Origin: a virus
Lineage: Duplodnaviria > Caudoviricetes
IMG/VR virus record: IMGVR_UViG_3300022309_000006
Coordinates: 1 to 61,934 of that record
DNA length: 61,934 nt
Reading direction: 5' to 3' (one strand)
This document shows positions 1 through 61,934 of this stretch, piece after piece. The translations under genes were made by a program, and so were the position numbers. Below the pieces are notes generated by a model that saw only the letters and a program-made list of their open reading frames with translations, did no database searches and had not been told where the DNA came from. Positions within the stretch are counted from its first letter, which is position 1, and the number at the start of each line of letters is the position of its first letter.

Positions 1-1
1 G

Positions 2-199
2 GAACGCTTCAGGATCCGCCGGGTGCCGGGCGGGATTGGCTTCACCCGGAACAACAATCCGGAAGTGACGATCGCCACGACGATCCTGGCGTCCGGGACC
101 GGCGTGACGATCTCGGTGTATCTCGAAAACAACGCGACGAGCAGCAAGCAATTAGACGTGGATTTTATCGATTTACTCGTGTCCGGGCTGACCCGCTGA
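2..199 (+). CDS. 3' end of a truncated virion-region protein (...ERFRIRRVPGGIGF...LVSGLTR)
   Basis: Frame open from the window start to TGA at 197-199; same orientation as the structural operon. Confidence 0.6.
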   Translation, partial: ERFRIRRVPGGIGFTRNNNPEVTIATTILASGTGVTISVYLENNATSSKQLDVDFIDLLVSGLTR

Positions 200-230
200 C
201 CGGGCCACGGCGTAACCCAGGAGGTGCCAC

Positions 231-428
231 ATGTTCTGTCCGACCGTGAAGGTGAAATGCCCCGCCAACCCCGGGAACCCGGCTGGCGAAATGATCATCA
301 ACCAGAGCGACTACGACGCGGCTCCCGATCAATACGAGCTGGTCTCCGACGCCCCGGTGGTAGACGCAGGCGCCCCGCCCGACGCCACCCCGGAGCCGAA
401 AGCCAAGCGAGTCAAGCGAGTCGGGTAA
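231..428 (+). CDS. small hypothetical protein of a type often found just after capsid genes
   Basis: AGGAGG RBS; 65 aa; TVKVK...G..IIN.SDYD motif. Confidence 0.7.
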   Translation: MFCPTVKVKCPANPGNPAGEMIINQSDYDAAPDQYELVSDAPVVDAGAPPDATPEPKAKRVKRVG

Positions 429-455
429 GACACCCGCACCTAACAGGAGGAACCG

Positions 456-2324
456 ATGGCGATTCAAGACGATTTCAGCGTCGCGGCCAATGGCGACATC
501 CGCTACACCGGCAGCAGTGCGAACTACACCGTCATCGCTCTGCACCGCTGGCTCGGCGATTTAATGGACGATGCTGCGGCCAGCGGGAACGACATCCTGG
601 ACATCACGGACGCCACGGCCTCCGAGCGCGCGACTGACAACCTCATCACGCTGAACGCCCCCTACAACATCGACGATACGGCCGCGCAGCACCTGTACGA
701 CGGCTCGATCGTCCAGGACGGCGGCAACACGATCTACGACGGCGTCGTGGTCATCGCCAACGCCGGGATGCGGCTCGAGATCATCCAGAACGGCGCGCTG
801 ATCTCCCCGAATTTCTGGACCACCGGCCTGAACGCCGATGCGGCCAACGGCATCAGTCACCGCTTCATGGTGAAGGTGCGGACTGGCGGGAGCGACACCG
901 ACGGCCGCCGGTTGATCGGGCTCACCCGGGAATTCGGGTTTTCGTATTCCGAATTCAAGATCAACGGCACGGCCCGCGGGAACAACGTCATGGCGTTGAC
1001 CTATGTGACGGACCTGAACAACCAGACGGCCGAGGGCACGGTCTCGGGCTGGTCGACCATTACCAACACCGAAGGATATCGCTCCATCGACGTGAACGGC
1101 GACACGACGCCGGAAAACTACTACAGCGAGTGGAACAAGGCCTCTTTCACGATCAATCAACTGTATGAGCGCATTAAGTGGCTCTCGCGGCGTGGCACAG
1201 GCAGCACGGTCTACGGACTCAGTGGGGTGCTGTTCCGCGGCATCACCCACGAAGTCAATCTCACGGGCGGCTCGGGGACCTGGAACGCGGTCGAAGCCGT
1301 GTCGTGGGGATCGGGCGGGACCGCCGGGACCGGCCAGATGCTGGCGGTGAACAACACGACCGCCACCAGCGCCACCAAGATGTGGATCCAGCTCATCTCG
1401 GGCGTGGCCCCCTCGGGGAGCGTAACGATCACGGGCGGCGGGTCGGGCGCGACGAACACGAACAGCGGCACCCCGACGGAGCGGACCATTCAATTCGGCG
1501 GCTCGGCCCCGATCACCTCGACCGGCTCGAGCCTCATCGGTAACTACGGGCTGGGCGTCGAGTCGGCGGACCTGTCGGCCTCCGATATTCTGTTTGATTT
1601 GACCAACACGCAGCGCAACCCGCCGAACAATGTGAGCTTCACGGTGAACGGGCTCGTGGCGTCGGAAGACCGGGTGCTGGTCACCCGGCTCGGCTACACC
1701 TTCGCGTTCAGCGGACAAACCTCCAACTTTGCCGACGGCGCCACCATCACGTTCTCGGGCGGCGGGACGGCCAAGCTCCTGGAGCAAACCGACCTGGGCG
1801 CCACCGGCTACTACACCGTGCGGATGCTGACCGGCGCGGTCCCGGCGGCGGCCGAGACGATGAGCGGCTCCGGCGACGGCACCGTGGCGAGCACCCCGGT
1901 GCCCACGATCGACGTCGAGCAATACACGAATGCGGCCCTCCTGAACGGCGCGTCCGTGACGTCCATCGTGGTGAACGAGACGATCGACAGCGACACCCCC
2001 GCGACCGGGACCATCCGGATCCTGCGGAACTCGGGCATCCGGACGGTCCACACGTACTCCAGCTGGGCCACCTCGACCTTCACGATTGCGAGCGCCGATT
2101 TTTCGACCGACAACGCGGCGTCGGGCAACGGGGTCTTTTCCACCTTCATCGACAAAGTCGCGGCGGCCACCGGCGAGAGCTTCACGGTCGTGTTCAACAC
2201 GACGCGCAACCTCTTTGTGCGAGTGCGGGACGGCGGCGGCTCGCCCATCAAGACGTTTGAAACGACCGGGACGTTGACGAGTGCCGGCGGGTCCACCACG
2301 GCGATCAGAACAACCGACACGTAA
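456..2324 (+). CDS. large Gly/Ser/Thr-rich virion structural protein (head fibre/appendage candidate)
   Basis: 622 aa, AGGAGG RBS, beta-rich composition, upstream of neck genes. Confidence 0.7.
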   Translation: MAIQDDFSVAANGDIRYTGSSANYTVIALHRWLGDLMDDAAASGNDILDITDATASERATDNLITLNAPYNIDDTAAQHLYDGSIVQDGGNTIYDGVVVIANAGMRLEIIQNGALISPNFWTTGLNADAANGISHRFMVKVRTGGSDTDGRRLIGLTREFGFSYSEFKINGTARGNNVMALTYVTDLNNQTAEGTVSGWSTITNTEGYRSIDVNGDTTPENYYSEWNKASFTINQLYERIKWLSRRGTGSTVYGLSGVLFRGITHEVNLTGGSGTWNAVEAVSWGSGGTAGTGQMLAVNNTTATSATKMWIQLISGVAPSGSVTITGGGSGATNTNSGTPTERTIQFGGSAPITSTGSSLIGNYGLGVESADLSASDILFDLTNTQRNPPNNVSFTVNGLVASEDRVLVTRLGYTFAFSGQTSNFADGATITFSGGGTAKLLEQTDLGATGYYTVRMLTGAVPAAAETMSGSGDGTVASTPVPTIDVEQYTNAALLNGASVTSIVVNETIDSDTPATGTIRILRNSGIRTVHTYSSWATSTFTIASADFSTDNAASGNGVFSTFIDKVAAATGESFTVVFNTTRNLFVRVRDGGGSPIKTFETTGTLTSAGGSTTAIRTTDT

Positions 2325-2338
2325 GCAAGGAGGGCTCG

Positions 2339-2830
2339 ATGGCGCAAGCACAATTCAGCTTACTGGACCACGCGACCTATACCAACGCCGGGATCACGGC
2401 GAACGGCGTGCATCAACTCTATTGCTCGCCGACGCAGGGCAACACCTTCAGCCTGACGAGCATGCGGATGATCATCGACTACCACAGCCTCGCGCCGAAC
2501 GACCTGCCGGGCGGCCTCGGCTTGGTGGTTGAAGGGAAGAACGGCGGGAACTGGTATCCCATCGCTCACCAATACGAGCGCTACTACAACAATGTGCAAG
2601 GCACCCAGCGGATCATCGTCTTGCAGCCGGACATCTCGCTCTACGACGACGGGATCGACTCGATCATTTACGTCGGCGGGCAAACGATCTGCCGGGTCTC
2701 CCGGCAACAAGGACGGGTCGGCAGCGATTGGCGTGTGAAATTGCTCCTCGATGAACGGGCCTATGGACAAGCGCAGGCGTTCACCGGGACCACGGTCTCC
2801 ATCATGGGGGAACTTTATGACGTCGCTTAG
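2339..2830 (+). CDS. hypothetical virion-associated protein
   Basis: 163 aa, AGGAGG RBS. Confidence 0.65.
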   Translation: MAQAQFSLLDHATYTNAGITANGVHQLYCSPTQGNTFSLTSMRMIIDYHSLAPNDLPGGLGLVVEGKNGGNWYPIAHQYERYYNNVQGTQRIIVLQPDISLYDDGIDSIIYVGGQTICRVSRQQGRVGSDWRVKLLLDERAYGQAQAFTGTTVSIMGELYDVA

Positions 2831-3005
2831 CTGTCCCTACTGCGCCGGTGCCGACTTCGCCGACATCGCCGAGCGACGCCCCGGGCAATTCGTGCAACAG
2901 TGCGGCACCTGTCAGCAATTCTCGGTACAGGTGCGTCCGAGCGGGCGCCGGTACGCCATGAGTAATCCGCAGAACCAGAACTCGGAACCACAGACGAGAC
3001 CTTAA
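2817..3005 (+). CDS. small Zn-ribbon protein
   Basis: CPYC...CGTC; ATG 2817; stop overlaps next start (TAATG). Confidence 0.5.
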   Translation: MTSLSCPYCAGADFADIAERRPGQFVQQCGTCQQFSVQVRPSGRRYAMSNPQNQNSEPQTRP

Positions 3006-4789
3006 TGGCGTCGGTGACTTCCAATTTGACGCGCGTGCATGACCTAGAAGGCTCACCCACCTTTAGCAACATTGGATCGGGCGGCGGCGCGGGTGTGAAC
3101 ACAGACATTTTTCTGCAAGCCTCACAATCAGGAGCGCGTCGTCGGTCTGGTGTGACGCTGGAGGGGTTCTGGCTCGATGACGGCGCGGGCAACAATCTCT
3201 CAGCCGCCGATTGCCATGTGGCGATGTGGTGCTGGGTGACCCACTACGGGAACCTCACCGCCCTGCAGGTGTGGCTCGGCGATTCCACAAGCGTCTACGA
3301 TCAGCACGCTCTGAATTTGACGGAATACCCGGCCCTGGGCGGCTGGGTGCGGGTCTGGATCGATGTGTCACGGACCCCTGACGCCACAGCGGGCGGCGGA
3401 TCAGGCGAATCTTCGGTGCGCTATTTCGGACTGGCCGTGTCGCTCCCGTCGGTCGGCGGCACCTCGCCCAACGTGGTCATGGATGCCATCGACTATGTAA
3501 ACGGCGGCGCGGCCCTCGTGCTGACCGGCACCAGCGGCGTGTTTGCCGACTTCGCTACCAGCGATCAAAACACCACCAATCAGTATGGCGTCTTTCGATT
3601 GGTCGGCGGCGTCTATAACTGCCTGGCCCGGGTGCAGCTCGGCTCGGCTTCCTCGCTGGTGTTCACCGATGGGAGTTTTACCATCATCTTTCCCCAGCAA
3701 GCGCTCGTCAACGACACCTGGATGGGCATCACCATCGACTTGCAGCACGCGAGCACGTCGGTGACGTGGCTGAGCTGTGTGGTGCAATCAAGCGCGACCA
3801 AGAAGGGGGACTTGGTCGTCACGGGGACCAGCGGGACGTTCACGGCCGTGGGCCTCGTCGCCGGGAACCTGCGGATCGTCACCCTGAACTCCAAGTGCTC
3901 GGTGACCCAAAGCGCCATCGGGTCCTGCGGGCAAATCACCGCCGCGGGCGCGACGCTCACGAGCACCCAAGTCTCCGGCTACGAAGGCACGGCCAATACC
4001 TCGGCGCTGATTTGGGACGTCGCAACGAATCCCAGCACCCCGATGACCGGCATGACCTACACGAAGGGCACGGCGGCGACGCATGCTATTGAATTTGGCA
4101 CGACTTCACCGACCAGCATGACGCTCACGAATGTGACGTTCAGCGGGTACAACGCGAGCAACAACGTCAACGACTCGGCCATCCATTTCAAGCGCACGAC
4201 CGGCACCGTGACGTTGACGATCAGTGGCGGGACGACCCCCAGCTACCGGACCGATGGGGCGACGATCTCGATTGTGGCCGGAGCCGTCACGGTCGCGGTC
4301 AACGTGAAGAACACGAGCGGGTCGAACATCTCCGGAGCGAGAGTCCTCCTCAAGGCGGCCTCAGGGGGGCCCTTCCCCTTCGACGTGACCGTGACGATCA
4401 GCAACAGCGGCACGACCGCGACGGTGACGCACACCGGCCACGGGCTGGCGACGAACGACTATGTCGTGATCAAGGGGGCCTCGCTCGCGGCGAATAATGG
4501 CGTATGGCAGATCACGGTGACCGGGTCGAATTCCTATACCTACACGATGGCGAGCTCGCCCGGCTCGAGTCCGACCGGCACGATCAAAGCGACCTACGCC
4601 TGCCTCTATGGCACGACCGATGGGAGCGGCAATCTCTCAACATCAAAAGTGTACAGCTCCGCGCAGCCGGTGAGCGGGTGGGTGCGGAAAGCGACCGGCA
4701 GCCCGCTCTACAAAACCGCGGCGCTGGGCGGCTCGGTGAGCAATTCCACCGGCTATAGCGCCTCGGTGCAGATGATCGCCGATGAGTAA
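3005..4789 (+). CDS. virion fibre/appendage protein with beta-helix-like middle and small inserted beta domain
   Basis: 594 aa, T/S/G-rich; HGLATNDYVVIKGA...NNG motif near the C-terminus. Confidence 0.65.
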   Translation: MASVTSNLTRVHDLEGSPTFSNIGSGGGAGVNTDIFLQASQSGARRRSGVTLEGFWLDDGAGNNLSAADCHVAMWCWVTHYGNLTALQVWLGDSTSVYDQHALNLTEYPALGGWVRVWIDVSRTPDATAGGGSGESSVRYFGLAVSLPSVGGTSPNVVMDAIDYVNGGAALVLTGTSGVFADFATSDQNTTNQYGVFRLVGGVYNCLARVQLGSASSLVFTDGSFTIIFPQQALVNDTWMGITIDLQHASTSVTWLSCVVQSSATKKGDLVVTGTSGTFTAVGLVAGNLRIVTLNSKCSVTQSAIGSCGQITAAGATLTSTQVSGYEGTANTSALIWDVATNPSTPMTGMTYTKGTAATHAIEFGTTSPTSMTLTNVTFSGYNASNNVNDSAIHFKRTTGTVTLTISGGTTPSYRTDGATISIVAGAVTVAVNVKNTSGSNISGARVLLKAASGGPFPFDVTVTISNSGTTATVTHTGHGLATNDYVVIKGASLAANNGVWQITVTGSNSYTYTMASSPGSSPTGTIKATYACLYGTTDGSGNLSTSKVYSSAQPVSGWVRKATGSPLYKTAALGGSVSNSTGYSASVQMIADE

Positions 4790-5000
4790 CGACATCACCA
4801 TCACGGCCCTGCCCCGGCGGAACGCCACGGCGGTGGAGCAGACGATCCGCGAGCACGAAGCGCTCCTGCGGGACGGCCTCCGGACGATTCAGGTCCTGCA
4901 GGCCACGGTCGCGCAGCTCAGCACCCGGCTCGAGCACGTCGAACACCGACTCGCCCGGGTGATGGGACAGCAACTCGGGACCGGCCCGACGGAGCGATAG
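4782..5000 (+). CDS. small coiled-coil protein
   Basis: 72 aa, heptad pattern, overlaps upstream stop. Confidence 0.55.
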   Translation: MSNDITITALPRRNATAVEQTIREHEALLRDGLRTIQVLQATVAQLSTRLEHVEHRLARVMGQQLGTGPTER

Positions 5001-5549
5001 GTGGCGATTACGATCGACTGGGGGCAGCGGATCATCAACGTGCCGCAGGCCGATCTCACGGCGCTCGGGGGGACCGTCTACGAGCTGGACGTAGATGCGT
5101 TTCGATTGACGCTGAAAGACCTGGAGGATGACGAGGCAGGCATGGCGTATCCCGACACCCACCGGCACAACACCGAAGTGACGCTCTCGGGCGTGACGTA
5201 TGCCCGGACCTTCGAGATCATCAACCAGTACACGGTCTCGTTCGAATACACCGGCACGCCCTACCTGGTGAGCTGCGTGGGCGCGAACCATAACCTCGGC
5301 GACGTGACGAACTTCGACGGCGGCGCCAGCCTGCTGATCGGCAATAGCGCCGGGTTGATCGTGAAGACCGTCGGGAGCGGGTTGAGCACCCCGCAAGACA
5401 CCCTGCTGACCCGGATCGGCGACATCCTGGAGGCCGACGAAGAGATCCGCGCCACGACGTTTAAGAAATTCCTGAAAGGGACCACGACCCCGTTGGTGAG
5501 CAAGACCGTCACGAAAGTCGGGAACGATGTGGATCTGCAGGAGCCCTGA
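5001..5549 (+). CDS. hypothetical virion protein
   Basis: 182 aa, GTG start, tightly packed operon. Confidence 0.65.
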   Translation: MAITIDWGQRIINVPQADLTALGGTVYELDVDAFRLTLKDLEDDEAGMAYPDTHRHNTEVTLSGVTYARTFEIINQYTVSFEYTGTPYLVSCVGANHNLGDVTNFDGGASLLIGNSAGLIVKTVGSGLSTPQDTLLTRIGDILEADEEIRATTFKKFLKGTTTPLVSKTVTKVGNDVDLQEP

Positions 5550-5731
5550 TGTGGAACAGCCTCTGGTACCTGCAGGGCGGGGGCGGCACCACCGGGGTCG
5601 TCCTGATAAGCGGAGGAGCAATCATGGAACCGTTACAAGCTGAGCTGGTCGACACGACCCTCGAGGCCGAATTGACCGACACCGTCCTGGCGGCCGACTT
5701 GGTGCCAGCGCTGGAAGCGGAGGTGGAGTGA
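5549..5731 (+). CDS. small acidic hypothetical protein
   Basis: 60 aa; TGATG coupling on both sides. Confidence 0.45.
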   Translation: MWNSLWYLQGGGGTTGVVLISGGAIMEPLQAELVDTTLEAELTDTVLAADLVPALEAEVE

Positions 5732-6081
5732 TGGCTACCGCCCTCGGCGCCCCGGTGACGTGCGATCTCGAACGCAGCGAAGACGACACCGACGACATCA
5801 CGGTCCACTTGACGAACGCGGACGGCACCGACGCCACCGTGGTGGGTTGGACCGCCACGCTGTCGATCGGCCCCGATGCCGACACCCTGGGGACCGGCTA
5901 CCAAGCCACCTACCCGGGGACCGGCGTATCGGGCGGGCTGATCCCGATCAACATGGATGCCTTCGACGTGCCGATCGGCAGCTACAAGTACGACATCCGG
6001 ATCACCGACACCGTGACGGGCGACACCCCCGCGCGGGTCTATTTCAAGGGCAAGTTCAAAGTGACGAGCCGGATCAACTAA
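5731..6081 (+). CDS. BppU-N-like beta-sandwich virion protein
   Basis: GSYKYDIRITD...YFKGKFKV pattern; GGAG RBS. Confidence 0.55.
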   Translation: MATALGAPVTCDLERSEDDTDDITVHLTNADGTDATVVGWTATLSIGPDADTLGTGYQATYPGTGVSGGLIPINMDAFDVPIGSYKYDIRITDTVTGDTPARVYFKGKFKVTSRIN

Positions 6082-6090
6082 GGGGGCCGC

Positions 6091-6597
6091 ATGCCAGTCA
6101 CACTGATCGCAACCGCCGGTGACGCCAACGCCAACAGCTACAGCACGCTCGCGGAGGCCACGGCCTACCACGACACCCACCTGTACGGGAGCGCCTGGAC
6201 CAACGCGGACCCGGACGACCAGGCCCGCGCGCTCATCTGGGCCACCCGGATCCTGGATGCCGAAGTGAACTGGGTCGGGAGCAAGTACACGGCGGACCAA
6301 GCCTTGCGCTGGCCCCGGAGCAGCGTGCTGGACCGGGATGGCTACACCGTGGCGGTCGACGCGATCCCGACGTTCCTCAAGCAGGCCACCGCGGAGCTGG
6401 CCCGGTGGCTGTTGACCGAGGACCGGACTGCCGAACGCGGCTACGGGATCACCCGGCTGAAAGCCGACGTCGTCGAGCTCGAATTCGACAAGAGCGACGA
6501 GCGGCCCATGCTGCCCGAGGCCGTCCTGTCGCTGATCGCCGGGTACGGCGACGCGGGCGCGCAGATTTCGGGCGTCGTGAAGCTCGTGAGGGTCTGA
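6091..6597 (+). CDS. head-tail adaptor (DnaT-like annotated family)
   Basis: ANSYSTLAEA..Y, QALRWPR and KQATAELA motifs; position before neck genes. Confidence 0.8.
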   Translation: MPVTLIATAGDANANSYSTLAEATAYHDTHLYGSAWTNADPDDQARALIWATRILDAEVNWVGSKYTADQALRWPRSSVLDRDGYTVAVDAIPTFLKQATAELARWLLTEDRTAERGYGITRLKADVVELEFDKSDERPMLPEAVLSLIAGYGDAGAQISGVVKLVRV

Positions 6598-6959
6598 TGG
6601 GGCTGAGCGAAACGATCCAGAAGTTTGTCCAGAGCGGCCTGAAAGCCACCGGCAACCTCCGGAAGGCCGCCACCTACCAGGTGGCCGGGACGCCTGTGTA
6701 CAACCCGACGACCGGCACCCCCACCGTCTCGACCACGACCTACGCGATCGAGGCCCTGTTCACGAGTTTCAGCGACCGCGAGATCGACGGCGATCGCATC
6801 CGCCCCGAGGACCAGAAGTGCCTGGTGGCCGGGCTCGACCTGGCGGTAACGCCCGGCAAGAACGACACGATCCTGGTGGGGACGGCCGTCTGGTCGGTCG
6901 TGGAGATCCGCGGCATCCCGAGCGACGGGCTCTGGATCCTGCAGGTCAGGAGACCCTAG
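6597..6959 (+). CDS. head closure/head-tail joining protein
   Basis: YNPTTG and IDGDRIRPED motifs; synteny. Confidence 0.75.
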   Translation: MGLSETIQKFVQSGLKATGNLRKAATYQVAGTPVYNPTTGTPTVSTTTYAIEALFTSFSDREIDGDRIRPEDQKCLVAGLDLAVTPGKNDTILVGTAVWSVVEIRGIPSDGLWILQVRRP

Positions 6960-7424
6960 ATGGCGAGCGCGGAACAACAGCAACACCTGTTCAACTTCGA
7001 CCGGGACCTCGCGCGCTTCGCCAAGGCCCTGCAGATCGAGCTGGTGACGCTGATGAAAAAGATCGGGTTTGATCTCCTGGCCCGCATCGTGTCCCGGACG
7101 CCGGTCGACACCGGCCGGGCCCGGGCCAGCTGGGTCATCACGATCGGCGATCCCAGCGAGACCACCGCCCCTGCGGGCGAACACAAGCAGTACCAGACCG
7201 GCGAGGCCCCGAGCCCCCCGGCGGGCGTGGTGGCGGTGGAGCAGGCAAGCGCGGCGCTTGCCAGCGTCCAGGCCTACGACGACATCTGGATCGCCAATAA
7301 CCTGCCCTACATCGAGCGCCTCGAGCACGGGCACAGCGGCCAAGCCCCCAGCGGGATGGTGGCGCTGGCGATCCAGGAGACCGAGACCGAACTCGACGTG
7401 GCGCTCCGGGAGGTGCCGGGATGA
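6960..7424 (+). CDS. neck/tail completion protein (HK97 gp10-like)
   Basis: TPVDTGRARASW, NNLPYIERLEHGHSGQAP.GMV. Confidence 0.85.
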   Translation: MASAEQQQHLFNFDRDLARFAKALQIELVTLMKKIGFDLLARIVSRTPVDTGRARASWVITIGDPSETTAPAGEHKQYQTGEAPSPPAGVVAVEQASAALASVQAYDDIWIANNLPYIERLEHGHSGQAPSGMVALAIQETETELDVALREVPG

Positions 7425-7831
7425 GCGGCTACGCCGACGAACGCCAGGCCATCGAAGCCCGCCTCGCGGCCAACTTCACGGCCATTCCGATCCAGTACGA
7501 GAACAGCCCGCTGCAAGAGTTGAAGACCGCCTACTGCGCGGTGTTCATCCGGCGCGGCGAGGGCCACCAGATCACGCTCGGCGACAGCCCCCAGCTGCAC
7601 CGTTGGGCAGGCGTCATCATCGTGCAGGTGTTTGTCCCGGAGCACACCGGGACCCAGGCGGCCGCCACCTACGCCGACAGCATCGCGGCCGTGTTTCAGC
7701 GTCAAGAGTTTTCAGCCGGTGCCAGCGGGCTGATCCGCTGCCGGACGCCGCACGCGGAAGCCGCGGGCGCCCGGAACGGTTGGTACCAGCTCAACGTGGT
7801 GATCCCCTACATCAGGGACAAAACCATCTAA
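7421..7831 (+). CDS. tail terminator protein
   Basis: GVIIVQVFVP..G, WYQLNVVIPY; synteny. Confidence 0.8.
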   Translation: MSGYADERQAIEARLAANFTAIPIQYENSPLQELKTAYCAVFIRRGEGHQITLGDSPQLHRWAGVIIVQVFVPEHTGTQAAATYADSIAAVFQRQEFSAGASGLIRCRTPHAEAAGARNGWYQLNVVIPYIRDKTI

Positions 7832-7872
7832 CCCCGGGGGAACACCCGCCCGGTTCACAAAGGAGGCATCCC

Positions 7873-9033
7873 GTGGCACAAGCAGAAAGCAACCGCGTTG
7901 CCCTACACATCAGCGAGGAAACCGCCTGGGACGAAGTACCCAGCACCCCCACGATGGTGGAGCTGCCCTACACCAGCGAGACCATCGCCTACGAGAAACG
8001 GACCGTCCGGAGCAACATCGTGCGGGCCGATCGGCTGACCGACGACATCATCGAAGTCGGCGCCGGGAGCGGCGGGGACATCAACATCGAGTACAAATTC
8101 ACCGACTTTGAGCTGCTCATCGAAGGCGCCCTGGGCAGCAAGTTCACCGACGGGACCGCGACCTTCACGGGCTCGTCTAACTTGAGCTTCGCCGCCAGCG
8201 GCGGGGGCACCCAAGTGCTGACGGCCCCGGCGTCGACCTGGGTGAATTTCGATGTAGGCGCATGGGTGCGGGTCTCCGGCGCGGACGCGGCCAATAACGG
8301 CGTGTTCAGGATCACCGCCATCACCTCGACGGATTTGACCATCACCAATCCGAGCGGGACGGTCCAGGCGAGCAGCTCCGCCACCGTCTCGCAGAAAATG
8401 GCCCGGACCGGGACCAACAAGTACAGCTACCTGGTGGAAAAGAGCTTCAACGACGTTACCCAATTCATCCACTACCGCGGCATGCGGGTCTCGACCTGGG
8501 CGATGAACATCGAAGCCGAGCAGATCATCACCGGCTCGTTCGGGCTCTTGGGCTCGCGGGCGGTGTCGCAAGGTACGACCATCAGCGGCAGCAAGAACGC
8601 GGCGGCCGGGCTGTCGGTCTGCGGCGCCACCAGCAACGTGGGCACCCTGCAGGAGAACGGCACCGGGCTGACCACGCCGGTGAAGGCCCTCCGGTTCAAC
8701 CTGAACGCCAACCCCCGGCAGCTCACGGCCGTGGGGAACAAATACCCGATCGGCATCAACCTCGGGAGCTTCGAGATCACCGGCAGCCTGGATGTGTACT
8801 TCGAGGACGCCACCCTCTACACCAAATTCCTGGACCACAACGACTCGAACCTGACGGTCGAGATCGACAGCCCCGAGGACGACCGGACCATCATCACGAT
8901 CAGCAACCTGAAGTTTACGAACGCCGCGCCGGTCGGCGCCGGGCTGAACCAGGACGTCATGCTGACGATGGAATTCACCGCGAAGCGGAACACGACGAGC
9001 GGCGCGATGATGCAGGTCGATCTGTTGACGTAA
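7873..9033 (+). CDS. major tail tube protein
   Basis: GTG 7873 after AGGAGG; EETAW, SYLVEKSFND, YRGMRV, ITGSLDVYFED. Confidence 0.85.
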   Translation: MAQAESNRVALHISEETAWDEVPSTPTMVELPYTSETIAYEKRTVRSNIVRADRLTDDIIEVGAGSGGDINIEYKFTDFELLIEGALGSKFTDGTATFTGSSNLSFAASGGGTQVLTAPASTWVNFDVGAWVRVSGADAANNGVFRITAITSTDLTITNPSGTVQASSSATVSQKMARTGTNKYSYLVEKSFNDVTQFIHYRGMRVSTWAMNIEAEQIITGSFGLLGSRAVSQGTTISGSKNAAAGLSVCGATSNVGTLQENGTGLTTPVKALRFNLNANPRQLTAVGNKYPIGINLGSFEITGSLDVYFEDATLYTKFLDHNDSNLTVEIDSPEDDRTIITISNLKFTNAAPVGAGLNQDVMLTMEFTAKRNTTSGAMMQVDLLT

Positions 9034-9067
9034 GGACGCCCCGCACGGCGCCAGGGTCGGGGCCCTA

Positions 9068-9124
9068 TCCCCCGGCCCGCCGCCGTGCGGACCCGTGGGG
9101 CCGGGATGGGATGCCCCTCATCCC
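9068..9124 (+). terminator. GC-rich hairpins after tail tube gene (possible terminator/attenuator)
   Basis: CCCGGCCC...GGGCCGGG and GGGATG-cccct-CATCCC inverted repeats; no clear U-tract. Confidence 0.35.
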
Positions 9125-9168
9125 GAAACCCCACCACCCGTGTCATTCACCCAAGGAGGTAACACCTG

Positions 9169-9609
9169 ATGGACATCCTGCGCGAAATGGGCACCGATTC
9201 AAAGAAGGCAGTCGAGGGCATCTGGATTGTGCTGGAGGACAGCGGAGACCACGAAGTCCCAGAGGACGAGATCGGCGATCGTCCGGCCGTGAAGATCGCC
9301 CGGGCCGACAACATCCACTACCAGAAGGCGCTCCGGAAACGGCTGGCCCCCTTGGTGGCCCGCGGCCGACGCATAGGCCTAGACCCCGAGGCCCAAGCGA
9401 AAGCCGAAGCCGAAAGCCTGCACGGGACCGTGCTGTTGGATTGGCGGAACCTCGTGGCGGGCAATGCCCCGTTTGACTTCAGCCGGGCCAACGTCGTGAA
9501 GGTGTGGACCGACATCGCGTATGTGGTGTTCAAGGACCGGCTCGCAGGCCTGATCCAGGACGCCGAACTGTTCCGCCTGGAACTGCAGGAGGAGCGCGAA
9601 AAAAACTAA
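9169..9609 (+). CDS. tail assembly chaperone (gpG-like)
   Basis: Between tail tube and tape measure; AAGGAGG RBS; ends in slippery A AAA AAC TAA. Confidence 0.85.
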   Translation: MDILREMGTDSKKAVEGIWIVLEDSGDHEVPEDEIGDRPAVKIARADNIHYQKALRKRLAPLVARGRRIGLDPEAQAKAEAESLHGTVLLDWRNLVAGNAPFDFSRANVVKVWTDIAYVVFKDRLAGLIQDAELFRLELQEEREKN

Positions 9610-9956
9610 CCGCGGTCCTGGAATGGCAGCTGGCCTACGGTAAAGATGAGGCCTTTTATGCCGCCCAAGGACCGGACCATAAGGTCAACCAGAGCCGCCC
9701 CGATCTCGACGAGGAGAACGCCCTGTTGATGCAAGTTTTCACCATGCTGCACCCGTCCCGGCCCGTGCATTTCGGCGGCCCCGGCCCGATCCCCCTGCAG
9801 GAGATCGAAGCCTTCTGCCGGATGGCCGGGTTTGACGACGCTGAACGGTTCGACCTGGCGATGGAGATCCGCGGGCTCGACCTGCTGTACCTGCAGCTCT
9901 ACGACCGGCAGCAACAAACCAAGCGGACCATCCTGCAGCCGAAAGGAAACGTCTGA
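9600..9956 (+). CDS. tail assembly chaperone C-terminal extension (gpT-like) reached by -1 frameshift
   Basis: -1 frame open through the slippery site to TGA 9954-9956; SRPVHFGGPGPIPLQEI motif. Confidence 0.8.
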   Translation, partial: KKLTAVLEWQLAYGKDEAFYAAQGPDHKVNQSRPDLDEENALLMQVFTMLHPSRPVHFGGPGPIPLQEIEAFCRMAGFDDAERFDLAMEIRGLDLLYLQLYDRQQQTKRTILQPKGNV

Positions 9957-12900
9957 TGGCGGTCCTGAACGTCCTGATCAACAGCAAGGGCGCCCAAGCC
10001 GGAGCCGCCCAGGTCCGCACCGCCCTGACCAGCATGTCGAGCACCGCCCGGGTCGCCACCCAGGACATGGAGCGGCGCTTCGAGCGCATGAAATCCTCGA
10101 TCCTGTCGGTCAAGACGGCCCTGGCGGCCTTGGCGCTCGGGGCGTTTGCCCGGGAGGCCTTCGGGGTGGCGATGGAGCTGGAACGGGCCGAACGGCAGAT
10201 GACGGCCCTGACGACGTCGGCCGCGGCCGCCCGGGTGCAGCTCGAGCGGGTCCGGGCCATCGGCGATAAATTCCAATTCTTCAAAGACGAGGACCTGGCG
10301 TCCAGCTTCCGGCTGTTGGTCGCCAACGCGGTCCCACAGGCCGAACAAGCCCTCGACACCATCGCCAACATGGCGGCCCAGACCGGCGTCGACATCAACA
10401 CCGCCACGATGGCGATCATTGGCGCCCAAGAACGGCAACTCCGGCAGCTCGGCGTGCAGCTGATCGACCTCGGCACCGGCAAGGCCCTGATCGCCTTCAA
10501 CGGCATCCGGATCGAAGTCCAAAAGACCGACCAAGCCCTGCAGCGCGGGCTGATCGAGGTGCTGCGGAAAGGCGCGCCCGACGCCACCAAGGTGATGGCG
10601 AACCAGATGGAATTTCAATTCTCCCGCGTGAAGGACACCTGGGAGGACCTCCAGGTGGCGATTATGCGGGGCGGGCTGAACGACTACTTCAAGGCCCTCT
10701 TCAAGACGATCGCCGACACCTTCCAGCCCGAGCAAATCAACCGGGCGGGCAAGGAGATCGCCGACGCCACCATCACGACCCTCGAGCTGATGGCGAAAGC
10801 AGCCGCCGCGACTTACGACACCATCGCCCCGTTCGGCAAGCTCCTGTTCAGCGTGATCAAAAACGCCCTCGACGCCTTCGGGCGATTGCCCCCGGAGATC
10901 CAGACGATCGGGGTGGTGGGCTACCTGTTCCTCGGAACCAGCGGCCGCGCCGCCCTGGTGGCTGCGCTGGCCCTCGCCAACACCCTCGGGCTCAAGGTCG
11001 AGGACATCGGCAAGATGGCGTCCCAGCTCGGGACCGGCGTGCTGGACCTGGCCCAAGGGAGCCCGCTGGGCAAGATGCTACAGAAGAGTGCCGAGCTGGC
11101 GGCCGGGCAAGAGCTGAAGCGCACGCCGGGCAACACCCTGACGCCCGGGCCGAACGCCACGACCCTGGGCGGCTTGTTCCAAGGCGGACCAGAAGTCGAG
11201 AAGGCCGGGGAGAAGACCGATCGGTTCTTTGCTCGGCTCCGGGCCAACTTCCAGGCCGCCCAACAGCAGACGAAAGAGCTGGCTGAGGCCGGGGCCTCCG
11301 CCACCACCCTCCTGAAGGCCAACACCCTCGACGAGAACGCCGAAAAAGTCCGGGCTCAAATGGCGTTCATCCGGGCCAACCTGCAGGACGAGATCGCCCT
11401 CGAGCAGCAAAAGCGGGACCTCGGATTCCAGCCGGAGGTGGCGGAAGCCGAGAAACGGTCCCTCGAGGCCATCAGCAACCTCGAGAAACAAGGCCTCGAG
11501 CTGAACAAACAACAGCGCGACACGATCAAGGGCTACTTCCTCGAACTCGCCAAGGCCCAGCTCCTGACGGCCGACTGGAACACCAACCTCGAGATGGTGC
11601 AGCGGAGCCACGAAGCGGTCCGCAAGATCATGGAGCAGACCGCGGACCTGCAGCGCGATCTGAGCGACCAGGAGGAAGCCCTCCAGCAACCGCTCGGCGC
11701 GGCCCGCCGGGAAGCCGAGATCAAAGCGCAGATGATCCGGACGCTTGAGAAAGAGCGCGTCACCACCCTGCTGCCCAGCCAGCTCGACTGGCTCCAGAAA
11801 CAAGCCACGGTGATCGCCGAGACCGAGACCCGCGTCCGCGGGCTGATGCTGGCGGAACGCCAACGGCTCGACACCGCCGAAGAATTGGCCCGGCTGCAGG
11901 AGGAAACCCGAGACCTGCAGGGCGGCACCCAGGCGGCCCCGATCGGGTCCATCCGGGGCGCCGTCGGGACCGAGCAGCCCTCGGCCGAGACCCTACTGGC
12001 CCGGCGACGACGGGAATTCGAACGGGAAGGCGCAGGCGGGGCGTTCGACGAAGCCACCGCCAAGCAAGAGATCCAAGAGGTGCTGCGCGCCCGGAACCTC
12101 AACCTCCTGACCCGGACCACGTTTGAACTCGAGCGGGAGGTGAAGCAGACCCAAATCCTGAACCAGGTGGCCGGGCAACAGCTCGACCAACGCGAGGCCT
12201 CGACCCGGGCGCTGCAGACCGAACTCGCGCTCCGGCAACAAGGCGTGGACCTGGGGCCCGAGGAAGTCCAGCGCCTCCAGGTCCTGACCAAGACCCTGCA
12301 GGACCAGCGCGCCGAACTCCGCAACACCGACGCCATCAACGGATTTATCGATTCCTTCCGGGTCGGGTTCGACACGATCGTGCATTCCGCCGAGCAGGCC
12401 TACGGCCACCTCGAGGACGCCCTGACCCAAATGGTCCTGACCGGCAAGGCCGACATGCAACAGTTTGTGAACTTCGTCGAAGCCGAAATGGTCCGGCTGT
12501 CCATCAAGATCGCCCTAAACAAACTCTTTGACCAGGTCCTGGAAGGCGCGGGCGCGTTGTTCGGGAAAGGCGGCGGCGCGGGGGGGAGCATCTTCGGGCT
12601 GTTCACCGGGGAGGGCTTCGGCGCCGCTGGCGCGGAAGGCGCGTCCCGGGCGGCCCAGCGCGGCGCCACCGACCCGAGTCTGTTCGGCCCGGGCTTCCGG
12701 CACGGCGGCGTGTTCGATTACCGCGGCGGCCACTTCCGCAGCTATTACGACGTCCCGGGCGCACAGAGCGGCATGCTGTCGTACAACGAACGGCTCCTCC
12801 GGGTGAGCGAAGGCCACACGCCTGAAGCCGTGATCCCGCTGAAAGGCGGGAAGGTGCCGGTCCAGATGAAAGGCGGCGGCGTGACGGTCCATGCCCCCAT

Positions 12901-13003
12901 CACGATCATGACGCCCGACGCCGCCGGAGTGCGGCGGAGCGAAATGCAGATCCAAGCGCAAATGTCGAGCGCCCTGGCGCGCGCAGCCAAGAGGATCACG
13001 TAG
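9956..13003 (+). CDS. tape measure protein
   Basis: 1015 aa, A/L/Q/E-rich helical; C-terminal GF.HGG and EGHTPEAVIPL motifs. Confidence 0.92.
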   Translation: MAVLNVLINSKGAQAGAAQVRTALTSMSSTARVATQDMERRFERMKSSILSVKTALAALALGAFAREAFGVAMELERAERQMTALTTSAAAARVQLERVRAIGDKFQFFKDEDLASSFRLLVANAVPQAEQALDTIANMAAQTGVDINTATMAIIGAQERQLRQLGVQLIDLGTGKALIAFNGIRIEVQKTDQALQRGLIEVLRKGAPDATKVMANQMEFQFSRVKDTWEDLQVAIMRGGLNDYFKALFKTIADTFQPEQINRAGKEIADATITTLELMAKAAAATYDTIAPFGKLLFSVIKNALDAFGRLPPEIQTIGVVGYLFLGTSGRAALVAALALANTLGLKVEDIGKMASQLGTGVLDLAQGSPLGKMLQKSAELAAGQELKRTPGNTLTPGPNATTLGGLFQGGPEVEKAGEKTDRFFARLRANFQAAQQQTKELAEAGASATTLLKANTLDENAEKVRAQMAFIRANLQDEIALEQQKRDLGFQPEVAEAEKRSLEAISNLEKQGLELNKQQRDTIKGYFLELAKAQLLTADWNTNLEMVQRSHEAVRKIMEQTADLQRDLSDQEEALQQPLGAARREAEIKAQMIRTLEKERVTTLLPSQLDWLQKQATVIAETETRVRGLMLAERQRLDTAEELARLQEETRDLQGGTQAAPIGSIRGAVGTEQPSAETLLARRRREFEREGAGGAFDEATAKQEIQEVLRARNLNLLTRTTFELEREVKQTQILNQVAGQQLDQREASTRALQTELALRQQGVDLGPEEVQRLQVLTKTLQDQRAELRNTDAINGFIDSFRVGFDTIVHSAEQAYGHLEDALTQMVLTGKADMQQFVNFVEAEMVRLSIKIALNKLFDQVLEGAGALFGKGGGAGGSIFGLFTGEGFGAAGAEGASRAAQRGATDPSLFGPGFRHGGVFDYRGGHFRSYYDVPGAQSGMLSYNERLLRVSEGHTPEAVIPLKGGKVPVQMKGGGVTVHAPITIMTPDAAGVRRSEMQIQAQMSSALARAAKRIT

Positions 13004-13006
13004 GAG

Positions 13007-13243
13007 ATGGCGAATGCCCGGATGGAGATCGTCTTGGTGGTCGAGCCTGATCGCGTGCATGACGGCGCCGTGCAGCATGTGCTGCCGGTTCATCAGACGC
13101 ACACGGCTACGGCGGCCTGTCCATGTGATCCAATCCTACTGGTGCATCAAGCGGTTAGCCGAGACGGCGAGGAAGCGCGGTACGTCTCGCTCTACTGGCA
13201 CAACTGGAAAGTGACGAAGAGGACCCCCGATGCCATCGTTTGA
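13007..13243 (+). CDS. hypothetical protein
   Basis: 78 aa with CPC.P motif, fills the gap between tape measure and Dit. Confidence 0.45.
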   Translation: MANARMEIVLVVEPDRVHDGAVQHVLPVHQTHTATAACPCDPILLVHQAVSRDGEEARYVSLYWHNWKVTKRTPDAIV

Positions 13244-14051
13244 CGAAGTCCAATTCCCCAGCGACATCAGCTATGGCTCCCGCGGCGGCCCGCAATTCCT
13301 CACCGACGTGGTGGTGCTGGATTCCGGCCACGAAGCCCGGAACATCAACTGGGCGCTGTCCCGGGCCCGCTACGACGTGTCCTACGGCGTCCGGAGCGAA
13401 GCCCAGCTCACCGCCCTGACCCAGTTTTTCTACGCCCGGTACGGCCGGGCCTATGGGTTCCGGTACAAGGACTGGGCGGACTACCACGTGACCCAGGAGC
13501 CCCTGACCAAGACGGGCGCCCCGACGGTGCAGCTGATCAAGACCTATACGAGCGGCCCCCGGAGTTACGTCCGGACCATCACGAAGCCGGTGGCGGGCGT
13601 GACGATGCGGCTCAACACGTCCCCGTTCCCGAGCTTCACGCTCGACACCACGACCGGCATCGCCACCCTGACGGCCGTCTCGAGCGCCTCCATCACGGCC
13701 ATCACGCAAGCCAACCCCGGGGTCGTGACGACCGGCAGCTCCCACGGGTTCAGCAACGGGGACAAGATCTGGATCAAGAACGTGAGCGGCATGACCCAGG
13801 TGAACAATACCCTCTTCACGATCGCGGGCGTGACGGCCACCGAATTTAACCTCGGCGTCAACACCAGCGCCTACAGCGCCTACACCAGCGGCGGCACCGC
13901 CGAAAAGCATGTGCAGCCCGGCGACGTCCTGGACTGGACCGGCGACTTCGACGTGCCGGTGCGGTTCGACGTGGACCACCTGCCCGCCAGCCTCGACGAC
14001 TTCGAACTCGGCAGCGCCGACGGCGTCCTGCTGGTGGAGCTACGGCTATGA
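13230..14051 (+). CDS. distal tail protein (DUF2460/GTA-type) with inserted domain
   Basis: FDEVQFP.DISYGSRGGP, SGHEARNINW, GFRYKDWAD, FDVPVRFD. Confidence 0.9.
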   Translation: MPSFDEVQFPSDISYGSRGGPQFLTDVVVLDSGHEARNINWALSRARYDVSYGVRSEAQLTALTQFFYARYGRAYGFRYKDWADYHVTQEPLTKTGAPTVQLIKTYTSGPRSYVRTITKPVAGVTMRLNTSPFPSFTLDTTTGIATLTAVSSASITAITQANPGVVTTGSSHGFSNGDKIWIKNVSGMTQVNNTLFTIAGVTATEFNLGVNTSAYSAYTSGGTAEKHVQPGDVLDWTGDFDVPVRFDVDHLPASLDDFELGSADGVLLVELRL

Positions 14052-15097
14052 AGGCCGCCAGCGCCCAGCTCCTGAGCCACCTGCAGAGCGACGTCACGAC
14101 CATCGCGGTGTGCTGGAAGATGACGACCGCCGCGGGCGCCGTCTCGGGCTACACGTCCCACACCAGCGACCTGGTGGTCAGCGGCGTGACGTATCGGAGC
14201 GCCCAAGGCTTCGACCCCACGACGACCCAGACGACCGCCGGGCTGAACGTCGACAACCTCAACGTGAAGGGCTTTCTCGACGCCCTCGGCATTACCGACA
14301 CCGACGTGAACAACGGCGTGTACGACGGAGCCAGCCTCGAGCTGTTCCTGGTGAACTGGGCCGACCTGACCCAGGGCACCCTGAAGCTCCGGCGCGGGTT
14401 TCTGGGCAACGTCCGGATGACCCGGGTCGGCTTCGAAGCCGAAATCCGGGGCCTCCTGGAACGCCTCCAGCGCCAGATCCTCGAGGTGTACACCCCGGGC
14501 TGCCGGGCGGACCTGGGCGACAGCCGGTGCGGCGTCCCGCTAAACCCCGGGGTCTGGCAGGCCAGCACGGCCTACACGGCCCGCACGACCGGCGACGCCC
14601 CCACCGGGTCGGCCGTCCGGCCCAGCACCCCGAACGGGCGGCATTTCGTCTGCACGGTGGCGGGCACCAGCGGCGGCTCGGAGCCCACCTGGAACACGAC
14701 CCTGGGGGCCACCACGACCGACGGGAGCGTCACCTGGACCGCCATCCAGGCCCTGACGGTCACCGGCACCGTGACGAGCGTCACGAACAAGCGGATCTTC
14801 GCCGATTCCACGAGAAACGAAGCCGACGGCTATTTTCTCGGCGGGCTGATTACCTGGACCAGCGGGACCAACGCCACCCTGCAGATGGAAGTCAAGCAAT
14901 TCACCAACGGGACCACGACGTTCGAACTGGTGCTCCCGATGCGGAACACGATCCAGGTGGGCGACGCCTACAGCGTGTACGCGGGCTGCGATAAGGCCTG
15001 GACGACCTGCCGGGACAAATTCGGCAACATCCTGAACTTTCGAGGGGAACCGTTCGTGCCTCAAGAGCAGAGCGCGGCGATATCGGCTATCCGATGA
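14048..15097 (+). CDS. baseplate hub protein (DUF2163/BR0599) with inserted carbohydrate-binding-like module
   Basis: C.ADLGD.RC and GCDK..TC..KF.N..NFRGEP; WQASTAY...CT.AGTSG..EPTW insert. Confidence 0.9.
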   Translation: MKAASAQLLSHLQSDVTTIAVCWKMTTAAGAVSGYTSHTSDLVVSGVTYRSAQGFDPTTTQTTAGLNVDNLNVKGFLDALGITDTDVNNGVYDGASLELFLVNWADLTQGTLKLRRGFLGNVRMTRVGFEAEIRGLLERLQRQILEVYTPGCRADLGDSRCGVPLNPGVWQASTAYTARTTGDAPTGSAVRPSTPNGRHFVCTVAGTSGGSEPTWNTTLGATTTDGSVTWTAIQALTVTGTVTSVTNKRIFADSTRNEADGYFLGGLITWTSGTNATLQMEVKQFTNGTTTFELVLPMRNTIQVGDAYSVYAGCDKAWTTCRDKFGNILNFRGEPFVPQEQSAAISAIR

Positions 15098-15519
15098 CCG
15101 GACGAGACCTCATCACGCGGGCCCGCCAGGAGGTGGAGCTCAAGACCAAGTGGCGGCACCAAGGCCGCGAGCCCGGCCAGGCCCTGGACTGCGTGGGGCT
15201 GCTGTATTGCGTGGCGTGGGCCCACGGCCTCGAGGCCGAGGACATCCGCAACTATTCGAAGCGCCCCGGGAGCCAGGCCCTGTACGAGACCCTCGATCGG
15301 TACTGCGAGAACATCGGCACCGAGGCCGCCCGGCTGCCGGGCGACATTCTGGTGCTGTCGGTGGCCGGGGAGGACCCGCAACACACCGCCCTGTGGACCG
15401 GCGACGGCACCGTGATCCATGCCTCCGCGCAGCACCGCAAAGTGGTGGAACAACGGTTTGACGACGACCTGCGCCGGGGCCTCTGCCGCGTGTATCGGCT
15501 GAAAGGGCTCGATGGGTAA
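15094..15519 (+). CDS. NlpC/P60 tail-associated peptidase
   Basis: WRHQGR...LDCVGL, PQHTAL, VIHA. Confidence 0.88.
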   Translation: MTGRDLITRARQEVELKTKWRHQGREPGQALDCVGLLYCVAWAHGLEAEDIRNYSKRPGSQALYETLDRYCENIGTEAARLPGDILVLSVAGEDPQHTALWTGDGTVIHASAQHRKVVEQRFDDDLRRGLCRVYRLKGLDG

Positions 15520-18292
15520 CACGGGCGGACGGTTCGGGCTTCAACTCGGGTTTGCGGTCGCGGGCGGCCTGCTGGGCTCGCTGGGCGGCTTCGGCCAGCT
15601 CGGCTTTGCCATCGGCGCGCTGACCGGGAGCATCCTGGGGTCGTTCCTCTTCCCGGCCGACCAGCAAAACACCGACATCTTCGGCCCCCGGCTCGACGAC
15701 CTCGCGGTCCAGACCAGCACCTACGGGAACGCGATCCCCGCGCTCTACGGGAAGGTGCGGATCGCCGGGAACGTGATCTGGTCCACCGGCCTGATCGAGC
15801 ACGCCACCAGCTCGACCGAGGAAGTGGAGACCGGCAAAGGCGGCCAGCCCCCCACCACGACCACCTGGACCTACACCTACACGGCGAGTTTTGCCATTTC
15901 GCTCTGCTCGAACGAGATCGTGGGGATCGGCCGGATCTGGACCGACGACAAGCTCTGGTACGACTTCAACGATCCGCCCGTCGGGGTGAATTTCGCCTAC
16001 GAACTGTACACCGGCACCGAGACCCAGCTGCCCTGTTCCGCCATCGAAGCCGACAAAGGCGCCGGGAACGTGCCTGCCTTCCGGGGCCAAGCCTACATCG
16101 TGTTCAAAGACCTGCTGTTGACCAAGTTCGGGAACCGGATCCCCAATTTCCACTTCGAGGTGATCGCCAAAGGGACCACCGCCATCACGGCGCAGTTTTA
16201 TCAATCGCCGGACCCGCACTATAGCTGGTTTACTGATCTCGCCATCGATCTCGAAACCGGCTTCGTCTGGGCGGTCCACGGGCAGAAGAACCGGGTCCTG
16301 GTGCTGACGCCCGACCTGGACGTGGTGCGGATCTTCCAGAACGAGATCACCCGCCCCACGCGGATCGCCTATCAACCGGCCTACCACTACCTCGACATCC
16401 CGTTTGCTCTCGGGTTCGACCCGAGTCCCGCGAAGGTTGAAGAAATGCCGCCCCGGATGTTCATCAGCTCCGACTCCTACGGCTTTGGCAACATCGGAGG
16501 GGGGATGGCCGCCACGATCAACACCCGGACCTATGAAGTCAATATCCTGGTGGACGCAGACGGCGACGGGAACCCGTTTGAATTGAGCACCGCCCACCTG
16601 ATCGACGTGGACATGCGGACCATCGCCGCGCAAGTCATGAACGAACAGGGGCCCAAGACGCTGTTGGTCCATGGGAACTGGGATGCCAACGCGATCGTCC
16701 ACACGATCAACGACTATTCCGGCTGGGGCACCGCGATCAACCCGACGGAGTGGACCCGGATCGTGGCCGAGGAATTTCTCGGGCTGTGCGCTGATACCGA
16801 CTTCAGCGACAACAAGATGACCTACGGGTATGCGGTCTTTTGGAGCGGGAAGGTGTGGGCGGTCGACGAGGACTATGCCCGGCGGTACGAAGCGCAGCCG
16901 GTGGTCGGGAGCATCAGCAGTCGGCACCGTCTCAAGTGGGACAAATTCGAGCGGAAGATTTATCTCAAGATCGAATATGAAAACTCCGACGAAGGCCTGT
17001 CCCACATCATCAAGATGTCGGAAGACCTCGGCACCGTCCACTGGGACACCACCCGCGGTCGCCTCTACGCCTGGGAGGCCATCGATATCCATCCGCAGAC
17101 CGGCGCGCTCTATGCCTTGAGCAAGGAGTTCTTGGGGAACTGGTGGATCCATGAACTCGACAAGGCCACCGGCGCTATCCTGAGCAGCTACGAGATCGCC
17201 GACACGGCTAACAAAATCTGGGCCGAGATGCAGATTTATCCCTATTCCATGTTTGCGATGGTGTCCTACGTGAGCGGCTCGACCGGCGGCGGCGGCGTGG
17301 CGAAGGTGCCGCTCACGCCCGGCCCCACCAGCACCACCACGACCCTCAAACAAGTGGTCGAAGACATTTCCTTGCGGACCGGCCTCACGCTTTCGGACAT
17401 CAACGCGTCTGCCTTAGCGGGCGACACCGTCCGGGGCTACGCGCTCGCCAGCCGGATGCCCGCGCGGAATGCCCTCGAGCCTTTGATGCGCGGCTATTTC
17501 TTCGATGCCGTCGAGACCGACAACGTGGCGAAGTTTGTGAAGCGCGGCGGCTCGTCCGTCAAAACCATCGCGTATGCCGACACCGCCCGGCACGAGTCCG
17601 GCGCCGAAGCCCCTGCCCGGCGGGAACGCACCCGCCAGGAAGAGGGCGAAATGCCCTGGCAGGTCGACGTGAGCTACATGGACGAAGCGTCGCTCTACAA
17701 GATCAACGTCCAGTACGCCCGCCGGTTGATCGGCGAGGCCCGCTCGGTCATGTCGGTCCCGATCGCGGCCGTCTTTACCGCCACGGAAGCGCACCGGATC
17801 GCCGAAGTGCTGCTCTACAACGCCTGGGTGGACCGCCAGCAAGCCAAGATGCTGCTCAGCACCGAGTACGTCGAACTCGACCCCACCGACGTGGTGACGT
17901 TCCAAGACGAAGACTCGAGCACCCAGACCTATCGGATCGTGCGGGCCGAGTACACCTACCCGAACCGAGTCGACCTGGAGCTGGTGGAGGAGGACGCCTC
18001 GGTCTATAGCGCGACGGGCACGGGGGTCGATGCGGACGTGCCCGCCCAAACGATCCCCTCAGTGGCCCCCACGCTGGTGTACTTCATGGACATCTCGTTG
18101 ATGGGCCGCGAACAAGACGATGCCCCGGGCTTCTATTTCGCCGGGACCCCGAGCTACGGGACCGGCTGGCCCGGGGCGGCGCTGTTTCAGTCCACCGACG
18201 GCACTACCTACACGGCGGCCGCCACGTTCCCGAGCGCCACCACGGCAGGCGTCGCCAACACCACTCTCGGCTACGAAGGGAGCATCCCATGA
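15512..18292 (+). CDS. central tail fibre/host-specificity protein J (megatron-like), N-terminal part
   Basis: GPRLDDL.VQTSTYG..IP..YG, PAFRG.AYIVF, FGNRIPNF.FEV, GWPGAALF.S.DG; lacks the usual C-terminal domain. Confidence 0.85.
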   Translation: MGNTGGRFGLQLGFAVAGGLLGSLGGFGQLGFAIGALTGSILGSFLFPADQQNTDIFGPRLDDLAVQTSTYGNAIPALYGKVRIAGNVIWSTGLIEHATSSTEEVETGKGGQPPTTTTWTYTYTASFAISLCSNEIVGIGRIWTDDKLWYDFNDPPVGVNFAYELYTGTETQLPCSAIEADKGAGNVPAFRGQAYIVFKDLLLTKFGNRIPNFHFEVIAKGTTAITAQFYQSPDPHYSWFTDLAIDLETGFVWAVHGQKNRVLVLTPDLDVVRIFQNEITRPTRIAYQPAYHYLDIPFALGFDPSPAKVEEMPPRMFISSDSYGFGNIGGGMAATINTRTYEVNILVDADGDGNPFELSTAHLIDVDMRTIAAQVMNEQGPKTLLVHGNWDANAIVHTINDYSGWGTAINPTEWTRIVAEEFLGLCADTDFSDNKMTYGYAVFWSGKVWAVDEDYARRYEAQPVVGSISSRHRLKWDKFERKIYLKIEYENSDEGLSHIIKMSEDLGTVHWDTTRGRLYAWEAIDIHPQTGALYALSKEFLGNWWIHELDKATGAILSSYEIADTANKIWAEMQIYPYSMFAMVSYVSGSTGGGGVAKVPLTPGPTSTTTTLKQVVEDISLRTGLTLSDINASALAGDTVRGYALASRMPARNALEPLMRGYFFDAVETDNVAKFVKRGGSSVKTIAYADTARHESGAEAPARRERTRQEEGEMPWQVDVSYMDEASLYKINVQYARRLIGEARSVMSVPIAAVFTATEAHRIAEVLLYNAWVDRQQAKMLLSTEYVELDPTDVVTFQDEDSSTQTYRIVRAEYTYPNRVDLELVEEDASVYSATGTGVDADVPAQTIPSVAPTLVYFMDISLMGREQDDAPGFYFAGTPSYGTGWPGAALFQSTDGTTYTAAATFPSATTAGVANTTLGYEGSIP

Positions 18293-19299
18293 GCATTCTG
18301 TTTATGGACGGGTTCGACCATTACGCGACGGCCGACATCACGAAGAAATGGGATAGCCAGAGCGGCTCCCCTGCGATCAACGCCGCGGGCGGCCGAAACA
18401 GCAGCGGGGGCATCGAGTTTGATGCCTCGGAGTACGTTGAGAAGACCGTCCCAGGGAACCCCGCCACCCTGATCGTGGCGGGCGCGTTTAAAGTGTCCAG
18501 CCTGTCGGTCAGCCAGGACATCGTCCGGTTCATGGACAGCACCTCCACGCAGGTGAAGATCCGGATCCGAACCGACGGCAAAGTCGAAGCCTTCCGGGAC
18601 ACGACCTCGCTCGGCTCTTCGGCCGCGGCCGTGTTCACCGCGGGCGCTTACGCGCACCTGGACATCAAGGTCACGATCAACGATAGCACCGGCTCGGTGT
18701 TGGTGAAGTCCGGCGGGACCACCCACCTGAACCTGACGAGCCAAGACACCAAGACCACCGCCAACGCCTACGTGACGAGCGTCCGGCTCGGCGGCGACGG
18801 CACCAATACGGTGTCCTGCGACGATTTCTACATCCTGGACACGACCGGCTCCGCCCCGCAGAACGACCAGCTCGGCGACTGCCGCATCGATCTCGCCCGG
18901 CCGAACGCCGAGGGGAACTATGCCGATTTCTCGCCCCTGAGCGGGACCGACAACAGCGCGATGGTGGACGACACGACCCCGGACGGCGACACGACGTACA
19001 ACAGCAGCAGCGCCGTCGGCAACCGGGACAGCTTCACCTTTGTCCCGATGACCGACATCGGCGGCGCCACGATCTACGGGGTGCAGGCCAACGTGGTGGC
19101 CCGGAAGGATTCGACCGGCACCCGGAAGGTCCGGGCCTTTACCCGGCCGGTCGGCACCAACTACTTCGGCAGCTCCCAGACCCTCACGACGGGCTACCTG
19201 AACTTCCGGGAGATTTGGCAGACCAACCCCGAGACGGCCGCGGCCTGGGCGGAATCCGAAGCCAACCTCGCCCAATTCGGCTACGAGGTGGCGAGCTGA
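18289..19299 (+). CDS. virion structural protein
   Basis: MSILFMDGFDHY start, DDFYILD.TG, NPETAAAW; ATGA coupling. Confidence 0.7.
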   Translation: MSILFMDGFDHYATADITKKWDSQSGSPAINAAGGRNSSGGIEFDASEYVEKTVPGNPATLIVAGAFKVSSLSVSQDIVRFMDSTSTQVKIRIRTDGKVEAFRDTTSLGSSAAAVFTAGAYAHLDIKVTINDSTGSVLVKSGGTTHLNLTSQDTKTTANAYVTSVRLGGDGTNTVSCDDFYILDTTGSAPQNDQLGDCRIDLARPNAEGNYADFSPLSGTDNSAMVDDTTPDGDTTYNSSSAVGNRDSFTFVPMTDIGGATIYGVQANVVARKDSTGTRKVRAFTRPVGTNYFGSSQTLTTGYLNFREIWQTNPETAAAWAESEANLAQFGYEVAS

Positions 19300-19679
19300 T
19301 GTACCACTACCGCTGCCAGGTGCTGAACATCGTGGACGCCGACACCGTGGACTGCTTGCTGGACCTGGGGCTGCGGATCCAGACGAGCACCCGGATCCGC
19401 CTGTGGGGGATCAACGCCGTGGAACGGAACGACCCGCGGCACATCACGGCCCAATCGTTCCTGCGGTTCCTGTTGATCGGGAAACCGCTGACGATCTGGA
19501 CCCTGAAGGACAAGACGGAAAAGTACGGACGGCTGCTCGGGGTGTTCTACGAAGCCCGCGAGAGCCGGAGCGTCAACCAAAAGATGCTCGACCAGGGCAT
19601 GGCCGTGCCCTACATGGTCGAACTCCAGAACGGACAGCTCCCGGAGGTGCGCGATGGTGACGTACTACTGGAACCTTGA
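19299..19679 (+). CDS. thermonuclease (SNase-like)
   Basis: VDADTVD...DLG, RIRLWGINAVE, KYGRLLG, NQKMLDQGMAVPY. Confidence 0.88.
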   Translation: MYHYRCQVLNIVDADTVDCLLDLGLRIQTSTRIRLWGINAVERNDPRHITAQSFLRFLLIGKPLTIWTLKDKTEKYGRLLGVFYEARESRSVNQKMLDQGMAVPYMVELQNGQLPEVRDGDVLLEP

Positions 19680-19827
19680 GACCGGCAACAACACAAACCC
19701 CGGGACCAAACGGCATCCGTTCCGTACCCGGTTCGTCTTCGAAGGCTACAAACAGCCCAAACCCATTATGGTGACAGGAGCCCATGGCGACGTTCTACCT
19801 AGACCCCGAAGGCGGCAACGACGGTAA
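19654..19827 (+). pseudogene. short ORF resembling the N-terminus of the two following fibre proteins (truncated paralog)
   Basis: GGAGGTG RBS; MVTYYWNLETGNNTNPGTKRHPFRT vs MATYYLDYEGGNDGNDGTTFANRWKT. Confidence 0.45.
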
Positions 19828-22015
19828 CGACGGGACGACCTACGCCAACCGCTGGCAGACAGTGATCAGCGGCGCGACCGCGGCGCGGATTGCCCCCGGC
19901 GATACCATCCGGATCATCGGGAGTCCGCCCAAGACCAACACGGGCGTCGATGCGACCTGGACCAACGGGACGAGCGCCATCACACTCTCCACGGCGCTGA
20001 ACGCCCTGATCACCGATTGCGAAACGGCCTGGACCGGATCTGCGAACGTCACCGCCACGGCCTCCACGTCGTTTGTGACCGGCACCCGCTCGTGCTCTTT
20101 GGCGATCGCCGCCGGATTCACCACCGGCAAGGTGGCGTATTTCGACCTGGGGAGCAGCCAGGACTACTCCGGCTACCAGGGCATCACGTTCTGGTTTCAG
20201 TACAGCGCGACGATCGCCTCCGGGGCGCTGGACATTAAGCTCTGTTCAGACGCCACCGGCGACACCGTGGTCGACACCATCGCGCTGCCCGCCCAGACGA
20301 GCGGCAAGACCTCGGTCTGGTTCCCGGTGTACCTCGACAAAGGCTCGGCGCTTGGGTCCTCGATCCGCTCCATCGCCATCTACGCGAACACCGACCCCGG
20401 GACCCTGACGATCCTGCTGGACAACATCAGCACCGTGAAGGCCAAAGGGAGCAGCCAGACCGATAACCTGAACCTCACATCCCTGGTGAGCAAGAACACG
20501 ACCGGCGAACTGTGGTACGCCCTACGGTCGATCAATGGGACCGCCGTGGGGTTCGATAACGGCACCCGGACGAGTGGCGCGTTTAGCGCCGTGGCGGGCT
20601 GGTACGGAACCTCCGAGACCGTCGCGCTCTACAAATGGGAGACCGTGAAGTACCCCAACACCGTCGGGCTCCTCGGCACGCAAATCTCCGTGCAGGACAG
20701 CGGCTCCGTCGGGTTGCCCATCACGTTCAGCGGCGGATGGAATCGCTCCGACATGACCTACCAGGATTCAGAATCCTGGCTCGACGGGAGCATCCACACG
20801 ATCGGCTGGTCGATGAACAACAAAAACTACATCACGCTGGAGAAGATCAACCTGTGCCGGTGGTACTACGGGCTGCAAGCGAACGGGGACCACACCACAG
20901 TGTCAGGGCCGATGCGGATGGCGGCGATGAATTTCTATGGAGTCCTGACGATCGGAGACAACCTCCAATTCGATGCCGTGGAAGTCGCGCTGTCGCTCGG
21001 CACCGCAATCCATATCAATGGATCCACCAAATGCAGCTTAGGCGACGTGACGACGAACGCCGTCGGGAGCAGCAATGTCGCCATCTACATGGCAACCAAG
21101 TCCTTCATGACGAAGTTCGGCGCGGTAAAGTTATTCGGCACGAACTCCGGCTCTGCCCTGCATTGCTTCATCAATCAGCTCCGCGTCAAGATGGCTAGCC
21201 TTGAGATCCGCAACACCAGTGGCGTCGGCCTGTATGTCAGCAGCGCCACCAATTGCTTCGCCAGCTTCGAACTTGGCGACGTGACGATCACGGGCGGCAC
21301 AAGCCATGGGGTGAGTCTGGTCCGCTCCGCAATCGAGAACTGGCGGATCAAATCCTTGACCTGCCAGAACAATACTGGGTCGGGCGTCTCGGGCTCAATC
21401 GGCGGAATCCGGACGGTCATCGGATCCTTGACGACCTCCGGGAACAACGCCGGGCTCACCAATGGCGCTTCCACCGAGGTCCTGGGCAATGCGCGGATTC
21501 TCGTCACGTCCATGACCGACTCAACGCCTCGCTCTGCCAGCTCCGCTTATGTGGGCCGGGTGCCCTTGCGCCTCGGAACCTACCTGGGAGGCGCGGAGCG
21601 GATCGAGTACGGGCAGAACCAATGCCAGATCACGTCCGAGAGCGGGGCCAACCGGCACACCGCGAGCGGCCTCGGGTGGAAATTCACCGTCGCCGATGCC
21701 ACCGAGATCACCGCGACCTACCCCATCCGCCACCGGCTCGCCCGGATGTTTTGCAAGGCGAGCAGCCAAGTGACGGTCCGGCTGTGGGTCAACCGGAGCA
21801 ACACCGCCATCACGGCCAAGCTGGTGGTCCCGGGCGGCCAAATCGCCGGGGTGCCGAGCGACGTGGTCGATACCTCGGTAGCGACAGCCTCGACCTGGGA
21901 GGAGCTGGAGGTGTTGTTCACCCCCAGCGAAGCCGGGATGGTGGAGGCCGAGCTGTGGGGCTACGGCGGGTCGAGCCATCACTTCTATTTTGACGACATG
22001 ACGATCACCCAGTAA
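19784..22015 (+). CDS. tail spike/receptor-binding protein, beta-helix-like (paralog 1)
   Basis: 743 aa; YLD.EGGND.NDG N-terminus; central beta-helix-like region. Confidence 0.7.
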   Translation: MATFYLDPEGGNDGNDGTTYANRWQTVISGATAARIAPGDTIRIIGSPPKTNTGVDATWTNGTSAITLSTALNALITDCETAWTGSANVTATASTSFVTGTRSCSLAIAAGFTTGKVAYFDLGSSQDYSGYQGITFWFQYSATIASGALDIKLCSDATGDTVVDTIALPAQTSGKTSVWFPVYLDKGSALGSSIRSIAIYANTDPGTLTILLDNISTVKAKGSSQTDNLNLTSLVSKNTTGELWYALRSINGTAVGFDNGTRTSGAFSAVAGWYGTSETVALYKWETVKYPNTVGLLGTQISVQDSGSVGLPITFSGGWNRSDMTYQDSESWLDGSIHTIGWSMNNKNYITLEKINLCRWYYGLQANGDHTTVSGPMRMAAMNFYGVLTIGDNLQFDAVEVALSLGTAIHINGSTKCSLGDVTTNAVGSSNVAIYMATKSFMTKFGAVKLFGTNSGSALHCFINQLRVKMASLEIRNTSGVGLYVSSATNCFASFELGDVTITGGTSHGVSLVRSAIENWRIKSLTCQNNTGSGVSGSIGGIRTVIGSLTTSGNNAGLTNGASTEVLGNARILVTSMTDSTPRSASSAYVGRVPLRLGTYLGGAERIEYGQNQCQITSESGANRHTASGLGWKFTVADATEITATYPIRHRLARMFCKASSQVTVRLWVNRSNTAITAKLVVPGGQIAGVPSDVVDTSVATASTWEELEVLFTPSEAGMVEAELWGYGGSSHHFYFDDMTITQ

Positions 22016-22021
22016 GGAACC

Positions 22022-24178
22022 ATGGCGACATACTATCTTGACTACGAAGGCGGGAACGACGGGAACGACGGCACCACGTTTGCGAACCGCTGGAAAACCT
22101 TTAACAATGGGGCCACGGCCGCCCGGATCGCTCCTAACGACACCATCCGGGTGATGGGCACCCCACCACCCGATTCGCTCGGCGTCAACGCCACCTTCAC
22201 GAACGACAGCAATACCATCGTGCTCGCGTCCGCCCTGACGAAGCTCGTCACCGACTGCGACTCGAACTGGACGGCCTCCACGAACGTCACCTGCACGCTC
22301 GGCACTTCTCCCCGGGCCAGCGGTACCAATGTGGTGTCGGTGGCGGTCGCTGCAGGATTCACGACCGGCAAGATCGCCTACTTCGGCCTGGGCGCCTCGA
22401 CCGATTTCTCGTCCTACCAGGGCCTCACGTTCTGGATGACCACCACCGCGACGATCAGTGCGTCGAACATCTCGCTGCGGCTCTGCTCCGACACGACCGG
22501 CACCACGGCCGTCGACACGCTCTACATCCCGGCCCAAGCCGCGAGTTCACTGTCGATGATCGGCGTGTACATCGACAAAGGGTCGGCCCTCGGCGCGGCG
22601 ATCCAGAGCATTGCGCTCTACGCCGACAGTGACCCCGGCACCGTCACGATGACGTTCGACAACATCAACGCCACCGGCGCGGCGGGCGCCACCTGCCTCC
22701 ATCTCAATACCTTGATCGGGAAGAACGTCACGGGCGACGGCTGGTATGGCATCCGGGCGATCAGCGGGACAACCGTCACGATCGACACCGCCAACGTCAA
22801 AGGGTTCACCCCCGCCAACAGCGCCAAGGGCTACTACGGGACCACCGAAACGGTGGCGGCCTACAAGCTCACGCCCGTCACGATCGCGTCCACCAACGAT
22901 CTCACCATCCAGGACAGCGGGACCGCCGGATCCCTGATTACCTTCAGCGGCGGATGGAACCGGACCGACATGAGCACCCAAACGCTGGAAACCTGGTACG
23001 CCCCAGCCAGAGAAAACTCTCTCAACGGCATCACGGTCAGCTCCCGCAGCTTCGTGCGGGTCGACAACATCCATCTGTGGCGATTCAGTGCAGCCTATAA
23101 CGCGGTCGGTGCCGAAAACTGCGAAATCGGCTCCATGCAGCTCGTTCACTGCACGACGATGTTGAACCTGAATAACTGTGCCCACCTCACGATCGACACC
23201 TTGCTCGCCATCGGCTGCCAGTCAAGCCGCACCGCTGCCGCATGCCGCGGCGCCCGGATCACCAACCTGACGTGTCGCAACCATGGCTACACCGGGGCGG
23301 ATAGCTGCTGGCAGACCAGCACCACCGTGCATAACGACGACGACTGGCGCATCGACACCCTCACGGTGCGGGGCTGTGCGGGCTATGCCGTGGAGGTGGC
23401 CTATGGGACCGTCTGCCGACGGCTCTACATCAAGACGCTGGACGCGAAATATTGCACCCCGACGAGTTATGCGGCGGTGAATTTGGATCGCGGCCTGGAC
23501 GACTACCGGATCGACAGCCTAAGCGCCACCGACGGCACCGTCGGGGTGTATTTTGGCGGCGGCTATGGGTCGGTCGGGACACTCACGACCTCCGGGAACA
23601 GCACCGGCGGCGTGCGGGTCGGGACCGAAGCGAGCGGCTTCCTCACCGGCATCCATCGGGTGAACAACACCAGCCTGACCGACACGACCCCCGTGGTGGC
23701 GAACGTCTGGAGCCCCGGGGACGGCTGGGTGCATTTTGGGAAATGGGGCGGGAGCAGCACGGATCACCGGAGCTATTACGATGGGAGCGGTGCCTTCATG
23801 GCGGCCGAGGCCGGGATCAATCGCCACACCGCCAGCGGGCTCGGCTGGCGGATCGATTGCCTCAACGCGAACTACGACAGCGACTTCCCGGTGATGTTTC
23901 GGCTGGCCGAACTGGTGCTCGAGAAGGACGTGGCCTCCACGCTCAAGCTATTTGTGAAGCGGAGCAGCACGACCATCCAAGCTCGGCTGCGGGTCTTGGG
24001 CTGGGAGGTGCCGGGCATTCCTGATGACGTTTCGACGACCGCCGTCCAGACGCCCGGGACCTGGGAGGAACTGAGCCTGAGCGTCACGCCCACCGCCCAC
24101 GGGGTGCTGACGGTTCTGCTGGACGTCTGGGGCGGCGCGACCTCCAGCGTGTACTTTGACGACTTCACGGTGAGCTGA
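22022..24178 (+). CDS. tail spike/receptor-binding protein, beta-helix-like (paralog 2)
   Basis: 718 aa; shares the N-terminal ~300 aa and C-terminal NRHTASGLGW...TWEEL...YFDD with paralog 1. Confidence 0.7.
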   Translation: MATYYLDYEGGNDGNDGTTFANRWKTFNNGATAARIAPNDTIRVMGTPPPDSLGVNATFTNDSNTIVLASALTKLVTDCDSNWTASTNVTCTLGTSPRASGTNVVSVAVAAGFTTGKIAYFGLGASTDFSSYQGLTFWMTTTATISASNISLRLCSDTTGTTAVDTLYIPAQAASSLSMIGVYIDKGSALGAAIQSIALYADSDPGTVTMTFDNINATGAAGATCLHLNTLIGKNVTGDGWYGIRAISGTTVTIDTANVKGFTPANSAKGYYGTTETVAAYKLTPVTIASTNDLTIQDSGTAGSLITFSGGWNRTDMSTQTLETWYAPARENSLNGITVSSRSFVRVDNIHLWRFSAAYNAVGAENCEIGSMQLVHCTTMLNLNNCAHLTIDTLLAIGCQSSRTAAACRGARITNLTCRNHGYTGADSCWQTSTTVHNDDDWRIDTLTVRGCAGYAVEVAYGTVCRRLYIKTLDAKYCTPTSYAAVNLDRGLDDYRIDSLSATDGTVGVYFGGGYGSVGTLTTSGNSTGGVRVGTEASGFLTGIHRVNNTSLTDTTPVVANVWSPGDGWVHFGKWGGSSTDHRSYYDGSGAFMAAEAGINRHTASGLGWRIDCLNANYDSDFPVMFRLAELVLEKDVASTLKLFVKRSSTTIQARLRVLGWEVPGIPDDVSTTAVQTPGTWEELSLSVTPTAHGVLTVLLDVWGGATSSVYFDDFTVS

Positions 24179-25236
24179 TGCCGATTGCCCAGAACCAAAC
24201 GACACTCGACTACCATTCCGCGGGCTATCCGTTCGTCCTAGTCCCGGCCTCCACGACCCTCGACCTGGACGGCCTCGACTATACCGACGGCGGCGCCCCG
24301 ATCTTTGCCAGCCTGGGGGAGATTTCCACCAGCGTGCTGCGGTCGACCCAGGTGGTCACTGAATACCTGCGGGACGCCACCGATGCAGGCGGCGGCAATT
24401 TGCGCTCGACTGAAGTCGCCACCGAATGGCTGATCCTGGGCAGCGAGACGGTCTACGTCACCGAGTTTGTGAAGGAACGCCTGAGCCGCTCGGTTCCGAT
24501 CGCCATCCTGGGCAAGAGCTGGATGGTGTTCGACGACGACAACCACCTGGACATTTATGCGAGCTACGGCCCCGCCCCGACGAGCGCCGCCGATGACTAC
24601 GCGGTGCTGAACGGCACCAACCTGGCGCTGTGGGGCGACGAGATCCTGGGATACCGGGACGTGACGAGCCTGGGCGGGAGCCTATACCGGCTGACCCACC
24701 TGCTCCGCGGCCGCTACGGCACCGAATGGGCCATGAACACCCACCGGACCGGGGATCGATTTATCCTGCTGACCACCACGACGGTCGGGCGCATCACGCA
24801 GACCACCACCGACATCGGCGCCCTCCGGTATTACCGCGCCGTGACGAGCGGGCAACTCGTCTCCCAGGCCACGACCCGCGGCTTCACGCACTACGGCGCC
24901 GGGCTTAAACCTTACGCGCCGTGCTTCGTGCAAGGCAGCCGGGACGGCTCGGACAACCTCACGATTACCTGGTACCGCCGGAGCCGGATCAACGCGGAGT
25001 GGCGGGACGCGATCGACGTGCCGATCGGCGAGACCACCGAGAGCTACGAGGTGGACATCCTGGACGGCGCCGGGGCGGTCGTCCGGACCTTGACGGACCT
25101 GGCGACACCGACCGCGGCCTATTCCGCGGCGGACCAGACTACCGACTTCGGCGCGCCGCAGAGCTTGATTGTGGTGGTGGTGTATCAACTCAGCGGCGTG
25201 GTGGGCCGCGGCTACGGCACCACCGTGGCGGTGTAG
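24178..25236 (+). CDS. J/megatron C-terminal part fused behind a ~110-aa unrelated N-terminus
   Basis: AVLNG.NLALWGDEI, YRLTHLLRGRYGTE, GL.PYAP, ITW.RRSR, E..E.YEVDI, YQLS..VGRG. Confidence 0.82.
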   Translation: MPIAQNQTTLDYHSAGYPFVLVPASTTLDLDGLDYTDGGAPIFASLGEISTSVLRSTQVVTEYLRDATDAGGGNLRSTEVATEWLILGSETVYVTEFVKERLSRSVPIAILGKSWMVFDDDNHLDIYASYGPAPTSAADDYAVLNGTNLALWGDEILGYRDVTSLGGSLYRLTHLLRGRYGTEWAMNTHRTGDRFILLTTTTVGRITQTTTDIGALRYYRAVTSGQLVSQATTRGFTHYGAGLKPYAPCFVQGSRDGSDNLTITWYRRSRINAEWRDAIDVPIGETTESYEVDILDGAGAVVRTLTDLATPTAAYSAADQTTDFGAPQSLIVVVVYQLSGVVGRGYGTTVAV

Positions 25237-25944
25237 ATGGGGATGCGGAAAGGGCAATACGTGGGCCCACGCGAACCGCGGCCGGTCGCCGACCAGCTCG
25301 CGCAGAAGATCTTTCTCAAGACCTGCGAGACCTGCGGCTACCATGTGCCGAAGGAGCAAGAGGTGGAGGCTGGCCGGATGATTCCGTGCTCGCCCTACCA
25401 TGTGCGCTGCGTGCGCTGCACCTGGCCGGTCGCCAAGACGCTCGTGAGCCTCGAGGGGCTCTGCTACAGCTGCATGTCAGGGAACGCCCGGCGCGAATAC
25501 AACCGCAAGAGCGGACGGCGGCTCTACGGCGAGGCCGACGGGAGCACCGACCCGGCCGATTACCTGATGAACGGCCGGATGACGATCCACGGCGACGAAG
25601 CCGACCTACTGGAACAGCGGCGGGCCGATTCGCATGTGATCACCCGGGCGGTCCAGCGGGCCCGGGCGGCGGCCTACCCGGAGCGGATCCCCAGGACCCC
25701 GCCGATCACCCTCCGCCCCCCGCGGGACGGGGACCGGTATCAGAAAGGGCAATGCCAATATCCGAAGTGCCCGGAGAAAGCCGTGAACAAAGATTATTGT
25801 TCCTCGCGGTGCCGGATGACGCACCGTTGGGAGCATTTCAAAGCCATGCAGGACGCCACAAAGGAGCCACCCGATGCCGACATCCCCGAATCTCCTGATC
25901 GACCACATTGTCCAGAGCCAGTACCAGAAAGAAGTTACGGCTAA
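25237..25944 (+). CDS. Cys-rich Zn-binding hypothetical protein
   Basis: CETC, CVRC, CYSC, CQYPKC...YCSSRC. Confidence 0.55.
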   Translation: MGMRKGQYVGPREPRPVADQLAQKIFLKTCETCGYHVPKEQEVEAGRMIPCSPYHVRCVRCTWPVAKTLVSLEGLCYSCMSGNARREYNRKSGRRLYGEADGSTDPADYLMNGRMTIHGDEADLLEQRRADSHVITRAVQRARAAAYPERIPRTPPITLRPPRDGDRYQKGQCQYPKCPEKAVNKDYCSSRCRMTHRWEHFKAMQDATKEPPDADIPESPDRPHCPEPVPERSYG

Positions 25945-26560
25945 TACGGCCTTCAACGCCCTGGAGACCGCGATCACCTCGGAGGCGTCGGTGGCGATCG
26001 GCGGCACCGGCGACTACACCCTGTCGTTGACCGAAATGCGGCACGCCGTGCTGCAGCTGACCGGCACGTTGACCGGCAACCGAAACCTGCTGGTCCCGAA
26101 CCGGGACAAACTGTACATCGTCCACAACGCGACGACCGGCGCCTTCACCGTGACGGTCAAGACCTCGGCCGGGACCGGGATCGTGGTGGAACAGGGCTTT
26201 AAGTCCCTGGTGTACTGCGACGGGACGAACGTCCTGGAATTCACCGGCCCCCCGACGCAACCCGCCCGGACCGTGACGGGCTCGGTGACGATCCGGATCA
26301 CCGACCGGATCATTTACTGCGACGCCACCGGCGGGAACGTCATCGCCACGCTGCCGAGCGCGGCCACCAGCATCGGGCGAACTTTTTTGTTTATTCGTAT
26401 TGATTCCTCTGCGAATACCTGTACGATCCAGCGCGCTGGCGGCGACGACATCAATAACGCCGCGACGAGCAAGACCATCACCAACACGATCGGCACCGGC
26501 CTGCAGGTGGTGGGCTACAGCTCGAGCCGCTTCCTAGCCCAAACCTTGACGGCCGCGTAA
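25874..26560 (+). CDS. tail fibre protein with DUF2793-like N-terminus
   Basis: MPTSPNL...SQ.QKEVT.N.A; LTGTLTGNR; DATGGNV..TLP. Confidence 0.7.
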   Translation: MPTSPNLLIDHIVQSQYQKEVTANTAFNALETAITSEASVAIGGTGDYTLSLTEMRHAVLQLTGTLTGNRNLLVPNRDKLYIVHNATTGAFTVTVKTSAGTGIVVEQGFKSLVYCDGTNVLEFTGPPTQPARTVTGSVTIRITDRIIYCDATGGNVIATLPSAATSIGRTFLFIRIDSSANTCTIQRAGGDDINNAATSKTITNTIGTGLQVVGYSSSRFLAQTLTAA

Positions 26561-26571
26561 CAGGAGGCTGC

Positions 26572-27096
26572 GTGACGCCCGAGGAATTGACCAAGATCGG
26601 GCCTTGGTTTCGAGCTGGCGAACGGTATCTGAACGGGACCCCGGTGTCCTGGCACGCCGTGTCGTTCCCAACGATGCAGGCGCTGGTCCAGCTCCGGGAA
26701 CTTCTGGATTCCCGGATCCTGCTGATCCGTGGGCCCCACCCGGACCCCGACGGCACCAAGCCCTACAAACAGACCGCCATCGATGCCTGCGCGCCCGACG
26801 TGAGCTTAGCCACCGTCACGATGGCGCTGTTCCGCCTGCAGGGCGTCTCGTTCGGGGTGTATTCCGGCAACAGCTTCCACCTCGACAGCCGCCCGTTCAC
26901 GACCTACCCGGCCCGTTGGATGGCCCTCAAGACGTATGAGGAGCCCTATCTCGCGGAGCACCAGCTGCAGCCCCTGATCACGTCCCGGGCTGACGGCTGG
27001 ATTTACCTCGCCTGGAGCCACCCGCGCAGCTACGAGGCTTTAACACTGGTGCTGTCGCTGGCCCGGAAGCAGGCGACGCCAACCGCGGAGGTGTGA
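26572..27096 (+). CDS. putative endolysin, peptidase M15-like
   Basis: L.QLRE...I...AID...GVY...FHLDSR....RW; first gene of the lysis region; AGGAGG RBS. Confidence 0.55.
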   Translation: MTPEELTKIGPWFRAGERYLNGTPVSWHAVSFPTMQALVQLRELLDSRILLIRGPHPDPDGTKPYKQTAIDACAPDVSLATVTMALFRLQGVSFGVYSGNSFHLDSRPFTTYPARWMALKTYEEPYLAEHQLQPLITSRADGWIYLAWSHPRSYEALTLVLSLARKQATPTAEV

Positions 27097-27102
27097 TGCC
27101 GC

Positions 27103-27462
27103 ATGGAACTACGACCATCCGACCCGATCCATCCCCAATGCACGATGGTGGAGCGCCTCCTGGTAGAGAAAATCGAGGGCGTCAGGCAGAACGCCGACGC
27201 GGCCCGCGTGAACGGCGAGGCCATCCGCAAGGAACTCGACCGGCACGTCAGCACGATCTGGAAGGAAATGCGAACGGAACTCGCGGCCCTCTCGAAGCAG
27301 CTGGCGGACCACGCCAAAGACGACAGCGACGCCATGCACACGATCGAGACGCAACTGCTGTCCCGGGTGCCCGCCTGGGCCCTGACGACCATGACGGTCG
27401 GGGCGTCGGTGATTGGCGCCATGGCGATGTACATCCTGGACCACCTCAAAGCCCATCCCTAA
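27103..27462 (+). CDS. coiled-coil protein with C-terminal TM (holin/antiholin-like)
   Basis: Helical N-terminus, hydrophobic WALTTMTVGASVIGAMAMYI. Confidence 0.6.
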   Translation: MELRPSDPIHPQCTMVERLLVEKIEGVRQNADAARVNGEAIRKELDRHVSTIWKEMRTELAALSKQLADHAKDDSDAMHTIETQLLSRVPAWALTTMTVGASVIGAMAMYILDHLKAHP

Positions 27463-27481
27463 CCAGAAAGGAGATCTTCCG

Positions 27482-27937
27482 ATGATGGCAAACCCATCCT
27501 TTGACCGGAACGAATGGCGACCCGCGTGCGGCTTGATGCAAATCATTTTGAGCTTGCTTCTTCTGGCGGCGCTCGTCGGGCTGGTGTTTGGGCTTTCCCT
27601 GAAAGCCTACGCGCAAGGCGCCCCCCTCGAGCCGCCCAACAGGCTCGATGCCCGGAGCATCCTGCACACCTTGATTCCGGTGCTGTGGGCCAGCATGGGC
27701 CCGCTCGTGATGGCAGCGTTGACCAAGGGCGTGAACCAGCTGTCCGGCCGGTACGTCCCGCGATCCCTGCAGGTGATCCTGTCGGGCCTGTTGGGCGCCA
27801 TCGGCGCGGGCTTCGCTGACGGCGGCGCCACCGTGGCGGCCACCGCGCTCGCCGGGAGCGCCACCCAGGTGTACGCGGGCGTGGCCCCCGAGACGCTCCG
27901 CACCTCGAACACGCCGCCCGCCGCCCCCGGGGCTTGA
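27482..27937 (+). CDS. multi-TM membrane protein, putative holin
   Basis: AAGGAG RBS, several hydrophobic segments. Confidence 0.55.
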   Translation: MMANPSFDRNEWRPACGLMQIILSLLLLAALVGLVFGLSLKAYAQGAPLEPPNRLDARSILHTLIPVLWASMGPLVMAALTKGVNQLSGRYVPRSLQVILSGLLGAIGAGFADGGATVAATALAGSATQVYAGVAPETLRTSNTPPAAPGA

Positions 27938-28014
27938 TGGAGGGGCTCATGCTTGGGCTGTTGATTTTGATCATGGCGGTCACGGTGACGACCCTCTGGT
28001 TCGGCCGCGACTGA
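27937..28014 (+). CDS. 25-aa single-TM peptide
   Basis: MEGLMLGLLILIMAVTVTTLWFGRD; TGATG coupling. Confidence 0.4.
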   Translation: MEGLMLGLLILIMAVTVTTLWFGRD

Positions 28015-28030
28015 CCACCCCGGAGGATCC

Positions 28031-28279
28031 ATGTGGGAGAAAGCCTTGGTCGCCTTGGTCGTGGGGATCCTGCAGTACCTGATGGGCCGACACGACCAGC
28101 GGAACGCCGCGAAGGCCGAGGTGTACCGGGACCTCTGGATACGCGCGCAGGAGGCCTATGAGTGGAAACAGCAGGCTGCCGTGGCTGCTGACGGCGGCGC
28201 TACTTTGCGGGTGCAGCCCGGGGCTGGGCGGATCGAACTACCGCGTGACGGTGCCGGTCCTGACGGCCCCCCCGCTTGA
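28031..28279 (+). CDS. i-spanin-like protein
   Basis: N-terminal TM then helical segment; GGAGG RBS. Confidence 0.6.
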   Translation: MWEKALVALVVGILQYLMGRHDQRNAAKAEVYRDLWIRAQEAYEWKQQAAVAADGGATLRVQPGAGRIELPRDGAGPDGPPA

Positions 28280-28466
28280 CCACCGCTGCCTGGTGAACGA
28301 TCAACCGAGCACCTGTACCTGTTTTCTGAAGGGAGACGCCACGCTATTAATTCGGGAATTGAAGGCGGCCTGCCGGGCCGCCGGAGGCACGGAGGACGCA
28401 TGCCAAACGACTACCCCCCCATCCCCGCCAGGTACGCATGGCTCACCGCCACCCTCATCCTACTGA
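28158..28466 (+). CDS. o-spanin-like lipoprotein overlapping i-spanin
   Basis: Signal with lipobox LCGC, Pro/Cys-rich mature part, +1 frame overlap, AGGAGG RBS. Confidence 0.62.
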   Translation: MSGNSRLPWLLTAALLCGCSPGLGGSNYRVTVPVLTAPPLDHRCLVNDQPSTCTCFLKGDATLLIRELKAACRAAGGTEDACQTTTPPSPPGTHGSPPPSSY

Positions 28467-29815
28467 TCCTGGCGTTCTTCGCCCTGCGGGCCCACGCCGC
28501 CACCATCACGCTCGAGTGGACCCCGAACACCGAGACCGACCTGGGCGGCTACCAGGTGTGGCGGAGCCTCAAGGCCTGCGACACCGAGGCCTCGCTGCAG
28601 GCCTTCAAGCTGATCGACAAAGGCCTCAAGACCTGGCAGGACACCACGATCCCGGACGGCACGACCGACGTGTGCTACGGGCTGAAGGCCTACGACACCA
28701 GCCAAAATTTCTCCCCGATGTCGAACCTGGCGGGCAAGCAGCTGATCCGCCCAACCCCGACGCTGCTCGGCCATTGGGACAAGAAAACCGACGTGCCGCA
28801 CGACCCGAGCCAGAACCTGAAACGCTACACGATCCACGCGGTCGTGCGCCCCAAGGCGGCGCTCGTGGGCTTCAACCCGATTCTGGTCAAGAACTACACG
28901 TTCTTTTTCTACGCATCGGTTAAGGGCTACTGCGGCGACGGCGGCGTCCTGGCGGGCCACGGTTCGACCGGCCGGATCTGCGACCCCACCCCGCTGCCCG
29001 CGCTGGCCTGGACGGCCCTGACCGCCACGTATGACGGCACCACCCTGGCGCTCTTCAAAGACGGCCAGCCGCTCAAGAGCGGCCCGCAAGCGCCTCCGGC
29101 CGACTCGACCGACCTGCTGCAGATCGCCGGGAGCAAATTCAACGAAACCTGCAACTGCGACCTTGAAGTGTGGCTCTACGACCAGGCCATGACACCCACC
29201 GAAGTGGCGGCGTTACCGAAGGCGCCGGAGCCGCCGGTCCTGCAGGCCACCCCCTCGACCCTGGCGTTCACCAGCCAGCTCGGCGCCGCCGATCCCGCGG
29301 CCCAAACGATCACGCTGACGAACGTGGGGGGCGGGGTCTTGGATTGGCAGGCCAGCGCCACCCCGGCGTGGCTCACGATTGCCCCGATGAGCGGCACCGG
29401 CCCCGGGACCATCACGGTCCACGCCTCGAGCTCAACCCTGGCCCCCGGGACCCACCTGGGCTCCGTGGAGATTACGCTGACCGGCGGCGCCACGACGTCC
29501 ATCCCGGTCACCTACACGGTGCAGCCCGACAACGCCCCGCCGACGGCCCCGACGGACCTACGGGTCGCGGACCGACCGACCGCCGGGACCATCACGATCC
29601 AATGGGCCCAGGCGCCTCCGCTGCCGGACGGCCATCGGGTCGACCGGCTGAACCAGAGCACCGGCGCCTGGATCGCCCTCACGACCGTCCTGGAACCGAG
29701 CGACTCCGCCACGGTGCCGCTGGCGGCACGGGGGCGACGGATCTACCGGGTGTGCGGGCAATGGCCCAGCGGGAGCCTGTGTAACGACCAGGAGGGCATA
29801 TGGGCGACACGGTAA
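28400..29815 (+). CDS. exported FN3/LamG/BACON-type multidomain protein
   Basis: Signal peptide ending AHA; W.PNTETDL.GY.V; WTALTATYDG...LF.DG; LQATPSTLAF...W..SA..AWL.I.P.SG.G; P.APTDL. Confidence 0.7.
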   Translation: MPNDYPPIPARYAWLTATLILLILAFFALRAHAATITLEWTPNTETDLGGYQVWRSLKACDTEASLQAFKLIDKGLKTWQDTTIPDGTTDVCYGLKAYDTSQNFSPMSNLAGKQLIRPTPTLLGHWDKKTDVPHDPSQNLKRYTIHAVVRPKAALVGFNPILVKNYTFFFYASVKGYCGDGGVLAGHGSTGRICDPTPLPALAWTALTATYDGTTLALFKDGQPLKSGPQAPPADSTDLLQIAGSKFNETCNCDLEVWLYDQAMTPTEVAALPKAPEPPVLQATPSTLAFTSQLGAADPAAQTITLTNVGGGVLDWQASATPAWLTIAPMSGTGPGTITVHASSSTLAPGTHLGSVEITLTGGATTSIPVTYTVQPDNAPPTAPTDLRVADRPTAGTITIQWAQAPPLPDGHRVDRLNQSTGAWIALTTVLEPSDSATVPLAARGRRIYRVCGQWPSGSLCNDQEGIWATR

Positions 29816-29828
29816 GGATTCCCGGGGG

Positions 29829-30104
29829 ATGCCCCGGAGCGTAAGGTGTGCGGTCTGTGGGGCGGCCGTCCAGGTCAAGATCAACCTGACGCGCAGCCCC
29901 CGGAGCCGACAAGGCGTCCGGCGGAACCGCCTCGCCCCGATCAAAGGGCACGACCTGTGCCGCCGGTGCTACCGGACGCTGATCGACCGGATCAATGCGG
30001 CCGAACGAGCTGCCGCCGCGCGGCCTCGTGGGCCCGATCAATCACCCGACGATCCGGGATCCCCCGCCCCCGATACTTCTGCTCCAGGAAGCCCAGGAGA
30101 ATGA
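29829..30104 (+). CDS. small Zn-finger hypothetical protein
   Basis: CAVC...LCRRC. Confidence 0.4.
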   Translation: MPRSVRCAVCGAAVQVKINLTRSPRSRQGVRRNRLAPIKGHDLCRRCYRTLIDRINAAERAAAARPRGPDQSPDDPGSPAPDTSAPGSPGE

Positions 30105-30264
30105 CCGCCCACGGCGGCACCGGGTGATACCCGGAGGTTTCCCACCGGAACAACGTCTGGCGCGACACCCCCATGGCGGGCGCGACGACTTCCCGGACCC
30201 CGAGCTGTTCCCGGCGCCGCACGAACTCCACCCGCGAGATCGCCCCGTTCTTCATCTTCCGCAT
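29992..30264 (-). CDS. XRE-type HTH DNA-binding protein
   Basis: RREQLG...APAMGVSRQTLFRWETSG..PVP. Confidence 0.75.
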   Translation of the reverse strand: MRKMKNGAISRVEFVRRREQLGVREVVAPAMGVSRQTLFRWETSGYHPVPPWAVILLGFLEQKYRGRGIPDRRVIDRAHEAARRQLVRPH

Positions 30265-30476
30265 GGATCACCTCCCCGGTGGGCCCGCTGTTGTTCGAGC
30301 TGGCGCCGCATGGCGTTGACGTCCAGCTGCTGCTGCCGTTGCCGAAAATAATCGAACTGCTGGATCGAGCCCCGCGGGCCCGCCGGATTGCCGTCCCGAT
30401 CGTACAACCCGCCCGCCAGTCCCAGCGAGCCCGTCAAGACCGACCCGATCACGACCCCGAGCATCACCTGTCTCAT
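30252..30476 (-). CDS. small exported hypothetical protein
   Basis: N-terminal hydrophobic signal; QQFDYFRQRQQQLD. Confidence 0.65.
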   Translation of the reverse strand: MRQVMLGVVIGSVLTGSLGLAGGLYDRDGNPAGPRGSIQQFDYFRQRQQQLDVNAMRRQLEQQRAHRGGDPCGR

Positions 30477-30769
30477 CTGCGCCCTCCTTTCGTTACGCCC
30501 CGGACCATCCTGACGACGGCCGACGGCACACTGCTCTCGATCTGTTCCACCAGCGGCCCCAGGATGGCCCCGGCTGGCGCCGGACCGTACAGCATGGCAT
30601 ACCCGTCCCCGAGCTGCACATGGTGCCCGGACGCCAGATCCAACCCCGCATCCTCCTGGTCCAGGTCGTCCACCCCCCAGACCTTCACGATCTGGAAGCC
30701 CGCCGTTTCCAATGCCTCCGCCACCACCCGCAAGCGCGTCTCAGGCGCCTTCGGATCCACGATCACCAT
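30473..30769 (-). CDS. hypothetical protein
   Basis: 98 aa, AAGGAGG RBS, ATGA overlap. Confidence 0.6.
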   Translation of the reverse strand: MVIVDPKAPETRLRVVAEALETAGFQIVKVWGVDDLDQEDAGLDLASGHHVQLGDGYAMLYGPAPAGAILGPLVEQIESSVPSAVVRMVRGVTKGGRR

Positions 30770-31151
30770 ACTGCCCTCCTTCCTGATGCCACGGCCCCCA
30801 GGTGCGCCAGCGCAGGAGCTGCGCCCGGGTTTCCTCCGGCGAGTAGCGCCGGGCCGGTTCTGCTTTCGTCACCGCGTAGTACCACCACCGCGGCACGAAC
30901 CGATGTTTGACCTTCAACGTCAGATCCAGCACCGCCTCCTCTTCCAGCGTGATGGAGTCCTGGGTGTCGTCTTCCACGAACGTCCCCACCGGCAGCTCCA
31001 CCCAGGCGTGATCGATCATCCGGCGATGCAGGATGCTCCAGACCTGCCCGTGGACCAGGACGCCCTTGTCCTGCGTCGTGACGAGCTGGGCGGCGACTTC
31101 GTAGCACCGCCCTTCCGGCCGCCGGAGTTTGCGCCGCCTATTCCGTTCCAT
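30741..31151 (-). CDS. hypothetical protein (C...H..HAWVE...D, papain/transglutaminase-like triad possible)
   Basis: GRCYE, LVHG, HAWVE, VLDLT. Confidence 0.6.
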   Translation of the reverse strand: MERNRRRKLRRPEGRCYEVAAQLVTTQDKGVLVHGQVWSILHRRMIDHAWVELPVGTFVEDDTQDSITLEEEAVLDLTLKVKHRFVPRWWYYAVTKAEPARRYSPEETRAQLLRWRTWGPWHQEGGQYGDRGSEGA

Positions 31152-31434
31152 CCCCTACCTCCCGGACGGTAACCTGGTTGGCCCGTTCCAAGATCGCCCG
31201 CACCTTGTGGGGCAGCCGATCGCACCAGTCCAGCACCGTCTCCTCGTCGACCGACCCGGCCTCCGCGACGGCCTGCAGGATTTCCGCACACACAAAGACC
31301 AGCTGCCCGGCCGCGGCCAGCTCGCTCGCGGAGAGCGGATCCGCTTCCTCGCCCGCCAGGATGTCCTGCAAGGCCCCCCGGCAATCCACCAGATCCCGCC
31401 ACGTATTCTCGAACCGACAATAGCTCATGTTCAT
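31138..31434 (-). CDS. MSYCRFENT-motif phage hypothetical protein
   Basis: AGGAGG RBS; MNMSYCRFENT..DL.DC. Confidence 0.7.
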   Translation of the reverse strand: MNMSYCRFENTWRDLVDCRGALQDILAGEEADPLSASELAAAGQLVFVCAEILQAVAEAGSVDEETVLDWCDRLPHKVRAILERANQVTVREVGDGTE

Positions 31435-31448
31435 GCGACACCTCCTGG

Positions 31449-31769
31449 TTATTCCACCACCAACAAGGCCCGGCGGATCAGCGTCCCGCGGTCCACCAGG
31501 AACTCGCCCTCCGAGCGCAGCTCCCGGCTGTAGCACAAGCCCTCGGGCGTCGACATTTCCATCGGGTCCAACCGGACCAGCTCGTTCCACTGCCGCGCGC
31601 CCGGGCTCCAGATTTCCAACACCGCCGACGACTGCGACTTGTAGGCGTTCGACCGGATCTTGATCCGAAACTTCTCGCCCTCCCGTTCCAACAGCTCGGT
31701 GAACGTGACGTCCTGCTGCCCGCGCGCCACCGAGACATCCAACCGCTCCATCGCCACCTTCGTGCTCAT
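31449..31769 (-). CDS. hypothetical protein
   Basis: 106 aa, GGAGG RBS. Confidence 0.7.
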   Translation of the reverse strand: MSTKVAMERLDVSVARGQQDVTFTELLEREGEKFRIKIRSNAYKSQSSAVLEIWSPGARQWNELVRLDPMEMSTPEGLCYSRELRSEGEFLVDRGTLIRRALLVVE

Positions 31770-32050
31770 GCGGCACCTCCCTTCCGGGCCGCCAGGAAGT
31801 CCTGGGTCGCCATCTCGTCCGTGTTGCGAACCGACAAGGTCGCAGGCACCGGGATGACTTCGTAGCGGCGATGCTTCGTCTCCGCGATCACGACCGAGAC
31901 CCCGCGGTACAGGTACACCGTGTGGGTGGGGGAGTACGCGTAAGGCGTCGCCACGAAGCGACGCACATACCCGAGTTCACCCTCGATTTCCGTCAACAGC
32001 CGGGCATGCGCCGCATACCCGATCACCGTCTTGATTGCCTTGGTTTCCAT
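31766..32050 (-). CDS. hypothetical protein
   Basis: ATG 32050 downstream of repeat unit 1. Confidence 0.7.
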   Translation of the reverse strand: METKAIKTVIGYAAHARLLTEIEGELGYVRRFVATPYAYSPTHTVYLYRGVSVVIAETKHRRYEVIPVPATLSVRNTDEMATQDFLAARKGGAA

Positions 32051-32150
32051 CGCGTCCCCCTTGGTTGATTGCCCCGTTTCCATGTTCCCGATGTTACGCC
32101 GTGCAACAGGAAAAAACAAGGGAATTCGGCCCCCTCTGAAGTAGGGGGCC
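32051..32150 (-). promoter_or_regulatory. repeat unit 1: hairpin, sigma70 promoter, operator, leader/RBS
   Basis: CCCC-N-TCAGA-GGGG hairpin; TTGTTT(32119-32114)-17-TAACAT(32096-32091); GTTGCA-CGG-CGTAAC; AATCAACCAAGGGGG. Confidence 0.8.
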
Positions 32151-32157
32151 GGAACGG

Positions 32158-32766
32158 CTAGGCTTCCGAGGGGTTGTCGGGGGCGGGGTCGGCTGGATGG
32201 CCCCACCCGAGCCGCTGGGCGCACACCGGGCCAATCCCCCGGGCCCGGGAGGTTTCGTCCGTGAGGGTTCGGCCGCAGATCCCGCAGGAGCCCATCTCCT
32301 GCCCGAACCGAGCCGACGCCGCCTCGGGGTTGGCGGCGATCAGGTCCAGGATCCGCTGCTTGGTCTCGTGGGCTTTCACCGGATGCCGCTCGTCCGACGC
32401 GAACACCGCCAGGAACGTCCAGCCCGCCCACCGGCCCTCCCGAGGCTTATCGACCGCGTAAAACTTCAAGACCTGATCCTCGGGGTCGACCACGGCGTAC
32501 CGGCCCTCCGGGACCGACGGCCAAAGATCGCCCCGCTCCACCGGCGCTGCGGCCGGTTTCAGCACCTCCACCGGCGCGCTGGCCTGATCCGGTAACCGGA
32601 GCAAGGCGTCGATAAAACTCGAGGCCTGCCGCACCGAGAGCGACAACGCGAGCTGCAGCTCGATCGACTGCGCTAGCGGCGCCGGGACCAGCTTTCTCGT
32701 CAAAAGGGTTTGCAGGAACGCCCGCTGCCGATCGCTCGCGGGCTTGACGTCCGTTGTGGTTGCCAT
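32158..32766 (-). CDS. DUF6011-type Zn-finger protein
   Basis: CGICGRTLTDETSRARGIGPVC; N-terminal PASDRQ. Confidence 0.8.
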   Translation of the reverse strand: MATTTDVKPASDRQRAFLQTLLTRKLVPAPLAQSIELQLALSLSVRQASSFIDALLRLPDQASAPVEVLKPAAAPVERGDLWPSVPEGRYAVVDPEDQVLKFYAVDKPREGRWAGWTFLAVFASDERHPVKAHETKQRILDLIAANPEAASARFGQEMGSCGICGRTLTDETSRARGIGPVCAQRLGWGHPADPAPDNPSEA

Positions 32767-32838
32767 AAGAGACCTCCTTGGTTGATACCCCGGGCTTGGG
32801 ACCGGGGCTGCGGTTTACCGGGCCCGGAGGCCCGTCCC

Positions 32839-33051
32839 TCACCGGCCCGCGCAGCGTTCCATCGCCAGCGTGGCCCAGCGCCGCGTCTTGAACCCGCGGC
32901 CATTGTTCTGTGGAAGATTGAAGCCCGGATGGCCCATGGTGATGAACCACCGGCCCGAGGTTTGGTTTTGCTTGACCGCCTCCTCGCAGCCACAGCAGAG
33001 TTCGACGGCCATCCGATCGGCACAAGTGGAGAGTAAGAACTGGGGGATCAT
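32839..33051 (-). CDS. hypothetical protein
   Basis: 70 aa after repeat unit 2; GRWFITMGHPGFN. Confidence 0.65.
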   Translation of the reverse strand: MIPQFLLSTCADRMAVELCCGCEEAVKQNQTSGRWFITMGHPGFNLPQNNGRGFKTRRWATLAMERCAGR

Positions 33052-33148
33052 GAAGCACCTCCTGGTTGATTGTCCCGTTTCCATGGTGCTGATGTTACGC
33101 CACGTAACAGCAGAAGGCAACAGAAAACCGCCCCCTCTGATGGGGGGC
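33052..33148 (-). promoter_or_regulatory. repeat unit 2
   Basis: TTGCCT(33120-33115)-17-TAACAT(33097-33092); perfect TGTTACG-TGG-CGTAACA; hairpin followed by TTTT. Confidence 0.8.
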
Positions 33149-33157
33149 CTGCCCGCC

Positions 33158-33469
33158 CTACCGGGCGGCCTGTTGCAGCACCGCGAGCCCCCGCTTGGCT
33201 TCGAAGACCGAGTCGGTCGCCAATTCCAGGTGGAGCCGCGCTACCTGCCGCTTCCCGGAGGCCCAGCAGACCGGCCCGATGTTGACGATCCATTCCTCGC
33301 CCATCGACCGAGCCTCCACCGCGGCCGCCAGGTGCAACAAGGCCACCCGACACTCCCGGTGATGCATGCTGCCCGGGAACGACACCGTCACGCGCGGCTG
33401 CGGGTTGCCGTATTCGCTCTCGCCCATCACAACGTCCATCTTGACCAGCTTTTCGGTTTCGACTTTCAT
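33158..33469 (-). CDS. hypothetical protein (paralog of 34610-34978)
   Basis: EYGNPQP, LAAAVE...EEW, LELA...EA.RG.AVL. Confidence 0.7.
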   Translation of the reverse strand: MKVETEKLVKMDVVMGESEYGNPQPRVTVSFPGSMHHRECRVALLHLAAAVEARSMGEEWIVNIGPVCWASGKRQVARLHLELATDSVFEAKRGLAVLQQAAR

Positions 33470-33578
33470 GGCTGCCTCCTTGGTTGATCGCGCCGTGTTC
33501 ATGATGCTGTTGTAACGTAACGTAACAACGGAAGCAAGGGGAAAAAGCAAAAACCACCCCCCTCTGATGGGGGGGGTC
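33470..33578 (-). promoter_or_regulatory. repeat unit 3 (variant operator, GTTAC x3)
   Basis: TTGCTT-17-TACAAC; hairpin followed by T-tracts; ATCAACCAAGGAGG leader. Confidence 0.72.
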
Positions 33579-33608
33579 TACTTTTCCGGGGATGGGGGCG
33601 GTCCGGCG

Positions 33609-34178
33609 TTATTGCGGGATCGAGACGTAGAGCGGCTGGCCGTTCCGGCCATACTGCACCTTGCCGTCGACCCGCAAGAGGTGCCGCTCCTGGCCGCGGA
33701 CCAGGATGGTCTCCGGGAAACCCTGCTGCTCCGGGTCTTCCCGCAGGACCGCCACGGGCCGGTGGGGCAGGTCGAGCAAGGCCGTCGGGACACAGCCCTC
33801 GCGGACCTCGTCGTAACTCCAGAGCGACGGCTGGACCGACTCGGGCGCCCGGACCCCCACGAGGCTGCCGTCCTGGATTTCGATCAACACCGGCACCGGC
33901 GCCGGTTCGGCGGTCGCTTGCTGCTGGACGTCCGGCGGGAGCTTCTGGAACGACCCGGCCTGGTCCACCTTCCCGGCGCGGTACACCACCGAGTCCATCG
34001 CCACCCGGAGCCGCGCGAACGCCTCCGCCCGGACGCCGCCCCCTTCGTAGGTTTCGTATTCCTCGAGGCCCTCGAGGAACAGCGCCAACTGCTGCGCCAA
34101 GCCCTCGCAGGAGCCGCCCTGCAGGACCCACCCGATCAACGCTTCCTGGAGTTGTTCTTCTTTCGACAAGTCCGCCAT
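33609..34178 (-). CDS. hypothetical protein
   Basis: AACCAGGAGG RBS; 189 aa. Confidence 0.65.
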   Translation of the reverse strand: MADLSKEEQLQEALIGWVLQGGSCEGLAQQLALFLEGLEEYETYEGGGVRAEAFARLRVAMDSVVYRAGKVDQAGSFQKLPPDVQQQATAEPAPVPVLIEIQDGSLVGVRAPESVQPSLWSYDEVREGCVPTALLDLPHRPVAVLREDPEQQGFPETILVRGQERHLLRVDGKVQYGRNGQPLYVSIPQ

Positions 34179-34191
34179 GATGCCCTCCTGG

Positions 34192-34509
34192 TTAGTCCGC
34201 CAACATTTCAAAGTGGAACGAGTCCCGCGGCTGGCTGATGTCGATCACGCCCTGCAGGACGATCGAGTGGAGCAGCCCCGGACGCATGCCGAGCTTCCGG
34301 GCCAGCGCCGCGATTTCCTGGTCGACGTTGCCCGGCTGGCCCGCCGGGACGTTGAGCTGCTCCTCCGCCGCCCAGACCGACGCCAACCCCTGGATCGCCA
34401 GGTGCCGGGCGCCCGAGTTGAACCATTCCCGCCGATCGATCACCTCCGTCGCGCCCTGGATCCGCTTCGCCTTCGCCGCCGCCTGCTTGGTTGCCGCCAC
34501 CTTGTTCAT
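34192..34509 (-). CDS. hypothetical protein
   Basis: ATG 34509 after repeat unit 4. Confidence 0.7.
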   Translation of the reverse strand: MNKVAATKQAAAKAKRIQGATEVIDRREWFNSGARHLAIQGLASVWAAEEQLNVPAGQPGNVDQEIAALARKLGMRPGLLHSIVLQGVIDISQPRDSFHFEMLAD

Positions 34510-34609
34510 CGCGTCCCCCTTGGTGAATAGTCCCGTTTCCATGCTGCTGATGTTACGCCGCGTAACGAGAGAAGGCAAGGGAAATCGACCCCCTCTGATG
34601 TAGGGGGGG
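34510..34609 (-). promoter_or_regulatory. repeat unit 4
   Basis: TTGCCT(34578-34573)-17-TAACAT(34555-34550); perfect GTTACG-CGG-CGTAAC. Confidence 0.8.
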
Positions 34610-34978
34610 TTACTTCCCCGTGAACACCAACCGGACCAGCGCCTCGTTGTTTTTCTTGAGGTTGGCGACGGCCCGTCGGAGCACCGCGGCGCCGCGTTCC
34701 GCTTCCTCCATCGTGCCGTCGGCCAGCTCGAGCTTCAGGATCGCCCGGTGCGGGTTCCCTTTCCCCATCAGCGAGAACCGGCCGGGATGAATCCCCCAGG
34801 CCTCCTCCAGCGAGAACATGGACACCTCGGCGGCCAACCGGAACATGAAGGCGTCCTGGAGTCGGCCCGTGAGCCGTTCATCCAGCTCCACGATCACGAC
34901 CGGCACCGGGGTGCCGTATTCCGTCTGCGCGCCTTCCCGAATTTCCACCTTGAGCGTTGGTGTGTGAAAGCCGACCAT
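34610..34978 (-). CDS. hypothetical protein (paralog of 33158-33469)
   Basis: EYGTPVP, LAAEVS...EAW, LELA...EA.RG.AVL. Confidence 0.7.
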   Translation of the reverse strand: MVGFHTPTLKVEIREGAQTEYGTPVPVVIVELDERLTGRLQDAFMFRLAAEVSMFSLEEAWGIHPGRFSLMGKGNPHRAILKLELADGTMEEAERGAAVLRRAVANLKKNNEALVRLVFTGK

Positions 34979-35077
34979 CTGAGCACCTCCTTGATGGATT
35001 CCCCCGTGCAACATGAGGCCATGTTACGCCGCGCAACATCGGAACACAAGGGAATTCGACCCCCTCTGAAGGGGGGC
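34979..35077 (-). promoter_or_regulatory. repeat unit 5
   Basis: TTGTGT(35049-35044)-17-TAACAT(35026-35021); GTTGCG-CGG-CGTAAC; AAGGAGGTG RBS. Confidence 0.8.
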
Positions 35078-35149
35078 TCGATCCCGTTGACTTCCTGGCG
35101 CCGATGGCTTTAGGGTTTACCCCCGAGCCAATGGCGTAAGGGAGGCCCC

Positions 35150-35371
35150 ATGAAGACAACGCAATGGGTACCGCCGCTCACCGACCGGGAGCGCGACGTG
35201 GTGCTGCTGGTGTGGCAAGGGTTGAGCAGCCGGGAGATCAGCGCGCAGCTCGCCATTAGCCTCAAGACCGTGGAGGCCCACCGGGCGAACATCATGAAGA
35301 AATGGCGCGTCCGGGGCGTCGTCGAGATGATGAAGGCCGGGATGGCGCTCGGGATTTTGAGGAAGCAGTAA
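35150..35371 (+). CDS. stand-alone LuxR/GerE-family HTH regulator
   Basis: LTDRERDVV.LV.QG.S.REI..QL.IS.KTVE.HRANIMKK. Confidence 0.92.
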   Translation: MKTTQWVPPLTDRERDVVLLVWQGLSSREISAQLAISLKTVEAHRANIMKKWRVRGVVEMMKAGMALGILRKQ

Positions 35372-35378
35372 GGCAGGC

Positions 35379-35415
35379 AAAAAAATGAGCGGTCGGCACC
35401 GCTACCGACCGCTCA
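35379..35415 (-). terminator. rho-independent terminator
   Basis: 11-bp perfect stem TGAGCGGTCGG/CCGACCGCTCA, 8-nt loop, T7 on the minus strand. Confidence 0.8.
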
Positions 35416-35432
35416 ACGGGTATCAACCAAGT
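35379..35432 (-). ncRNA. predicted ~54-nt antisense small RNA
   Basis: Minus-strand promoter upstream and intrinsic terminator downstream; 5' seed CUUGGUUGAUACCC. Confidence 0.55.
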
Positions 35433-35438
35433 GGGTGG

Positions 35439-35467
35439 ATTCTGCCACAGCAGAGCCGCCCTGTCAA
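35439..35467 (-). promoter_or_regulatory. sigma70 promoter for the predicted sRNA
   Basis: TTGACA(35467-35462)-17-CAGAAT(35444-35439) with TG extension. Confidence 0.6.
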
Positions 35468-35479
35468 CAGGAGGACACG

Positions 35480-36607
35480 ATGCACCACGCTGACCACGAC
35501 CAGCAACCAGGACCACCCCCAGGGAGCCCCGCGATGATTTCAGCCATCAACGAACAGATCGCCGACTGGAAGCGCAACGGCGCGCACATTCTCGCCCCCA
35601 TGACCCTCCAGACCGTCCCGGCGATGCACCGGCCGGTCCTGGCGATCGTGCAGATCGACCCGGACCCCAAGAACAAGGAAGTGTACCCGCAGAAAGGGGG
35701 CGGCCTGTCGCTGTCGGCGATCGGCTGGAAAAAGCTCGCCGACGCCATGCGGATCCAATGGATCCCGGAAGAATGCCGCCAGACCGACGACGGGCGCGAT
35801 CCGAACCGTTGCGCCTACCGGATGGTGGGCCGGGTGAAGTCCCTCGACGGGACCTGGCGGCGCCTGATTGGCGACAAAGAAGTCCAGATGGACGTGGTCC
35901 GGGAGGAGCTACAGGACAGCTACCGGGAGAAAGCCAGGGCCTACCAGGATGACCCGAAGGACGGGCCCGCGTTCCGCCGGGCGTTCCCGACGCCTGAGGC
36001 CATCGAGGGCTGGATCCAGGAGAAGGTCCGGCAAGATGCCCTGCAGATCCGGAAGCACCGGCTGTCCCGCGCCCAAACCGGCGCGCTGGCCCGGGCGGTG
36101 AAATCGATCGGCGTCCGGGAAACCTACAGCGCCGCCGAACTCGCTAAACCGTTCGTGTTCCCGATGCTGGTGCCGGAGTTTGACCCGAACCACCCGGGAG
36201 ACCGGGCGTTCCTGCGGGCCCAAGCGGTCGGCGCCATCGAGCAGTACTACCCGGAGCGGCCCGCCCCCCCGGCGCCCGAGCCCCCGGCCCCCCGGCCGAG
36301 CCTGCCGGGCCCGGAGGAATTGGTCGCCGCGTACCCGGAGCACCGCGCCCTCCACTACCAGCCCGCCCCGGCCTCGCCCCCGCTGACGCCGCTCGAGAAC
36401 CTCCGGGCGGATTTCTATGCGGCCGACGCGATCGGCCAGCGCGAAGTGCTGGAGCGCCTGATCCGCCAAAAGGGCTACGCGGGCAAAGTGCAGGGACAGA
36501 TCGAAGAGTGGAGCCTGCAGCAACGCGCCGGGTTTTTCGACCGGCTCATCGCCATGCCGGACGTGGCCCCGGCAGCCCGGCAGACCGACGAGTTACCGTT
36601 TGACTAA
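35480..36607 (+). CDS. hypothetical protein, possible recombinase/annealing protein
   Basis: AGGAGG RBS; upstream of sbcD/sbcC; acidic DELPFD tail. Confidence 0.6.
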   Translation: MHHADHDQQPGPPPGSPAMISAINEQIADWKRNGAHILAPMTLQTVPAMHRPVLAIVQIDPDPKNKEVYPQKGGGLSLSAIGWKKLADAMRIQWIPEECRQTDDGRDPNRCAYRMVGRVKSLDGTWRRLIGDKEVQMDVVREELQDSYREKARAYQDDPKDGPAFRRAFPTPEAIEGWIQEKVRQDALQIRKHRLSRAQTGALARAVKSIGVRETYSAAELAKPFVFPMLVPEFDPNHPGDRAFLRAQAVGAIEQYYPERPAPPAPEPPAPRPSLPGPEELVAAYPEHRALHYQPAPASPPLTPLENLRADFYAADAIGQREVLERLIRQKGYAGKVQGQIEEWSLQQRAGFFDRLIAMPDVAPAARQTDELPFD

Positions 36608-36657
36608 TGGCCCGCGCCGGGCGCCAATAGCCTAGCGCCACAACCAAGGAGGGCCGC

Positions 36658-37830
36658 ATGATCCGACTGCTGCACTTAGCCGATCTTCACCCGAACGCGA
36701 GCGCCACGCTGGCGGGCAAACTGGCGATTGACCCGGAGACCAGCCAGAACCAAGCGTTGACCGATCTCGACCTGAGCCTGCAGGCCTGCCTGCGGTCCGC
36801 CACCAACCCCGCGCGGCCGTGCCACCTGGCCGTGCTCGCAGGCGACGTGTTCGACAGCCACAAGCCGCACCCGAACGAAATCCGGGTGATCCGCCGGTTC
36901 CTCGAGCCGCTGGCCCTCGAGATGCCGGTGGTGGTGATCCCGGGCAACCACGACATGAGCCAGAACCCGCGGGACGCCACGGCCCTCGAGGCCATCAAGG
37001 GCCTGCCGGGCCTGCATGTCGTGGAACGGCCCGACGTGCTGACGCTGGCGGTCGACGGGCAAGCCGTGCAGATCGCCTGCCTCCCGTACCCGCAGAAGGG
37101 ACGGCTGCTGACCCAGGACGAGACGCTCGACCAGAGCCCCGAGGCCGTCACGGCCCGGATCAACCACGGCCTGGCCGCCATCCTGCGGCATTTTGCGGCC
37201 GAGCGGTCGCCCCACACGTTCACCCTGCTGGTGGCCCACGGGTCCGTCCGGAACGCCTCGGTCGGGGACCAGCCCCGGAGCCTCGAGCACGACATTCTCA
37301 TTCCGACCGACGACTTCGGCGCGTTCGACTACGTGGCGCTCGGCCACATCCACCGGGCCCAAGCGGTCGCGGCGAACGCCCACTACTGCGGGAGCCTGAC
37401 GCGCCAGAGCTTCGGCGAAGAGACCGAAACGAAAGGCTGGCACCTGGTGGAGCTGGGGGGCGCCGAGCTCAAGATCCGGCAAGTTCTCAACCCGCACACC
37501 CGGACCTACTGCACCATCACGCCCGCGATGCTGCAGGACCATGACTACCCGGAGGGCCTCCAGCCCGGCATTTGCTGGCGCTTCAAAGCCAGCCTGACGG
37601 ACCAGGAGGCCCAGGCCCTGCAGCCGACGCTCGCCCGGCTCGCGGCCTCCACGCCCTGGTTTCAACAGACCATCGAACACGTCCGGGAGGCCCGCGCGCG
37701 CGACGCCGCGATGACCACCGTGCTGACGACCGAAGCCGCCCTCCTGCGGGCCCTCGAGGGCAAGGTCACGCCGGAGCAGCTCCCGGCGCTCCTGGAGCTG
37801 CACCGGGCCCTCGACCAACAGAGCGATTGA
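36658..37830 (+). CDS. sbcD: SbcD/Mre11-like metallophosphoesterase nuclease
   Basis: HLADLH, AGDVFD, IPGNHD, VAHG, DYVALGHIH. Confidence 0.93.
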   Translation: MIRLLHLADLHPNASATLAGKLAIDPETSQNQALTDLDLSLQACLRSATNPARPCHLAVLAGDVFDSHKPHPNEIRVIRRFLEPLALEMPVVVIPGNHDMSQNPRDATALEAIKGLPGLHVVERPDVLTLAVDGQAVQIACLPYPQKGRLLTQDETLDQSPEAVTARINHGLAAILRHFAAERSPHTFTLLVAHGSVRNASVGDQPRSLEHDILIPTDDFGAFDYVALGHIHRAQAVAANAHYCGSLTRQSFGEETETKGWHLVELGGAELKIRQVLNPHTRTYCTITPAMLQDHDYPEGLQPGICWRFKASLTDQEAQALQPTLARLAASTPWFQQTIEHVREARARDAAMTTVLTTEAALLRALEGKVTPEQLPALLELHRALDQQSD

Positions 37831-37881
37831 CACGCGCCTCCCCGGCCCACCATGGTGCCGGGATCACCAAGGAGACACCGC

Positions 37882-40185
37882 ATGCTGCTCGAAGAAATCC
37901 ACCTCCGCCATTTCGGAAGTTACGACGACGCGACGATTGACCTCCGCGGCCTCACGGCGGCCGTGGTGCTGGGGCCGAACGGCGCCGGGAAATCCACCGC
38001 GTTCATCGATGCCGTGTTGTGGGCCCTGTACGGGCAAGCCCGGAGCAGCACCGACCACATGCTGAAGACCGGCGAGACCGACATGACGGTCGTGGTGACG
38101 TTCCGGCTGAACCAGCAACGCTACCGGGTGATCCGCAAGCGGAGCCTCCGGACCAAGGCGGGCAAGTCCGACCTGGACCTGCAGGTGGACCGCGACGGCA
38201 CCTGGGCGCCGTTCGGCGCCGGACGGGTCGCCGAGACTCAAGCGCAGATCGTGACGTTGCTGCATTGCGACCACAGCCTACTGACCGCCACGTCCTTCTT
38301 TCTGCAGGGGCAAGCCGACCGCTTCAGCCGCGCCACCCCGGCGGAGCGCAAGACGATCCTGGCGGGCATCCTGCGGCTCGACCACTACGCGGACCTGAAG
38401 CAGCGCGCCGGGCAGGAGCTGACCCGGCTGGACAGCCGCCGGGCCGCGAAGTGGGAACAGCTCCAGGCGCTCACCGATTTGGACGAGACCCTGGCGGCCC
38501 ATCACCGCCAGGCGCGCGAACTGACCGACGGGATCCAGTATGCCGAGCAGGAGCACCACACGGCCGACCAAGCCCATGCCGCCCTCCGGGACCAGATCAC
38601 GGCGCTGAAGGGGCAACTCGCCACCTTGCCGGACCTGCAGGCCACCCTCGAGACCGACCGCGCCACCGTCCAGCCCACCGACACCAAACTGCAGGCCCTG
38701 CTGCAGCGGCACGAACGCTGGAGCAAGATCACGCGGAACGCGCCGGTGATCCGGGAGAAGCTCGAGGCCCATCGCGCCACCTCCAGCGTGATCGCGGCCC
38801 TCGAGCGGACCCTGCAGGACCGGGAACCGGACCTCACGATGGTCCGGGACCAAGTCGCCCACGCCCAGCGCGGCGTGGCGGACCTGCAGGCCCTCGAAGC
38901 CCTGAGCCGCGACCTCCGGCACCAGATCGAGACCGCCGCGACGGCCTACCAGCGCGAGACCGCGGACCTGACGGCCGACCAGACGCGCGACACCACCCAG
39001 GCGGCCCTCTTGACCCAGGTGCCATGCGGCCAGGACCTGCAGGGGCGCTGCCAATTCACCACGCTGGCGGTCGCGGCCCACGCCCGGATCCTGCCCCGCG
39101 AGCAACGCCTGGCCGGGCGCCCGCAAGATTGGCCCGCCATCGTGGCGCTGGTGGCCCCGGACCAGGCCGTCGAACAGGTCAAACTCGAAGCCCAGATCCA
39201 GGAGGCCCGCCGGGCTAACTGGACCGGCATCGTGGCGGAACGCCAGGCTGTCCTGCGGGACCTTGAACAGCACCACCAGCGCGACCGCCAGACCCTCGCG
39301 CAGAAGAAAGGCCTGCTCCCCGAGCTGGAACGCTTCACCGTCCTGCTGCCCGAGCTGGAGCTGGCGGAACGGGAGCTGCCCGGCATCGCGGCCGAGATCA
39401 ACAGCCTGACGGCCTCCATTACCCAGCTCCGCCAGCGCATCACCGACCAGACCCTGGCGATCGCCCGGCTCCAACAGATCCCCACCACCATCACGACCCT
39501 CGAGCAACGCGCCCAGGACGCCCGCGCGCGGATCACGACGATCCAGCGCCACCAGACCACCCTGAGCGAACAGCTCGGCGCCACCCGGGCCGCCATCCAG
39601 CACACCGAGGAGGCCTTAGCCTCGGCCGACAGCCTCCGGGCCGACCTCGCGGCCCTCGAACTCAGCTGCGACCAGTACCGGACCCTGCAGGAGGCCTACG
39701 GGCTTATCCCCACGTTCATGATGGAAAACGCCCTGCCGATCGTGGAACAAGAGACCAACGCCCTGCTGGCCCGGATCAGCCGCACCGGCATGCAGGTCCG
39801 GTTTGACACGCAGAAGGCCCTCAAGAGCCGGGACGGCCTGGCCGAAACCCTCGAGATTGTGGTGCGGGACCAGGTAGGCGAACGCCCGCTCGAGAACTAC
39901 AGCGGCGGCGAACGGTTCCGGCTGGACCTGGCCCAGCGGATCGGCCTGTCGAAATTACTGGCCCGCCGGGCCGGAGCCCGGATCGAGACCCTGGCGATCG
40001 ACGAAGGCCTGGGCAGCCTGGACGAAGACGGCCTCCTGCAGCTGCAGGAATGCCTGGGCGCCCTGGGCGACGATTTCAAACTCGTGCTGGTCATCACCCA
40101 CGTCGACCAAATGAAGGCCACGTTCCCCAGCCAGATCATGATCACCAAAGACCACCAGGGCAGCCACGCGGAGGTACTGACATGA
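37882..40185 (+). CDS. sbcC: SbcC/Rad50-like SMC ATPase
   Basis: Walker A GPNGAGKS, Q-loop LQG, coiled coil, YSGGE, IDEGLGSLD, VITH. Confidence 0.93.
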   Translation: MLLEEIHLRHFGSYDDATIDLRGLTAAVVLGPNGAGKSTAFIDAVLWALYGQARSSTDHMLKTGETDMTVVVTFRLNQQRYRVIRKRSLRTKAGKSDLDLQVDRDGTWAPFGAGRVAETQAQIVTLLHCDHSLLTATSFFLQGQADRFSRATPAERKTILAGILRLDHYADLKQRAGQELTRLDSRRAAKWEQLQALTDLDETLAAHHRQARELTDGIQYAEQEHHTADQAHAALRDQITALKGQLATLPDLQATLETDRATVQPTDTKLQALLQRHERWSKITRNAPVIREKLEAHRATSSVIAALERTLQDREPDLTMVRDQVAHAQRGVADLQALEALSRDLRHQIETAATAYQRETADLTADQTRDTTQAALLTQVPCGQDLQGRCQFTTLAVAAHARILPREQRLAGRPQDWPAIVALVAPDQAVEQVKLEAQIQEARRANWTGIVAERQAVLRDLEQHHQRDRQTLAQKKGLLPELERFTVLLPELELAERELPGIAAEINSLTASITQLRQRITDQTLAIARLQQIPTTITTLEQRAQDARARITTIQRHQTTLSEQLGATRAAIQHTEEALASADSLRADLAALELSCDQYRTLQEAYGLIPTFMMENALPIVEQETNALLARISRTGMQVRFDTQKALKSRDGLAETLEIVVRDQVGERPLENYSGGERFRLDLAQRIGLSKLLARRAGARIETLAIDEGLGSLDEDGLLQLQECLGALGDDFKLVLVITHVDQMKATFPSQIMITKDHQGSHAEVLT

Positions 40186-40667
40186 CCGATCCCCGACCCC
40201 CTCGATCCATCCCCCCGGCCGCGTTCCGCGGCCAGGTCGACCTCTCCGACTGGGAGCTGGAGACTTGGCACAAGATCCTCGACCTGCACCGCGAGGCCAT
40301 CGCGGAGATGCTCCAACACGCCCTGGAGTCATCCCAGGAGGACCGAGGCATCCGCCTGACCATGCGGAGCGACGGCACCGCGCCGCATCACGGGGCAGGC
40401 TCCCCGCTCGACCTGGTGCTGGAGCTGAGCCTGCTGCGCGCGGACGACGACGACGAGATCCCCTGCTTCTTGTTTCCCTTTGCCGACGTGCTCACCAGCG
40501 CGATCTGGCCGGTGCCGTTCCACCCCGACGACACCAGCGCCTTCGATATGCTAGACGAGGAGGACCTCCCGCGGGTCCAGCGGATCCGGGACGCCCTCCG
40601 GGCCACCGCGGACCAGATCGACCACAGCCTGACGGCCGCCACCCAGCATCTCACCAAGGAGGCCTGA
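40182..40667 (+). CDS. acidic hypothetical protein
   Basis: ATGA overlap, GGAGG RBS. Confidence 0.6.
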   Translation: MTDPRPPRSIPPAAFRGQVDLSDWELETWHKILDLHREAIAEMLQHALESSQEDRGIRLTMRSDGTAPHHGAGSPLDLVLELSLLRADDDDEIPCFLFPFADVLTSAIWPVPFHPDDTSAFDMLDEEDLPRVQRIRDALRATADQIDHSLTAATQHLTKEA

Positions 40668-40668
40668 C

Positions 40669-40875
40669 ATGACCCCCGACATCGACGACACCCCCCCGGT
40701 CGCCCCGTACATCCCGGAGGCCCTCGCGCTCGCCCAGCGCCTCGGGCTCTCGCCCGGCCACCCGCAGCACGTCACGATCCTGCACGACGACTGGTGCCCG
40801 CTGTTGGCCCGCACCGGCCCGTGTTGCTGCGATTTCGAGGTGGTGCCCGGCGACACCCCGGAGCCGCCCCGATGA
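40669..40875 (+). CDS. small HDDWCP-motif protein
   Basis: AAGGAGG RBS; HDDWCP...CCC. Confidence 0.6.
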   Translation: MTPDIDDTPPVAPYIPEALALAQRLGLSPGHPQHVTILHDDWCPLLARTGPCCCDFEVVPGDTPEPPR

Positions 40876-41132
40876 GCTGCCGCCCTGTTGTCATCCAGAA
40901 CCCCGACGGCACCACCACGACCGGCATCGTGTGCGGACCGAGCCACCGGCTCACCCGGCAGCCCTGCAGCGTCCCGGGCTGCTTCGAAGGCGCCGGATAC
41001 CTGTGCGACTACCCGCTGGCCGGGCAAGCCCGGACCTGCGACGCGCCGCTGTGCCGCCACCACCGACGCCCGATCCGGAAGGACCGGGACTATTGTGCTC
41101 ACCATTTTGAGGCCGCCATGCGCGGAGAATAG
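40872..41132 (+). CDS. Cys/His-rich Zn-binding protein
   Basis: LCDYP...TCDAPLC..H...DYC..H. Confidence 0.65.
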   Translation: MSCRPVVIQNPDGTTTTGIVCGPSHRLTRQPCSVPGCFEGAGYLCDYPLAGQARTCDAPLCRHHRRPIRKDRDYCAHHFEAAMRGE

Positions 41133-41140
41133 GAGCCCCC

Positions 41141-41332
41141 ATGCCATATACCCGCTACCGTTGCGCCCACTGCCCCGAGACCTTCCCCTTGACCGTCGAG
41201 GGCGCCAAAGCCGCCGTCGAGCACGAACGCCAGACCCGCCACACCGTGCAGGCTTCCCCCTGGGCCGTCGAGCCCGTCCCGGACCCGAAAGTGTCAAGTA
41301 TTTCCGACGGTTCCACCATCACGCCTAATTGA
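41141..41332 (+). CDS. small C2H2-like protein
   Basis: C..C...H.....H; AGGAG RBS. Confidence 0.55.
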   Translation: MPYTRYRCAHCPETFPLTVEGAKAAVEHERQTRHTVQASPWAVEPVPDPKVSSISDGSTITPN

Positions 41333-41362
41333 TTGACAGGCCCGCGCGGGCCCAGCTATACA
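41333..41362 (+). promoter_or_regulatory. putative promoter with 14-bp palindrome in the spacer
   Basis: TTGACA 41333-41338, GGCCCGCGCGGGCC, TATACA; upstream of the HTH/replication operon. Confidence 0.45.
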
Positions 41363-41391
41363 GACCGGCTTCGAGTCCACCTGGAGGATTC

Positions 41392-41673
41392 ATGACCACC
41401 CGACGACGCCCGCGCCCTGCTCAAACCGGCACGATTCCGCCCCGCCCCCACATGGGGGACCAGCTCGACAAACTGCTCCGCGATCTCGGCCTCACTCAGG
41501 CCGAATTTGCCCGGCGGCTCGAGGCCCGCGGCGCCGACATGAGCCGCCAAAACCTCTCCCTCAAGATAGCCCGCGCGGATTGGAACGCGCAGGATCTCTG
41601 GACGATCGCCACCACCGCCAACGTCCCGACGGACTATTTCTTCGGCGTCACGACCCCCACGGCGGCCCGATGA
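41392..41673 (+). CDS. XRE/Cro-like HTH protein
   Basis: LRDLGLTQAEFARRL...MSRQNLS...IA....VP.DYFF. Confidence 0.8.
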   Translation: MTTRRRPRPAQTGTIPPRPHMGDQLDKLLRDLGLTQAEFARRLEARGADMSRQNLSLKIARADWNAQDLWTIATTANVPTDYFFGVTTPTAAR

Positions 41674-42701
41674 GGCCCTACGCCACGGTGTCGCCCACGT
41701 TCTGGACCGGCCAGACCGGCCGGGCCTTGACCAAGTTGTCCCGGGACAGCGCCGCCGGAGCCGACGCCCAACGGCTCGCGTTCTACCTGATCACCAGCCC
41801 CCACGCGACGATGCTGGGCCTGTACTACCTGCCCCTGGCCTACTGCACGACCGACACCGGGCTCGACGAGAAACGCCTCCGCAAAGCCTTGACCGTCCTG
41901 ACGGAGCTGGGGTTCAGCCAGTACGACCCCGAGACCCACTACGTCTGGGTCGTGGAGTTTGCCCGGTTCCAGATCGGCCCCCAGCTCCACCCCGGCGACA
42001 AACGGATCCCCATGCTGAACCGGCTGTACCACGACCTCCCCCACAACCGCTGGCTCGGCGGATTCTTCGACCGCTACGCCGACGCCTTCCACCTCCAAAC
42101 CCGCCGGTGTGAGCACACCCGAGATGCCCCATCGATGGGGCATCGAAGGGGCATCGAAGCCCCATCGGAGGGGCATAAATGCCCCTGTGTTCCTGTTCCT
42201 GTTCTTGGTGTGCTCCCTCCCGCTTCCGATTCTGCTCTTTCTTCCTCCGAGGATGGGGAGGGGTGCAGGGGAGGGGAAGGGCCCGCGGCCGCGGACGGGA
42301 CCGCCACGGTTCCAGCCGAGATCCCCCCGGAGCCCGACGTGACGCCCGCCTGGGTGGTGGAACGGTGGAACGCCATCCAGGGCGTCGAGCCGTTCAATTT
42401 CACCCGGTACTTCAACCCGGAGATCGGCGTCGGGAAAAAACTCCTGGCTCGCGTCAAGCAACACGACAGCCCGCAATGGTGGCTTGACTATTTTACGAAA
42501 ATCCAGCAAAGCAACTGGCTAGTCGAGAGCTTTCACCCGCATCTCGACTGGGGCCTCGAGCCGCGCAACATCCAGAAGGTGCTGCAGGGGAATTACATCA
42601 AGACCCTGAAGCGCCCCCGGGCCAGCGCGTATGGCCGGATCATTGACGACCTGCAGGCCGCGGACGAGCGCCCCCCACCTAAACCAGGAGGGGAGCCATG
42701 A
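41670..42701 (+). CDS. phage replication initiator protein
   Basis: YATVSPTFW...YLITSPH.TM.GLY.LP; C-terminal DW.L...N..KVL.GNY; internal iteron-like repeats. Confidence 0.8.
   Translation: MRPYATVSPTFWTGQTGRALTKLSRDSAAGADAQRLAFYLITSPHATMLGLYYLPLAYCTTDTGLDEKRLRKALTVLTELGFSQYDPETHYVWVVEFARFQIGPQLHPGDKRIPMLNRLYHDLPHNRWLGGFFDRYADAFHLQTRRCEHTRDAPSMGHRRGIEAPSEGHKCPCVPVPVLGVLPPASDSALSSSEDGEGCRGGEGPAAADGTATVPAEIPPEPDVTPAWVVERWNAIQGVEPFNFTRYFNPEIGVGKKLLARVKQHDSPQWWLDYFTKIQQSNWLVESFHPHLDWGLEPRNIQKVLQGNYIKTLKRPRASAYGRIIDDLQAADERPPPKPGGEP
42123..42207. repeat. iteron-like repeats / putative replication origin
   Basis: Perfect 22-bp palindrome GATGCCCCATCGATGGGGCATC, further GGGGCAT/GCCCC copies, (TGTTCC)n run. 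Confidence 0.65.
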
Positions 42702-43129
42702 CACGCTTACCAACCAAAGATTTCCTGCAGGGCTGGGCCTTGTTGGTCGCGCAGCCCTATGGCGTCGCGTATCGCCGCGAGCCCGAAGCTGAACAGGTCC
42801 AGCGCCGCTGCTGGCAAGAGGAATTCAGCGACGCCCCCCCGAGGGTCTGGCGCGACGCCGTCTCGTTTTGGGTGCGCCAAGAAGACCACTTCCCGCTGAT
42901 CCCCGAGATGCGGGCCCACATCACCCGGCTGACGCCCCCGCCGGTGCCCACGGCCCGCGTGGCGTTGGCGCCCGGCCCCACCATGCCGGTCGACGAAGCC
43001 GATCTCCTGGCTTACGCGGAACGGCACGGCGTCTCGGTCTTCGTGGCGGTGAAGCAGTGGGAAGCCGTGCGGGCCTGGGTGCAGGCCGGACGGCCCATCC
43101 CGCTCCCCCAGGAGCCCCTCCCGACATGA
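42698..43129 (+). CDS. putative helicase loader/inhibitor (G39P-N-like)
   Basis: Follows initiator; W...F.D.....WR.AV..W.....HFP.I.E. Confidence 0.55.
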   Translation: MTRLPTKDFLQGWALLVAQPYGVAYRREPEAEQVQRRCWQEEFSDAPPRVWRDAVSFWVRQEDHFPLIPEMRAHITRLTPPPVPTARVALAPGPTMPVDEADLLAYAERHGVSVFVAVKQWEAVRAWVQAGRPIPLPQEPLPT

Positions 43130-43389
43130 ACGCCCTACCCGGCCCGATCTCGAAAGCGCGGCAACAGGCCTCGGCGGCCCGGGCGGCCGCCAGCCACCTC
43201 GCCCGCCGCCAGCTCGCCACCCCCCGGGGGATCGTGCAGACCGACCGGATCGCCGAATTCCGGGAACGGATCCGGGATTTCTGCACCGGCCCGCCCGAGT
43301 ACACGACGGTCCGGGCTCACCACACCCTGTCGGCCGACGACTACGCCGCCCGGATCGTGCAGCTGATCGAACAGCACGGGCCGCCCTGA
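43126..43389 (+). CDS. hypothetical protein
   Basis: ATGA overlap, AGGAG RBS. Confidence 0.5.
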   Translation: MNALPGPISKARQQASAARAAASHLARRQLATPRGIVQTDRIAEFRERIRDFCTGPPEYTTVRAHHTLSADDYAARIVQLIEQHGPP

Positions 43390-43391
43390 CG

Positions 43392-44162
43392 ATGCCGTAC
43401 CGTGATCCTGCCCGACGCCGGGAAGCCACCCGGCTGGGCAGCCGCGCCCATTACGAACGACACCGGGAGGCCATCATCGCCCGGACGGCCGCCCGCAAGG
43501 CGCGCCAGAAACAACTACGGAAGGACTGGGAGATGTCGACGCCGCAACGATGCCCGAAATGCCAGGGCAGCATGACCCGCCAGGAGATGGGCGGCCGCCA
43601 GTTTTGGCAATGTGAACGCGAATCCTGTGGCGGCCGGATCCTGCTGGACCGCCCGCACGTCCCGCACGGCTTCACCCCGCAGACCCTGCCGGTCGAGCCC
43701 GAGAAGCCTAGCCGCCGCCGCCCGCCGGTCGTCCAGGAAGACGCCACAGAGATCGACGACAACCCCTTGACCGAGCTGGAGAATTCCCTGCTGGGCGACG
43801 AAATCCCGATCGACCCCGACGACGACGCCGTCCAGGACCCCGACGCGCCGGACCCGCCTGCCCGCCAAACTGCCCCGGAGCGCGACGATCCGGCCGACCG
43901 GGATGAGCCGGAGCCCGATCTGCCCTCGACGCGCCCTACGGCCAGCCAGCGGCCTCCCCGAGGGGGTCGCCCGCGAGCGCCTTACAGCCCCTCCTCCCTG
44001 TCCGGGGCTTTCGACCCCCGGGCCCAGGCGTTGAGCGCCCTCGACGAGGCCATCGGGGCGCTGGACCAAGAGACCGTGGCGCTGCAGGCCCGGCTCGCCA
44101 CCATCGAGACCGAACGGCAGGCCTTACAACAGGCCAGCGCCGTGCTGCGCCGGAGGCCCTGA
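43392..44162 (+). CDS. hypothetical protein with Zn ribbon and C-terminal coiled coil
   Basis: CPKC...CERESC, acidic linker. Confidence 0.6.
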   Translation: MPYRDPARRREATRLGSRAHYERHREAIIARTAARKARQKQLRKDWEMSTPQRCPKCQGSMTRQEMGGRQFWQCERESCGGRILLDRPHVPHGFTPQTLPVEPEKPSRRRPPVVQEDATEIDDNPLTELENSLLGDEIPIDPDDDAVQDPDAPDPPARQTAPERDDPADRDEPEPDLPSTRPTASQRPPRGGRPRAPYSPSSLSGAFDPRAQALSALDEAIGALDQETVALQARLATIETERQALQQASAVLRRRP

Positions 44163-44163
44163 C

Positions 44164-44322
44164 GTGGAGTTATTCACAGCCTTCCTCGAGGGCCTGACGA
44201 CCGGCCTCTGGACCGGCGCCTGGTGCATCGGGTGGGTCTTGGCGATGGTGACGTGCCTGGGGATCTTGGGCGGCCTGCTCCGCACCGTGAGCTGGCTGCT
44301 GCAGCGCCAGGAGCCCCGCTGA
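44164..44322 (+). CDS. small membrane protein
   Basis: GGAGG RBS, GTG start, hydrophobic 52 aa, TGATG coupling. Confidence 0.5.
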   Translation: MELFTAFLEGLTTGLWTGAWCIGWVLAMVTCLGILGGLLRTVSWLLQRQEPR

Positions 44323-44759
44323 TGCGGACGAACTACGGCGATCTGCCGCTGACGCTCGACCCGCGGACCGGCCGCGCCACCCTGGCGCCCGCGCGCCCCG
44401 TGGTGCCGGTGGCGCCGGGCCCTGTGCCCACGTTATCCCCAGGCGCCCGGTACCGTTCGAAGACCGAAGCCCGGTACGCCGGGCACCTCGAGGCCTGCCG
44501 GATGGCCGGGCAGATCCGGGAGGCCCGGTACGAAGCCCTCCGCTTCACCCTCGGGCCCCGCACGACCCTGACGCCCGATTTCTGCGTGGAGCGCCCGGAC
44601 CGGCAGCTCGAGCTGCACGAAGTCAAAGGTTTCGCCCGCGAGGACGCCTGGGTGAAGCTCAAGATCGCGGCCGTCCAGTGGCCCTGGTTCCGCTGGGTGC
44701 TGGTGACGTGGGACCGGCGCGCCGGGACCTGGCAGCTCCGGGAGGTGCCCCGGGGATGA
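44322..44759 (+). CDS. PD-(D/E)XK endonuclease (DUF1064-like)
   Basis: SKTEARY, TPDF, HEVKG, VKLK.AA. Confidence 0.82.
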   Translation: MRTNYGDLPLTLDPRTGRATLAPARPVVPVAPGPVPTLSPGARYRSKTEARYAGHLEACRMAGQIREARYEALRFTLGPRTTLTPDFCVERPDRQLELHEVKGFAREDAWVKLKIAAVQWPWFRWVLVTWDRRAGTWQLREVPRG

Positions 44760-45223
44760 GCCGCCACCGCATCAACCCGAAGGCCGGATGGGTGAGTCCC
44801 GCGGTCTTGCCGAAAGGCCCGAACGGCCGGACGCAATGCCGGTATTGCCAGGCCGAAGTCCCCACCGGGCGCCGGTCGTTTTGCAGCGACGTCTGCGTCC
44901 ACGAATGGAAGCTCCGGTCCGACCCCACCTACGTCCGCCGCCAGATTCACCGGCGGGACCGCGGCGTCTGCAGCGCGTGCGGCCTCGACACCGACCGCTT
45001 CAAGGAGGCGATCGCCCGGCTGCCTTACGGCCAACGCCTCCCGGCCCTGCTGGCCCGGGGCTTTAAGCAGCACGGCCACCTGTGGGAAGCCGATCACATC
45101 CAGCCGGTCGCCGACGGGGGCGGCGAATGCGGCCTCGAGAATTACCGAACCCTGTGCCTCCCGTGCCACAAACTCGCCACACGTCAGTGGCGACACACCC
45201 GTGCCTCAACCAAGGAGACCTAA
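44756..45223 (+). CDS. HNH endonuclease
   Basis: RDRGVC..C, WEADHI.PV..GGG...L.N.RTLC..CH. Confidence 0.9.
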   Translation: MSRHRINPKAGWVSPAVLPKGPNGRTQCRYCQAEVPTGRRSFCSDVCVHEWKLRSDPTYVRRQIHRRDRGVCSACGLDTDRFKEAIARLPYGQRLPALLARGFKQHGHLWEADHIQPVADGGGECGLENYRTLCLPCHKLATRQWRHTRASTKET

Positions 45224-45224
45224 C

Positions 45225-46166
45225 ATGACCGACACCGCCACCGTGCTCGACCCCGCAGACCTGCAGGACGACGCCCAGCGCGACACCCTGTGGAAGCTCA
45301 CCAAGGACCTGAAGAAAGCCGCCAAAACCCTGTCGGCCGACGAGGCCCGCTACCTGGTGGACCGCTACTACCAGCTGCAGAACGACCGGATCCGCGCCGA
45401 CGCGCAAGTCCGGGCCGCCGGAGACGCCGGAGAACCGAACGCCCTGCTGGGCTGGATGTCCGAGACCTCCTGGGCGATGGAGTGCGCGATCAAAAAAGCC
45501 CTGGACATTTATTCTGACCAACACGCGCCCGGCCGCTGGGCCAAGGCGCAGTACGGGATCGGGCCGGTGCTGTGCGCCGGGCTGCTGGCCCACATCGACA
45601 TCACCAAGGCCCCGACGGTGGGGAAAATCTGGCGATTTGCCGGGCTGGATCCAACCGTGACGTGGGAGAAGAAAACCAAGCGCCCGTGGAACGCCCGGCT
45701 CAAGACCCTGTGCTGGAAAATCGGCGATTCCTTCGTGAAATTCCACAACCGCGACGCCTGCGTCTACGGCAAGCTGTACGCGGAACGCAAACGCTACGAG
45801 ATCGACCGGAACCTGCGGGGGGAGCATGCCGAGACCGCCCGGCTGACCCTCGAGGCCAAGAAGTTCGACAAGAGCACCCCGACGTACCACGCCTACCAGG
45901 ACGGCAAGCTGCCCGACGGCCGGATCGAACTCCGGGCCCGCCGGTGGGCCGTCAAGCTGTTTTTAAGCGGCCTGCACGAAGCGATGTATTTTGACCGTTA
46001 CGGCACGCTGCCCCCCAAACCGTATGCGCTCGAGCACCTGGGGCACGCGCACTACATCGCGCCGCCGCACCTGGAGGAAATCCCCGGCTGGGCCGAGGCC
46101 CGCCGGAAGGCCGCGCCACTGCCCAACTCAACCGAACCGAGAGAGCCATCCGCATTCGATGAGTGA
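45225..46166 (+). CDS. tasA: TIGR-associated Tas protein, nuclease-less TasA type (IS110/Nop-like RNA-binding domain)
   Basis: Coiled coil YYQLQNDRIR, GIGPVLCAGLLA.ID...GKIWRFAGL.P, WNARLK.L, Y...Y..RK, RARRWAVKLFL; no N-terminal DEDD RuvC; directly followed by a 36-nt dual-repeat array. Confidence 0.8.
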   Translation: MTDTATVLDPADLQDDAQRDTLWKLTKDLKKAAKTLSADEARYLVDRYYQLQNDRIRADAQVRAAGDAGEPNALLGWMSETSWAMECAIKKALDIYSDQHAPGRWAKAQYGIGPVLCAGLLAHIDITKAPTVGKIWRFAGLDPTVTWEKKTKRPWNARLKTLCWKIGDSFVKFHNRDACVYGKLYAERKRYEIDRNLRGEHAETARLTLEAKKFDKSTPTYHAYQDGKLPDGRIELRARRWAVKLFLSGLHEAMYFDRYGTLPPKPYALEHLGHAHYIAPPHLEEIPGWAEARRKAAPLPNSTEPREPSAFDE

Positions 46167-48042
46167 CCCAGCGATCTCGATAGGACGGGGAGCAGGAGGG
46201 ACCCGAAGTAACGGATCGGACACGGACTGCGAGGGAGCCGACAGCGACGAGTGCCCCGTCGAACAGAAGCGACCCGTGATGAAGGATGGCGCGGATCAAT
46301 TGAGGGACCCGAGGGAACAGATCGGACGTGGTATTAGGAGGGAGCCTCCTGCGACGAGTGCCCCGTCGAGAGAGAGCGAACCGTTCAGGAAGATTGACCG
46401 AGCATGACGAGTGACCCGTAGGAAGCGATCGGACAGAAGAAGGAAGGGACCCAAGAGATTAGATCGGACGTGGCAGACGAGGGAGCCGACATCAAGGCGC
46501 GCACCGTAATACTTGAGCGAGCCAGGGGCACGTGAGGGGACCGATGCAAAAGAGCGAGCTGTCACGGGCGAGTGGACCGAAAGGATGGAGCGAGCCGCCG
46601 CAATAGAGTGGTCCGAACCACCAGAGTGCCCCGGGTCACTCTGGCAATACTAACACGGTTTATTAAAGCCGCAATGGAGTGACCCGAACCGCCAGAGTGC
46701 CCCGTACTCCTTGAGGGAGCCGTTACCGATGAGAGGGCCGAGTTTCGAGAGCGAGCCGCTGTCGGACGAGTGACCCGCCAGACCCGAGGAGTCCGAGAGA
46801 GACGAGGGAACCACGGGGTACGATAGAGCGCGTATCGAGAGTGACCCGCGCTAGCGGAGCAGCCCGTAGCACCTGAGGAAACCGGGCCTTCGGAGGGGAC
46901 CGATTCGCGTGAGTGAGCCGTCAGGTCCGATGCGATCGCAAGACAAGAGCGAACCGTCTTGAATGAGGGGGCCGCGACCACGGAGTGAGCCGCTGTCCGT
47001 GAGGGGACCGCGTGTTATGAGCGAACCGTTCAGGAAGATTGACCGAGCATCACGAGTGACCCAAGCTAGGAGAGTGCCCCGCGAGCAGCGAGGGAGCCGC
47101 CGTACAAGAGGGACGTGCAAGAAAAGAGCGAGCCGAGACGACGGAGCGCACCGTCGCCCGCGAGTGAACCGGGTTGAGTGAGTATGCCGGGGCTTGGAAG
47201 TGTAGCCACTTTACGGGAGCATCCCGTGACTCCAGAGCGAACCGTGACATGAAGCGCACCGCTTGGGACGAGTGACCCGCTCACGACGAGAGGCCCGGCC
47301 ATTGTGAGGGAACCGTCAGTAACGAGACCCCGAGCGTCCCGGTATTTGGGAGTGAGCCGAGATAACTGAGTCACCCTGTGAGAGAGCAGCGAGCCGATTC
47401 TGAGAAGCGCACCGCTGGAAGTGAGCGACCCGGCCAACCAGATCGGACGTGTGTCCAGAGGGAGTCGAGAGAAAAGAGCGCACCGTAGTAAAAGAACGAC
47501 CCGGACTAACAGGGAGCACCGGTACACATGAGGGACCCGAGAAAGAGCAGCGCACCGAGCTTGTAGAGGGAGCCGATGAGAGAGATCCCCGCGATTCTGA
47601 AGAGCGACCCATCGTAACCGTGAGCACCGAGAAACATGAGGGAGTCAGGACCGTTGAGCGCCCCGTCAAGACCGAACGAACCGGCCTAACAGGGAGCACC
47701 GCTAAACATGAGTGAGTTGATTTGCCTGAGCGCACCGGAGGAAAGGAACGACCCATGACGAGAGAGCGCCCCGTATCGACGAGGGAGTCGAGCGTTGAGA
47801 GCGCCCCGAAAAGTCCGAACGACCCCGGGGACAGAAGCGGACCGCGCTTGATGAGGGAGCCATGCACTGCGAGCACCCCGTACAGATTGAGCGAGCCGAA
47901 GACTAGGAGCGGACCGAATTTGATGAGGGAGCCATGCACTGCGAGCACCCCGTAGAGGTGGAGCGAGCCGTCGACCCTGAGTGGACCGCAAAGAGTAAGC
48001 GAGCCGAAAGAGTTGACCAACCCGAATGCTGAGAGCGCCCTA
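46143..48042 (+). ncRNA. TIGR-like tandem interspaced guide RNA array (~52 units of 35-36 nt)
   Basis: ~104 motifs at ~18-nt spacing, alternating GAGNGANCCR with GAGNG(C/G)NCCG or GATNGGACG, separated by 8-9 variable nt; no credible ORF. Confidence 0.85.
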
Positions 48043-48058
48043 ACGACAGGAGGACCCC

Positions 48059-48427
48059 ATGCCCGATGCAGCCCTGACCGAACACACCCACCGGATCACG
48101 CGCCAGCTGGAACGCCCGCTGACCGATGCCGAGCGCCTCGAGATTGGCGTGAACCTCTCCGAGGCCCTCGAGGCCGCGCAGGACGCGGAACGCCGCAAGC
48201 GCGAACTCGACGGCCGCCTCAAAAAAGACATCGATTATTACCGCGGGATGGCCGACGATCTGGCAGGCGTCCTACGGAAAGGCGTGCGTGAAGGCCCCGT
48301 CGAGGTGCTGGTGACCCGCGACTGGACGACCGGCCGGGTGACGTTCCACCGGGCCGACACCGGCGAGCAGATCGAGGAACGCGCCATGACGATCGAGGAA
48401 CGCCAAACCACCATCCCGGAGGCCTGA
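48059..48427 (+). CDS. hypothetical protein
   Basis: AGGAGG RBS; R.DTGE.IE.R.MT.EERQ motif. Confidence 0.75.
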   Translation: MPDAALTEHTHRITRQLERPLTDAERLEIGVNLSEALEAAQDAERRKRELDGRLKKDIDYYRGMADDLAGVLRKGVREGPVEVLVTRDWTTGRVTFHRADTGEQIEERAMTIEERQTTIPEA

Positions 48428-48429
48428 CG

Positions 48430-48837
48430 ATGCCGAGCCACAACCATGTGACCCTGATGGGCAACCTGACCCGCAACCCCGAACTGCGCTACACCCCGAA
48501 CGGTACCCCGGTGTGCAACCTGGGCCTCGCGGTCAACCGCCGGTACAAACAAGGCGACGACTTGAAAGAGGAAGTCGCGTTCATCGACATTGTGCTGTTC
48601 GGCAAGACCGGCGAGACCGCCGTGCAGTACCTGAGCAAGGGCGACTGCGCCCTGTTCGAAGGCCGCCTGCAGCAACGCCGCTGGGAGACCGAGGACCACC
48701 AGGTCCGGAGCAAGATCGAAGTGGTGGCCCACGGGATGACGTTCATCAAAACCAAATACCAACAGCAGGGCGCCGGGCCATCCAGCGGTGGCGCCGACCC
48801 GCCCCAGGAGCACCACGATGACGCCCCTTACGAGTAA
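48430..48837 (+). CDS. ssb: single-stranded DNA-binding protein
   Basis: N.V.LMGNLTRNPELRYTP.G, YLSKG, EGRLQ.RRWE, acidic tail DDAPYE. Confidence 0.95.
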   Translation: MPSHNHVTLMGNLTRNPELRYTPNGTPVCNLGLAVNRRYKQGDDLKEEVAFIDIVLFGKTGETAVQYLSKGDCALFEGRLQQRRWETEDHQVRSKIEVVAHGMTFIKTKYQQQGAGPSSGGADPPQEHHDDAPYE

Positions 48838-49261
48838 CCCGGCGGGCCGGTGGATTTACGTGCTGCACCCGTTCCGCGGGACCGGCCTACAGGGCGAACG
48901 CGAGAAGAACCGCGCGCGGATCGAGCTGATCTGCCGGGAGATCATGGGGCTGGGGCACGTCCCGCTGTCGCCCGTGCATTTTGCAGGCTTCCTGGACGAC
49001 ACCCACCCGCACGACCGCGCGCAGGCCTTCGCCCTCTGCCAGGCCTTGATCCGCCGGGCCGACGAGGTGTGGAGCTTTACGGTCGCGTCCCGCCGGTTCG
49101 ACCCGGTGGGCCTCCGCTACATCCACACCCCGGTGGTGAGCGCCGGGTGCGCCCGGGACCTCGAGGACGCCACGAAAGCCAACAAACCCATCATCTACTT
49201 CCACTACGAGGAAGGGGCCGGTGCCGTGCGCGATTTACGGCTGTCCCGTGGTGGTGTATAA
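48818..49261 (+). CDS. DUF4406/nucleoside deoxyribosyltransferase-like protein
   Basis: IYV.HPFRG...N, GHVP.SP, C..LI.RADEVW, SAGC..DLE.A...KPI. Confidence 0.7.
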   Translation: MTPLTSNPAGRWIYVLHPFRGTGLQGEREKNRARIELICREIMGLGHVPLSPVHFAGFLDDTHPHDRAQAFALCQALIRRADEVWSFTVASRRFDPVGLRYIHTPVVSAGCARDLEDATKANKPIIYFHYEEGAGAVRDLRLSRGGV

Positions 49262-49315
49262 GCCTGCGGGAACATGGGGCAAACGCCCCGCGTTCTACGT
49301 GGAACAGGAGTAGCG

Positions 49316-50746
49316 ATGCCAACCAAGCGCCCCGCCACGAAGTCCCGTGCCCCGATCGCCCGGCCCGAGCCCGGCGAACAGATCGCTCCCTTCGACATTG
49401 CCCAGCTGCAGCTGGACCCGAAAAACGCCCGCGCCCACGGCGATCGAGACATCAAGGCCATCATGGCGTCGATCCGCCAGTGGGGCTGGACCAACCCGAT
49501 CATCGTGCGGGCCGGAACCACCCAGGTGGTGTGCGGCCACGGCCGCGTCCAAGCTGCCATCCGGCTGGGCCTCAAGACGGTCCCGGGGATCAGCCGGGTG
49601 TTTGCCACCGACGCCGACGCCAAGGCCTACGCGATCGCCGACAACCGGACGGCCGAGCTGTCGGCCTGGGACCTGCCGAACCTCAAGGATTCCTTGACGG
49701 AACTCGAGGGCCAGGGCTACGACATCGCGTTGACCGGCTGGACGGTCGACGAACTCCAGAAGATGCTCGACTTTGACAGCGAGCCCGAGCACGACCCCGA
49801 CACCCTGCCGGTCGTGGGCGGCCCGCCGGTCGCCAAGCCCGGCGAGCTGTGGTGTCTCGGGGACCACCGGATCCTCTGCGGCGATGCCCAGGACCCCGCG
49901 GTCTGGTTCCGGCTGATGGGCGGCCGGAAAGCCCACGCGATCTTTACCGACCCGCCCTATGGCGTGGCCTATGAAGCCCAAAGCGGCAAATACGACGCGA
50001 TCAAGAACGATAGTCTCCGGCACGGCGCCCTCGCGGAATTCCTCTGGAGGACCTTTCGCAACCTCGTGCAGCACGCCGAGGACACCGCCGCGTTCTACAT
50101 TTGGCACGCCTCGAGCACCCGGCAGGACTTCAGCCATGCGCTGATAAACGCCGGGTTGACCGAACAGCAATACCTGATCTGGGTGAAGCCCGCGCTCGTG
50201 CTGGGCCACGACGACTACCAATGGGCCCATGAGCCCTGTTTCTACGCCGCCAAGTCCGGCCACAAACCGGCCTGGCACGGAGACCGGAGCCAACCGACCA
50301 CCTGGCGGTTCAGCCCCGTGAGCCCCGAGGGCATCATGGCGAGCGTCGGCCGCGGCCTGACGCTGCTGCACGGCCCCGAGACCCTCCACCTGACGACCGA
50401 CAGCCCCAAGACCAAGAAAACCCGGACCGTCCGGGTCCCCGAGGACGGCCGCCCCGTCCTGATCGACATCGGCAACCAGCCACACCACGACTGCTGGGAA
50501 GTCTCCCGGGACCACAACGCCGAGCACCCCACCCAAAAGCCCGTCGCCCTCGCGGTCCGGGCGTTGCGGAACAGCACCCAGTACGGCGAGCTGGTGCTCG
50601 ACGCCTTCCTGGGCAGCGGCACCACCCTGATGGGCGCCGAGATCCTGGGCCGGACCTGCTACGCCACCGAAATGGAGCCGAAGTACGTGGACCTGGCGGT
50701 GCGCCGGTGGGAGCTGTTCACCAAGAAGAAAGCCGAACGCGCATGA
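49316..50746 (+). CDS. ParB-like N-terminal domain fused to N4/N6 DNA methyltransferase
   Basis: P.NAR.H, SI..WGW.NPI, GHGR, IADNR; TDPPYG, HPTQKP, LDAFLGSGTT. Confidence 0.92.
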   Translation: MPTKRPATKSRAPIARPEPGEQIAPFDIAQLQLDPKNARAHGDRDIKAIMASIRQWGWTNPIIVRAGTTQVVCGHGRVQAAIRLGLKTVPGISRVFATDADAKAYAIADNRTAELSAWDLPNLKDSLTELEGQGYDIALTGWTVDELQKMLDFDSEPEHDPDTLPVVGGPPVAKPGELWCLGDHRILCGDAQDPAVWFRLMGGRKAHAIFTDPPYGVAYEAQSGKYDAIKNDSLRHGALAEFLWRTFRNLVQHAEDTAAFYIWHASSTRQDFSHALINAGLTEQQYLIWVKPALVLGHDDYQWAHEPCFYAAKSGHKPAWHGDRSQPTTWRFSPVSPEGIMASVGRGLTLLHGPETLHLTTDSPKTKKTRTVRVPEDGRPVLIDIGNQPHHDCWEVSRDHNAEHPTQKPVALAVRALRNSTQYGELVLDAFLGSGTTLMGAEILGRTCYATEMEPKYVDLAVRRWELFTKKKAERA

Positions 50747-51027
50747 GCCTCAAGATTACCAAGACCCCTCGGATCTTTTGCCCGAAGTGCGACAACCTCC
50801 TGAGCGCCATCAGCGACTTCGACGGCCACACCCCGAAGCCCAACGACTTCTCCCTGTGCGCCTACTGCCTGACCCTCCTGATCGTGACGGAAGGGAACGG
50901 GATGCGCCTCCCCACCCCGGCGGAGGAGGCCGAAGCCCGGGCCACGCCCGCCGTCCAGGAACTGCGCCAGGCCTTGCTGCACCACCGTGGCCCCGTGACG
51001 GAGATGAAACGCCCCCATGCGAAGTGA
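50743..51027 (+). CDS. Zn-finger hypothetical protein
   Basis: CPKC...P.P.D.SLCAYC. Confidence 0.65.
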   Translation: MSLKITKTPRIFCPKCDNLLSAISDFDGHTPKPNDFSLCAYCLTLLIVTEGNGMRLPTPAEEAEARATPAVQELRQALLHHRGPVTEMKRPHAK

Positions 51028-51241
51028 CCCCCCGGACACGACCGCGCCGGACCGTTGCCACTTCGGGCACCCCTGTCCCCCGGCACGCCTGACGCGCTGC
51101 TACTTCCCCGAGGGCTGCTGGTGCTACCCCGACGACCACGACCAATGGCTGTGCCCACAGCACACGATCAAAGGCCTGCAAAACAACGCAGGCACCACCG
51201 TGCAGGGCTACCTGCACACCACCAAGGAGGATCCGACATGA
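51017..51241 (+). CDS. Cys-rich hypothetical protein
   Basis: FPEGCWCYPDD..Q.LCPQH. Confidence 0.5.
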   Translation: MRSDPPDTTAPDRCHFGHPCPPARLTRCYFPEGCWCYPDDHDQWLCPQHTIKGLQNNAGTTVQGYLHTTKEDPT

Positions 51242-51480
51242 ACGCCACCGCCACCTACCACGAACTCACCTGTCTCGACGAGACCGGCGACACCAAGCTG
51301 ATCTGGGATGAAGCGAACCAGGAGGAGATCGACGCCGCCAAGCAGATGTTCGAAACCCTGAAAAAGAAAGGCTATGTCGCGTTTACCGTGAACCGCAAAG
51401 GCGACAAAGCCGAGCAAGTCGATCGGTTCGACCCGAGCCTCGAGAAGATCATCATGGCGCCCCAGCTGCAGGGAGGCTGA
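51238..51480 (+). CDS. 80-aa protein ending in Gly-Gly
   Basis: AAGGAGG RBS; C-terminus IIMAPQLQGG. Confidence 0.8.
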   Translation: MNATATYHELTCLDETGDTKLIWDEANQEEIDAAKQMFETLKKKGYVAFTVNRKGDKAEQVDRFDPSLEKIIMAPQLQGG

Positions 51481-51482
51481 CG

Positions 51483-52154
51483 ATGCCGACACACCCCACG
51501 ACCGCGTCCTACCCGGAGGCCTGGCACGGCTGGACCACCACCGGCAGCGCTATCACCGAGCACGACCCCTGGGACACCTGGACCACGACCTATACGACCA
51601 ATACGACCACTTCGGCCAGCGCCAACACCTGGCGCGTGTGGGTGGCCCCCGGGACCAGCACCGGCACCAGCACCACCGTCTGGCACACCTGGACCGGGAC
51701 CGCCTCGACGGCCGCCCCCACGGTGTACGCGCAACGGCAGGTCGCCGTCAGCCCCGAGGAGGCCGCCCGGCTGGCCGCCGAGGAGGCCGAACGCCAAGCC
51801 CACGCGGCCCAACAGGCTGCCGAGCTCAAAGCCAAACAGGAGGCCGCCAAACAGAAGGCCGAAACCTTGCTGCTGGCCCACCTGACGCCCGAGCAAGAGC
51901 AGGCCTGGCGGGAAAACCGGGCCATCTTCGTGACGGTGCCGTCCGGCCGCCGGTACCGCATCCGGGACGGCCTGGCCCACAATATCCAGCTCGTGGACGC
52001 CGATGGGCAGCCGCTCGAGGACCTGTGCGTCCATATTTCCGGCTGCCCGACGCCCGACAACGTCCTGGCCCAAAAGCTGGCCCTCTTGGCCGACGAAGAC
52101 GGCGTGCGGCGCCGGGCCAACATCCGGCCCCTGCGGCCCCGAGGTGTCGCGTGA
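51483..52154 (+). CDS. hypothetical protein with Thr/Trp-rich N-terminus and globular Cys-containing C-domain
   Basis: W..WTTT repeats, coiled coil, SGRRYRI...HNI...LC.H....P..D..LAQKLAL..DE. Confidence 0.75.
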   Translation: MPTHPTTASYPEAWHGWTTTGSAITEHDPWDTWTTTYTTNTTTSASANTWRVWVAPGTSTGTSTTVWHTWTGTASTAAPTVYAQRQVAVSPEEAARLAAEEAERQAHAAQQAAELKAKQEAAKQKAETLLLAHLTPEQEQAWRENRAIFVTVPSGRRYRIRDGLAHNIQLVDADGQPLEDLCVHISGCPTPDNVLAQKLALLADEDGVRRRANIRPLRPRGVA

Positions 52155-52333
52155 CGGGCGGGTTCTGTGCCTGCGGGTGCGGGCAACGGACCAAGCTCGC
52201 CACCAACACCAACACCGCCAAGGGCTACGTGAAGGGGCAGCCGATGAAATGGGTCTACGGGCACAACGCGAAGGCGCAGCACGCCCGGCGCCGACGCGCC
52301 CGGGCGACCTCCCCGGAGGCCCGTCCGTCCTAA
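52151..52333 (+). CDS. small CxCGCG-motif protein
   Basis: GAGGT RBS; CACGCG...GHN. Confidence 0.55.
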   Translation: MTGGFCACGCGQRTKLATNTNTAKGYVKGQPMKWVYGHNAKAQHARRRRARATSPEARPS

Positions 52334-52337
52334 CGCT

Positions 52338-52985
52338 ATGCGCCGGAAGCCGAGCCATGATCCTCATGACGACGACCTGACGCTGACGGGGCCGAGCCTC
52401 GACTTCCTGGAGGCCGAGGAAGTCGAGACCGCCCGGACCATCACGCCCCGGATGGTGCGGGCCGACCTGAAGCGCCGGGCGATCGCCATGATGAAGCAGG
52501 AGCACCTGAAGGACATCCTGCCCCGGGTGCCCCGGCCCGGCGAAGCCTTCCACCTGATCAGCAACGGGAAGTACGACTTTTGGACCTGGATCCCGGTGCT
52601 GCTCGAGACCCTCGGGCACGCGGACGAATTCTACGGCAGCACCTGGACGCTCAACCGGCAGAACTGCCAGGAACTCTTGACTCTGTTCGACCAGGGCAAG
52701 ATCCGGTCCATCGGGTTCCTGACCGGGGTGTACTTCAAGCGCCGCGAGGCCGCCGTGTACGCCCTCCTGATGACCGGCCTGACGGAGCGCCGCCAACGCT
52801 ACTGCTGCCTCGAGAACCACGCCAAGGTGACGCTGCTGGCGAACCACCAGCGCGGCGATTACCTGACGGTCGAGGGCAGCGCCAACTACACCGCCAACCC
52901 CCGGATCGAACAATACTGCCTGACGAACGACCGGACCGTCTTTGACTTCCACAAAACCTGGATGGAGGAGATTTTGACGCCATGA
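52338..52985 (+). CDS. phospholipase D-like (HKD-type) domain protein
   Basis: STWT, NHAKVTL, VEGSANYTANPRIEQ. Confidence 0.7.
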   Translation: MRRKPSHDPHDDDLTLTGPSLDFLEAEEVETARTITPRMVRADLKRRAIAMMKQEHLKDILPRVPRPGEAFHLISNGKYDFWTWIPVLLETLGHADEFYGSTWTLNRQNCQELLTLFDQGKIRSIGFLTGVYFKRREAAVYALLMTGLTERRQRYCCLENHAKVTLLANHQRGDYLTVEGSANYTANPRIEQYCLTNDRTVFDFHKTWMEEILTP

Positions 52986-53437
52986 CGACCCCCACGCCGG
53001 ACCCGTACCCCTATATCCTGAGCCTGCATACCCTCCGGGCCTTCCTCGAGTGGTTCCCCCGGCAACCCGAGTACCGGCCCGAGAGCGGCCCCGGGCTGTG
53101 CCACGGACTCCGCGGCTTCGAGCAGCGAATGCTGAGCTTCCTGCCGCAAATGACCCGCGATGTCACCGGCCTGTTCGGCGACATCACGGTCCAGGAGGTG
53201 GCGGCCGGGACGCCCCTGCCGGGCAACATTTCCACCTCCCCGGACCTCGCGGAGAGCGCCCGGCGGCTCGCCGCCTTGACCGACACCCCCGTGCTCGTGA
53301 AATGGCTGGTGATTGATTCGTTCATTGACCAGCGCCTCACCGCCGCGTTGCAGCCCATCGCCCCGGTGTGGAGCCGGTTTCTGCGCGAAACCGGCTGGGG
53401 CCTGCCTGCTGGCTTTGGAGGCCCCCGGCCCGCATGA
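52982..53437 (+). CDS. hypothetical protein
   Basis: ATGA overlaps on both sides. Confidence 0.6.
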   Translation: MTTPTPDPYPYILSLHTLRAFLEWFPRQPEYRPESGPGLCHGLRGFEQRMLSFLPQMTRDVTGLFGDITVQEVAAGTPLPGNISTSPDLAESARRLAALTDTPVLVKWLVIDSFIDQRLTAALQPIAPVWSRFLRETGWGLPAGFGGPRPA

Positions 53438-53952
53438 CCACCCCGGAGCCCCGCACAAGAGCCCGGCACCCCTCGAAATCCGAGCGAGAGGCCCGGATAA
53501 CCGAGATTTACAAGCTCCTGGTGATGCGGGTGGCCCGGCACGATATTCTGCAATTTTGTGCAAAAAAAACGGACTGGGAGCTGAAGGAACGGGCCGTGGA
53601 TTACCTGATCGCGGCCGCTACCAAGCGCTTCCACACTGAAGCCAAGTACCGCCGGGAGATCGAGCTGGGCCGGTCGATCGCCACGACGGCCGACATCCTG
53701 AGCCGGACCCTCCGGGTCCAGGATTACAAAACCGCCCTGGCGGCCCAAAAGGAACTCAACGAGCTGCTCGGCCTGTATGCCCCGAAGCGCGTCGCCCTGA
53801 CGGACCCGGACGGCACGACCCCGAGCTATGTCGCGTTGTTGCCCGAACCGATAAAGGATCACGCCGCATGGTCGGAGCGTTGCAAGCAGGAACGAGCCGA
53901 GTTAGACCGCCAACAAGCCTCCGCCTCGTCCCCCGCGTCAACGAAGCGGTAG
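53434..53952 (+). CDS. terS: terminase small subunit (putative)
   Basis: Helical protein just upstream of terL; LLGLYAP.R..LT..DG. Confidence 0.65.
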   Translation: MTTPEPRTRARHPSKSEREARITEIYKLLVMRVARHDILQFCAKKTDWELKERAVDYLIAAATKRFHTEAKYRREIELGRSIATTADILSRTLRVQDYKTALAAQKELNELLGLYAPKRVALTDPDGTTPSYVALLPEPIKDHAAWSERCKQERAELDRQQASASSPASTKR

Positions 53953-55322
53953 CGTGGGAACCCCAGCCCGGCCCACAGACCTGGCTCCTCCGCACCGAAG
54001 TGGACGAAATCCTCTTCGGCGGCGCCCGGGGCGGAGGCAAGAGCTATGGCATTCTGGGCGATTGGGTGCAGCACGCCAGCCGGTACGGCAATAACGCCCG
54101 CGGTATTCTGTTCCGCAAAACCTACCCCGAGTTCGAAGAGATCCTGGACCAATCCGAGCGGATCTTTCCGTTCCTCGGGGCCCGGTACCGCGTCTCGAGC
54201 AAGAGCTGGCGGTTCCCCGACGGCGCCCTGCTGAAATTCGCCTACCTCGAGCGGGACCAGCACGCCAGCCGCTACCAAGGCAAGCAGTACACCTGGATGG
54301 GCTTCGAGGAGCTGGGCAACTGGCCGAACTCCACCCCGATCGACGCCCTGAAGGCCTGCCTGCGGTCGCCCCACGGCGTGCCGGTCCGGTGGGTCGCCAC
54401 CGCCAACCCAGGCGGCGTGGGGCACAACTGGATCAAGAGCCGGTTCATCCTCCCGGCCCCCGCGTTGACCCCGTTCCACGACCCCACGACCGACACCTGG
54501 CGGACCTTCATCCCGTCCAAGCTGCAGGACAACCCGATCCTGATGCAGGCCGACCCCCGGTACGCGGACCGGCTGCGCGGCGTCGGGGCCGAGTGGCTCG
54601 TGGAGGCCTGGCTGAGCGGGAACTGGGACATCGTGGCGGGCGGCATGTTCGACGATATCTGGAAGATCGACCGGCATGTGCTGCCCGCCTTCCCGATCCC
54701 GAAAACCTGGAAGATCGACCGCGCGTTTGACTGGGGCAGCACCAAGCCGTTCAGTGTAGGATGGTGGGCCGAGAGCGACGGGAGCCCCGCGCCGGACGGC
54801 CGCCAATTCAAGAAGGGGACGCTGTTCCGCATCGCCGAATGGTACGGGTGGAACGGCAAGAAGCCGAATGAAGGCACCCGGCAGCTGGCCGTGGACGTGG
54901 CGCGCGGCATCCGGGAACGCGAGAAAGCCATGGGGTTCAAGGTGCTGAACGGCCCGGCGGACCCGTCGATCTTCGGCACCGAGAACGGGAACAATATCGC
55001 GGCCGACATGGCGCTCCCCTCGGCCCACCACCCCGGGGTCGTGTGGGAACGCGGGGAAGCCAAGCCCGGCAGCCGCAAGACCGGCTGGGAGAAGATCCGC
55101 AAGATGCTGCAGGCCAGCCTCACGACCCCGATGGAGGATCCCGGCCTCTTCGTGTTCGACAACTGCCGCCAATTCATCCGCACGGTCCCGACGCTGCCCC
55201 GCGACGCCAAAGACCCGGACGACGTGGACAGCGACGCCGAAGACCACATCGGCGACGAGACCCGCTACCGCGTGATGCACCGCCACCACACCGTGAAGCC
55301 CCAAAAAATGGTGGGCCTGTAG
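53868..55322 (+). CDS. terL: terminase large subunit
   Basis: PQPGPQ, Walker A GGARGGGKS, Walker B GFEELG, ATANPGG.GH, DWG..KP, DH..DE.RY. Confidence 0.95.
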   Translation: MVGALQAGTSRVRPPTSLRLVPRVNEAVAWEPQPGPQTWLLRTEVDEILFGGARGGGKSYGILGDWVQHASRYGNNARGILFRKTYPEFEEILDQSERIFPFLGARYRVSSKSWRFPDGALLKFAYLERDQHASRYQGKQYTWMGFEELGNWPNSTPIDALKACLRSPHGVPVRWVATANPGGVGHNWIKSRFILPAPALTPFHDPTTDTWRTFIPSKLQDNPILMQADPRYADRLRGVGAEWLVEAWLSGNWDIVAGGMFDDIWKIDRHVLPAFPIPKTWKIDRAFDWGSTKPFSVGWWAESDGSPAPDGRQFKKGTLFRIAEWYGWNGKKPNEGTRQLAVDVARGIREREKAMGFKVLNGPADPSIFGTENGNNIAADMALPSAHHPGVVWERGEAKPGSRKTGWEKIRKMLQASLTTPMEDPGLFVFDNCRQFIRTVPTLPRDAKDPDDVDSDAEDHIGDETRYRVMHRHHTVKPQKMVGL

Positions 55323-55526
55323 ATGGCGTGGGCGGCCGAGCACGACGACGGCACCTACCCCCGGCACCTCGCCCACCTGCTCGGCCCGAACGGCGAAGTT
55401 TCAGCCTTGTGTTTTTCGCGCCCTCATGCGATTGACATGACCCGAGCAACCTGGACCAACCGTCTCGAGGCTGTGACGTGTCCACGCTGCCGCCATCTCA
55501 TCAAAACCCAGCGAGGTACCGCATGA
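55323..55526 (+). CDS. small hypothetical protein
   Basis: SALC...VTCPRC. Confidence 0.5.
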   Translation: MAWAAEHDDGTYPRHLAHLLGPNGEVSALCFSRPHAIDMTRATWTNRLEAVTCPRCRHLIKTQRGTA

Positions 55527-55855
55527 CGACCGCTCCGTCCAAAGACCCGAACCACATGACCCGCGATCAGCGCCGCCACCTGATCCGGCGGCTCCGCGCC
55601 GCCTGGCTGGCGCAACAGAAGACATTTGAAGCCGCAGGCCCGATGCCCCGGGAGATCCGGGACGCCCTGAAGAAAGTCGAGGCCTGGCACCAGCGCGAAT
55701 CCACCCAGAAACAAGCCCGGCTCCGGGCCCTCGTCGATCACCACAGCGTGGCGTATGAAGCCGTGATGTTCGGCAACCCGAGCGCCGCGCTCGAGGCCGT
55801 CAAGGCCTTCGAGAAACAGCCGGTCCCCACCCCGCCACGAAAGGGCAAAGCATGA
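55523..55855 (+). CDS. hypothetical protein
   Basis: GAGG RBS, ATGA overlaps. Confidence 0.55.
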   Translation: MTTAPSKDPNHMTRDQRRHLIRRLRAAWLAQQKTFEAAGPMPREIRDALKKVEAWHQRESTQKQARLRALVDHHSVAYEAVMFGNPSAALEAVKAFEKQPVPTPPRKGKA

Positions 55856-56301
55856 GCATCGAGACGACCCTGTCGAACCAACTGCAGGCCGCCAAATGCG
55901 AGCTGATGGAGGAACGCCAACGCACCCGTCGGCTCGCGGACCTGCTGGACGAAGCGAACCACGAACTCCTGAAGGCCCAGCTGCAGCTCCGGCAGCTGCG
56001 GACCGAGCCGGACCGGGAAGCCGAGCTGACCGCCAAGATCGACGAATTGACCGCGGCGCTGGAGTCCGGGTTCATGCCCGGCACCTACGCCCGGCTCAAG
56101 GAGCTGCAGGTCAAGGAAGCCCGGCTGGCCGAGTACGAACGGGGCGGGACGCCGGTCTGGAGCGCCTCAACCGAACTCGCCAGCCTGCGGGAGGAGATCC
56201 AGGCGCTCCGCGAGGAAGTCCAACACCTCAAGGACTGGCGCGACGTGGTCCGGTTGTTCGGCTATCAGGGCGCCACCGAGTCCAAACTCCCCCATGCTTG
56301 A
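55852..56301 (+). CDS. coiled-coil hypothetical protein
   Basis: 149 aa, heptad-rich. Confidence 0.6.
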   Translation: MSIETTLSNQLQAAKCELMEERQRTRRLADLLDEANHELLKAQLQLRQLRTEPDREAELTAKIDELTAALESGFMPGTYARLKELQVKEARLAEYERGGTPVWSASTELASLREEIQALREEVQHLKDWRDVVRLFGYQGATESKLPHA

Positions 56302-56467
56302 CCACCGTGGCGATCATTTCCGGTCGATTTGTCGCTGCGGCGCGATCCAGGCCCAATGCCGCTGCCCCGGCGCCAAGACAACCCGGGTGACCCGCGAGCG
56401 CTGTCCCGCGTGCCAGCCTGACGCGGGCGATCCATCCGAACCCCCACAGGAGGCCCCATGCCGGTAA
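56294..56467 (+). CDS. small Cys-rich protein
   Basis: HF...CRCG....QCRC...CPAC; fills the gap before portal. Confidence 0.4.
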   Translation: MLDHRGDHFRSICRCGAIQAQCRCPGAKTTRVTRERCPACQPDAGDPSEPPQEAPCR

Positions 56468-57918
56468 CGTCGCAACACCCCGAGTACCAGCAACACCAAG
56501 CCCACTGGCAGCAGTGCCGCGATGCCGCCGACGGCGAAGACGCCGTGAAGGCGCGCGCCGAACAGTACCTGCCCCGGCTGACCGAACAGACCGACGACGA
56601 GTACAACGCCTACCGGAAGCGTGCCTCGTGGTATGGCGCCACCGGCCGCACCGTCCAGGGCCTGGCGGGCGCGGTGTTCCGTAAACCGCCGGTCGTGACG
56701 GTCCCGCCCGCGCTCGAGCCCCACCTCAAAGACATCACGATGAACGGCGTCGATCTCGACGGCTTCGCCAAAACCGCCATCACCGAAGTGCTGAAGGTCG
56801 GCCGCTACGGGATCCTGGTGGACATGGGGAAGGATCAGCAAGAGCTGCAGCGCCCCTACTGGGTCGGCTACCGCGCCGAACAGATCATCAACTGGGCCAC
56901 CCGACAGCTCCAGGGCGACACCATCCTGACGATGGTGGTGCTGGAAGAGGAACACCGGGAAGACGACCCGCGCGACGCCTTCCAACAGAAGACCGAGCTG
57001 CAGTACCGCGTGCTGTGGCTGCGCGGCGGCCAGTACGAAGTGGAGATCTACCGCAAAGCCCCGCAACCCGTCGAAGGCGAGGAATGGGTCCTGGCCGAGA
57101 CGATCGTCCCGACGATCCGCAACAAGCCGCTGCCATTCATCCCGTTTGTTTTCGTGAACCCGACGCAGCTGACGACCTGCGTGGAAAAGCCCCCCTTGCT
57201 CGACCTGGTGGTGGTGAACCTGAGCCACTACCGCAACGCCGCGGACCACGAACACGGCATCCACCACACCGCGCTCCCCACCCCCTGGGTCGCGGGCTTC
57301 CCGACCGACACAGTCCTGAAGATCGGCCCGTCGATCGCGTGGGTGGCGAGCGACCCGAACGCCAAAGCGGGCATGCTGGAATTCACCGGCGACGGCCTCG
57401 GGACCATTGAGCGCGCCCTCGACCGGAAAGAGCGGCACATGGCGATCCTGGGGGCCCGGATGCTCGAGGAACACAAGAAGGCCGTCGAAGCGGCCGAAAC
57501 CCTGAGGATCCGCGGCGCCGGGGAGCACAGCGTGCTGGCGAGCCTGGCCGGGACCACCGAAGCCGCCGTGCGGATGTGCCTGCAGTGGCACGCGCAATGG
57601 AACACCCTCGACGGCACCAGCATCACGGCCGACTTTAACAAGGATTTCTACGACGTCCGGATGGACCCGGTCGAACTCGGCGAACTCATGAAGGCCTGGC
57701 AGGGCGGCGCCATCAGCCACGAAACCCTGTATTGGAACATGCAGCGCGGCGAGCTGACCCGGCCCGGCGTGACGTTCGAAGACGAGCAAGAGCTAATCGA
57801 CGAGGAAGAACCCGCCACCATCCCGCTGGGCGGCCCCTTCGGGGGCGGCTTCGGGCAGCCCGGCGCCGGGAACGAACCCCCGGGCAACGCATCGCCCGGC
57901 AACGACGAGGAGGCCTGA
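56458..57918 (+). CDS. portal protein (DUF4055-type)
   Basis: HPEY, YLP.L, Y.AY.KRA, GRYGILVD, AEQIINW, IPFVF, PPLLDL...NL.HY. Confidence 0.9.
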   Translation: MPVTSQHPEYQQHQAHWQQCRDAADGEDAVKARAEQYLPRLTEQTDDEYNAYRKRASWYGATGRTVQGLAGAVFRKPPVVTVPPALEPHLKDITMNGVDLDGFAKTAITEVLKVGRYGILVDMGKDQQELQRPYWVGYRAEQIINWATRQLQGDTILTMVVLEEEHREDDPRDAFQQKTELQYRVLWLRGGQYEVEIYRKAPQPVEGEEWVLAETIVPTIRNKPLPFIPFVFVNPTQLTTCVEKPPLLDLVVVNLSHYRNAADHEHGIHHTALPTPWVAGFPTDTVLKIGPSIAWVASDPNAKAGMLEFTGDGLGTIERALDRKERHMAILGARMLEEHKKAVEAAETLRIRGAGEHSVLASLAGTTEAAVRMCLQWHAQWNTLDGTSITADFNKDFYDVRMDPVELGELMKAWQGGAISHETLYWNMQRGELTRPGVTFEDEQELIDEEEPATIPLGGPFGGGFGQPGAGNEPPGNASPGNDEEA

Positions 57919-58253
57919 TGGCACGGCCCCCGGACCCGATCCTCGCACGCCTCCGCCTGGTGTTGTGCCCTAAGGTGACGATCGACCGCGACTACAGCTG
58001 GCTCGTCTACCGCTACCTGATCCCCGACGCTTTCGCCTGGCTGCTGGGCTTTACGGTGATCCGCGTCTGGTGCGCCGTGTGCGGCGCCCGGCGCCTGCTG
58101 TGGCTCCCGTTATGGTGGCGCGCCCCCGCGCTCGGCGAGGCCAAGCGGGCCGCTCTCGTGCAGGAGCATCAGCACCCCCGGATGAGCCCACACCCGCAGT
58201 ATTGGGAGGCCCCGCCTCCCTCCACCCGTAACGGCCAACCCGAAGGGAGGTGA
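57918..58253 (+). CDS. hypothetical protein
   Basis: GGAGG RBS, TGATG coupling; CPK...CAVCG. Confidence 0.5.
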   Translation: MARPPDPILARLRLVLCPKVTIDRDYSWLVYRYLIPDAFAWLLGFTVIRVWCAVCGARRLLWLPLWWRAPALGEAKRAALVQEHQHPRMSPHPQYWEAPPPSTRNGQPEGR

Positions 58254-58259
58254 CGCACC

Positions 58260-58316
58260 ATGGCAACGAAGAAACCGGCGAAAGGCAAAGCCGCGCCCGC
58301 CAAGAAAAAGAAGTGA
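58260..58316 (+). CDS. 18-aa Lys/Ala-rich micropeptide
   Basis: GGGAGGTGA RBS; MATKKPAKGKAAPAKKKK. Confidence 0.55.
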   Translation: MATKKPAKGKAAPAKKKK

Positions 58317-58323
58317 CGTGCCC

Positions 58324-58347
58324 GGGGACACCCCCGCGGGTGTCCCC
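58324..58347. other. perfect 10-bp hairpin
   Basis: GGGGACACCC-CCGC-GGGTGTCCCC. Confidence 0.6.
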
Positions 58348-58364
58348 CCACCGAGAGGACCCGC

Positions 58365-60953
58365 ATGGCTCACAAATTTGCTGACCTGTTAGCGGACCGT
58401 TTCACGTTCCACGCGGTCAACATTTCCCGCTTCGAGGGCAGCCTGCAGACCCAAACCCTCGAGCTGCTCCGCGGGCTCGAGACGAAGATCGAAGCCGAGA
58501 TGGCCCGGCTGGACCCCACCGCCACGCTCTATCGGCGCCGACGCCTCGCGGCCCTGCAGAAGTCCGTCCGGGCTAACATCCAGAGCGCCTACCGGGACAT
58601 CCGTACCGACAGCCGCCGGAGCCTCGTGCAACTGGCCGAGACCGTGGCGGACGGCACCCTCGAGACCGTGAACGCCGCCGCCCGGGTGGCGTTGTTGAAC
58701 GTCGGGCTGCCCAAAGAAACGCTCCGGGCCCTGACGGACGATAGCCTGATCCAAGGCGCGCCCGCCCGGGAATGGTGGAGCCGCCAGGCCGGTGGGCTCT
58801 ATCAGAAGTTCAGCACGGAAATCCGGGAGGGCATGTACCGCGGCGAAACGCTCCAGCAACTGACCGGCCGGATCATCGGCACCAAGGAATTCAACTACCA
58901 GAACGGCATCATGGCGGCCGCCCGCCACAACGCCGAATCCCTGATCCGCACCAGCGTGCAGTCCGTGAGCCAAGCGGCCCGGCTCGACACCCTCCGGGCC
59001 AATGCGGACGTCATCAAGGGCTACCAGGCCCTCGCCACCCTGGACGCCCGCACGACGCCCCTGTGCCAAGCCCGGAGCGGGATGGCCTGGTTCCTCGACG
59101 GCCGCCCGATGGAAGGGACGCCGATCGACTTTCCCGGCCCGCCCCCGTGGCATTACAACTGCCGGACGAACCTGATCCCCATCACCTACAGCTACCAGGA
59201 ACTCGCCAAAAACAAGGATCTCGGCAAGAAGGTCCAGGCCGAAGTGGACAAGCTGCCCAAGGGCACGCAGGCCTCGATGGACGGCCAGGTCGCGGCCGAC
59301 CTGAACTACGAGCAATGGCTCAAGGGCAAAGACGATACGTTCCAGAAGGCCATCCTGGGGCAACAGAAATGGCAGCTGTGGAAGGACAACAAGCTCTCGC
59401 TCCGGCAGCTGATCGACCAAAAGGGACGGCCCCTGACGATCCAGGAGCTGCGCGAACACATCGCCAAAGTCCCCCCGGCCGCGAGCGCCTGGCAGCCCAG
59501 CATGACGGTCGACCAGGCGGACCGTTGGAGCCAAGGCACCGCCCTGCCGGACAACCTGTACCACCACACCAGCCCGGACGCGGCCGCGAGCATCGAACAA
59601 GGCGGGTTCATCGTGGGGAACGGCAGTGTGTACGGCCGGGGCGTGTACTTGACGACCTCCCAGGATCCGCTGATCACCGGCGCCCGCGGCGTATCACTGA
59701 CCGGGAAGGGCGCTGTCCTGACGACCCGGGTCAACGTCAAAAAAGTCTTCGAACTCCCCGGCAGCGTCACGACCCCCACGCGCTTCTTTCAGGCGTTACA
59801 GAAGATGGGCGCCACCGTCGATGAGCTGCAGGACGCCTCGGCCTTTCTGCAGAGCCGCGGGTACGATGCCGTCCGGATTAAGCGCGGGGTCGGTAAGCCC
59901 GACTTCTACACGATCCTGAACCCCCGGAACGTCACGACCGTGAAGCCTCCGACGGCGCCGATCCAACCGAAGCCGGTGCTGCCGAAGCCCACGCCCCCGC
60001 CGGAGCCCGCGCCACCCCCCAGGCCCACGACAAAGCCCTGGACCGCCAAGACCATCGGGCGGGAGTGGCACGACGTCGCCTTCCAGGACAGCGACCCCCT
60101 GACGCACCGCGCCATCCAGCATCTCCCCGGGTTGCGGATCAGCCGGGGCCCCACGGCCGAAGAGGCCGCCAAACGCCAAGTGTCGTACTACCGGATGGGC
60201 AGCCGGGAAATCATGATGCAGGCCAAATATCAAACGACTTCCCGCGACGGCCAGGCCGTCTGGCGCCATGAATACGGGCACCACGTCGACGCCATGCTGG
60301 GCAAGCAGGCCAAGGGCTACACGCGGTTCATTACCTCCACCGACGAGTGGAAGGCGATCTGGCGGGACGACGGCATCCGGGCCCTGCAGAACGGCAAGGG
60401 CCGGTTCCCGGAAGCCGTGGCGGCCCGGGACGCCACCACCCGGAAGGCACAAGGCTGGGTCGATGAAGTCACCAAGGTGGCGAACCGGGAAGGCGATGCC
60501 GCCGCGATGCGCCGGATCCGGGACATCGTGGAGGCCGAGGGCTTGACTTGGAGCGAGTGGGAGCGCTTCATGGACGAGAGCGTCACCCCGGCGATGCGGA
60601 CCCTGGTCACCAAGGACAGCTGGCGACGCGCGCACCTCGAGGTGCTGGCGGCCTACCGGGACGGCGTGCTGACCGAGGGCCTATTTCGGCATTTCGCCTC
60701 GGCCCGGGCCTCGATGGCGGGCGTGACGATAATGGACACCCTGGGCGCCGCGACGAAGAACGCGATCGGCTACGGCCATAAGCCCGAGTATTACCGGGGG
60801 CGGAGCGGGACGACCAACCAGGGTACCGAAATCTTCGCCAACATTTATGCCATGTTGGCGAACCCGAACCCGATGTGGGGCCGATTCGCAGCCCGGTTTA
60901 TGCCCCGGATGACCGCCAAAATCAGGGAGACCCTCGAGGCTCTCGGCGGGTAA
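58365..60953 (+). CDS. MuF/SPP1 gp7-like minor head protein with C-terminal ART-like and zincin domains
   Basis: ATLD.RTT..C...PPWHYNCR; LYHHT...I...GF...YGRGVYLT...GYDAV; HEYGH...EIFA. Confidence 0.85.
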   Translation: MAHKFADLLADRFTFHAVNISRFEGSLQTQTLELLRGLETKIEAEMARLDPTATLYRRRRLAALQKSVRANIQSAYRDIRTDSRRSLVQLAETVADGTLETVNAAARVALLNVGLPKETLRALTDDSLIQGAPAREWWSRQAGGLYQKFSTEIREGMYRGETLQQLTGRIIGTKEFNYQNGIMAAARHNAESLIRTSVQSVSQAARLDTLRANADVIKGYQALATLDARTTPLCQARSGMAWFLDGRPMEGTPIDFPGPPPWHYNCRTNLIPITYSYQELAKNKDLGKKVQAEVDKLPKGTQASMDGQVAADLNYEQWLKGKDDTFQKAILGQQKWQLWKDNKLSLRQLIDQKGRPLTIQELREHIAKVPPAASAWQPSMTVDQADRWSQGTALPDNLYHHTSPDAAASIEQGGFIVGNGSVYGRGVYLTTSQDPLITGARGVSLTGKGAVLTTRVNVKKVFELPGSVTTPTRFFQALQKMGATVDELQDASAFLQSRGYDAVRIKRGVGKPDFYTILNPRNVTTVKPPTAPIQPKPVLPKPTPPPEPAPPPRPTTKPWTAKTIGREWHDVAFQDSDPLTHRAIQHLPGLRISRGPTAEEAAKRQVSYYRMGSREIMMQAKYQTTSRDGQAVWRHEYGHHVDAMLGKQAKGYTRFITSTDEWKAIWRDDGIRALQNGKGRFPEAVAARDATTRKAQGWVDEVTKVANREGDAAAMRRIRDIVEAEGLTWSEWERFMDESVTPAMRTLVTKDSWRRAHLEVLAAYRDGVLTEGLFRHFASARASMAGVTIMDTLGAATKNAIGYGHKPEYYRGRSGTTNQGTEIFANIYAMLANPNPMWGRFAARFMPRMTAKIRETLEALGG

Positions 60954-60971
60954 CGCCCGCAGGAGGATCCG

Positions 60972-61193
60972 ATGCCCACCCCCCATGCCCCGACGATCGC
61001 GCCCCCGCCCGGACACAACGCCCCCGCGGGCTGCCCCCCCGGCACCCAGCCCCGAGGACCAGCGCCGGTCCGCTTTGGCGTGGAGGCTCATGCGCTGGCT
61101 TGCCAGCCGGGACGTGCGGTTTTACACCAGCCCCGGCGGCTACAAGATGTTTATCGCCAGCCCCGCCCGAAAGGACCCCGATGGACGAACTGA
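60972..61193 (+). CDS. hypothetical Pro-rich protein
   Basis: AGGAGG RBS 6 nt upstream. Confidence 0.35.
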   Translation: MPTPHAPTIAPPPGHNAPAGCPPGTQPRGPAPVRFGVEAHALACQPGRAVLHQPRRLQDVYRQPRPKGPRWTN

Positions 61194-61351
61194 CCCGACG
61201 GGAAAAACTGATCGCGGAATACGAGCGCCGCTGGGGGCCCGTCCCCATGTGGCTCGTCGGCACCGACAAAGACGGCTTCGACCAGCTCGCTGAAGCCATC
61301 CGCAAGAACCAGCCAATTAAGACCGATCTCGACGACGGCCAGGTTGCTTAG
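61181..61351 (+). CDS. small protein downstream of MuF (immunity/partner candidate)
   Basis: AAGGA RBS; LIAEYERRWG..P...L.EAIRKN.PI. Confidence 0.6.
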   Translation: MDELTRREKLIAEYERRWGPVPMWLVGTDKDGFDQLAEAIRKNQPIKTDLDDGQVA

Positions 61352-61934
61352 CCGCCCCGTTTCCAGCGGCCCGACTATTTGCTGCCTCCTTAGCGGCCCC
61401 CCGGAAGATTCGCGCCGCCCTTTGCGCCAGGCGCAATAATGTGCCGGACCATTTACCCCCAAGACCGGCCCTGTTTTTGGGCATTTTCGGCAGTTTTCAG
61501 CCCTCCGTGACGCCCCCGGATCCTTACCCGCCCCTTTGCGGCCCCCCGGAAGATTAGCGCCCCCGTTTACCACCGGCGCAATAATGTGCCGGACCGTTTG
61601 CCAGCCCCCGGATCCTTACCCGCCCCTTCGCTGACCGGCCGGAAATTCAATGCCCCGTTTGCTGGATCCTTCGAAATGTTGGCCGAACATGAGCCGGACG
61701 TTAGCCAGACGTTCCCCCTAACCTTCCCCCAGGGTTTCGGCCCTTTTGGCCCGTTTTCCAGCCCTCCGTGACGGCCCGGATCCTTAGCTGCCCCTTTGCT
61801 ACCCCCCCGGATATTTGCTCCCCCATTTGCTGACCGGCCGAAAGTTTACTGCCCCTTTGCTGCCCAGCCGACCATGACCGGCCCATTTGCCAACCCGTAG
61901 CCGAACAACCTCCCCCCGGTTTTCCCCCCACCCG
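61352..61934. repeat. non-coding degenerate 30-31-bp tandem repeat region with longer duplications
   Basis: CCC(C/G/A)TTTGC recurring every 30-31 nt; blocks duplicated at a 145-bp offset (61393/61538, 61430/61575); CAGCCCTCCGTGACG twice. Confidence 0.7.

Follow-up and report, generated by a model that had tools for sequence, protein, structure and literature searches.

Does the short spacer behind a regulator gene of an uncultivated phage hold a gene for a small RNA, and which messages would such an RNA control? The earlier note had proposed that a minus-strand RNA at positions 35379-35467 silences several early genes, and possibly the TIGR-Tas effector, as an RNA-based developmental switch in a phage with no evident integrase/CI module. 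The analysis was performed in the window, that is, the whole virus record of 61,934 bases, which derives from sediment metagenome runs, is about 90% complete and has a G+C content of 66%. For bases 30000-39999, the runs listed as containing the phage include no RNA run. According to a GC3-based gene map, plus-strand structural genes extend up to ~29.8 kb, minus-strand genes run from 29,992 to 35,014, and the plus strand is used again from 35,150 on. The locus lies within a 108-nt spacer between two plus-strand genes (35150-35371 and 35480-36607), and its features are as follows.

35150-35371, plus strand: GerE/LuxR-type HTH gene (gerE), 73 aa (PF00196, E 1.4e-16)
35379-35432, minus strand: predicted small RNA of 54 nt, its start placed 7 nt after the -10 element and its 3' end in the U-tract
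35386-35415, minus strand: terminator stem-loop of 13 bp including one G-U pair, with U7 at 35385-35379 (scan and fold)
35416-35432, minus strand: predicted single-stranded, G/U-rich 5' tail of 17 nt (the seed), reading ACUUGGUUGAUACCCGU
35439-35447, minus strand: extended -10 element, TGgCAGAAT (TG-n-CAGAAT)
35462-35467, minus strand: -35 hexamer TTGACA, part of a 10/12 promoter match
35480-36607, plus strand: gene X, 375 aa, its ATG placed at 35480 behind AGGAGG (the database start is 35534)

Gene X is followed by SbcD-like (Metallophos) and SbcC-like (AAA_23/SMC_N) genes, and among the loci examined here it always stands beside SbcCD-like genes. No Pfam family and no PDB sequence match was found for its product, which falls in a PHROG family of unknown function; a comparison with the Atlas gave a weak lead only, to Rad52-like / Rad52-type annealing proteins (score 0.88). 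A conserved phage protein, it has 46 homologues, including one in a Nitrospira MAG, and the closest of them (P0002, on a 56-kb contig) is 65% identical.

In order to locate promoters, bases 1-60,000 were scanned for consensus matches. The putative small-RNA promoter, with a 17-nt spacer and an extended -10 element, was the sole match of 10/12 in this span, and the other promoter-like site scored 9/12 at position 3711. Its -35 hexamer is 1 nt away from the AGGAGG Shine-Dalgarno (SD) sequence of gene X, and A35432, the predicted start, is the 7th base past the -10 element. The hairpin, located 23 nt downstream of the promoter, surpasses every other terminator-like site that the scans detected. 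A stricter terminator scan (perfect stem of at least 8 bp, at least 6 T in 8 positions) of the window and of the loci of seven relatives was passed by four sites: this unit, its analogues in the relatives L005 and L010, and one site inside gene 45225-46166. The predicted 54-nt RNA folds at -26.9 kcal/mol (z -5.1, none of 200 shuffles being as good), and its tail is free except for a weak 3-bp hairpin. The minus-strand TTGACA-17-(TG)CAGAAT, the unpaired 5' segment, the U7 and the length of about 54 nt were all found where the earlier note had placed them, and the hairpin is present as well, its stem having 13 bp with one G-U pair rather than the 11 bp proposed.

Read in the plus-strand direction, A7 comes before the hairpin and no U comes after it, and its G-U pair becomes a C-A mismatch; because of the absent U-tract and the mismatch, it would be a terminator on the minus strand only. 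A plus-strand reading, with an open reading frame at 35385-35537, was considered and rejected, since this frame has no SD and the hairpin has the above defects on that strand. In the strain contigs (X3-X6), one additional A/T at 35378 is the only difference listed inside 35379-35467; 35 further substitutions are not displayed, and the X6 contig (35099-35540) has two substitutions of which one is unplaced, so an unchanged seed is unproven. A search of Rfam 15 over 30-48 kb (E <= 1) gave nothing at 35379-35467, and at the gathering threshold the whole window contained only the twister-P5 ribozyme described below. Judged by consensus matching, terminator scanning and folding, a discrete promoter-terminator unit for a minus-strand RNA of ~54 nt is present; a promoter of its own and an intrinsic terminator with a U-tail of at least 6 are the marks of a stand-alone sRNA. 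As far as these sequence features can tell, it is likely that a small RNA is transcribed from this locus.

If such an RNA is made, its tail could pair with several ribosome-site regions. The complementary sites, together with the elements surrounding them, are listed here.

32048-35078, minus strand: span of five early cassettes of ~100 nt each (repeat comparison)
32048-32148, 33049-33149, 33467-33575, 34507-34607 and 34978-35078, minus strand: cassettes 1 to 5 (repeats)
32060-32069, minus strand: 10-nt site in the cassette 1 leader (gene 31766-32050), ddG -15.9; ACGGG also pairs across an internal loop
32777-32790, minus strand: 14/14 site in the DUF6011 leader (gene 32158-32766; PF19474), complementary to nt 2-15
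32790-32843, minus strand: twister-P5 ribozyme, 60.8 bits (gathering score 37.6), E 3e-10
33063-33070, minus strand: 8-nt site plus ACGGG in the cassette 2 leader (gene 32839-33051), ddG -13.5
33479-33488, minus strand: 10-nt site in the cassette 3 leader (gene 33158-33469), ddG -11.4
34519-34536, minus strand: imperfect site in the cassette 4 leader (gene 34192-34509), ddG -13.9
36641-36648, plus strand: 8-nt site before the SbcD-like gene, judged indistinguishable from chance
45206-45214, plus strand: 9-nt site before gene 45225-46166 ('tasA'), judged indistinguishable from chance

The six sites named by the earlier note (14, 10, 10, 8, 9 and 8 nt) all exist at their positions on the sense strand, where they end at -10 to -12 from the start codon and abut the SD sequence. 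The perfect 14-nt block corresponds to nt 2-15 of the predicted RNA (35431-35418). Its site before the DUF6011 gene begins at the last base of the ribozyme, which lies directly upstream of the leader of this gene, and spans the gap from there to the SD sequence. The three sites of at least 10 nt are all in ribosome-site regions and share one register, and sites of at least 8 nt number 18 in the whole window, seven of them in ribosome-site regions, which make up an estimated ~4% of strand space, and the other 11 within coding regions. An 8-nt seed match is also located at +4 to +11 of a ParB_N-N6/N4 DNA methylase fusion gene (49316-50746, plus strand).

Each of the five cassettes contains the hairpin CCCCC-TCAGA-GGGGG, whose tail is T-rich, as well as a promoter of the form TTGCnn-17-TAACAT, a palindrome and a leader. 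The leader shared by the cassettes is ~36 nt long and ends in ..GGAAACGGGnCAATCAACCAAGGAGG, and seed runs of 8-10 nt match three of the five leaders next to the SD sequence. The palindrome (consensus TGTTACGCGGCGTAACA) lies over the -10 element in all five cassettes and is probably an operator, for which the product of the nearby GerE-type gene (35150-35371) is a candidate repressor. Five palindromes over -10 elements and a GerE/LuxR gene at the divergent junction make repression at the protein level likely too. The premise of a phage lacking a CI module is therefore doubtful, and the notion that an RNA switch stands in for a repressor is weakened by the putative operators and the GerE-type gene.

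The number of contiguous matches was evaluated with 5000 shuffles of the seed against 81 ribosome-site regions spanning -35 to +15. Complementary runs of at least 8 nt were present in seven of the 81 regions (reached by 9 of the 5000 shuffles), runs of at least 9 nt in four (3 of 5000) and runs of at least 10 nt in three (0 of 5000); the longest run, of 14 nt, was likewise reached by 0 of the 5000. Random genomic 17-mers had a mean of 0.93 regions with at least 8 nt. Additionally, TCAACCAAG was found five times versus 0.26 expected, and the 17-mer seed with up to three mismatches twice versus 0.03 expected. By the measure of contiguous runs, the complementarity between the seed and the leader stretches that abut the SD sequences of the DUF6011 gene and the repeated cassettes thus exceeds chance. 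The matches in several leaders are not independent events, because the leaders are paralogous copies of one cassette, and such complementarity would also be expected if the plus strand merely holds a decayed copy of a leader.

The pairing energies, scored as a cofold ddG that charges for the opening of both partners, gave a different picture. The five best regions belong to four cassette genes and the DUF6011 gene (-15.9 to -11.4), and a ddG of -12 or below was found in 4 of the 81 ribosome-site regions versus 0 of 325 coding-region controls. Shuffled seeds reached at least five regions at ddG <= -11 in 17 of 120 cases and at least seven regions at <= -10 in 28 of 120 (mean 4.3 regions at <= -10), and the best ddG (-15.9) was equalled by 5 of 120. 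Energies alone do not discriminate in this G+C-rich genome, and target prediction on the phage leaders by energy, which the earlier note had suggested as a check, performed no better than shuffled seeds. Since the energy ranking failed in this comparison, our case is not based on energies, and tasA and sbcD were not retained as supported targets.

Two observations led to this rejection: the energies do not discriminate, and most of the match belongs to the generic ribosome-site motif ACCAAGG. The tasA site has a ddG of -10.7, within the range of shuffled seeds, and the sbcD site is outside the 14 best regions. Six of the 8-9 matched nucleotides at these two sites are part of ACCA(A)GG(A/G)G, a motif that occurs in 13 of the 81 ribosome-site regions, all of them at 31-51 kb, and is absent from the structural genes; it may be the mark of an expression class or a translational enhancer. 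The proposal that tasA and sbcD are specific targets is thus unsupported, and they are probably not. As for the identity of 'tasA', gene 45225-46166 matches the PHROG family 'transposase' (E 7.5e-48), and Pfam yielded only a sub-threshold Transposase_20 and no Nop match. In TIGR-Tas systems, as the cited part of the source describes them, a Tas protein with a Nop domain adjoins a TIGR array (PMC12045711).

Several further features were observed around this gene. An HNH endonuclease gene (44756-45223, plus strand) lies directly upstream, and downstream there is a stretch of 1.9 kb without called genes (46167-48058), in which a 72-nt tandem repeat with 2.2 copies is found at 47832-48005. Inside the gene, a strong terminator-like hairpin with an 11-bp stem and a T-rich tail is located at 45675-45699 on the minus strand; no promoter-like site was seen within 110 nt upstream of it.

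A possible origin of the seed is suggested by a longer likeness. Over 30 nt, the small-RNA locus shows, on its plus strand, inverted homology to the DUF6011 ribosome-site region. At 35418-35431, which belong to the predicted transcript, 14/14 positions are identical, and on the far side of its start 9/16 are; the -10 element CAGAAT has its counterpart in the DUF6011 start-codon region, read as the reverse complement. If the seven mismatches were randomly placed, the chance of all of them missing the 14-nt block would be 0.0056. This pattern is what selection on a transcribed seed would leave, an alternative being a recent conversion tract with its boundary at the predicted start. The DUF6011 gene, the best target, may be dispensable: an X4 contig joins 32151 to 32834 and so lacks 32152-32833, a segment with the gene and its 14-nt site as well as 44 nt of the 54-nt ribozyme. 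Because this contig deletes both, the gene and the ribozyme behave as an accessory module. The small-RNA locus is carried, with one more A/T in the U-tract, by another X4 contig, which need not come from the same genome.

No close relatives suitable for covariation analysis were found in the phage database, the viral contigs or the genome contigs. The comparison was extended to seven distinct gene X loci (L009 being a repeat of L003). Five of the seven have a short spacer before gene X without such a unit. The other two, L005 and L010, have a minus-strand unit at the identical position, its -35 element against the SD sequence of gene X, with an unrelated sequence and, as in the window, no match in Rfam.

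L005, 2041-2132, minus strand: analogous small-RNA unit, TTGACA-16-TGaTACGAT (10/12), with a terminator of 13-14 bp
L010, 863-950, minus strand: analogous small-RNA unit, its hairpin closely similar to that of L005

Within its locus, the L005 unit has the top-scoring promoter as well as the top-scoring terminator, and the L010 promoter, missed by the scan, was scored 7/12 by eye. Two base pairs differ between the L005 and L010 hairpins, and both are kept through G-U pairs on the minus strand. In all three units, including that of the window, the U-tract is on the minus-strand side, and the G-U pairs of all three hairpins fit the minus strand only.

The tails of the L005 and L010 units are G/U-rich as well, and they pair with the ribosome site of gene X, ~45 nt away, and not with distant leaders. 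In both, the predicted pairing comprises one helix over the SD sequence and the spacer and another over codons 2-5, with the AUG left in an internal loop between them. For L005, pairing with the SD sequence and codons 2-4 has a ddG of -24.0, which none of 300 shuffles reached (lowest -23.0), and among 40 L005 coding controls the 1st percentile stood at -13.1. The L010 tail gave a ddG of -9.7 with gene X, reached by 11 of 300 shuffles. The two-helix topology is common to L005 and L010 and the letters differ on both sides of the helices, which is the nearest approach to covariation in our data. The window RNA pairs poorly with the ribosome site of its own gene X (-2.6 for the start at 35480 and -6.6 for that at 35534); with gene X the best target in L005 and L010, the function is perhaps not conserved. 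A search for trans sites of the L005 seed found, apart from the unit itself and gene X, only a 10-nt match at 9020-9029, in a promoter-like stretch, and is uninformative because the locus holds only 9.2 kb. Read with these qualifications, the L005 and L010 analogues lend weight to a mechanism directed against ribosome sites.

Among the competing explanations, the one that survives best, in our opinion still an unlikely one, is that the RNA acts in cis only, as an OOP-like antisense RNA. It would pair with the gerE-gene X intercistronic mRNA and, through RNase III cleavage or transcriptional interference, determine how much regulator there is relative to gene X/sbcCD, and the likeness between seed and leaders would follow, as a side effect, from the shared ancestry of 5' regions. 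The situation of the unit between co-oriented plus-strand genes, in a 108-nt spacer where no plus-strand promoter was seen, agrees with this explanation, although the RNA, which runs convergently to gerE and ends 8 nt past its stop codon, has no overlap with the coding region. L005 and L010 keep the position beside gene X and not the seed sequence, and gene X itself is the best target in both, as a cis function would have it; the pairing there, however, is with a separate, non-overlapping ribosome site ~45 nt off, which is of the trans type. A precedent exists in OOP, described in the cited part of a review as a 77-nt antisense RNA acting via RNase III (PMC12197685). An argument against a cis function alone is that it leaves unexplained both the perfect 14-nt block, which stops at the predicted start and gives way to decayed sequence past that point, and the fixed SD-abutting register of all sites of at least 10 nt.

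It is less probable still that the locus makes no functional RNA, the hairpin being a structural or mRNA-stabilising element after gerE, the hexamers a product of chance, and the seed a decayed duplicate of a leader. The promoter scans rest on consensus matches, the energy statistics are unremarkable and the unit is absent in five of the seven relatives, all of which is in line with this explanation. The best promoter and the best terminator occur together, in the right order and on one strand, in the window and again in L005, which speaks against this explanation; the strand preference of the U-tract and of the G-U pairs in three of three units, and the non-random distribution of the mismatches, also speak against it.

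The weakest alternative, which we regard as improbable, is that the RNA pairs with the leaders to another end (activation or stabilisation, nuclease protection, tuning of ribozyme processing, or host mRNAs), or that the plus-strand copy is a decoy for a leader-binding factor: the last base of the twister-P5 ribozyme is indeed the first of the 14-nt site, the leader element resembles known translational enhancers in being C/A-rich, and ACCA(A)GG(A/G)G, being common to 13 of 81 ribosome-site regions, may be read by a factor, but the predicted structures contain no inhibitory leader structure that pairing would open, and a duplex within the ribosome footprint is usually repressive.

The reading that we prefer is a small-RNA gene that represses early-gene leaders and the DUF6011 gene. 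A host RNA polymerase of the sigma70 type would start at about A35432 and stop at the 13-bp hairpin and U7, giving an RNA of ~54 nt with a free G/U-rich 5' tail, a terminator hairpin and a U-tail, an architecture typical of Hfq-type base-pairing RNAs. The tail, possibly an inverted and selectively preserved copy of an early-gene ribosome-site region, would pair with the C/A-rich leader element (ACGGG..AUCAACCAAG) directly abutting the SD sequence. Its predicted targets are the DUF6011 gene behind the ribozyme, with 14 bp, and, in three to four of the five leftward early cassettes, the first gene. Pairing at -24 to -10 is within the 30S footprint and usually represses; a duplex placed there would be expected to block initiation, and thereby to repress translation. 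Any read-through mRNA from gerE into gene X would be perfectly complementary to the whole small RNA and might be cleaved upon pairing or act as a sponge, so the RNA may work in cis as well as in trans.

The sequences themselves display the anatomy of the unit, the complementarity with its register, the non-random pattern of identity and, in the relatives, a conserved position together with ribosome-site pairing. From these data we infer that the RNA is transcribed, that it begins at 35432 and pairs in vivo, and in which direction and when it acts. As a composite, the preferred reading is the best explanation available, and we consider its chances about even; if the RNA is transcribed, repression of these early leaders becomes somewhat more probable than the opposite outcome. 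A wider proposal, which we put forward only tentatively and hold to be rather doubtful, is a position-conserved family of anti-ribosome-site RNAs, whose seed arises from an inverted copy of an initiation region and can be re-aimed. Its members would silence gene X in L005 and L010 and serve here as a master off-switch for early proteins, aimed at the leader common to five operator-controlled early transcription units and at a ribozyme-led gene, and sponged or occluded by rightward transcription.

None of the titles and abstracts listed by full-text searches of the literature describes an RNA with which a phage represses several early genes of its own by way of a leader common to them, and the phage RNA regulators treated in the cited part of a 2025 review mostly act on one phage gene in cis or on host genes (PMC12197685). 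If real, the RNA predicted here would be a self-standing, phage-encoded RNA governing a set of its own early genes via a shared leader. Together with its relatives and the cassettes, it would form a compact system of ~54 nt plus leaders of ~36 nt. A possible lesson is the birth of a seed from duplicated ribosome-site regions and its subsequent re-aiming, and a possible use is that of a small orthogonal translational switch.

Known phage RNAs resemble the predicted one in different respects. The c4 RNA is cut from the same transcript as its target, acts on one antirepressor operon, and has its sites a' and b' at the ribosome site of the downstream gene. In the cited part of the review, c4 (P1/P7) and sar (P22) are phage RNAs that block phage ribosome sites, c4 carrying its complementary sequences in exposed RNA parts (PMC12197685). 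The likeness to c4 of P1/P7 (immI) is that of a small phage RNA pairing around the ribosome-binding site of a phage mRNA and blocking its translation (PMC12197685, as cited in part). In contrast to the c4 type, the window RNA has its own promoter on the opposite strand, matches several transcription units and has no Rfam match; the L005 and L010 units are like c4 in pairing with the ribosome site of the downstream gene. The sar RNA overlaps its single target, ant, whereas the sites of the window RNA are several and lie 2-3.4 kb away. The same source gives sar as 68/69 nt long, with its own promoter, repressing a phage gene at its translation start, and OOP of lambdoid phages as a short antisense RNA that has a promoter and a terminator of its own and lies between a regulator gene and the gene after it in the rightward operon (PMC12197685, in the part cited). 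OOP overlaps the 3' end of cII and involves RNase III, whereas the window RNA ends at 35379, 8 nt short of gerE (stop at 35371) and so outside the 3' coding end of the upstream regulator, and its seed matches elsewhere.

The seed of GcvB is G/U-rich, as is that of the window RNA. According to the cited part of the source, GcvB uses one seed region to repress many mRNAs, whose C/A-rich elements, located at the ribosome site or upstream of it, become masked (PMC7534054). The two are alike in setting one seed against many leaders over a C/A-rich stretch, but GcvB is a longer, Hfq-dependent RNA of enterobacterial hosts that acts on amino-acid transport genes, and it has no sequence or Rfam relation to the window RNA. 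In phage T4, such control of early genes is exerted by proteins, the repressor RegA and the SD-cutting nuclease RegB, which shut off many early ribosome-site regions. They are comparable in that a phage factor reads a shared feature of early ribosome sites, and they differ in being proteins, not RNA. The activation of RegB is the subject of PMC9409239. By analogy, the predicted RNA appears closest to c4 and sar in function, to OOP in geometry, and to GcvB in the logic of one seed and many leaders; judged from its sequence, it would, unlike sar and OOP, have no overlap with its proposed targets and, unlike c4, sar and OOP, address several transcription units.

Follow-up and report, generated by a model that had tools for sequence, protein, structure and literature searches.

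TIGR-Tas systems were described in 2025, and published accounts put the number of tas loci at 20,096 and describe TIGR arrays as usually closing with a terminator. SpTIGR-TasH of Salicola phage CGphi29 (NC_020844; structures 9W03 and others) is phage-borne and has its array directly downstream of the effector gene on the same strand; TasH carries an N-terminal HNH domain, and its residues Y289 and H296 have been named as catalytic in tigRNA processing. TaTasR (PDB 9MTY; Faure et al. 2025, Science) has an active RuvC domain, 9-nt spacers and UG...CCA boxes, and the report on the TasR structure describes processed tigRNA ends that pair through the box C/D pair and one extra pair between the edge halves. 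FpTasA, a dual-repeat system, and MbTasA are solo Nop-domain proteins accompanied by an array; according to the accounts given of them, FpTasA binds 36-nt RNAs, FpTIGR spacers are 9 nt long, and MbTasA, a member of the stem-loop branch, represses transcription in a guide-dependent manner. In the literature drawn on here, the origin and growth of TIGR arrays and their natural targets are put forward as open questions.

We analysed a 61,934-nt viral contig (the window; IMG/VR record IMGVR_UViG_3300022309_000006), in which a tas locus lies among the replication and recombination genes of a tailed phage; the phage setting was confirmed, as the preliminary description of this DNA had proposed, and no terminal repeat was found in the contig. 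We consider it highly probable that the locus is a dual-repeat TIGR-TasA system whose plus-strand array yields ~45 tigRNAs. The preliminary description had suggested a TIGR-Tas-type system, and homology, fold, repeats, relatives and covariation agree on this, specifying a nuclease-less TasA of the dual-repeat type. Although the locus belongs to a known kind of system, it is a favourable natural case, combining a 62-kb tailed-phage contig, ~45 well-formed guides and strain variants in independent metagenomes.

The effector gene, tasA (positions 45225–46166, + strand), starts with an ATG located 8 nt after AAGGAG and encodes 313 amino acids. When compared with PDB sequences using phmmer, the protein matched only two entries at E ≤ 10, namely TasR (9mty_A, E = 2.3e-14), its best solved sequence match with the same fold, and TasH (E = 2.4e-7). 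Its AF2 model (pLDDT 87.1, pTM 0.83) gave the same picture in the Foldseek comparison that the preliminary description had called for: ranks 1–10 were all occupied by TasH and TasR (E from 5.6e-7 to 4.1e-6), followed by IS110-family recombinases (E from 0.016 to 0.076). In addition to that, the protein matched PHROG 4285 (7.5e-48), and 5644 homologues were retrieved, often annotated as 'transposase'. The IS110/Nop-like signature noted earlier (GIGPVLCAGLLAHIDITKAPTVGKIWRFAGLDP, residues 111–143) was recovered within the sole Pfam match, a sub-threshold one to PF02371 (IS110 C-terminal; residues 111–145, E = 0.0075; 17.1 bits, cutoff 21.3). The reported lack of a DEDD RuvC domain held as well, with no DEDD, HNH, RuvC or any other nuclease family matched in TasA by Pfam, and with an all-helical N-terminus in the AF2 monomer model (long helices at residues 16–33, 38–67 and 73–98). 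The protein opens directly with a helical, putatively coiled-coil region where IS110 proteins have the DEDD domain, and a Nop-type RNA-binding domain follows (within 45225–46166, + strand). IS110/IS621 bridge-RNA recombinases share a homologous Nop-like RNA-binding domain, but they differ from the present locus in having a DEDD/RuvC-like domain, a single bridge RNA and transposon ends instead of a long guide array.

Among GenBank phages, megablast of positions 40000–52000 returned no match, and tblastn of Tas gave a single weak hit, to Microcystis phage Mvi-JY20 (31% across 40% of the query). The contig search for relatives yielded 0 with the single TasA protein as query and 35 with an alignment as query. 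Residues Y267 and H274 (codons 46023–46025 and 46044–46046, within 46023–46046, + strand), situated in a C-terminal loop, align with Y289 and H296 of SpTasH at an overall identity of only 23%. Among 34 homologues, H274 is invariant and Y267 is conserved in at least 90%, while TaTasR has W at the Y267 position in the phmmer alignment; we therefore designate Y267/H274, from the alignment, as the predicted dyad for metal-independent pre-tigRNA processing.

Unlike SpTasH, with which it shares the Nop domain and this dyad, TasA lacks an HNH domain, and an HNH endonuclease gene (44678–45223, + strand; PF01844, 2.1e-7) lies immediately upstream, its stop 1 nt from the tasA ATG. One could thus envisage a split TasH, in which the upstream HNH protein is recruited in trans by TasA to form a two-component RNA-guided nuclease. 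The order HNH then Nop reproduces the domain order of TasH, the two genes are nearly contiguous, and the HNH domain is intact by Pfam. Nevertheless, we regard this arrangement as very unlikely. An HNH homologue stood beside tas in none of 115 related loci, and the upstream genes of 75 relatives included PF01844 in no case, HNH_3 in one and DUF968 in four, the rest encoding HTH regulators, SSB, polymerase and others. The nearest solved relative of the HNH protein is the HNH domain of ZRANB3 (1.7e-14), with no match to TasH at E ≤ 10 among PDB sequences, and TasA itself has the full length seen in its stand-alone relatives. Free-standing HNH genes are, moreover, common in phage genomes. A complex prediction for TasA (with alignment input) and the HNH protein scored 0.00, which counts neither for nor against an interaction. 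The HNH gene is accordingly not a conserved tas partner; it is a stand-alone gene and probably not part of the system. The tasParB operon partner is also absent at this locus, a difference from the TasA systems described above.

The dual-repeat TIGR array (46143–48058, + strand), delineated by autocorrelation, chain parsing and covariation, follows tasA directly, and its 3' end reaches into the ribosome-binding site of the next gene. It had been described as starting at the 3' end of the gene; it does lie there, but it begins within the last 24 nt of tasA, overlapping the stop codon. The region beyond the gene (46167–48058, 1892 nt) contains 61.5% purines compared with 50.5% in the remaining window, in line with the ~1.9 kb of purine-rich, non-coding DNA described beforehand. 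Autocorrelation, which had been suggested as a check at 18 and 36 nt, peaked at 18, 36, 54, 72, 90 and 108 nt (0.42, 0.41, 0.37, 0.385, 0.35 and 0.36, respectively; background ~0.26). The spacing of ~18 nt given in the preliminary description was thereby borne out, whereas its count of ~104 motifs became 106 ten-nt repeats in the chain parse, with a positive motif score in 91 and ~15 of the 106 degenerate. Spacers in that parse (n = 106) were mostly 8 nt long (87), with 12 of 7 nt, 4 of 9 nt and 3 of 16–17 nt. The motif GAGNGNNCCG occurred 64 times in the window versus 29.1 ± 5.6 in shuffled sequences (64 reached in 0 of 100 shuffles); 51 of these 64 occurrences fell inside the array, and of those 50 were plus-stranded.

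The overall repeat consensus, RAGNGNNCCR, resolves into two classes, an edge class GAGNGA[GCA]CCR and a loop class GA[GT]NG[GC]NCCG or 9-nt GATCGGACR, both with GAG at the start and CCG at the end, in the positions of box D and box C. The alternation of two classes noted in the preliminary description was evident in 85 of 105 neighbouring pairs (52.8 ± 5.1 when shuffled; 0 of 20000), a simpler classifier giving 87 of 105; both classifiers were picked after the data were seen, and the classes and motif model come from this same array. The earlier figure of ~52 units corresponds to units defined by length alone (52–53); when an edge–loop–edge structure is required, 41–46 well-formed units of 35–36 nt remain. 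A sub-block at 46161–46478 (+ strand) is rich in 35-nt units with the loop variant GATCGGAC(R), which, judging from the repeat list and the consensus repeats of three relatives (L044, L036 and L039), we infer to be a one-base-shorter (deletion) form of their GATCGAGACA loop repeat. An A+T-rich stretch of 34 nt (46634–46667, + strand) interrupts the array between two 37-nt direct copies (46597–46633 and 46668–46704, 89% alike) and starts with an inverted repeat copy, seen as a minus-strand motif match at 46632–46641. A second interruption is located at 47316–47331. No Rfam match was obtained in the array, no sigma-70-type promoter consensus was found around it, and terminator-like sites occurred at chance level, with none within the array.

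In comparison, the SpTasH array (locus L001, about 15360–15750; ~0.4 kb) consists of AAGCGAGCCA and AAGACAACCA repeats with 8-nt spacers, closely similar to GAGCGAGCCG and GAGYGSMCCG here, and the two arrays share the 10+8+10+8 layout and the 36-nt unit. The last repeat of the Sp array, ahead of a terminator, is a truncated GAGCGAGCC, and this identifies that class as the edge. The present array is longer, at ~45 units, and, unlike the Sp array, has edge repeats whose closing-pair positions differ between units. TaTasR differs in its RuvC domain, its boxes and its 9-nt spacers, as opposed to mostly 8-nt spacers here. FpTasA and MbTasA, compared by description and not by sequence, have the same make-up of a solo Nop-domain protein plus array, MbTasA lying outside the clade of the TasA studied here. 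The array also resembles CRISPR arrays in having repeats and variable spacers beside an effector gene, and in spacers that differ between close strains; it departs from them in its 10-nt repeats of two alternating classes, its paired 8-nt spacers, its lack of leader-end polarity, and the lack of cas genes, no Cas family being matched by name among the 22 window proteins scanned.

As the edge repeats are not uniform across units, the DNA sequence suffices to read the phase of the tigRNA and its closing helix. In 45 of 46 units (GC 19, CG 17, AU 8, GU 1), edge position 7 can pair with position 4 of the following edge repeat, compared with 19 of 54 inside one repeat and 23 of 46 in reverse order; permutations gave a mean of 21.0 ± 3.2, and 0 of 100000 reached 45. 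Across the 32 units of exactly 36 nt, columns 7 and 40 were paired in 31, with 13 double changes, and columns 8 and 39 (position 8 with position 3) in all 32 (CG 28, UA 4). The covariation score was 0.552 versus 0.182 ± 0.039 in shuffled alignments (0 of 500), and did not exceed 0.151 when the frame was slid. The only one of the 46 units without a closing pair (47889–47934, G–G) spans the junction of a 72-nt duplication. This covariation across the unit fixes the strand, the phase and the 36-nt tigRNA, and the covarying pairs are exactly those described for the TasR structure; what is new in this array is the internal base-pairing pattern across its units. The same approach is applicable to any TIGR array, where it indicates the strand, the phase and which units work, with no need for RNA-seq. 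Another pairing, between repeat positions 3 and 9, had the top mutual information in the array (0.384 bits; 0 of 2000 permutations) and was rejected, as it was absent in relatives (1643 of 2392 pairable versus 1633 expected), the actual partners being 3–8 and 4–7.

These computed features (family membership, array anatomy, strand, unit phase and closing helix) fit the following scheme for a TIGR-TasA system. The array would be transcribed on the + strand, probably jointly with tasA, and, by analogy with published relatives, the precursor may be bound by a TasA dimer whose Tyr267/His274 C-terminal loop would cut each edge repeat between positions 4 and 7. The products would be ~45 tigRNAs with a length of 36 nt (35 nt in some cases) and the predicted layout 5'-(A)N7-C-C-R / 8-nt spacer A / 10-nt loop repeat / 8-nt spacer B / G-A-G-N4-(G)-3', the ends of which would close on each other through the C8–G3 pair and the unit-specific N7–N4 pair. 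As in those relatives, the two spacers of a tigRNA could each pair with one DNA strand, providing dual-strand targeting. Since TasA has no nuclease domain, binding or transcriptional repression would be expected, rather than cleavage. Among the eight sequencing runs listed, none is recorded as RNA.

More improbable still than a split TasH is the possibility that the locus is a decaying or silent relic, a TIGR-Tas homologue no longer making working guides, a notion to which the degenerate repeats, the two interruptions and the lack of a detected terminator lend some weight. Drift would destroy a covarying closing pair, so its retention in 45 of 46 units speaks against decay. The residues that are invariant in the family, including the Y/H dyad, are kept in TasA. 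Moreover, change between strains is confined largely to spacers, with 24 of 29 array differences falling there (p = 4e-5) and the repeats conserved.

The relatives reproduce this organisation. Beside tas, 78 of 80 viral loci carry a region with 18-nt periodicity, with a median length of 806 nt and a maximum of 2075 nt; the present array is among the longest guide arrays of its clade. Consensus repeats of two classes were found in each relative locus. Positions 3 and 8 were pairable in 2609 of 3079 repeats of relatives versus 1947 expected, and in 25 of 26 distinct consensus repeats (GC, UA, AU or GU); pairing with the next edge was found in 572 of 613 units from 27 loci with variable positions, compared with 455 of 640 inside one repeat, the relatives used for this replication including near-identical loci. 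The relatives also bear on a reading in which the repeats act at the DNA level, as iterons or centromere-like sites bound by a phage protein, for which the ParB-domain methyltransferase encoded 1.2 kb downstream of the array (49274–50746) would be one candidate. Regular short repeats near replication genes would suit such a role; we give it scarcely any credence, given the strong strand asymmetry of the motif, its co-orientation with tas in relatives (e.g. 47 versus 4 in L002 and 64 versus 3 in L032), a covariation that makes sense only as RNA pairing 33 nt apart, and the association of the array with tas rather than with ParB, a homologue of the methyltransferase occurring in only 1 of 115 related loci. 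The array region is non-coding, and the chance that it is translated as a hexapeptide-type repeat protein is practically negligible: 18 nt equals six codons and minus-strand ORFs of 234 (47316–48020), 153 and 139 aa exist, but all six frames contain 5–37 stops, G+C content is even across codon positions (0.59/0.57/0.63; real genes have a GC3 of 0.82–0.86), steps of 17, 19 and 26 nt break the frame, and none of five ORFs tested had a credible Pfam match (the lone listed match, with E = 0.049 and 14.4 bits, was far under the family cut-off).

The search with joined spacers proposed in the preliminary description found no natural target of the guides in the phage's own genome or in 1.0 Mb of loci. 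With 81 adjacent spacer pairs, joined in both orders and searched on both strands with the array masked, the phage genome contained no exact site, none with one mismatch and 6 with two mismatches, compared with 0, 0.3 and 4.1 expected (scaled from 1000 control pairs). When 1441 units from 116 sequences were compared with the 1.0 Mb of loci, 1 exact and 88 one-mismatch sites were obtained, versus 0–2 and 49–60 in five control sets (1159–1209 pairs), a small excess that is unconvincing owing to the presence of near-identical loci.

Strain variants displayed unit-sized insertions and deletions together with change focused on spacers, providing leads on array evolution. Runs X1–X6 come from sediment samples in which this phage is present. 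The turnover of spacers is fast: between strains, 28 of 1344 nt differed in the array, compared with 1 of 1472 in the flanks. Within the array, 28 spacer pairs differed by ≤2 of 8 positions against 19.2 ± 4.5 expected, indicating only a few local duplications and mostly unique spacers. Tentatively, and with more doubt than confidence, we suggest that the array may be a fast-evolving guide library in which the inherited unit is not the DNA repeat but the 36-nt tigRNA module cut mid-edge, each with its own closing pair; blocks would be gained and lost via recombination of like edge repeats, and spacers would be altered in situ through clustered replacements of several bases, at a rate far above that of the flanking genes. 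If so, the library would diversify without Cas1/Cas2-like machinery, which bears on the origin of spacers in TIGR arrays, and the low G+C content of the spacers (44–50% versus 66% for the phage) would suggest that the targets are richer in A+T, as promoters or foreign elements could be. Related arrays differ by internal blocks. A block of 141 nt (46338–46478, + strand; 8 repeats, 4 units) is missing from one contig of run X3 (depth 3.1), and the two sides meet between a pair of GAGGGAGCC edge repeats sharing 9 letters. The stretch 47853–47924, quoted letter for letter in the preliminary description, forms the first half of a 72-nt tandem duplication of two units (47853–47996, + strand; second copy 47925–47996; TRF period 72, 90% matches), and a contig of run X4 carries a single copy of this unit pair, its joint from 47847 to 47920 skipping 72 nt.

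The tas gene (tasA) is a 313-aa ORF at 45225–46166 (+), with its ATG downstream of an AAGGAG ribosome-binding site. The IS110 C-terminal/Nop-like signature previously ascribed to a protein without a DEDD RuvC domain lies at its residues 111–143; the sole Pfam match was a sub-threshold one to PF02371 (IS110 C-terminal family, E = 0.0075), and no nuclease domain was found in Pfam, which bears out that description. Only two PDB sequence matches were obtained at E ≤ 10, TasR of 9MTY (2.3e-14) and TasH (2.4e-7). The proposed check by structure prediction and Foldseek, using a confident AlphaFold2 model built from 34 homologues (pLDDT 87.1, pTM 0.83), placed the fold nearest to TasH or TasR, chains of which made up the ten best matches (E = 5.6e-7 to 4.1e-6), with IS110-family recombinases next (E = 0.016–0.076). 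Residues Y267 and H274 align opposite Y289 and H296 of SpTasH (located at L001:14395–15321 in the Salicola phage CGphi29 record), which excerpts of a 2026 NAR paper name as the two residues that catalyse metal-independent processing of pre-tigRNA; among the 34 homologues, H274 never varies and Y267 almost never. Its purely helical N-terminus identifies the protein as TasA, the nuclease-less Tas subtype.

The source is a tailed phage; its setting, read from the 61,934-nt contig alone, includes structural genes (large terminase, portal, MuF-like head protein, minor tail protein and tape-measure protein) and replication-type genes (SbcCD-like nucleases, a DnaD-like loader, a resolvase-like DUF1064 protein, SSB and a ParB-domain DNA methyltransferase), with tasA positioned in the replication/recombination module. 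The DUF1064 gene (PHROG 190, 3e-14) and an HNH gene form a pair at 44223–45223 (+), whose listed ORFs overlap by ~80 nt and which runs directly into tasA. The methyltransferase, fused to a ParB-like N-terminal domain (49274–50746, +; PHROG 498, 4.5e-125), lies 1.2 kb past the array; it is not conserved beside tas, and with a homologue at only 1 of 115 loci it probably differs from the published tasParB. On the opposite strand, a type-P5 twister ribozyme (RF02684) was matched over its full model length at 32790–32843 (−), with a bit score of 60.8 where the gathering score is 37.6 (E = 3.4e-10).

Just 1 nt separates the HNH gene from the tasA ATG, an arrangement that raises the possibility of a nuclease divided over the two proteins, a split TasH. 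However, none of 115 related loci carries an HNH homologue beside tas, the genes upstream of tas are heterogeneous in 75 relatives, and the nearest solved relative of the HNH protein is the ZRANB3 HNH rather than TasH, making such a division of labour very improbable.

Turning from TasA to its array, the 1.9 kb after the gene contains 61.5% purines, against 50.5% elsewhere in the window, and its autocorrelation peaks at each multiple of 18 nt, with even multiples slightly above their odd neighbours. A chain parse yielded 106 ten-nt repeats at 46143–48058 (+), 87 of them followed by a spacer of 8 nt. The window holds 64 copies of the motif GAGNGNNCCG, where shuffles give 29 ± 5.6; 51 copies lie inside the array, 50 of these on the + strand. 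The purine-rich ~1.9 kb with motifs at ~18-nt spacing given in the preliminary description was thereby confirmed, and the autocorrelation check at 18 and 36 nt returned peaks at all 18-nt multiples. The array does start at the 3′ end of the gene, as stated there, but its first repeat falls within the last 24 nt of tasA (46143), and instead of ~52 units we count 41–46 well-formed ones. The two alternating motif classes hold in 85 of 105 neighbouring pairs (52.8 ± 5.1 in shuffles), using a classifier picked after inspecting the data. Class A has the consensus GAGNGA[GCA]CCR, and class B has GA[GT]NG[GC]NCCG or the 9-nt variant GATCGGACR, which accounts for the 35-nt units. The SpTasH array shares the 10+8+10+8 layout, and its repeats, AAGCGAGCCA and AAGACAACCA, closely resemble those found here; the last of them is a shortened GAGCGAGCC, followed by a terminator. 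By the rule in excerpts of Faure et al. that the class truncated at the array end is the edge repeat, class A is the edge repeat and class B the loop repeat.

No promoter or terminator consensus was found flanking the array; as the array runs right up to the ribosome-binding site of the gene that follows, co-transcription is likely. An A+T-rich insert of 34 nt (46634–46667) breaks the array between two 37-nt direct copies that are 89% alike (46597–46704); it begins with an inverted repeat copy, creating the palindrome GAGTGCCCCGGGTCACTC, and may represent an inserted element or a scar left by rearrangement. The spacers are much poorer in G+C than the phage genome (66%), at 50% when they follow an edge repeat and 44% when they follow a loop repeat.

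According to excerpts of Faure et al., the edge halves of a tigRNA are joined, after processing, by a box C/D pair and one extra pair. Since edge positions 4 and 7 vary from unit to unit, this pairing can be tested within one array. Position 7 is pairable with position 4 of the next edge in 45/46 units (G-C 19, C-G 17, A-U 8, G-U 1), compared with 19/54 within the same repeat, 23/46 in reverse order, and 15–22 of 42–44 at two or three units apart; permutation of the next-edge pairing gave 21.0 ± 3.2, and 0/100000 permutations reached 45. Column-pair covariation was counted in the 32 of 46 units that are exactly 36 nt long: columns 7 and 40 paired in 31/32, with 13 double changes, and columns 8 and 39 in 32/32, including four U-A pairs, which account for the unusual GAACG.../...AGTCG edges. 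The covariation score was 0.552, against 0.182 ± 0.039 in shuffles (0/500) and ≤0.151 with partners slid. This covariation fixes the transcribed strand and phase, and shows that the DNA edge repeat is a composite of two tigRNAs' halves, the upstream tigRNA taking its 5′ half and the downstream tigRNA its 3′ half. Processing would accordingly be placed between edge positions 4 and 7, with a predicted 36-nt RNA product.

The same long-range pairing, together with the strand asymmetry of the array, argues against its serving as DNA sites such as iterons or centromere sites. Translation as a repeat protein, named earlier as a refuting condition, was ruled out because the region is noncoding, with 5–37 stops in every one of six frames, flat G+C across codon positions in minus-strand ORFs, and a credible Pfam match in 0/5 tested ORFs (the lone listed match falling far below the family cut-off). 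Defining features of an IS110 transposase and of CRISPR are missing, and all membership features of dual-repeat TIGR-Tas testable from sequence are present. The proposed TIGR-Tas-type identity is thus supported by TasR/TasH homology and fold, the dual-repeat array and closing-pair covariation; the locus may be among the 20,096 tas loci mentioned in published excerpts.

The protein family comprises 5644 matches at E ≤ 0.001, mostly 50–60% identical and named 'hypothetical' or 'transposase'; a relative is encoded in 501/597 candidate IMG/VR stretches, and 35 further relatives come from genomes or MAGs spread over many phyla (best, a Bryobacteraceae MAG, 60%). An 18-nt periodic region (median 806 nt, maximum 2075 nt) lies beside tas in 78/80 loci kept, with 73 regions downstream and 24 upstream, while such periodicity covers only 2.8% of bases away from tas; in one of the two exceptions, the DNA past the gene is only 110 nt long. 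The repeat motif is co-oriented with tas, and every locus shows two alternating consensus repeats of its own. Repeat positions 3 and 8 covary across 85 loci (2609/3079 pairable against 1947 expected; G-C 1811, A-U 301, U-A 260, G-U 219) and are pairable in 25/26 distinct consensus repeats. Next-edge pairing was found in 572/613 units from 27 loci with variable positions, which include several near-identical copies and are not 27 independent cases, compared with 455/640 for same-repeat pairing there, where 442 would be the random expectation. With the longest chain in relatives reaching 116 repeats, the window array is long, though not unique. In one lineage (L036, L038, L039, L044), the array lies upstream of tas, with up to 92 repeats (L044), and the loop repeat is GATCGAGACA, a U3-A8 pair replacing G3-C8.

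No targets were found in the phage's own genome, and none beyond control level among related loci; two published TIGR-Tas papers caution that target calls from such short spacers are unreliable, and state that it is unknown where the spacers come from.

Array change was followed in contigs of four public sediment metagenome runs (X1, X3, X4 and X6; depth 2–5) aligned to 44600–48500, X1 possibly being the source sample and the others coming from other studies. Each variant is supported by one contig per run at low depth. The contig from X4 is 72 nt shorter, having a single copy of a tandem two-unit duplication (47853–47996); the junction unit that this duplication creates is the one among 46 that has no closing pair. 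In the contig from X3, four units (141 nt) are absent, and the joint falls between two GAGGGAGCC edges of identical sequence. Spacers hold 24 of the 29 array point differences listed, over 711 nt covered, and repeats the other 5, over 868 nt (p = 4e-5); the spacer changes cluster in only 15 spacers, against 21.4 ± 1.4 expected (p = 8e-5). X3 diverges at 28/1344 array nt versus 1/1472 flanking nt (p = 2e-8), and 11 difference positions are common to X3 and X6, which counts against assembly error. In close relative pairs, spacers are either identical or unrelated: L025 and L027, whose tas differs by 0.8–4.4%, have 22 spacers with 0 mismatches and 26 with 3 or more. Shared spacers are collinear, broken by internal blocks, indicating no end polarity. 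Fast turnover is not universal, since arrays are identical in L061/L078 (52/52 spacers), though tas differs by 3.9%, and in L029/L046 (49/49), though flanks differ by 3.7%, which suggests that whole arrays were recently exchanged, or swept, among related phages. A limited full-text literature search, which is not proof of absence, returned no description of strain-level array change or of unit-by-unit closing-helix covariation within a single array, and both go beyond the published TIGR-Tas passages retrieved. Within the 122-aa gene after the array, the X3 and X4 contigs stop matching at 48150–48270 (loose ends at 48156, 48187–48188 and 48242, with 36 letters of foreign sequence in X4), suggestive of a strain-variable site or a recombination breakpoint.

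Follow-up and report, generated by a model that had tools for sequence, protein, structure and literature searches.

The TIGR-Tas family, whose members bind DNA under the guidance of RNA, was described only recently, and its array rules are still being worked out. On a 61.9-kb phage contig, analysed here along its whole length (61,934 bp, the window), a dual-repeat TIGR array includes units with a GAT-type loop repeat. A preliminary description took these units to be a second guide class, possibly single-spacer or differently loaded, within a divergent TIGR subtype. The question raised by this locus is whether the GAT units do encode another kind of guide, or ordinary dual-spacer guides with an altered loop.

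A dual-repeat TIGR array lies 3' of tasA

The locus comprises the following features:

44756..45223, + strand: ORF for a ZRANB3-like HNH endonuclease, ending 1 nt 5' of the tasA ATG (Pfam HNH E = 2.1e-7; PDB 5mkw E = 1.7e-14)
45225..46166, + strand: tasA, encoding a nuclease-less Tas protein of 313 aa with an RNA-binding fold of the Nop type (phmmer, AF2, Foldseek, Pfam)
46161..48042, + strand: TIGR array of 50 units (Viterbi parse, unit table, logos, covariation)
46634..46676, + strand: irregular, AT-rich insert interrupting the edge/loop phase (parse)
46749..46767, + strand: orphan half unit, made of one edge and a 9-nt spacer, after which the phase is regained (parse, unit table)
47324..47331, + strand: extra 8-nt partial repeat GAGACCCC within the 44-nt unit (unit table)

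We parsed the array by dynamic programming (Viterbi) into a chain of 106 repeat positions. The stop codon of tasA (46164-46166) lies inside the first full edge repeat, and from there each unit follows the order edge (10 nt), spacer A (8 nt), loop (9-10 nt) and spacer B (8 nt), with spacer A being 8 nt in 46/50 units and spacer B in 47/50. Unit length is mostly 36 nt (35 units); 11 units have 35 nt, three have 37 nt and one has 44 nt. The edge repeat has the form GAGNGANCC(G/A), with G as the final base in 37 of the 50 edges, A in 10, C in two and T in one. Loops are heterogeneous and fall into at least eight families. The edge/loop phase is marked by position 6, which is A in 49/50 edges versus 3/40 of the 10-nt loops. 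At its 3' end the array closes with a 3'-truncated edge, GAGCGCCC at 48033, as does the array of the relative L010, and the next ORF begins at 48059. The stretch assigned to the array in the preliminary description was sound and covers its tasA-proximal two thirds, but the end had been set too early, since the array reaches 48042. The AT-rich insert showed no listed difference in the four variant contigs that cover all or part of it.

A scan of positions 44500-48500 returned no promoter-like site and no terminator-like site 3' of the array; the sole terminator-like site lay on the minus strand within tasA. Searching Rfam with 45900-48200 gave nothing at E up to 1, and among the listed sequencing runs that contain this stretch, none is recorded as RNA. 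When composite 16-nt targets were built from the spacers (spA + rc(spB) and rc(spB) + spA, with gaps of 0-2 nt) and compared with the contig outside the array, there were no matches with one mismatch or fewer, and two-mismatch matches were at the level of shuffled sequences.

The neighbouring gene encodes a Tas protein without a nuclease domain

In phmmer searches against the PDB, the tasA product matched TaTasR (9mty, E = 2.5e-14) and TasH (21kl, E = 2.6e-7). Its AF2 model is all-helical (pLDDT 83.4) with a fold that matches the Nop core of TasH and TasR, and Foldseek placed TasH 9w04 (E = 2.6e-7) and TasR 9mty first, followed by IS110-family recombinases. Pfam reported no nuclease family in the protein, only a sub-threshold match to Transposase_20. 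With a coiled coil and a Nop domain, and with neither HNH nor RuvC, the gene product is a nuclease-less Tas (TasA), a clade present in Faure's catalogue.

According to the Xu 2026 preprint, dual-repeat Tas proteins process RNA through a catalytic Tyr/His (Y/H) pair of the Nop domain, and in the dual-repeat clades this dyad lies on a C-terminal loop. TasA carries the motif PYALEHLGH at residues 266-274, in a loop modelled with low confidence, and P266 and H274 are invariant in 13 sequences. A putative Y/H processing dyad is suggested by this motif itself rather than by a residue-level alignment to SpTasH H296.

The HNH ORF is read in another frame than tasA and is unfused. We rejected it as a split TasH partner, as its best PDB match is the HNH of ZRANB3 and not TasH, and tblastn found such an ORF beside tas in 0/13 related loci. 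TasH identity was likewise rejected for the tasA product, the HNH being a separate ORF instead of a fused N-terminus.

A covarying pair joins successive edges

Between position 7 of one edge and position 4 of the next (E_i[7]:E_i+1[4]), the edge closing pair was Watson-Crick in 46/50 units, with two G:U pairs and two mismatches. The corresponding count in 100,000 permutations had a mean of 18.0 and a maximum of 34, and a same-edge control gave 14/50. An independent tool counted GC 20, CG 17, AU 8, GU 2 and other 2 over 49 units, and the covariation score of 0.518, versus 0.155 in shuffles, was reached in 0/500 of them. The identity of the closing pair varies from unit to unit. The edge box pair, E_i[8]:E_i+1[3], was C:G in 45 units and U:A in four, with one mismatch.

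The TasR structure of Faure 2025 contains the box C/D pair and one extra edge pair. In the TaTasR TIGR described there, as in the array here, this additional pair joins two different edge copies. In the published arrays it covaries between arrays, whereas here it varies among the units of one array.

GAT loops form a distinct class concentrated beside tasA

Twelve of the 50 loops begin with GAT, and all twelve fall on the loop parity of the repeat chain. The relevant elements are:

46161..46478, + strand: tasA-proximal block of nine units, seven with a 9-nt GAT loop (unit table)
46179, + strand: GAT loop GATAGGACG (unit table)
46285, + strand: GAT loop GATGGCGCG (9 nt), newly found
46392 and 47037..47045, + strand: GAT loop GATTGACCG (unit table)
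46822..46830, + strand: GAT loop GATAGAGCG (9 nt; unit table)
46929..46938, + strand: GAT loop GATGCGATCG (10 nt), newly found
47441..47449, + strand: GAT loop GATCGGACG (9 nt; unit table)
47584..47593, + strand: GAT loop GATCCCCGCG (10 nt, U3:G8), newly found

The nine GAT loops listed in the preliminary description were all correctly placed, and three more were found (46285, 46929 and 47584). Its observation that these loops usually give 35-nt units also holds: ten of the twelve have 9 nt, and all but one of these ten produce 35-nt units, the other two of the 11 units of this length owing it to a 7-nt spacer. Spacers of 8 nt lie on both sides of the GAT loop in 11/12 units; the twelfth, unit 46302, is 36 nt despite its 9-nt loop because its spacer B has 9 nt. 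The enrichment near tasA was confirmed as well, with GAT loops in 7/9 of the first units (46179, 46214, 46285, 46320, 46392, 46427 and 46462) versus 5/41 of the others (Fisher p = 2.3e-4). What found no support was the suggestion of single-spacer guides, since two spacers flank every GAT loop and the edge closing pair is Watson-Crick in 12/12 GAT units. Similarly, the GAT loops do stand apart as a class, but there are more than two loop classes; GAT is the only family that alters both length and box pair.

Five GAT loops, at 46214, 46320, 46427, 46462 and 47441, share the sequence GATCGGAC and sit between 16-nt spacer pairs that differ pairwise at 8 or more positions. The window as a whole contains five copies on both strands, a total not above chance (shuffle mean 4.35), and all five are inside the 1.9-kb array, on the + strand and in loop phase. 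The unit with the loop at 47037 is close to a duplicate of the unit at 46374, differing at one of 16 spacer bases. Together, these data support the GAT loops as a distinct, non-random loop-repeat class, mostly 9 nt long and concentrated beside tasA.

A predicted U:A pair replaces G:C in the GAT loops

We counted loop pairs with length-aware indexing (position 3 versus L-2) rather than by MAFFT columns. The pair 3:(L-2) was G:C in 36 units, U:A in six and U:G in three, and five units were unpaired. The partner of position 3 was a base other than C in 10/12 of the GAT loops, which carry T3, versus 1/38 of the remaining loops (Fisher p = 6.7e-8). T3 and A or G at the first base of box C covary, with U:A taking the place of G:C. 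In one natural variant of the phage, A stands for G at 47591, which turns U3:G8 into U3:A8 in the GATCCCCGCG loop. The MAFFT alignment puts a 1-nt gap in box C instead of the apical loop and thereby leaves all 9-nt GAT loops unpaired, raising the 'not paired' count to 13, so that the tool count for the loop pair understates pairing. Judging from the 10-nt loops of a sister lineage (below), the gap more probably belongs in the apical loop, and we favour the length-aware alignment. Box motifs agree between edge and loop in 38/50 units; the 12 GAT units instead combine GAG...CCG edges with GAT...ACG/GCG loops.

The GAT loop predominates in a sister lineage

A scan with a GATCGGACR-unit pattern gave 0 matches in viral_contigs and 31 loci in metagenome_contigs, of which 25 were single chance matches without periodicity and the other six lay on three contigs with real arrays. 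No relatives were confirmed in genome_contigs, and among cultured phages there was one weak match, to Microcystis phage Mvi-JY20, with 31% identity across 40% of the query.

The sister lineage is represented by two contigs from one metagenome, Ga0126379_10000967 (L019/L020/L029), the TasA locus of which is row 613 of Faure Table S1, and the array contig Ga0126379_10009306 (L041); its TasA, on one of these contigs, is 55% identical. Of the 41 distinct units of this lineage, 32 measure 35 nt, and the loop GATCGGACA occurs 21 times. The lineage shares with the array here its GAGCGAGCCA edges, 8-nt spacers, the 9-nt GAT loop GATCGGACA and 35-nt units. It differs in having GAT as nearly the sole loop and uniform edges, whereas here GAT makes up 12/50 loops among 10-nt GAG loops and the edges vary. 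The loop pair L3:L(L-2) is U:A in 37/41 units, including five loops of 10 nt, and length therefore varies in the apical loop and not in the pair. In a further relative, L012, GATCGAGACG edges (U:A) are combined with AAGAGAACCG loops (G:C); mixed box pairs within one guide thus occur in other arrays.

These comparisons bear on the proposed subtype. Spacers are indeed bounded by CC(G/A) and (G/A)AG, as had been noted. This CCG...GAG grammar is common to viral relatives (L001, L007 and L010) whose TasA proteins are about 45-55% identical, and relatives switch between CCA and CCG, as do even single edges of the array here, so CCG does not mark a divergent subtype. The TG...CCA boxes used for comparison in the preliminary description are those of TasR. 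From the SpTasH repeat AAGCGAGCCA (Faure Table S1), the grammar here differs only in the first and last base.

Like the array here, SpTIGR-TasH of Salicola phage CGphi29, as entered in Faure 2025 Table S1, is dual-repeat and phage-borne, with 10-nt repeats and 8-nt spacers. Its edge AAGCGAGCCA is nearly identical to the edge GAGCGAGCCG here, with box D (AG), the inner CGAG and a CCx box C in common. In contrast, SpTasH has a fused N-terminal HNH, while the Tas here lacks a nuclease and the HNH next to it is encoded by an ORF of its own that looks unrelated, and the uniform Sp loop AAGACAACCA is replaced here by mixed loops, including 9-nt GAT, with box C mostly G-ended. The TaTasR TIGR (PDB 9mty), in the account of Faure 2025, also has a box D/box C pair closing each repeat, a tetraloop-like loop and the inner CGAG, but differs in its UG...CCA boxes, 9-nt repeats and spacers, and RuvC nuclease. 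FpTasA (Faure 2025) and MbTasA (Xu 2026 preprint), so far as these sources describe them, likewise pair a solo Nop-domain Tas with a dual-spacer guide, and the expected function, DNA binding or transcriptional repression, would be shared with the TasA here.

GAT units as probable ordinary guides, and alternative explanations

We propose that the array would be transcribed with or after tasA and the transcript cut inside each edge repeat, giving a product that would consist of a 3' half-edge, 8-nt spacer A, loop, 8-nt spacer B and a 5' half-edge from the following repeat unit. A TasA dimer would bind this guide RNA and, having no nuclease domain, would bind or repress 16-bp DNA sites rather than cut them; in the Xu 2026 preprint, TasA acts as a repressor. 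GAT would then be a second loop 'dialect'. The normal 10-nt loop, GA-G-NNNN-C-CG, would be closed by a G3:C8 box C/D pair, and the GAT loop, GA-U-CGG-A-CG, by U3:A7 or U3:G7 with an apical loop of 3 nt, which makes the loop one base shorter and the guide 35 nt. We put at about 0.72 the probability that the GAT units are ordinary dual-spacer guides with a pair-compensated shorter loop, in a phage TIGR array with a DNA-binding or repressing TasA, and the 35-nt and 36-nt guides would be functionally equivalent. Behind this reading stand the anatomy of the array, its covariation and a sister lineage in which this loop design is standard. The array would seem to represent ordinary sequence variation within an RNA-guided system already known rather than a new guide kind.

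It is unlikely, to our mind, that the GAT units are instead a functionally distinct class, in which non-matching boxes and a tether 1 nt shorter would lead to unequal TasA protomer binding or altered half-site spacing and hence to two guide kinds per array, in line with the differently loaded guides of the preliminary description. A functional difference is conceivable because these units join a G:C edge box to a U:A loop box (GAG...CCG edges, GAU...ACG loops), contrary to the rule in Faure 2025 that edge and loop box motifs almost always match; by that very wording the rule is not an absolute criterion. The class is also conserved in sequence, with five identical loops, and clustered at the tasA-proximal end. 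Geometry matters for TasR, which according to Faure 2025 tolerates only 0-2 bp gaps between half-sites, and the Guan 2026 preprint reports asymmetric target engagement for SpTasH and PlTasA. Yet in the sister lineage the GAT loop is essentially the only loop, and so a general-purpose design there; its pair is compensated, not lost; and GAT units do not differ from the others in spacer lengths or in the edge closing pair. Moreover, in the TasR structure, as Faure 2025 presents it, the apical loop has no base-specific contacts.

We consider slightly less likely again a wider version, in which one TasA would read two scaffolds that act differently (36 nt with matching G:C boxes, and 35 nt with a U:A box and triloop), for example through asymmetric protomer loading or half-site spacing, and in which units would in addition be autonomous modules, bounded at the processing site, each with its own closing pair and with spacers diversifying in place much faster than the flanks. 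If true, this would bear on how TIGR arrays gain new guides.

Decay of the GAT loops, with a damaged box C and dead or dying guides in their units, appears quite improbable. Their box C does read ACG/GCG instead of CCG, with one base missing, and 3/12 lack the 3:(L-2) pair (GATTGACCG twice, from one duplicated unit, and GATGCGATCG). Further sites in the array are clearly degenerate (46634-46676, 47198 and 47324), and one natural variant is without units 46338-46478, four units of which three are GAT. Decay would not, however, give five identical loops amid unrelated spacers, nor the association of T3 with non-C partners. In addition, variant contigs with differences in the adjacent spacers retain the GAT loops of positions 46179, 46214 and 46285 without change; most differences between natural variants of the phage are in spacers. 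The GAT loop is also the standard loop in two other contigs.

A role at the DNA level, such as GATC methylation or restriction sites for the phage ParB-methyltransferase, is hardly credible: GATC is found within at least five GAT loops and a ParB_N + N6_N4 methylase gene lies at 49274-50746, but 5/12 GAT loops lack GATC, the phase-locked position and covariation of the loops point to RNA, and we rejected the GATC/Dam idea because GATC sites are sparser within the array (4.8 per kb) than elsewhere on the contig (8.5 per kb).

Implications for TIGR arrays

The literature consulted on dual-repeat guides describes them as uniformly 36 nt (Xu 2026 preprint) with matching edge and loop box motifs. 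At the sequence level, the array described here, the sister lineage and L012 together point to three things: 35-nt guides are predicted to exist, the box C/D 'motif' would really be a base pair, which may be G:C, U:A or A:U, and one Tas protein apparently accepts both box forms. Covariation of the edge pair from one unit to the next supports, in silico, the ends of tigRNAs in a TasA clade without a structure, and offers a simple means of telling the edge repeats of an array from its loop repeats. First hints on array turnover come from the natural variants, with whole-unit indels between identical edges and differences concentrated in spacers. Taken together, our results leave the kind of system unchanged and refine its grammar for annotation tools and guide designers.

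The tasA locus and the architecture of its array

A family search found no nuclease domain in the 313-aa ORF product, and we therefore assign this Tas protein as TasA. Compared with solved structures, its sequence matched TaTasR (9mty, E = 2.5e-14) and SpTasH (21kl, E = 2.6e-7). An AlphaFold model (pLDDT 83.4, built from a 13-sequence alignment) gave TasH-tigRNA complexes and TasR as its best Foldseek matches (E 2.6e-7 to 8e-6), with IS110-family recombinases next. The family search of the window, which is a single contig of 61,934 bp, also placed phage-type genes around tasA and the array, namely DUF1064, an HNH endonuclease, SSB and a ParB-N6/N4 methylase.

44756-45223, + strand: HNH ORF, separate from tasA, ending 1 nt upstream of its start codon
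45225-46166, + strand: tasA, 313 aa
46634-46676, + strand: AT-rich insert of 43 nt, interrupting the array and shifting the edge/loop phase
46749-46767, + strand: orphan half unit, second phase slip

The HNH ORF, whose nearest likeness is ZRANB3 HNH, looks translationally coupled to tasA and not fused to it; it was found beside tas in none of 13 viral relatives. The tasA stop codon, TGA (46164-46166), lies within the first full edge repeat, GAGTGACCCA (46161-46170), such that coding sequence and array overlap. Just 3' of the array, with no terminator between, 48059-50746 holds a 122-aa ORF, an SSB gene and a ParB_N + N6/N4 DNA methylase fusion, which is distinct from the TasParB of Faure et al.

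The array was parsed by dynamic programming and its repeat positions were then grouped into units of edge, spacer A, loop and spacer B, yielding 106 repeat positions with an 18-nt step across 46139-48042, and 50 units. Edges follow the consensus G-A-G-N-G-A-N-C-C-(G/A), with A at position 6 in 49/50 edges versus 3/40 10-nt loops. Loop repeats are heterogeneous, with families including GAGCGCACCG, GAGTGCCCCG, GAGCGCCCCG, GAGGGGACCG, GGGAGCACCG, GAGCACCCCG, GAG(C/T)GGACCG and a family beginning GAT. The parse contains two phase slips, at 46634-46676 and 46749-46767; no promoter-like match was found in the insert at the first of these, and four variant contigs covering all or part of it list no differences within it. 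The final element is a 3'-truncated edge, GAGCGCCC, an ending also seen in a related array (L010), where a terminator hairpin follows.

GAT loops are probably compensated variants of the standard loop

The preliminary description had reported GAT-type loops in this array, and every coordinate it gave was correct; three more lie at 46285, 46929 and 47584. All 12 are in loop phase. As had been proposed, they mostly give 35-nt units (10 of the 12 are 9 nt long, and 9 of those 10 produce 35-nt units) and are enriched near tasA, occurring in 7 of the first 9 units versus 5 of the 41 others (p = 2.3e-4). The sequence GATCGGAC is not over-represented in the whole window (5 found, 4.35 expected); all five copies nevertheless lie inside the array, where they share a strand and a phase. 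The reported pattern is thus confirmed and clearly exceeds chance.

Edge position 7 and position 4 of the following edge form a Watson-Crick pair in 46 of 50 units (G:C 20, C:G 17, A:U 9), the rest being two G:U pairs and two mismatches. Permutation (100,000 rounds) gave a mean of 18.0 and a maximum of 34, and controls at other offsets, run on an earlier chain parity, gave 11 to 20 of 51-53. An independent count on 49 units, with the 44-nt unit excluded, returned a covariation score of 0.518 versus 0.155 when shuffled, a value reached in 0/500 shuffles. The complementarity holds between consecutive edges, not inside one edge, so that every unit carries a closing pair of its own and each edge is a chimera serving two neighbours. 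The edge box pair, between position 8 and the next edge's position 3, is C:G in 45 units, U:A in four (GAGGGAGTCG then GAACGA...) and mismatched in one. Within the loop, positions 3 and L-2 form G:C (36 units), U:A (6) or U:G (3) and do not pair in the other five units, with position 3 facing a non-C partner in 10/12 T3 loops versus 1/38 others (p = 6.7e-8).

This pattern agrees with the pairing in the TasR structure, where, according to Faure 2025, a box C/D pair closes each of the two repeats, a single extra pair joins two separate edge copies, and the apical loop makes no base-specific contacts. Taken together, the three covariation results and the match to TasR argue that the GAT loop is the same closed loop, GA-U-CGG-A-CG, with U:A for G:C and three apical bases for four. 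GAT-loop units are dual-spacer units: the suggestion of single-spacer guides is not supported, given 8-nt spacers on both sides in 11 of the 12 and an edge closing pair kept in all 12.

That the 35-nt GAT and 36-nt scaffolds truly differ in function appears unlikely given this compensation. Some points nevertheless speak against the compensated-loop reading and make such a difference possible: GAT units violate the published rule that "edge and loop boxes covary"; the 3:(L-2) pair is absent in 3/12 GAT loops; and the gap in the loop alignment was placed by our own choice, against that of MAFFT.

The compensated closed loop also occurs in a sister lineage. A pattern scan of metagenome contigs returned 31 loci, 25 of them single chance matches without periodicity and six from three contigs. 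One of these (L030/L031) is a close variant of the window's phage. The other two, from one metagenome, form the sister lineage: Ga0126379_10000967 encodes a TasA 55% identical to that of the window, and Ga0126379_10009306 carries an array, with no tas gene in the fetched part of the contig. Their edges are GAGCGAGCCA and their standard loop is GATCGGACA, present in 21 of 41 distinct units, 32 of which are 35 nt long. The 3:(L-2) pair is U:A in 37/41, including five 10-nt loops, and the length difference therefore lies in the apical loop. The 35-nt class is read as a second, base-pair-compensated loop dialect, standard in the catalogued sister lineage and here mixed with the 36-nt dialect.

The array grammar is shared with relatives

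The CCG...GAG grammar, previously taken to mark a divergent TIGR subtype, is common to relatives whose TasA is ~45-55% identical (L001, L010 and L007), with edges GAGCGAGCCG, loops GAG(A/G)GCACCG or GAGATACCCG, and 8-nt spacers; L009, L011 and L013 have CCA instead. In Faure Table S1, the SpTasH array (AAGCGAGCCA / AAGACAACCA, 8-nt spacers) differs from that of the window by one or two bases. The same table gives TGCGAGCCA / TGAAACCCA for TaTasR; the "CCA...TG" boxes that the preliminary description gave for described TIGR arrays are therefore the TasR form (TG...CCA). Since the table includes TasA of L010, L002 and the sister contig, the clade is catalogued. The array with GAT loops is a variant of a known TIGR type, and its reading as a divergent subtype is not supported.

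Units in L007 measure 36 nt (19), 37 nt (7), 35 nt (1) and 34 nt (1). An array at L012:5250-6230 combines GATCGAGACG edges, whose box pair is U:A, with AAGAGAACCG loops, where it is G:C. Its box types are thus arranged the opposite way round from those in the GAT units of the window, and its unit length is strongly heterogeneous (36-41 nt). Mixed boxes and non-36-nt units recur in the clade.

In the low-GC relatives (L002:2390-3940; L006:1835-2900 and 5210-5860), box C is CTG, TTG or GTG and position 3 varies freely. Here the 3:8 box pair is not conserved and the 7:4 closing pair is, with 39/42 Watson-Crick in L002 (permutation mean 19.8; reached 0/5000) and 26/28 and 16/17 in the two L006 arrays. 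Box recognition may differ in this sub-clade.

Spacers and units vary between populations

A variant contig from another public run lacks 141 nt (46338-46478), exactly four units, bounded by edges whose first nine bases are identical; another lacks 72 nt (47848-47919), exactly two units, a stretch that is one of the copies in a 72-nt tandem duplication. Spacers hold 24 of the 29 listed differences between public-run contigs and the region (p = 2.7e-5). Over 2965 nt, 40 sites separate the close variant L030 from the window: 30 lie in spacers (4.0% per nt), 6 in repeats (0.65%), 2 among 442 tasA positions and 2 among 641 downstream positions, which puts repeats and flanking genes at 0.3-0.65%. 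Its differences cluster in few spacers, three of which carry 3-4 changes each. Spacers are therefore, at the least, free of constraint; as the excess over the estimated synonymous rate is only ~2.7-fold, from a very small number of coding differences, diversifying selection or replacement of spacers is suggested, not shown.

In addition, four unit pairs are diverged duplicates sharing a loop variant, at spacer distances of 1, 3, 3 and 5 of 16, where chance predicts ~0.4 pairs at distance 5 or less. Those 1-3/16 spacer bases apart, with the loop variant shared, are:

46374-46408 and 47019-47053, + strand
47494 and 47674, + strand
47853 and 47925, + strand

These pairs suggest that new guides could arise via unit duplication followed by spacer change.

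Proposed working and significance

The most likely working comprises transcription, edge cutting, dimer loading and repression. The array would be transcribed together with or after tasA, and TasA would cut inside the edge repeats, as suggested by its conserved P-Y...G-H motif (residues 266-274, with H274 invariant) and by the Y/H processing mechanism that Xu 2026 reports for dual-repeat systems. A 36-nt or 35-nt guide, its ends closed by two base pairs and its loop by one, would be held by a TasA dimer; this complex would bind both DNA strands at 16-bp sites, repressing without cutting. Repression by TasA has been demonstrated for MbTasA (Xu 2026).

Within the literature searched, we found no report of within-array covariation or of 35-nt dual-repeat guides. 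The value of these results lies mainly in a refined grammar of TIGR arrays, in which guides may be 35 nt long and the box "motif" is in truth a base pair, and in bringing out within-array covariation and population variation.
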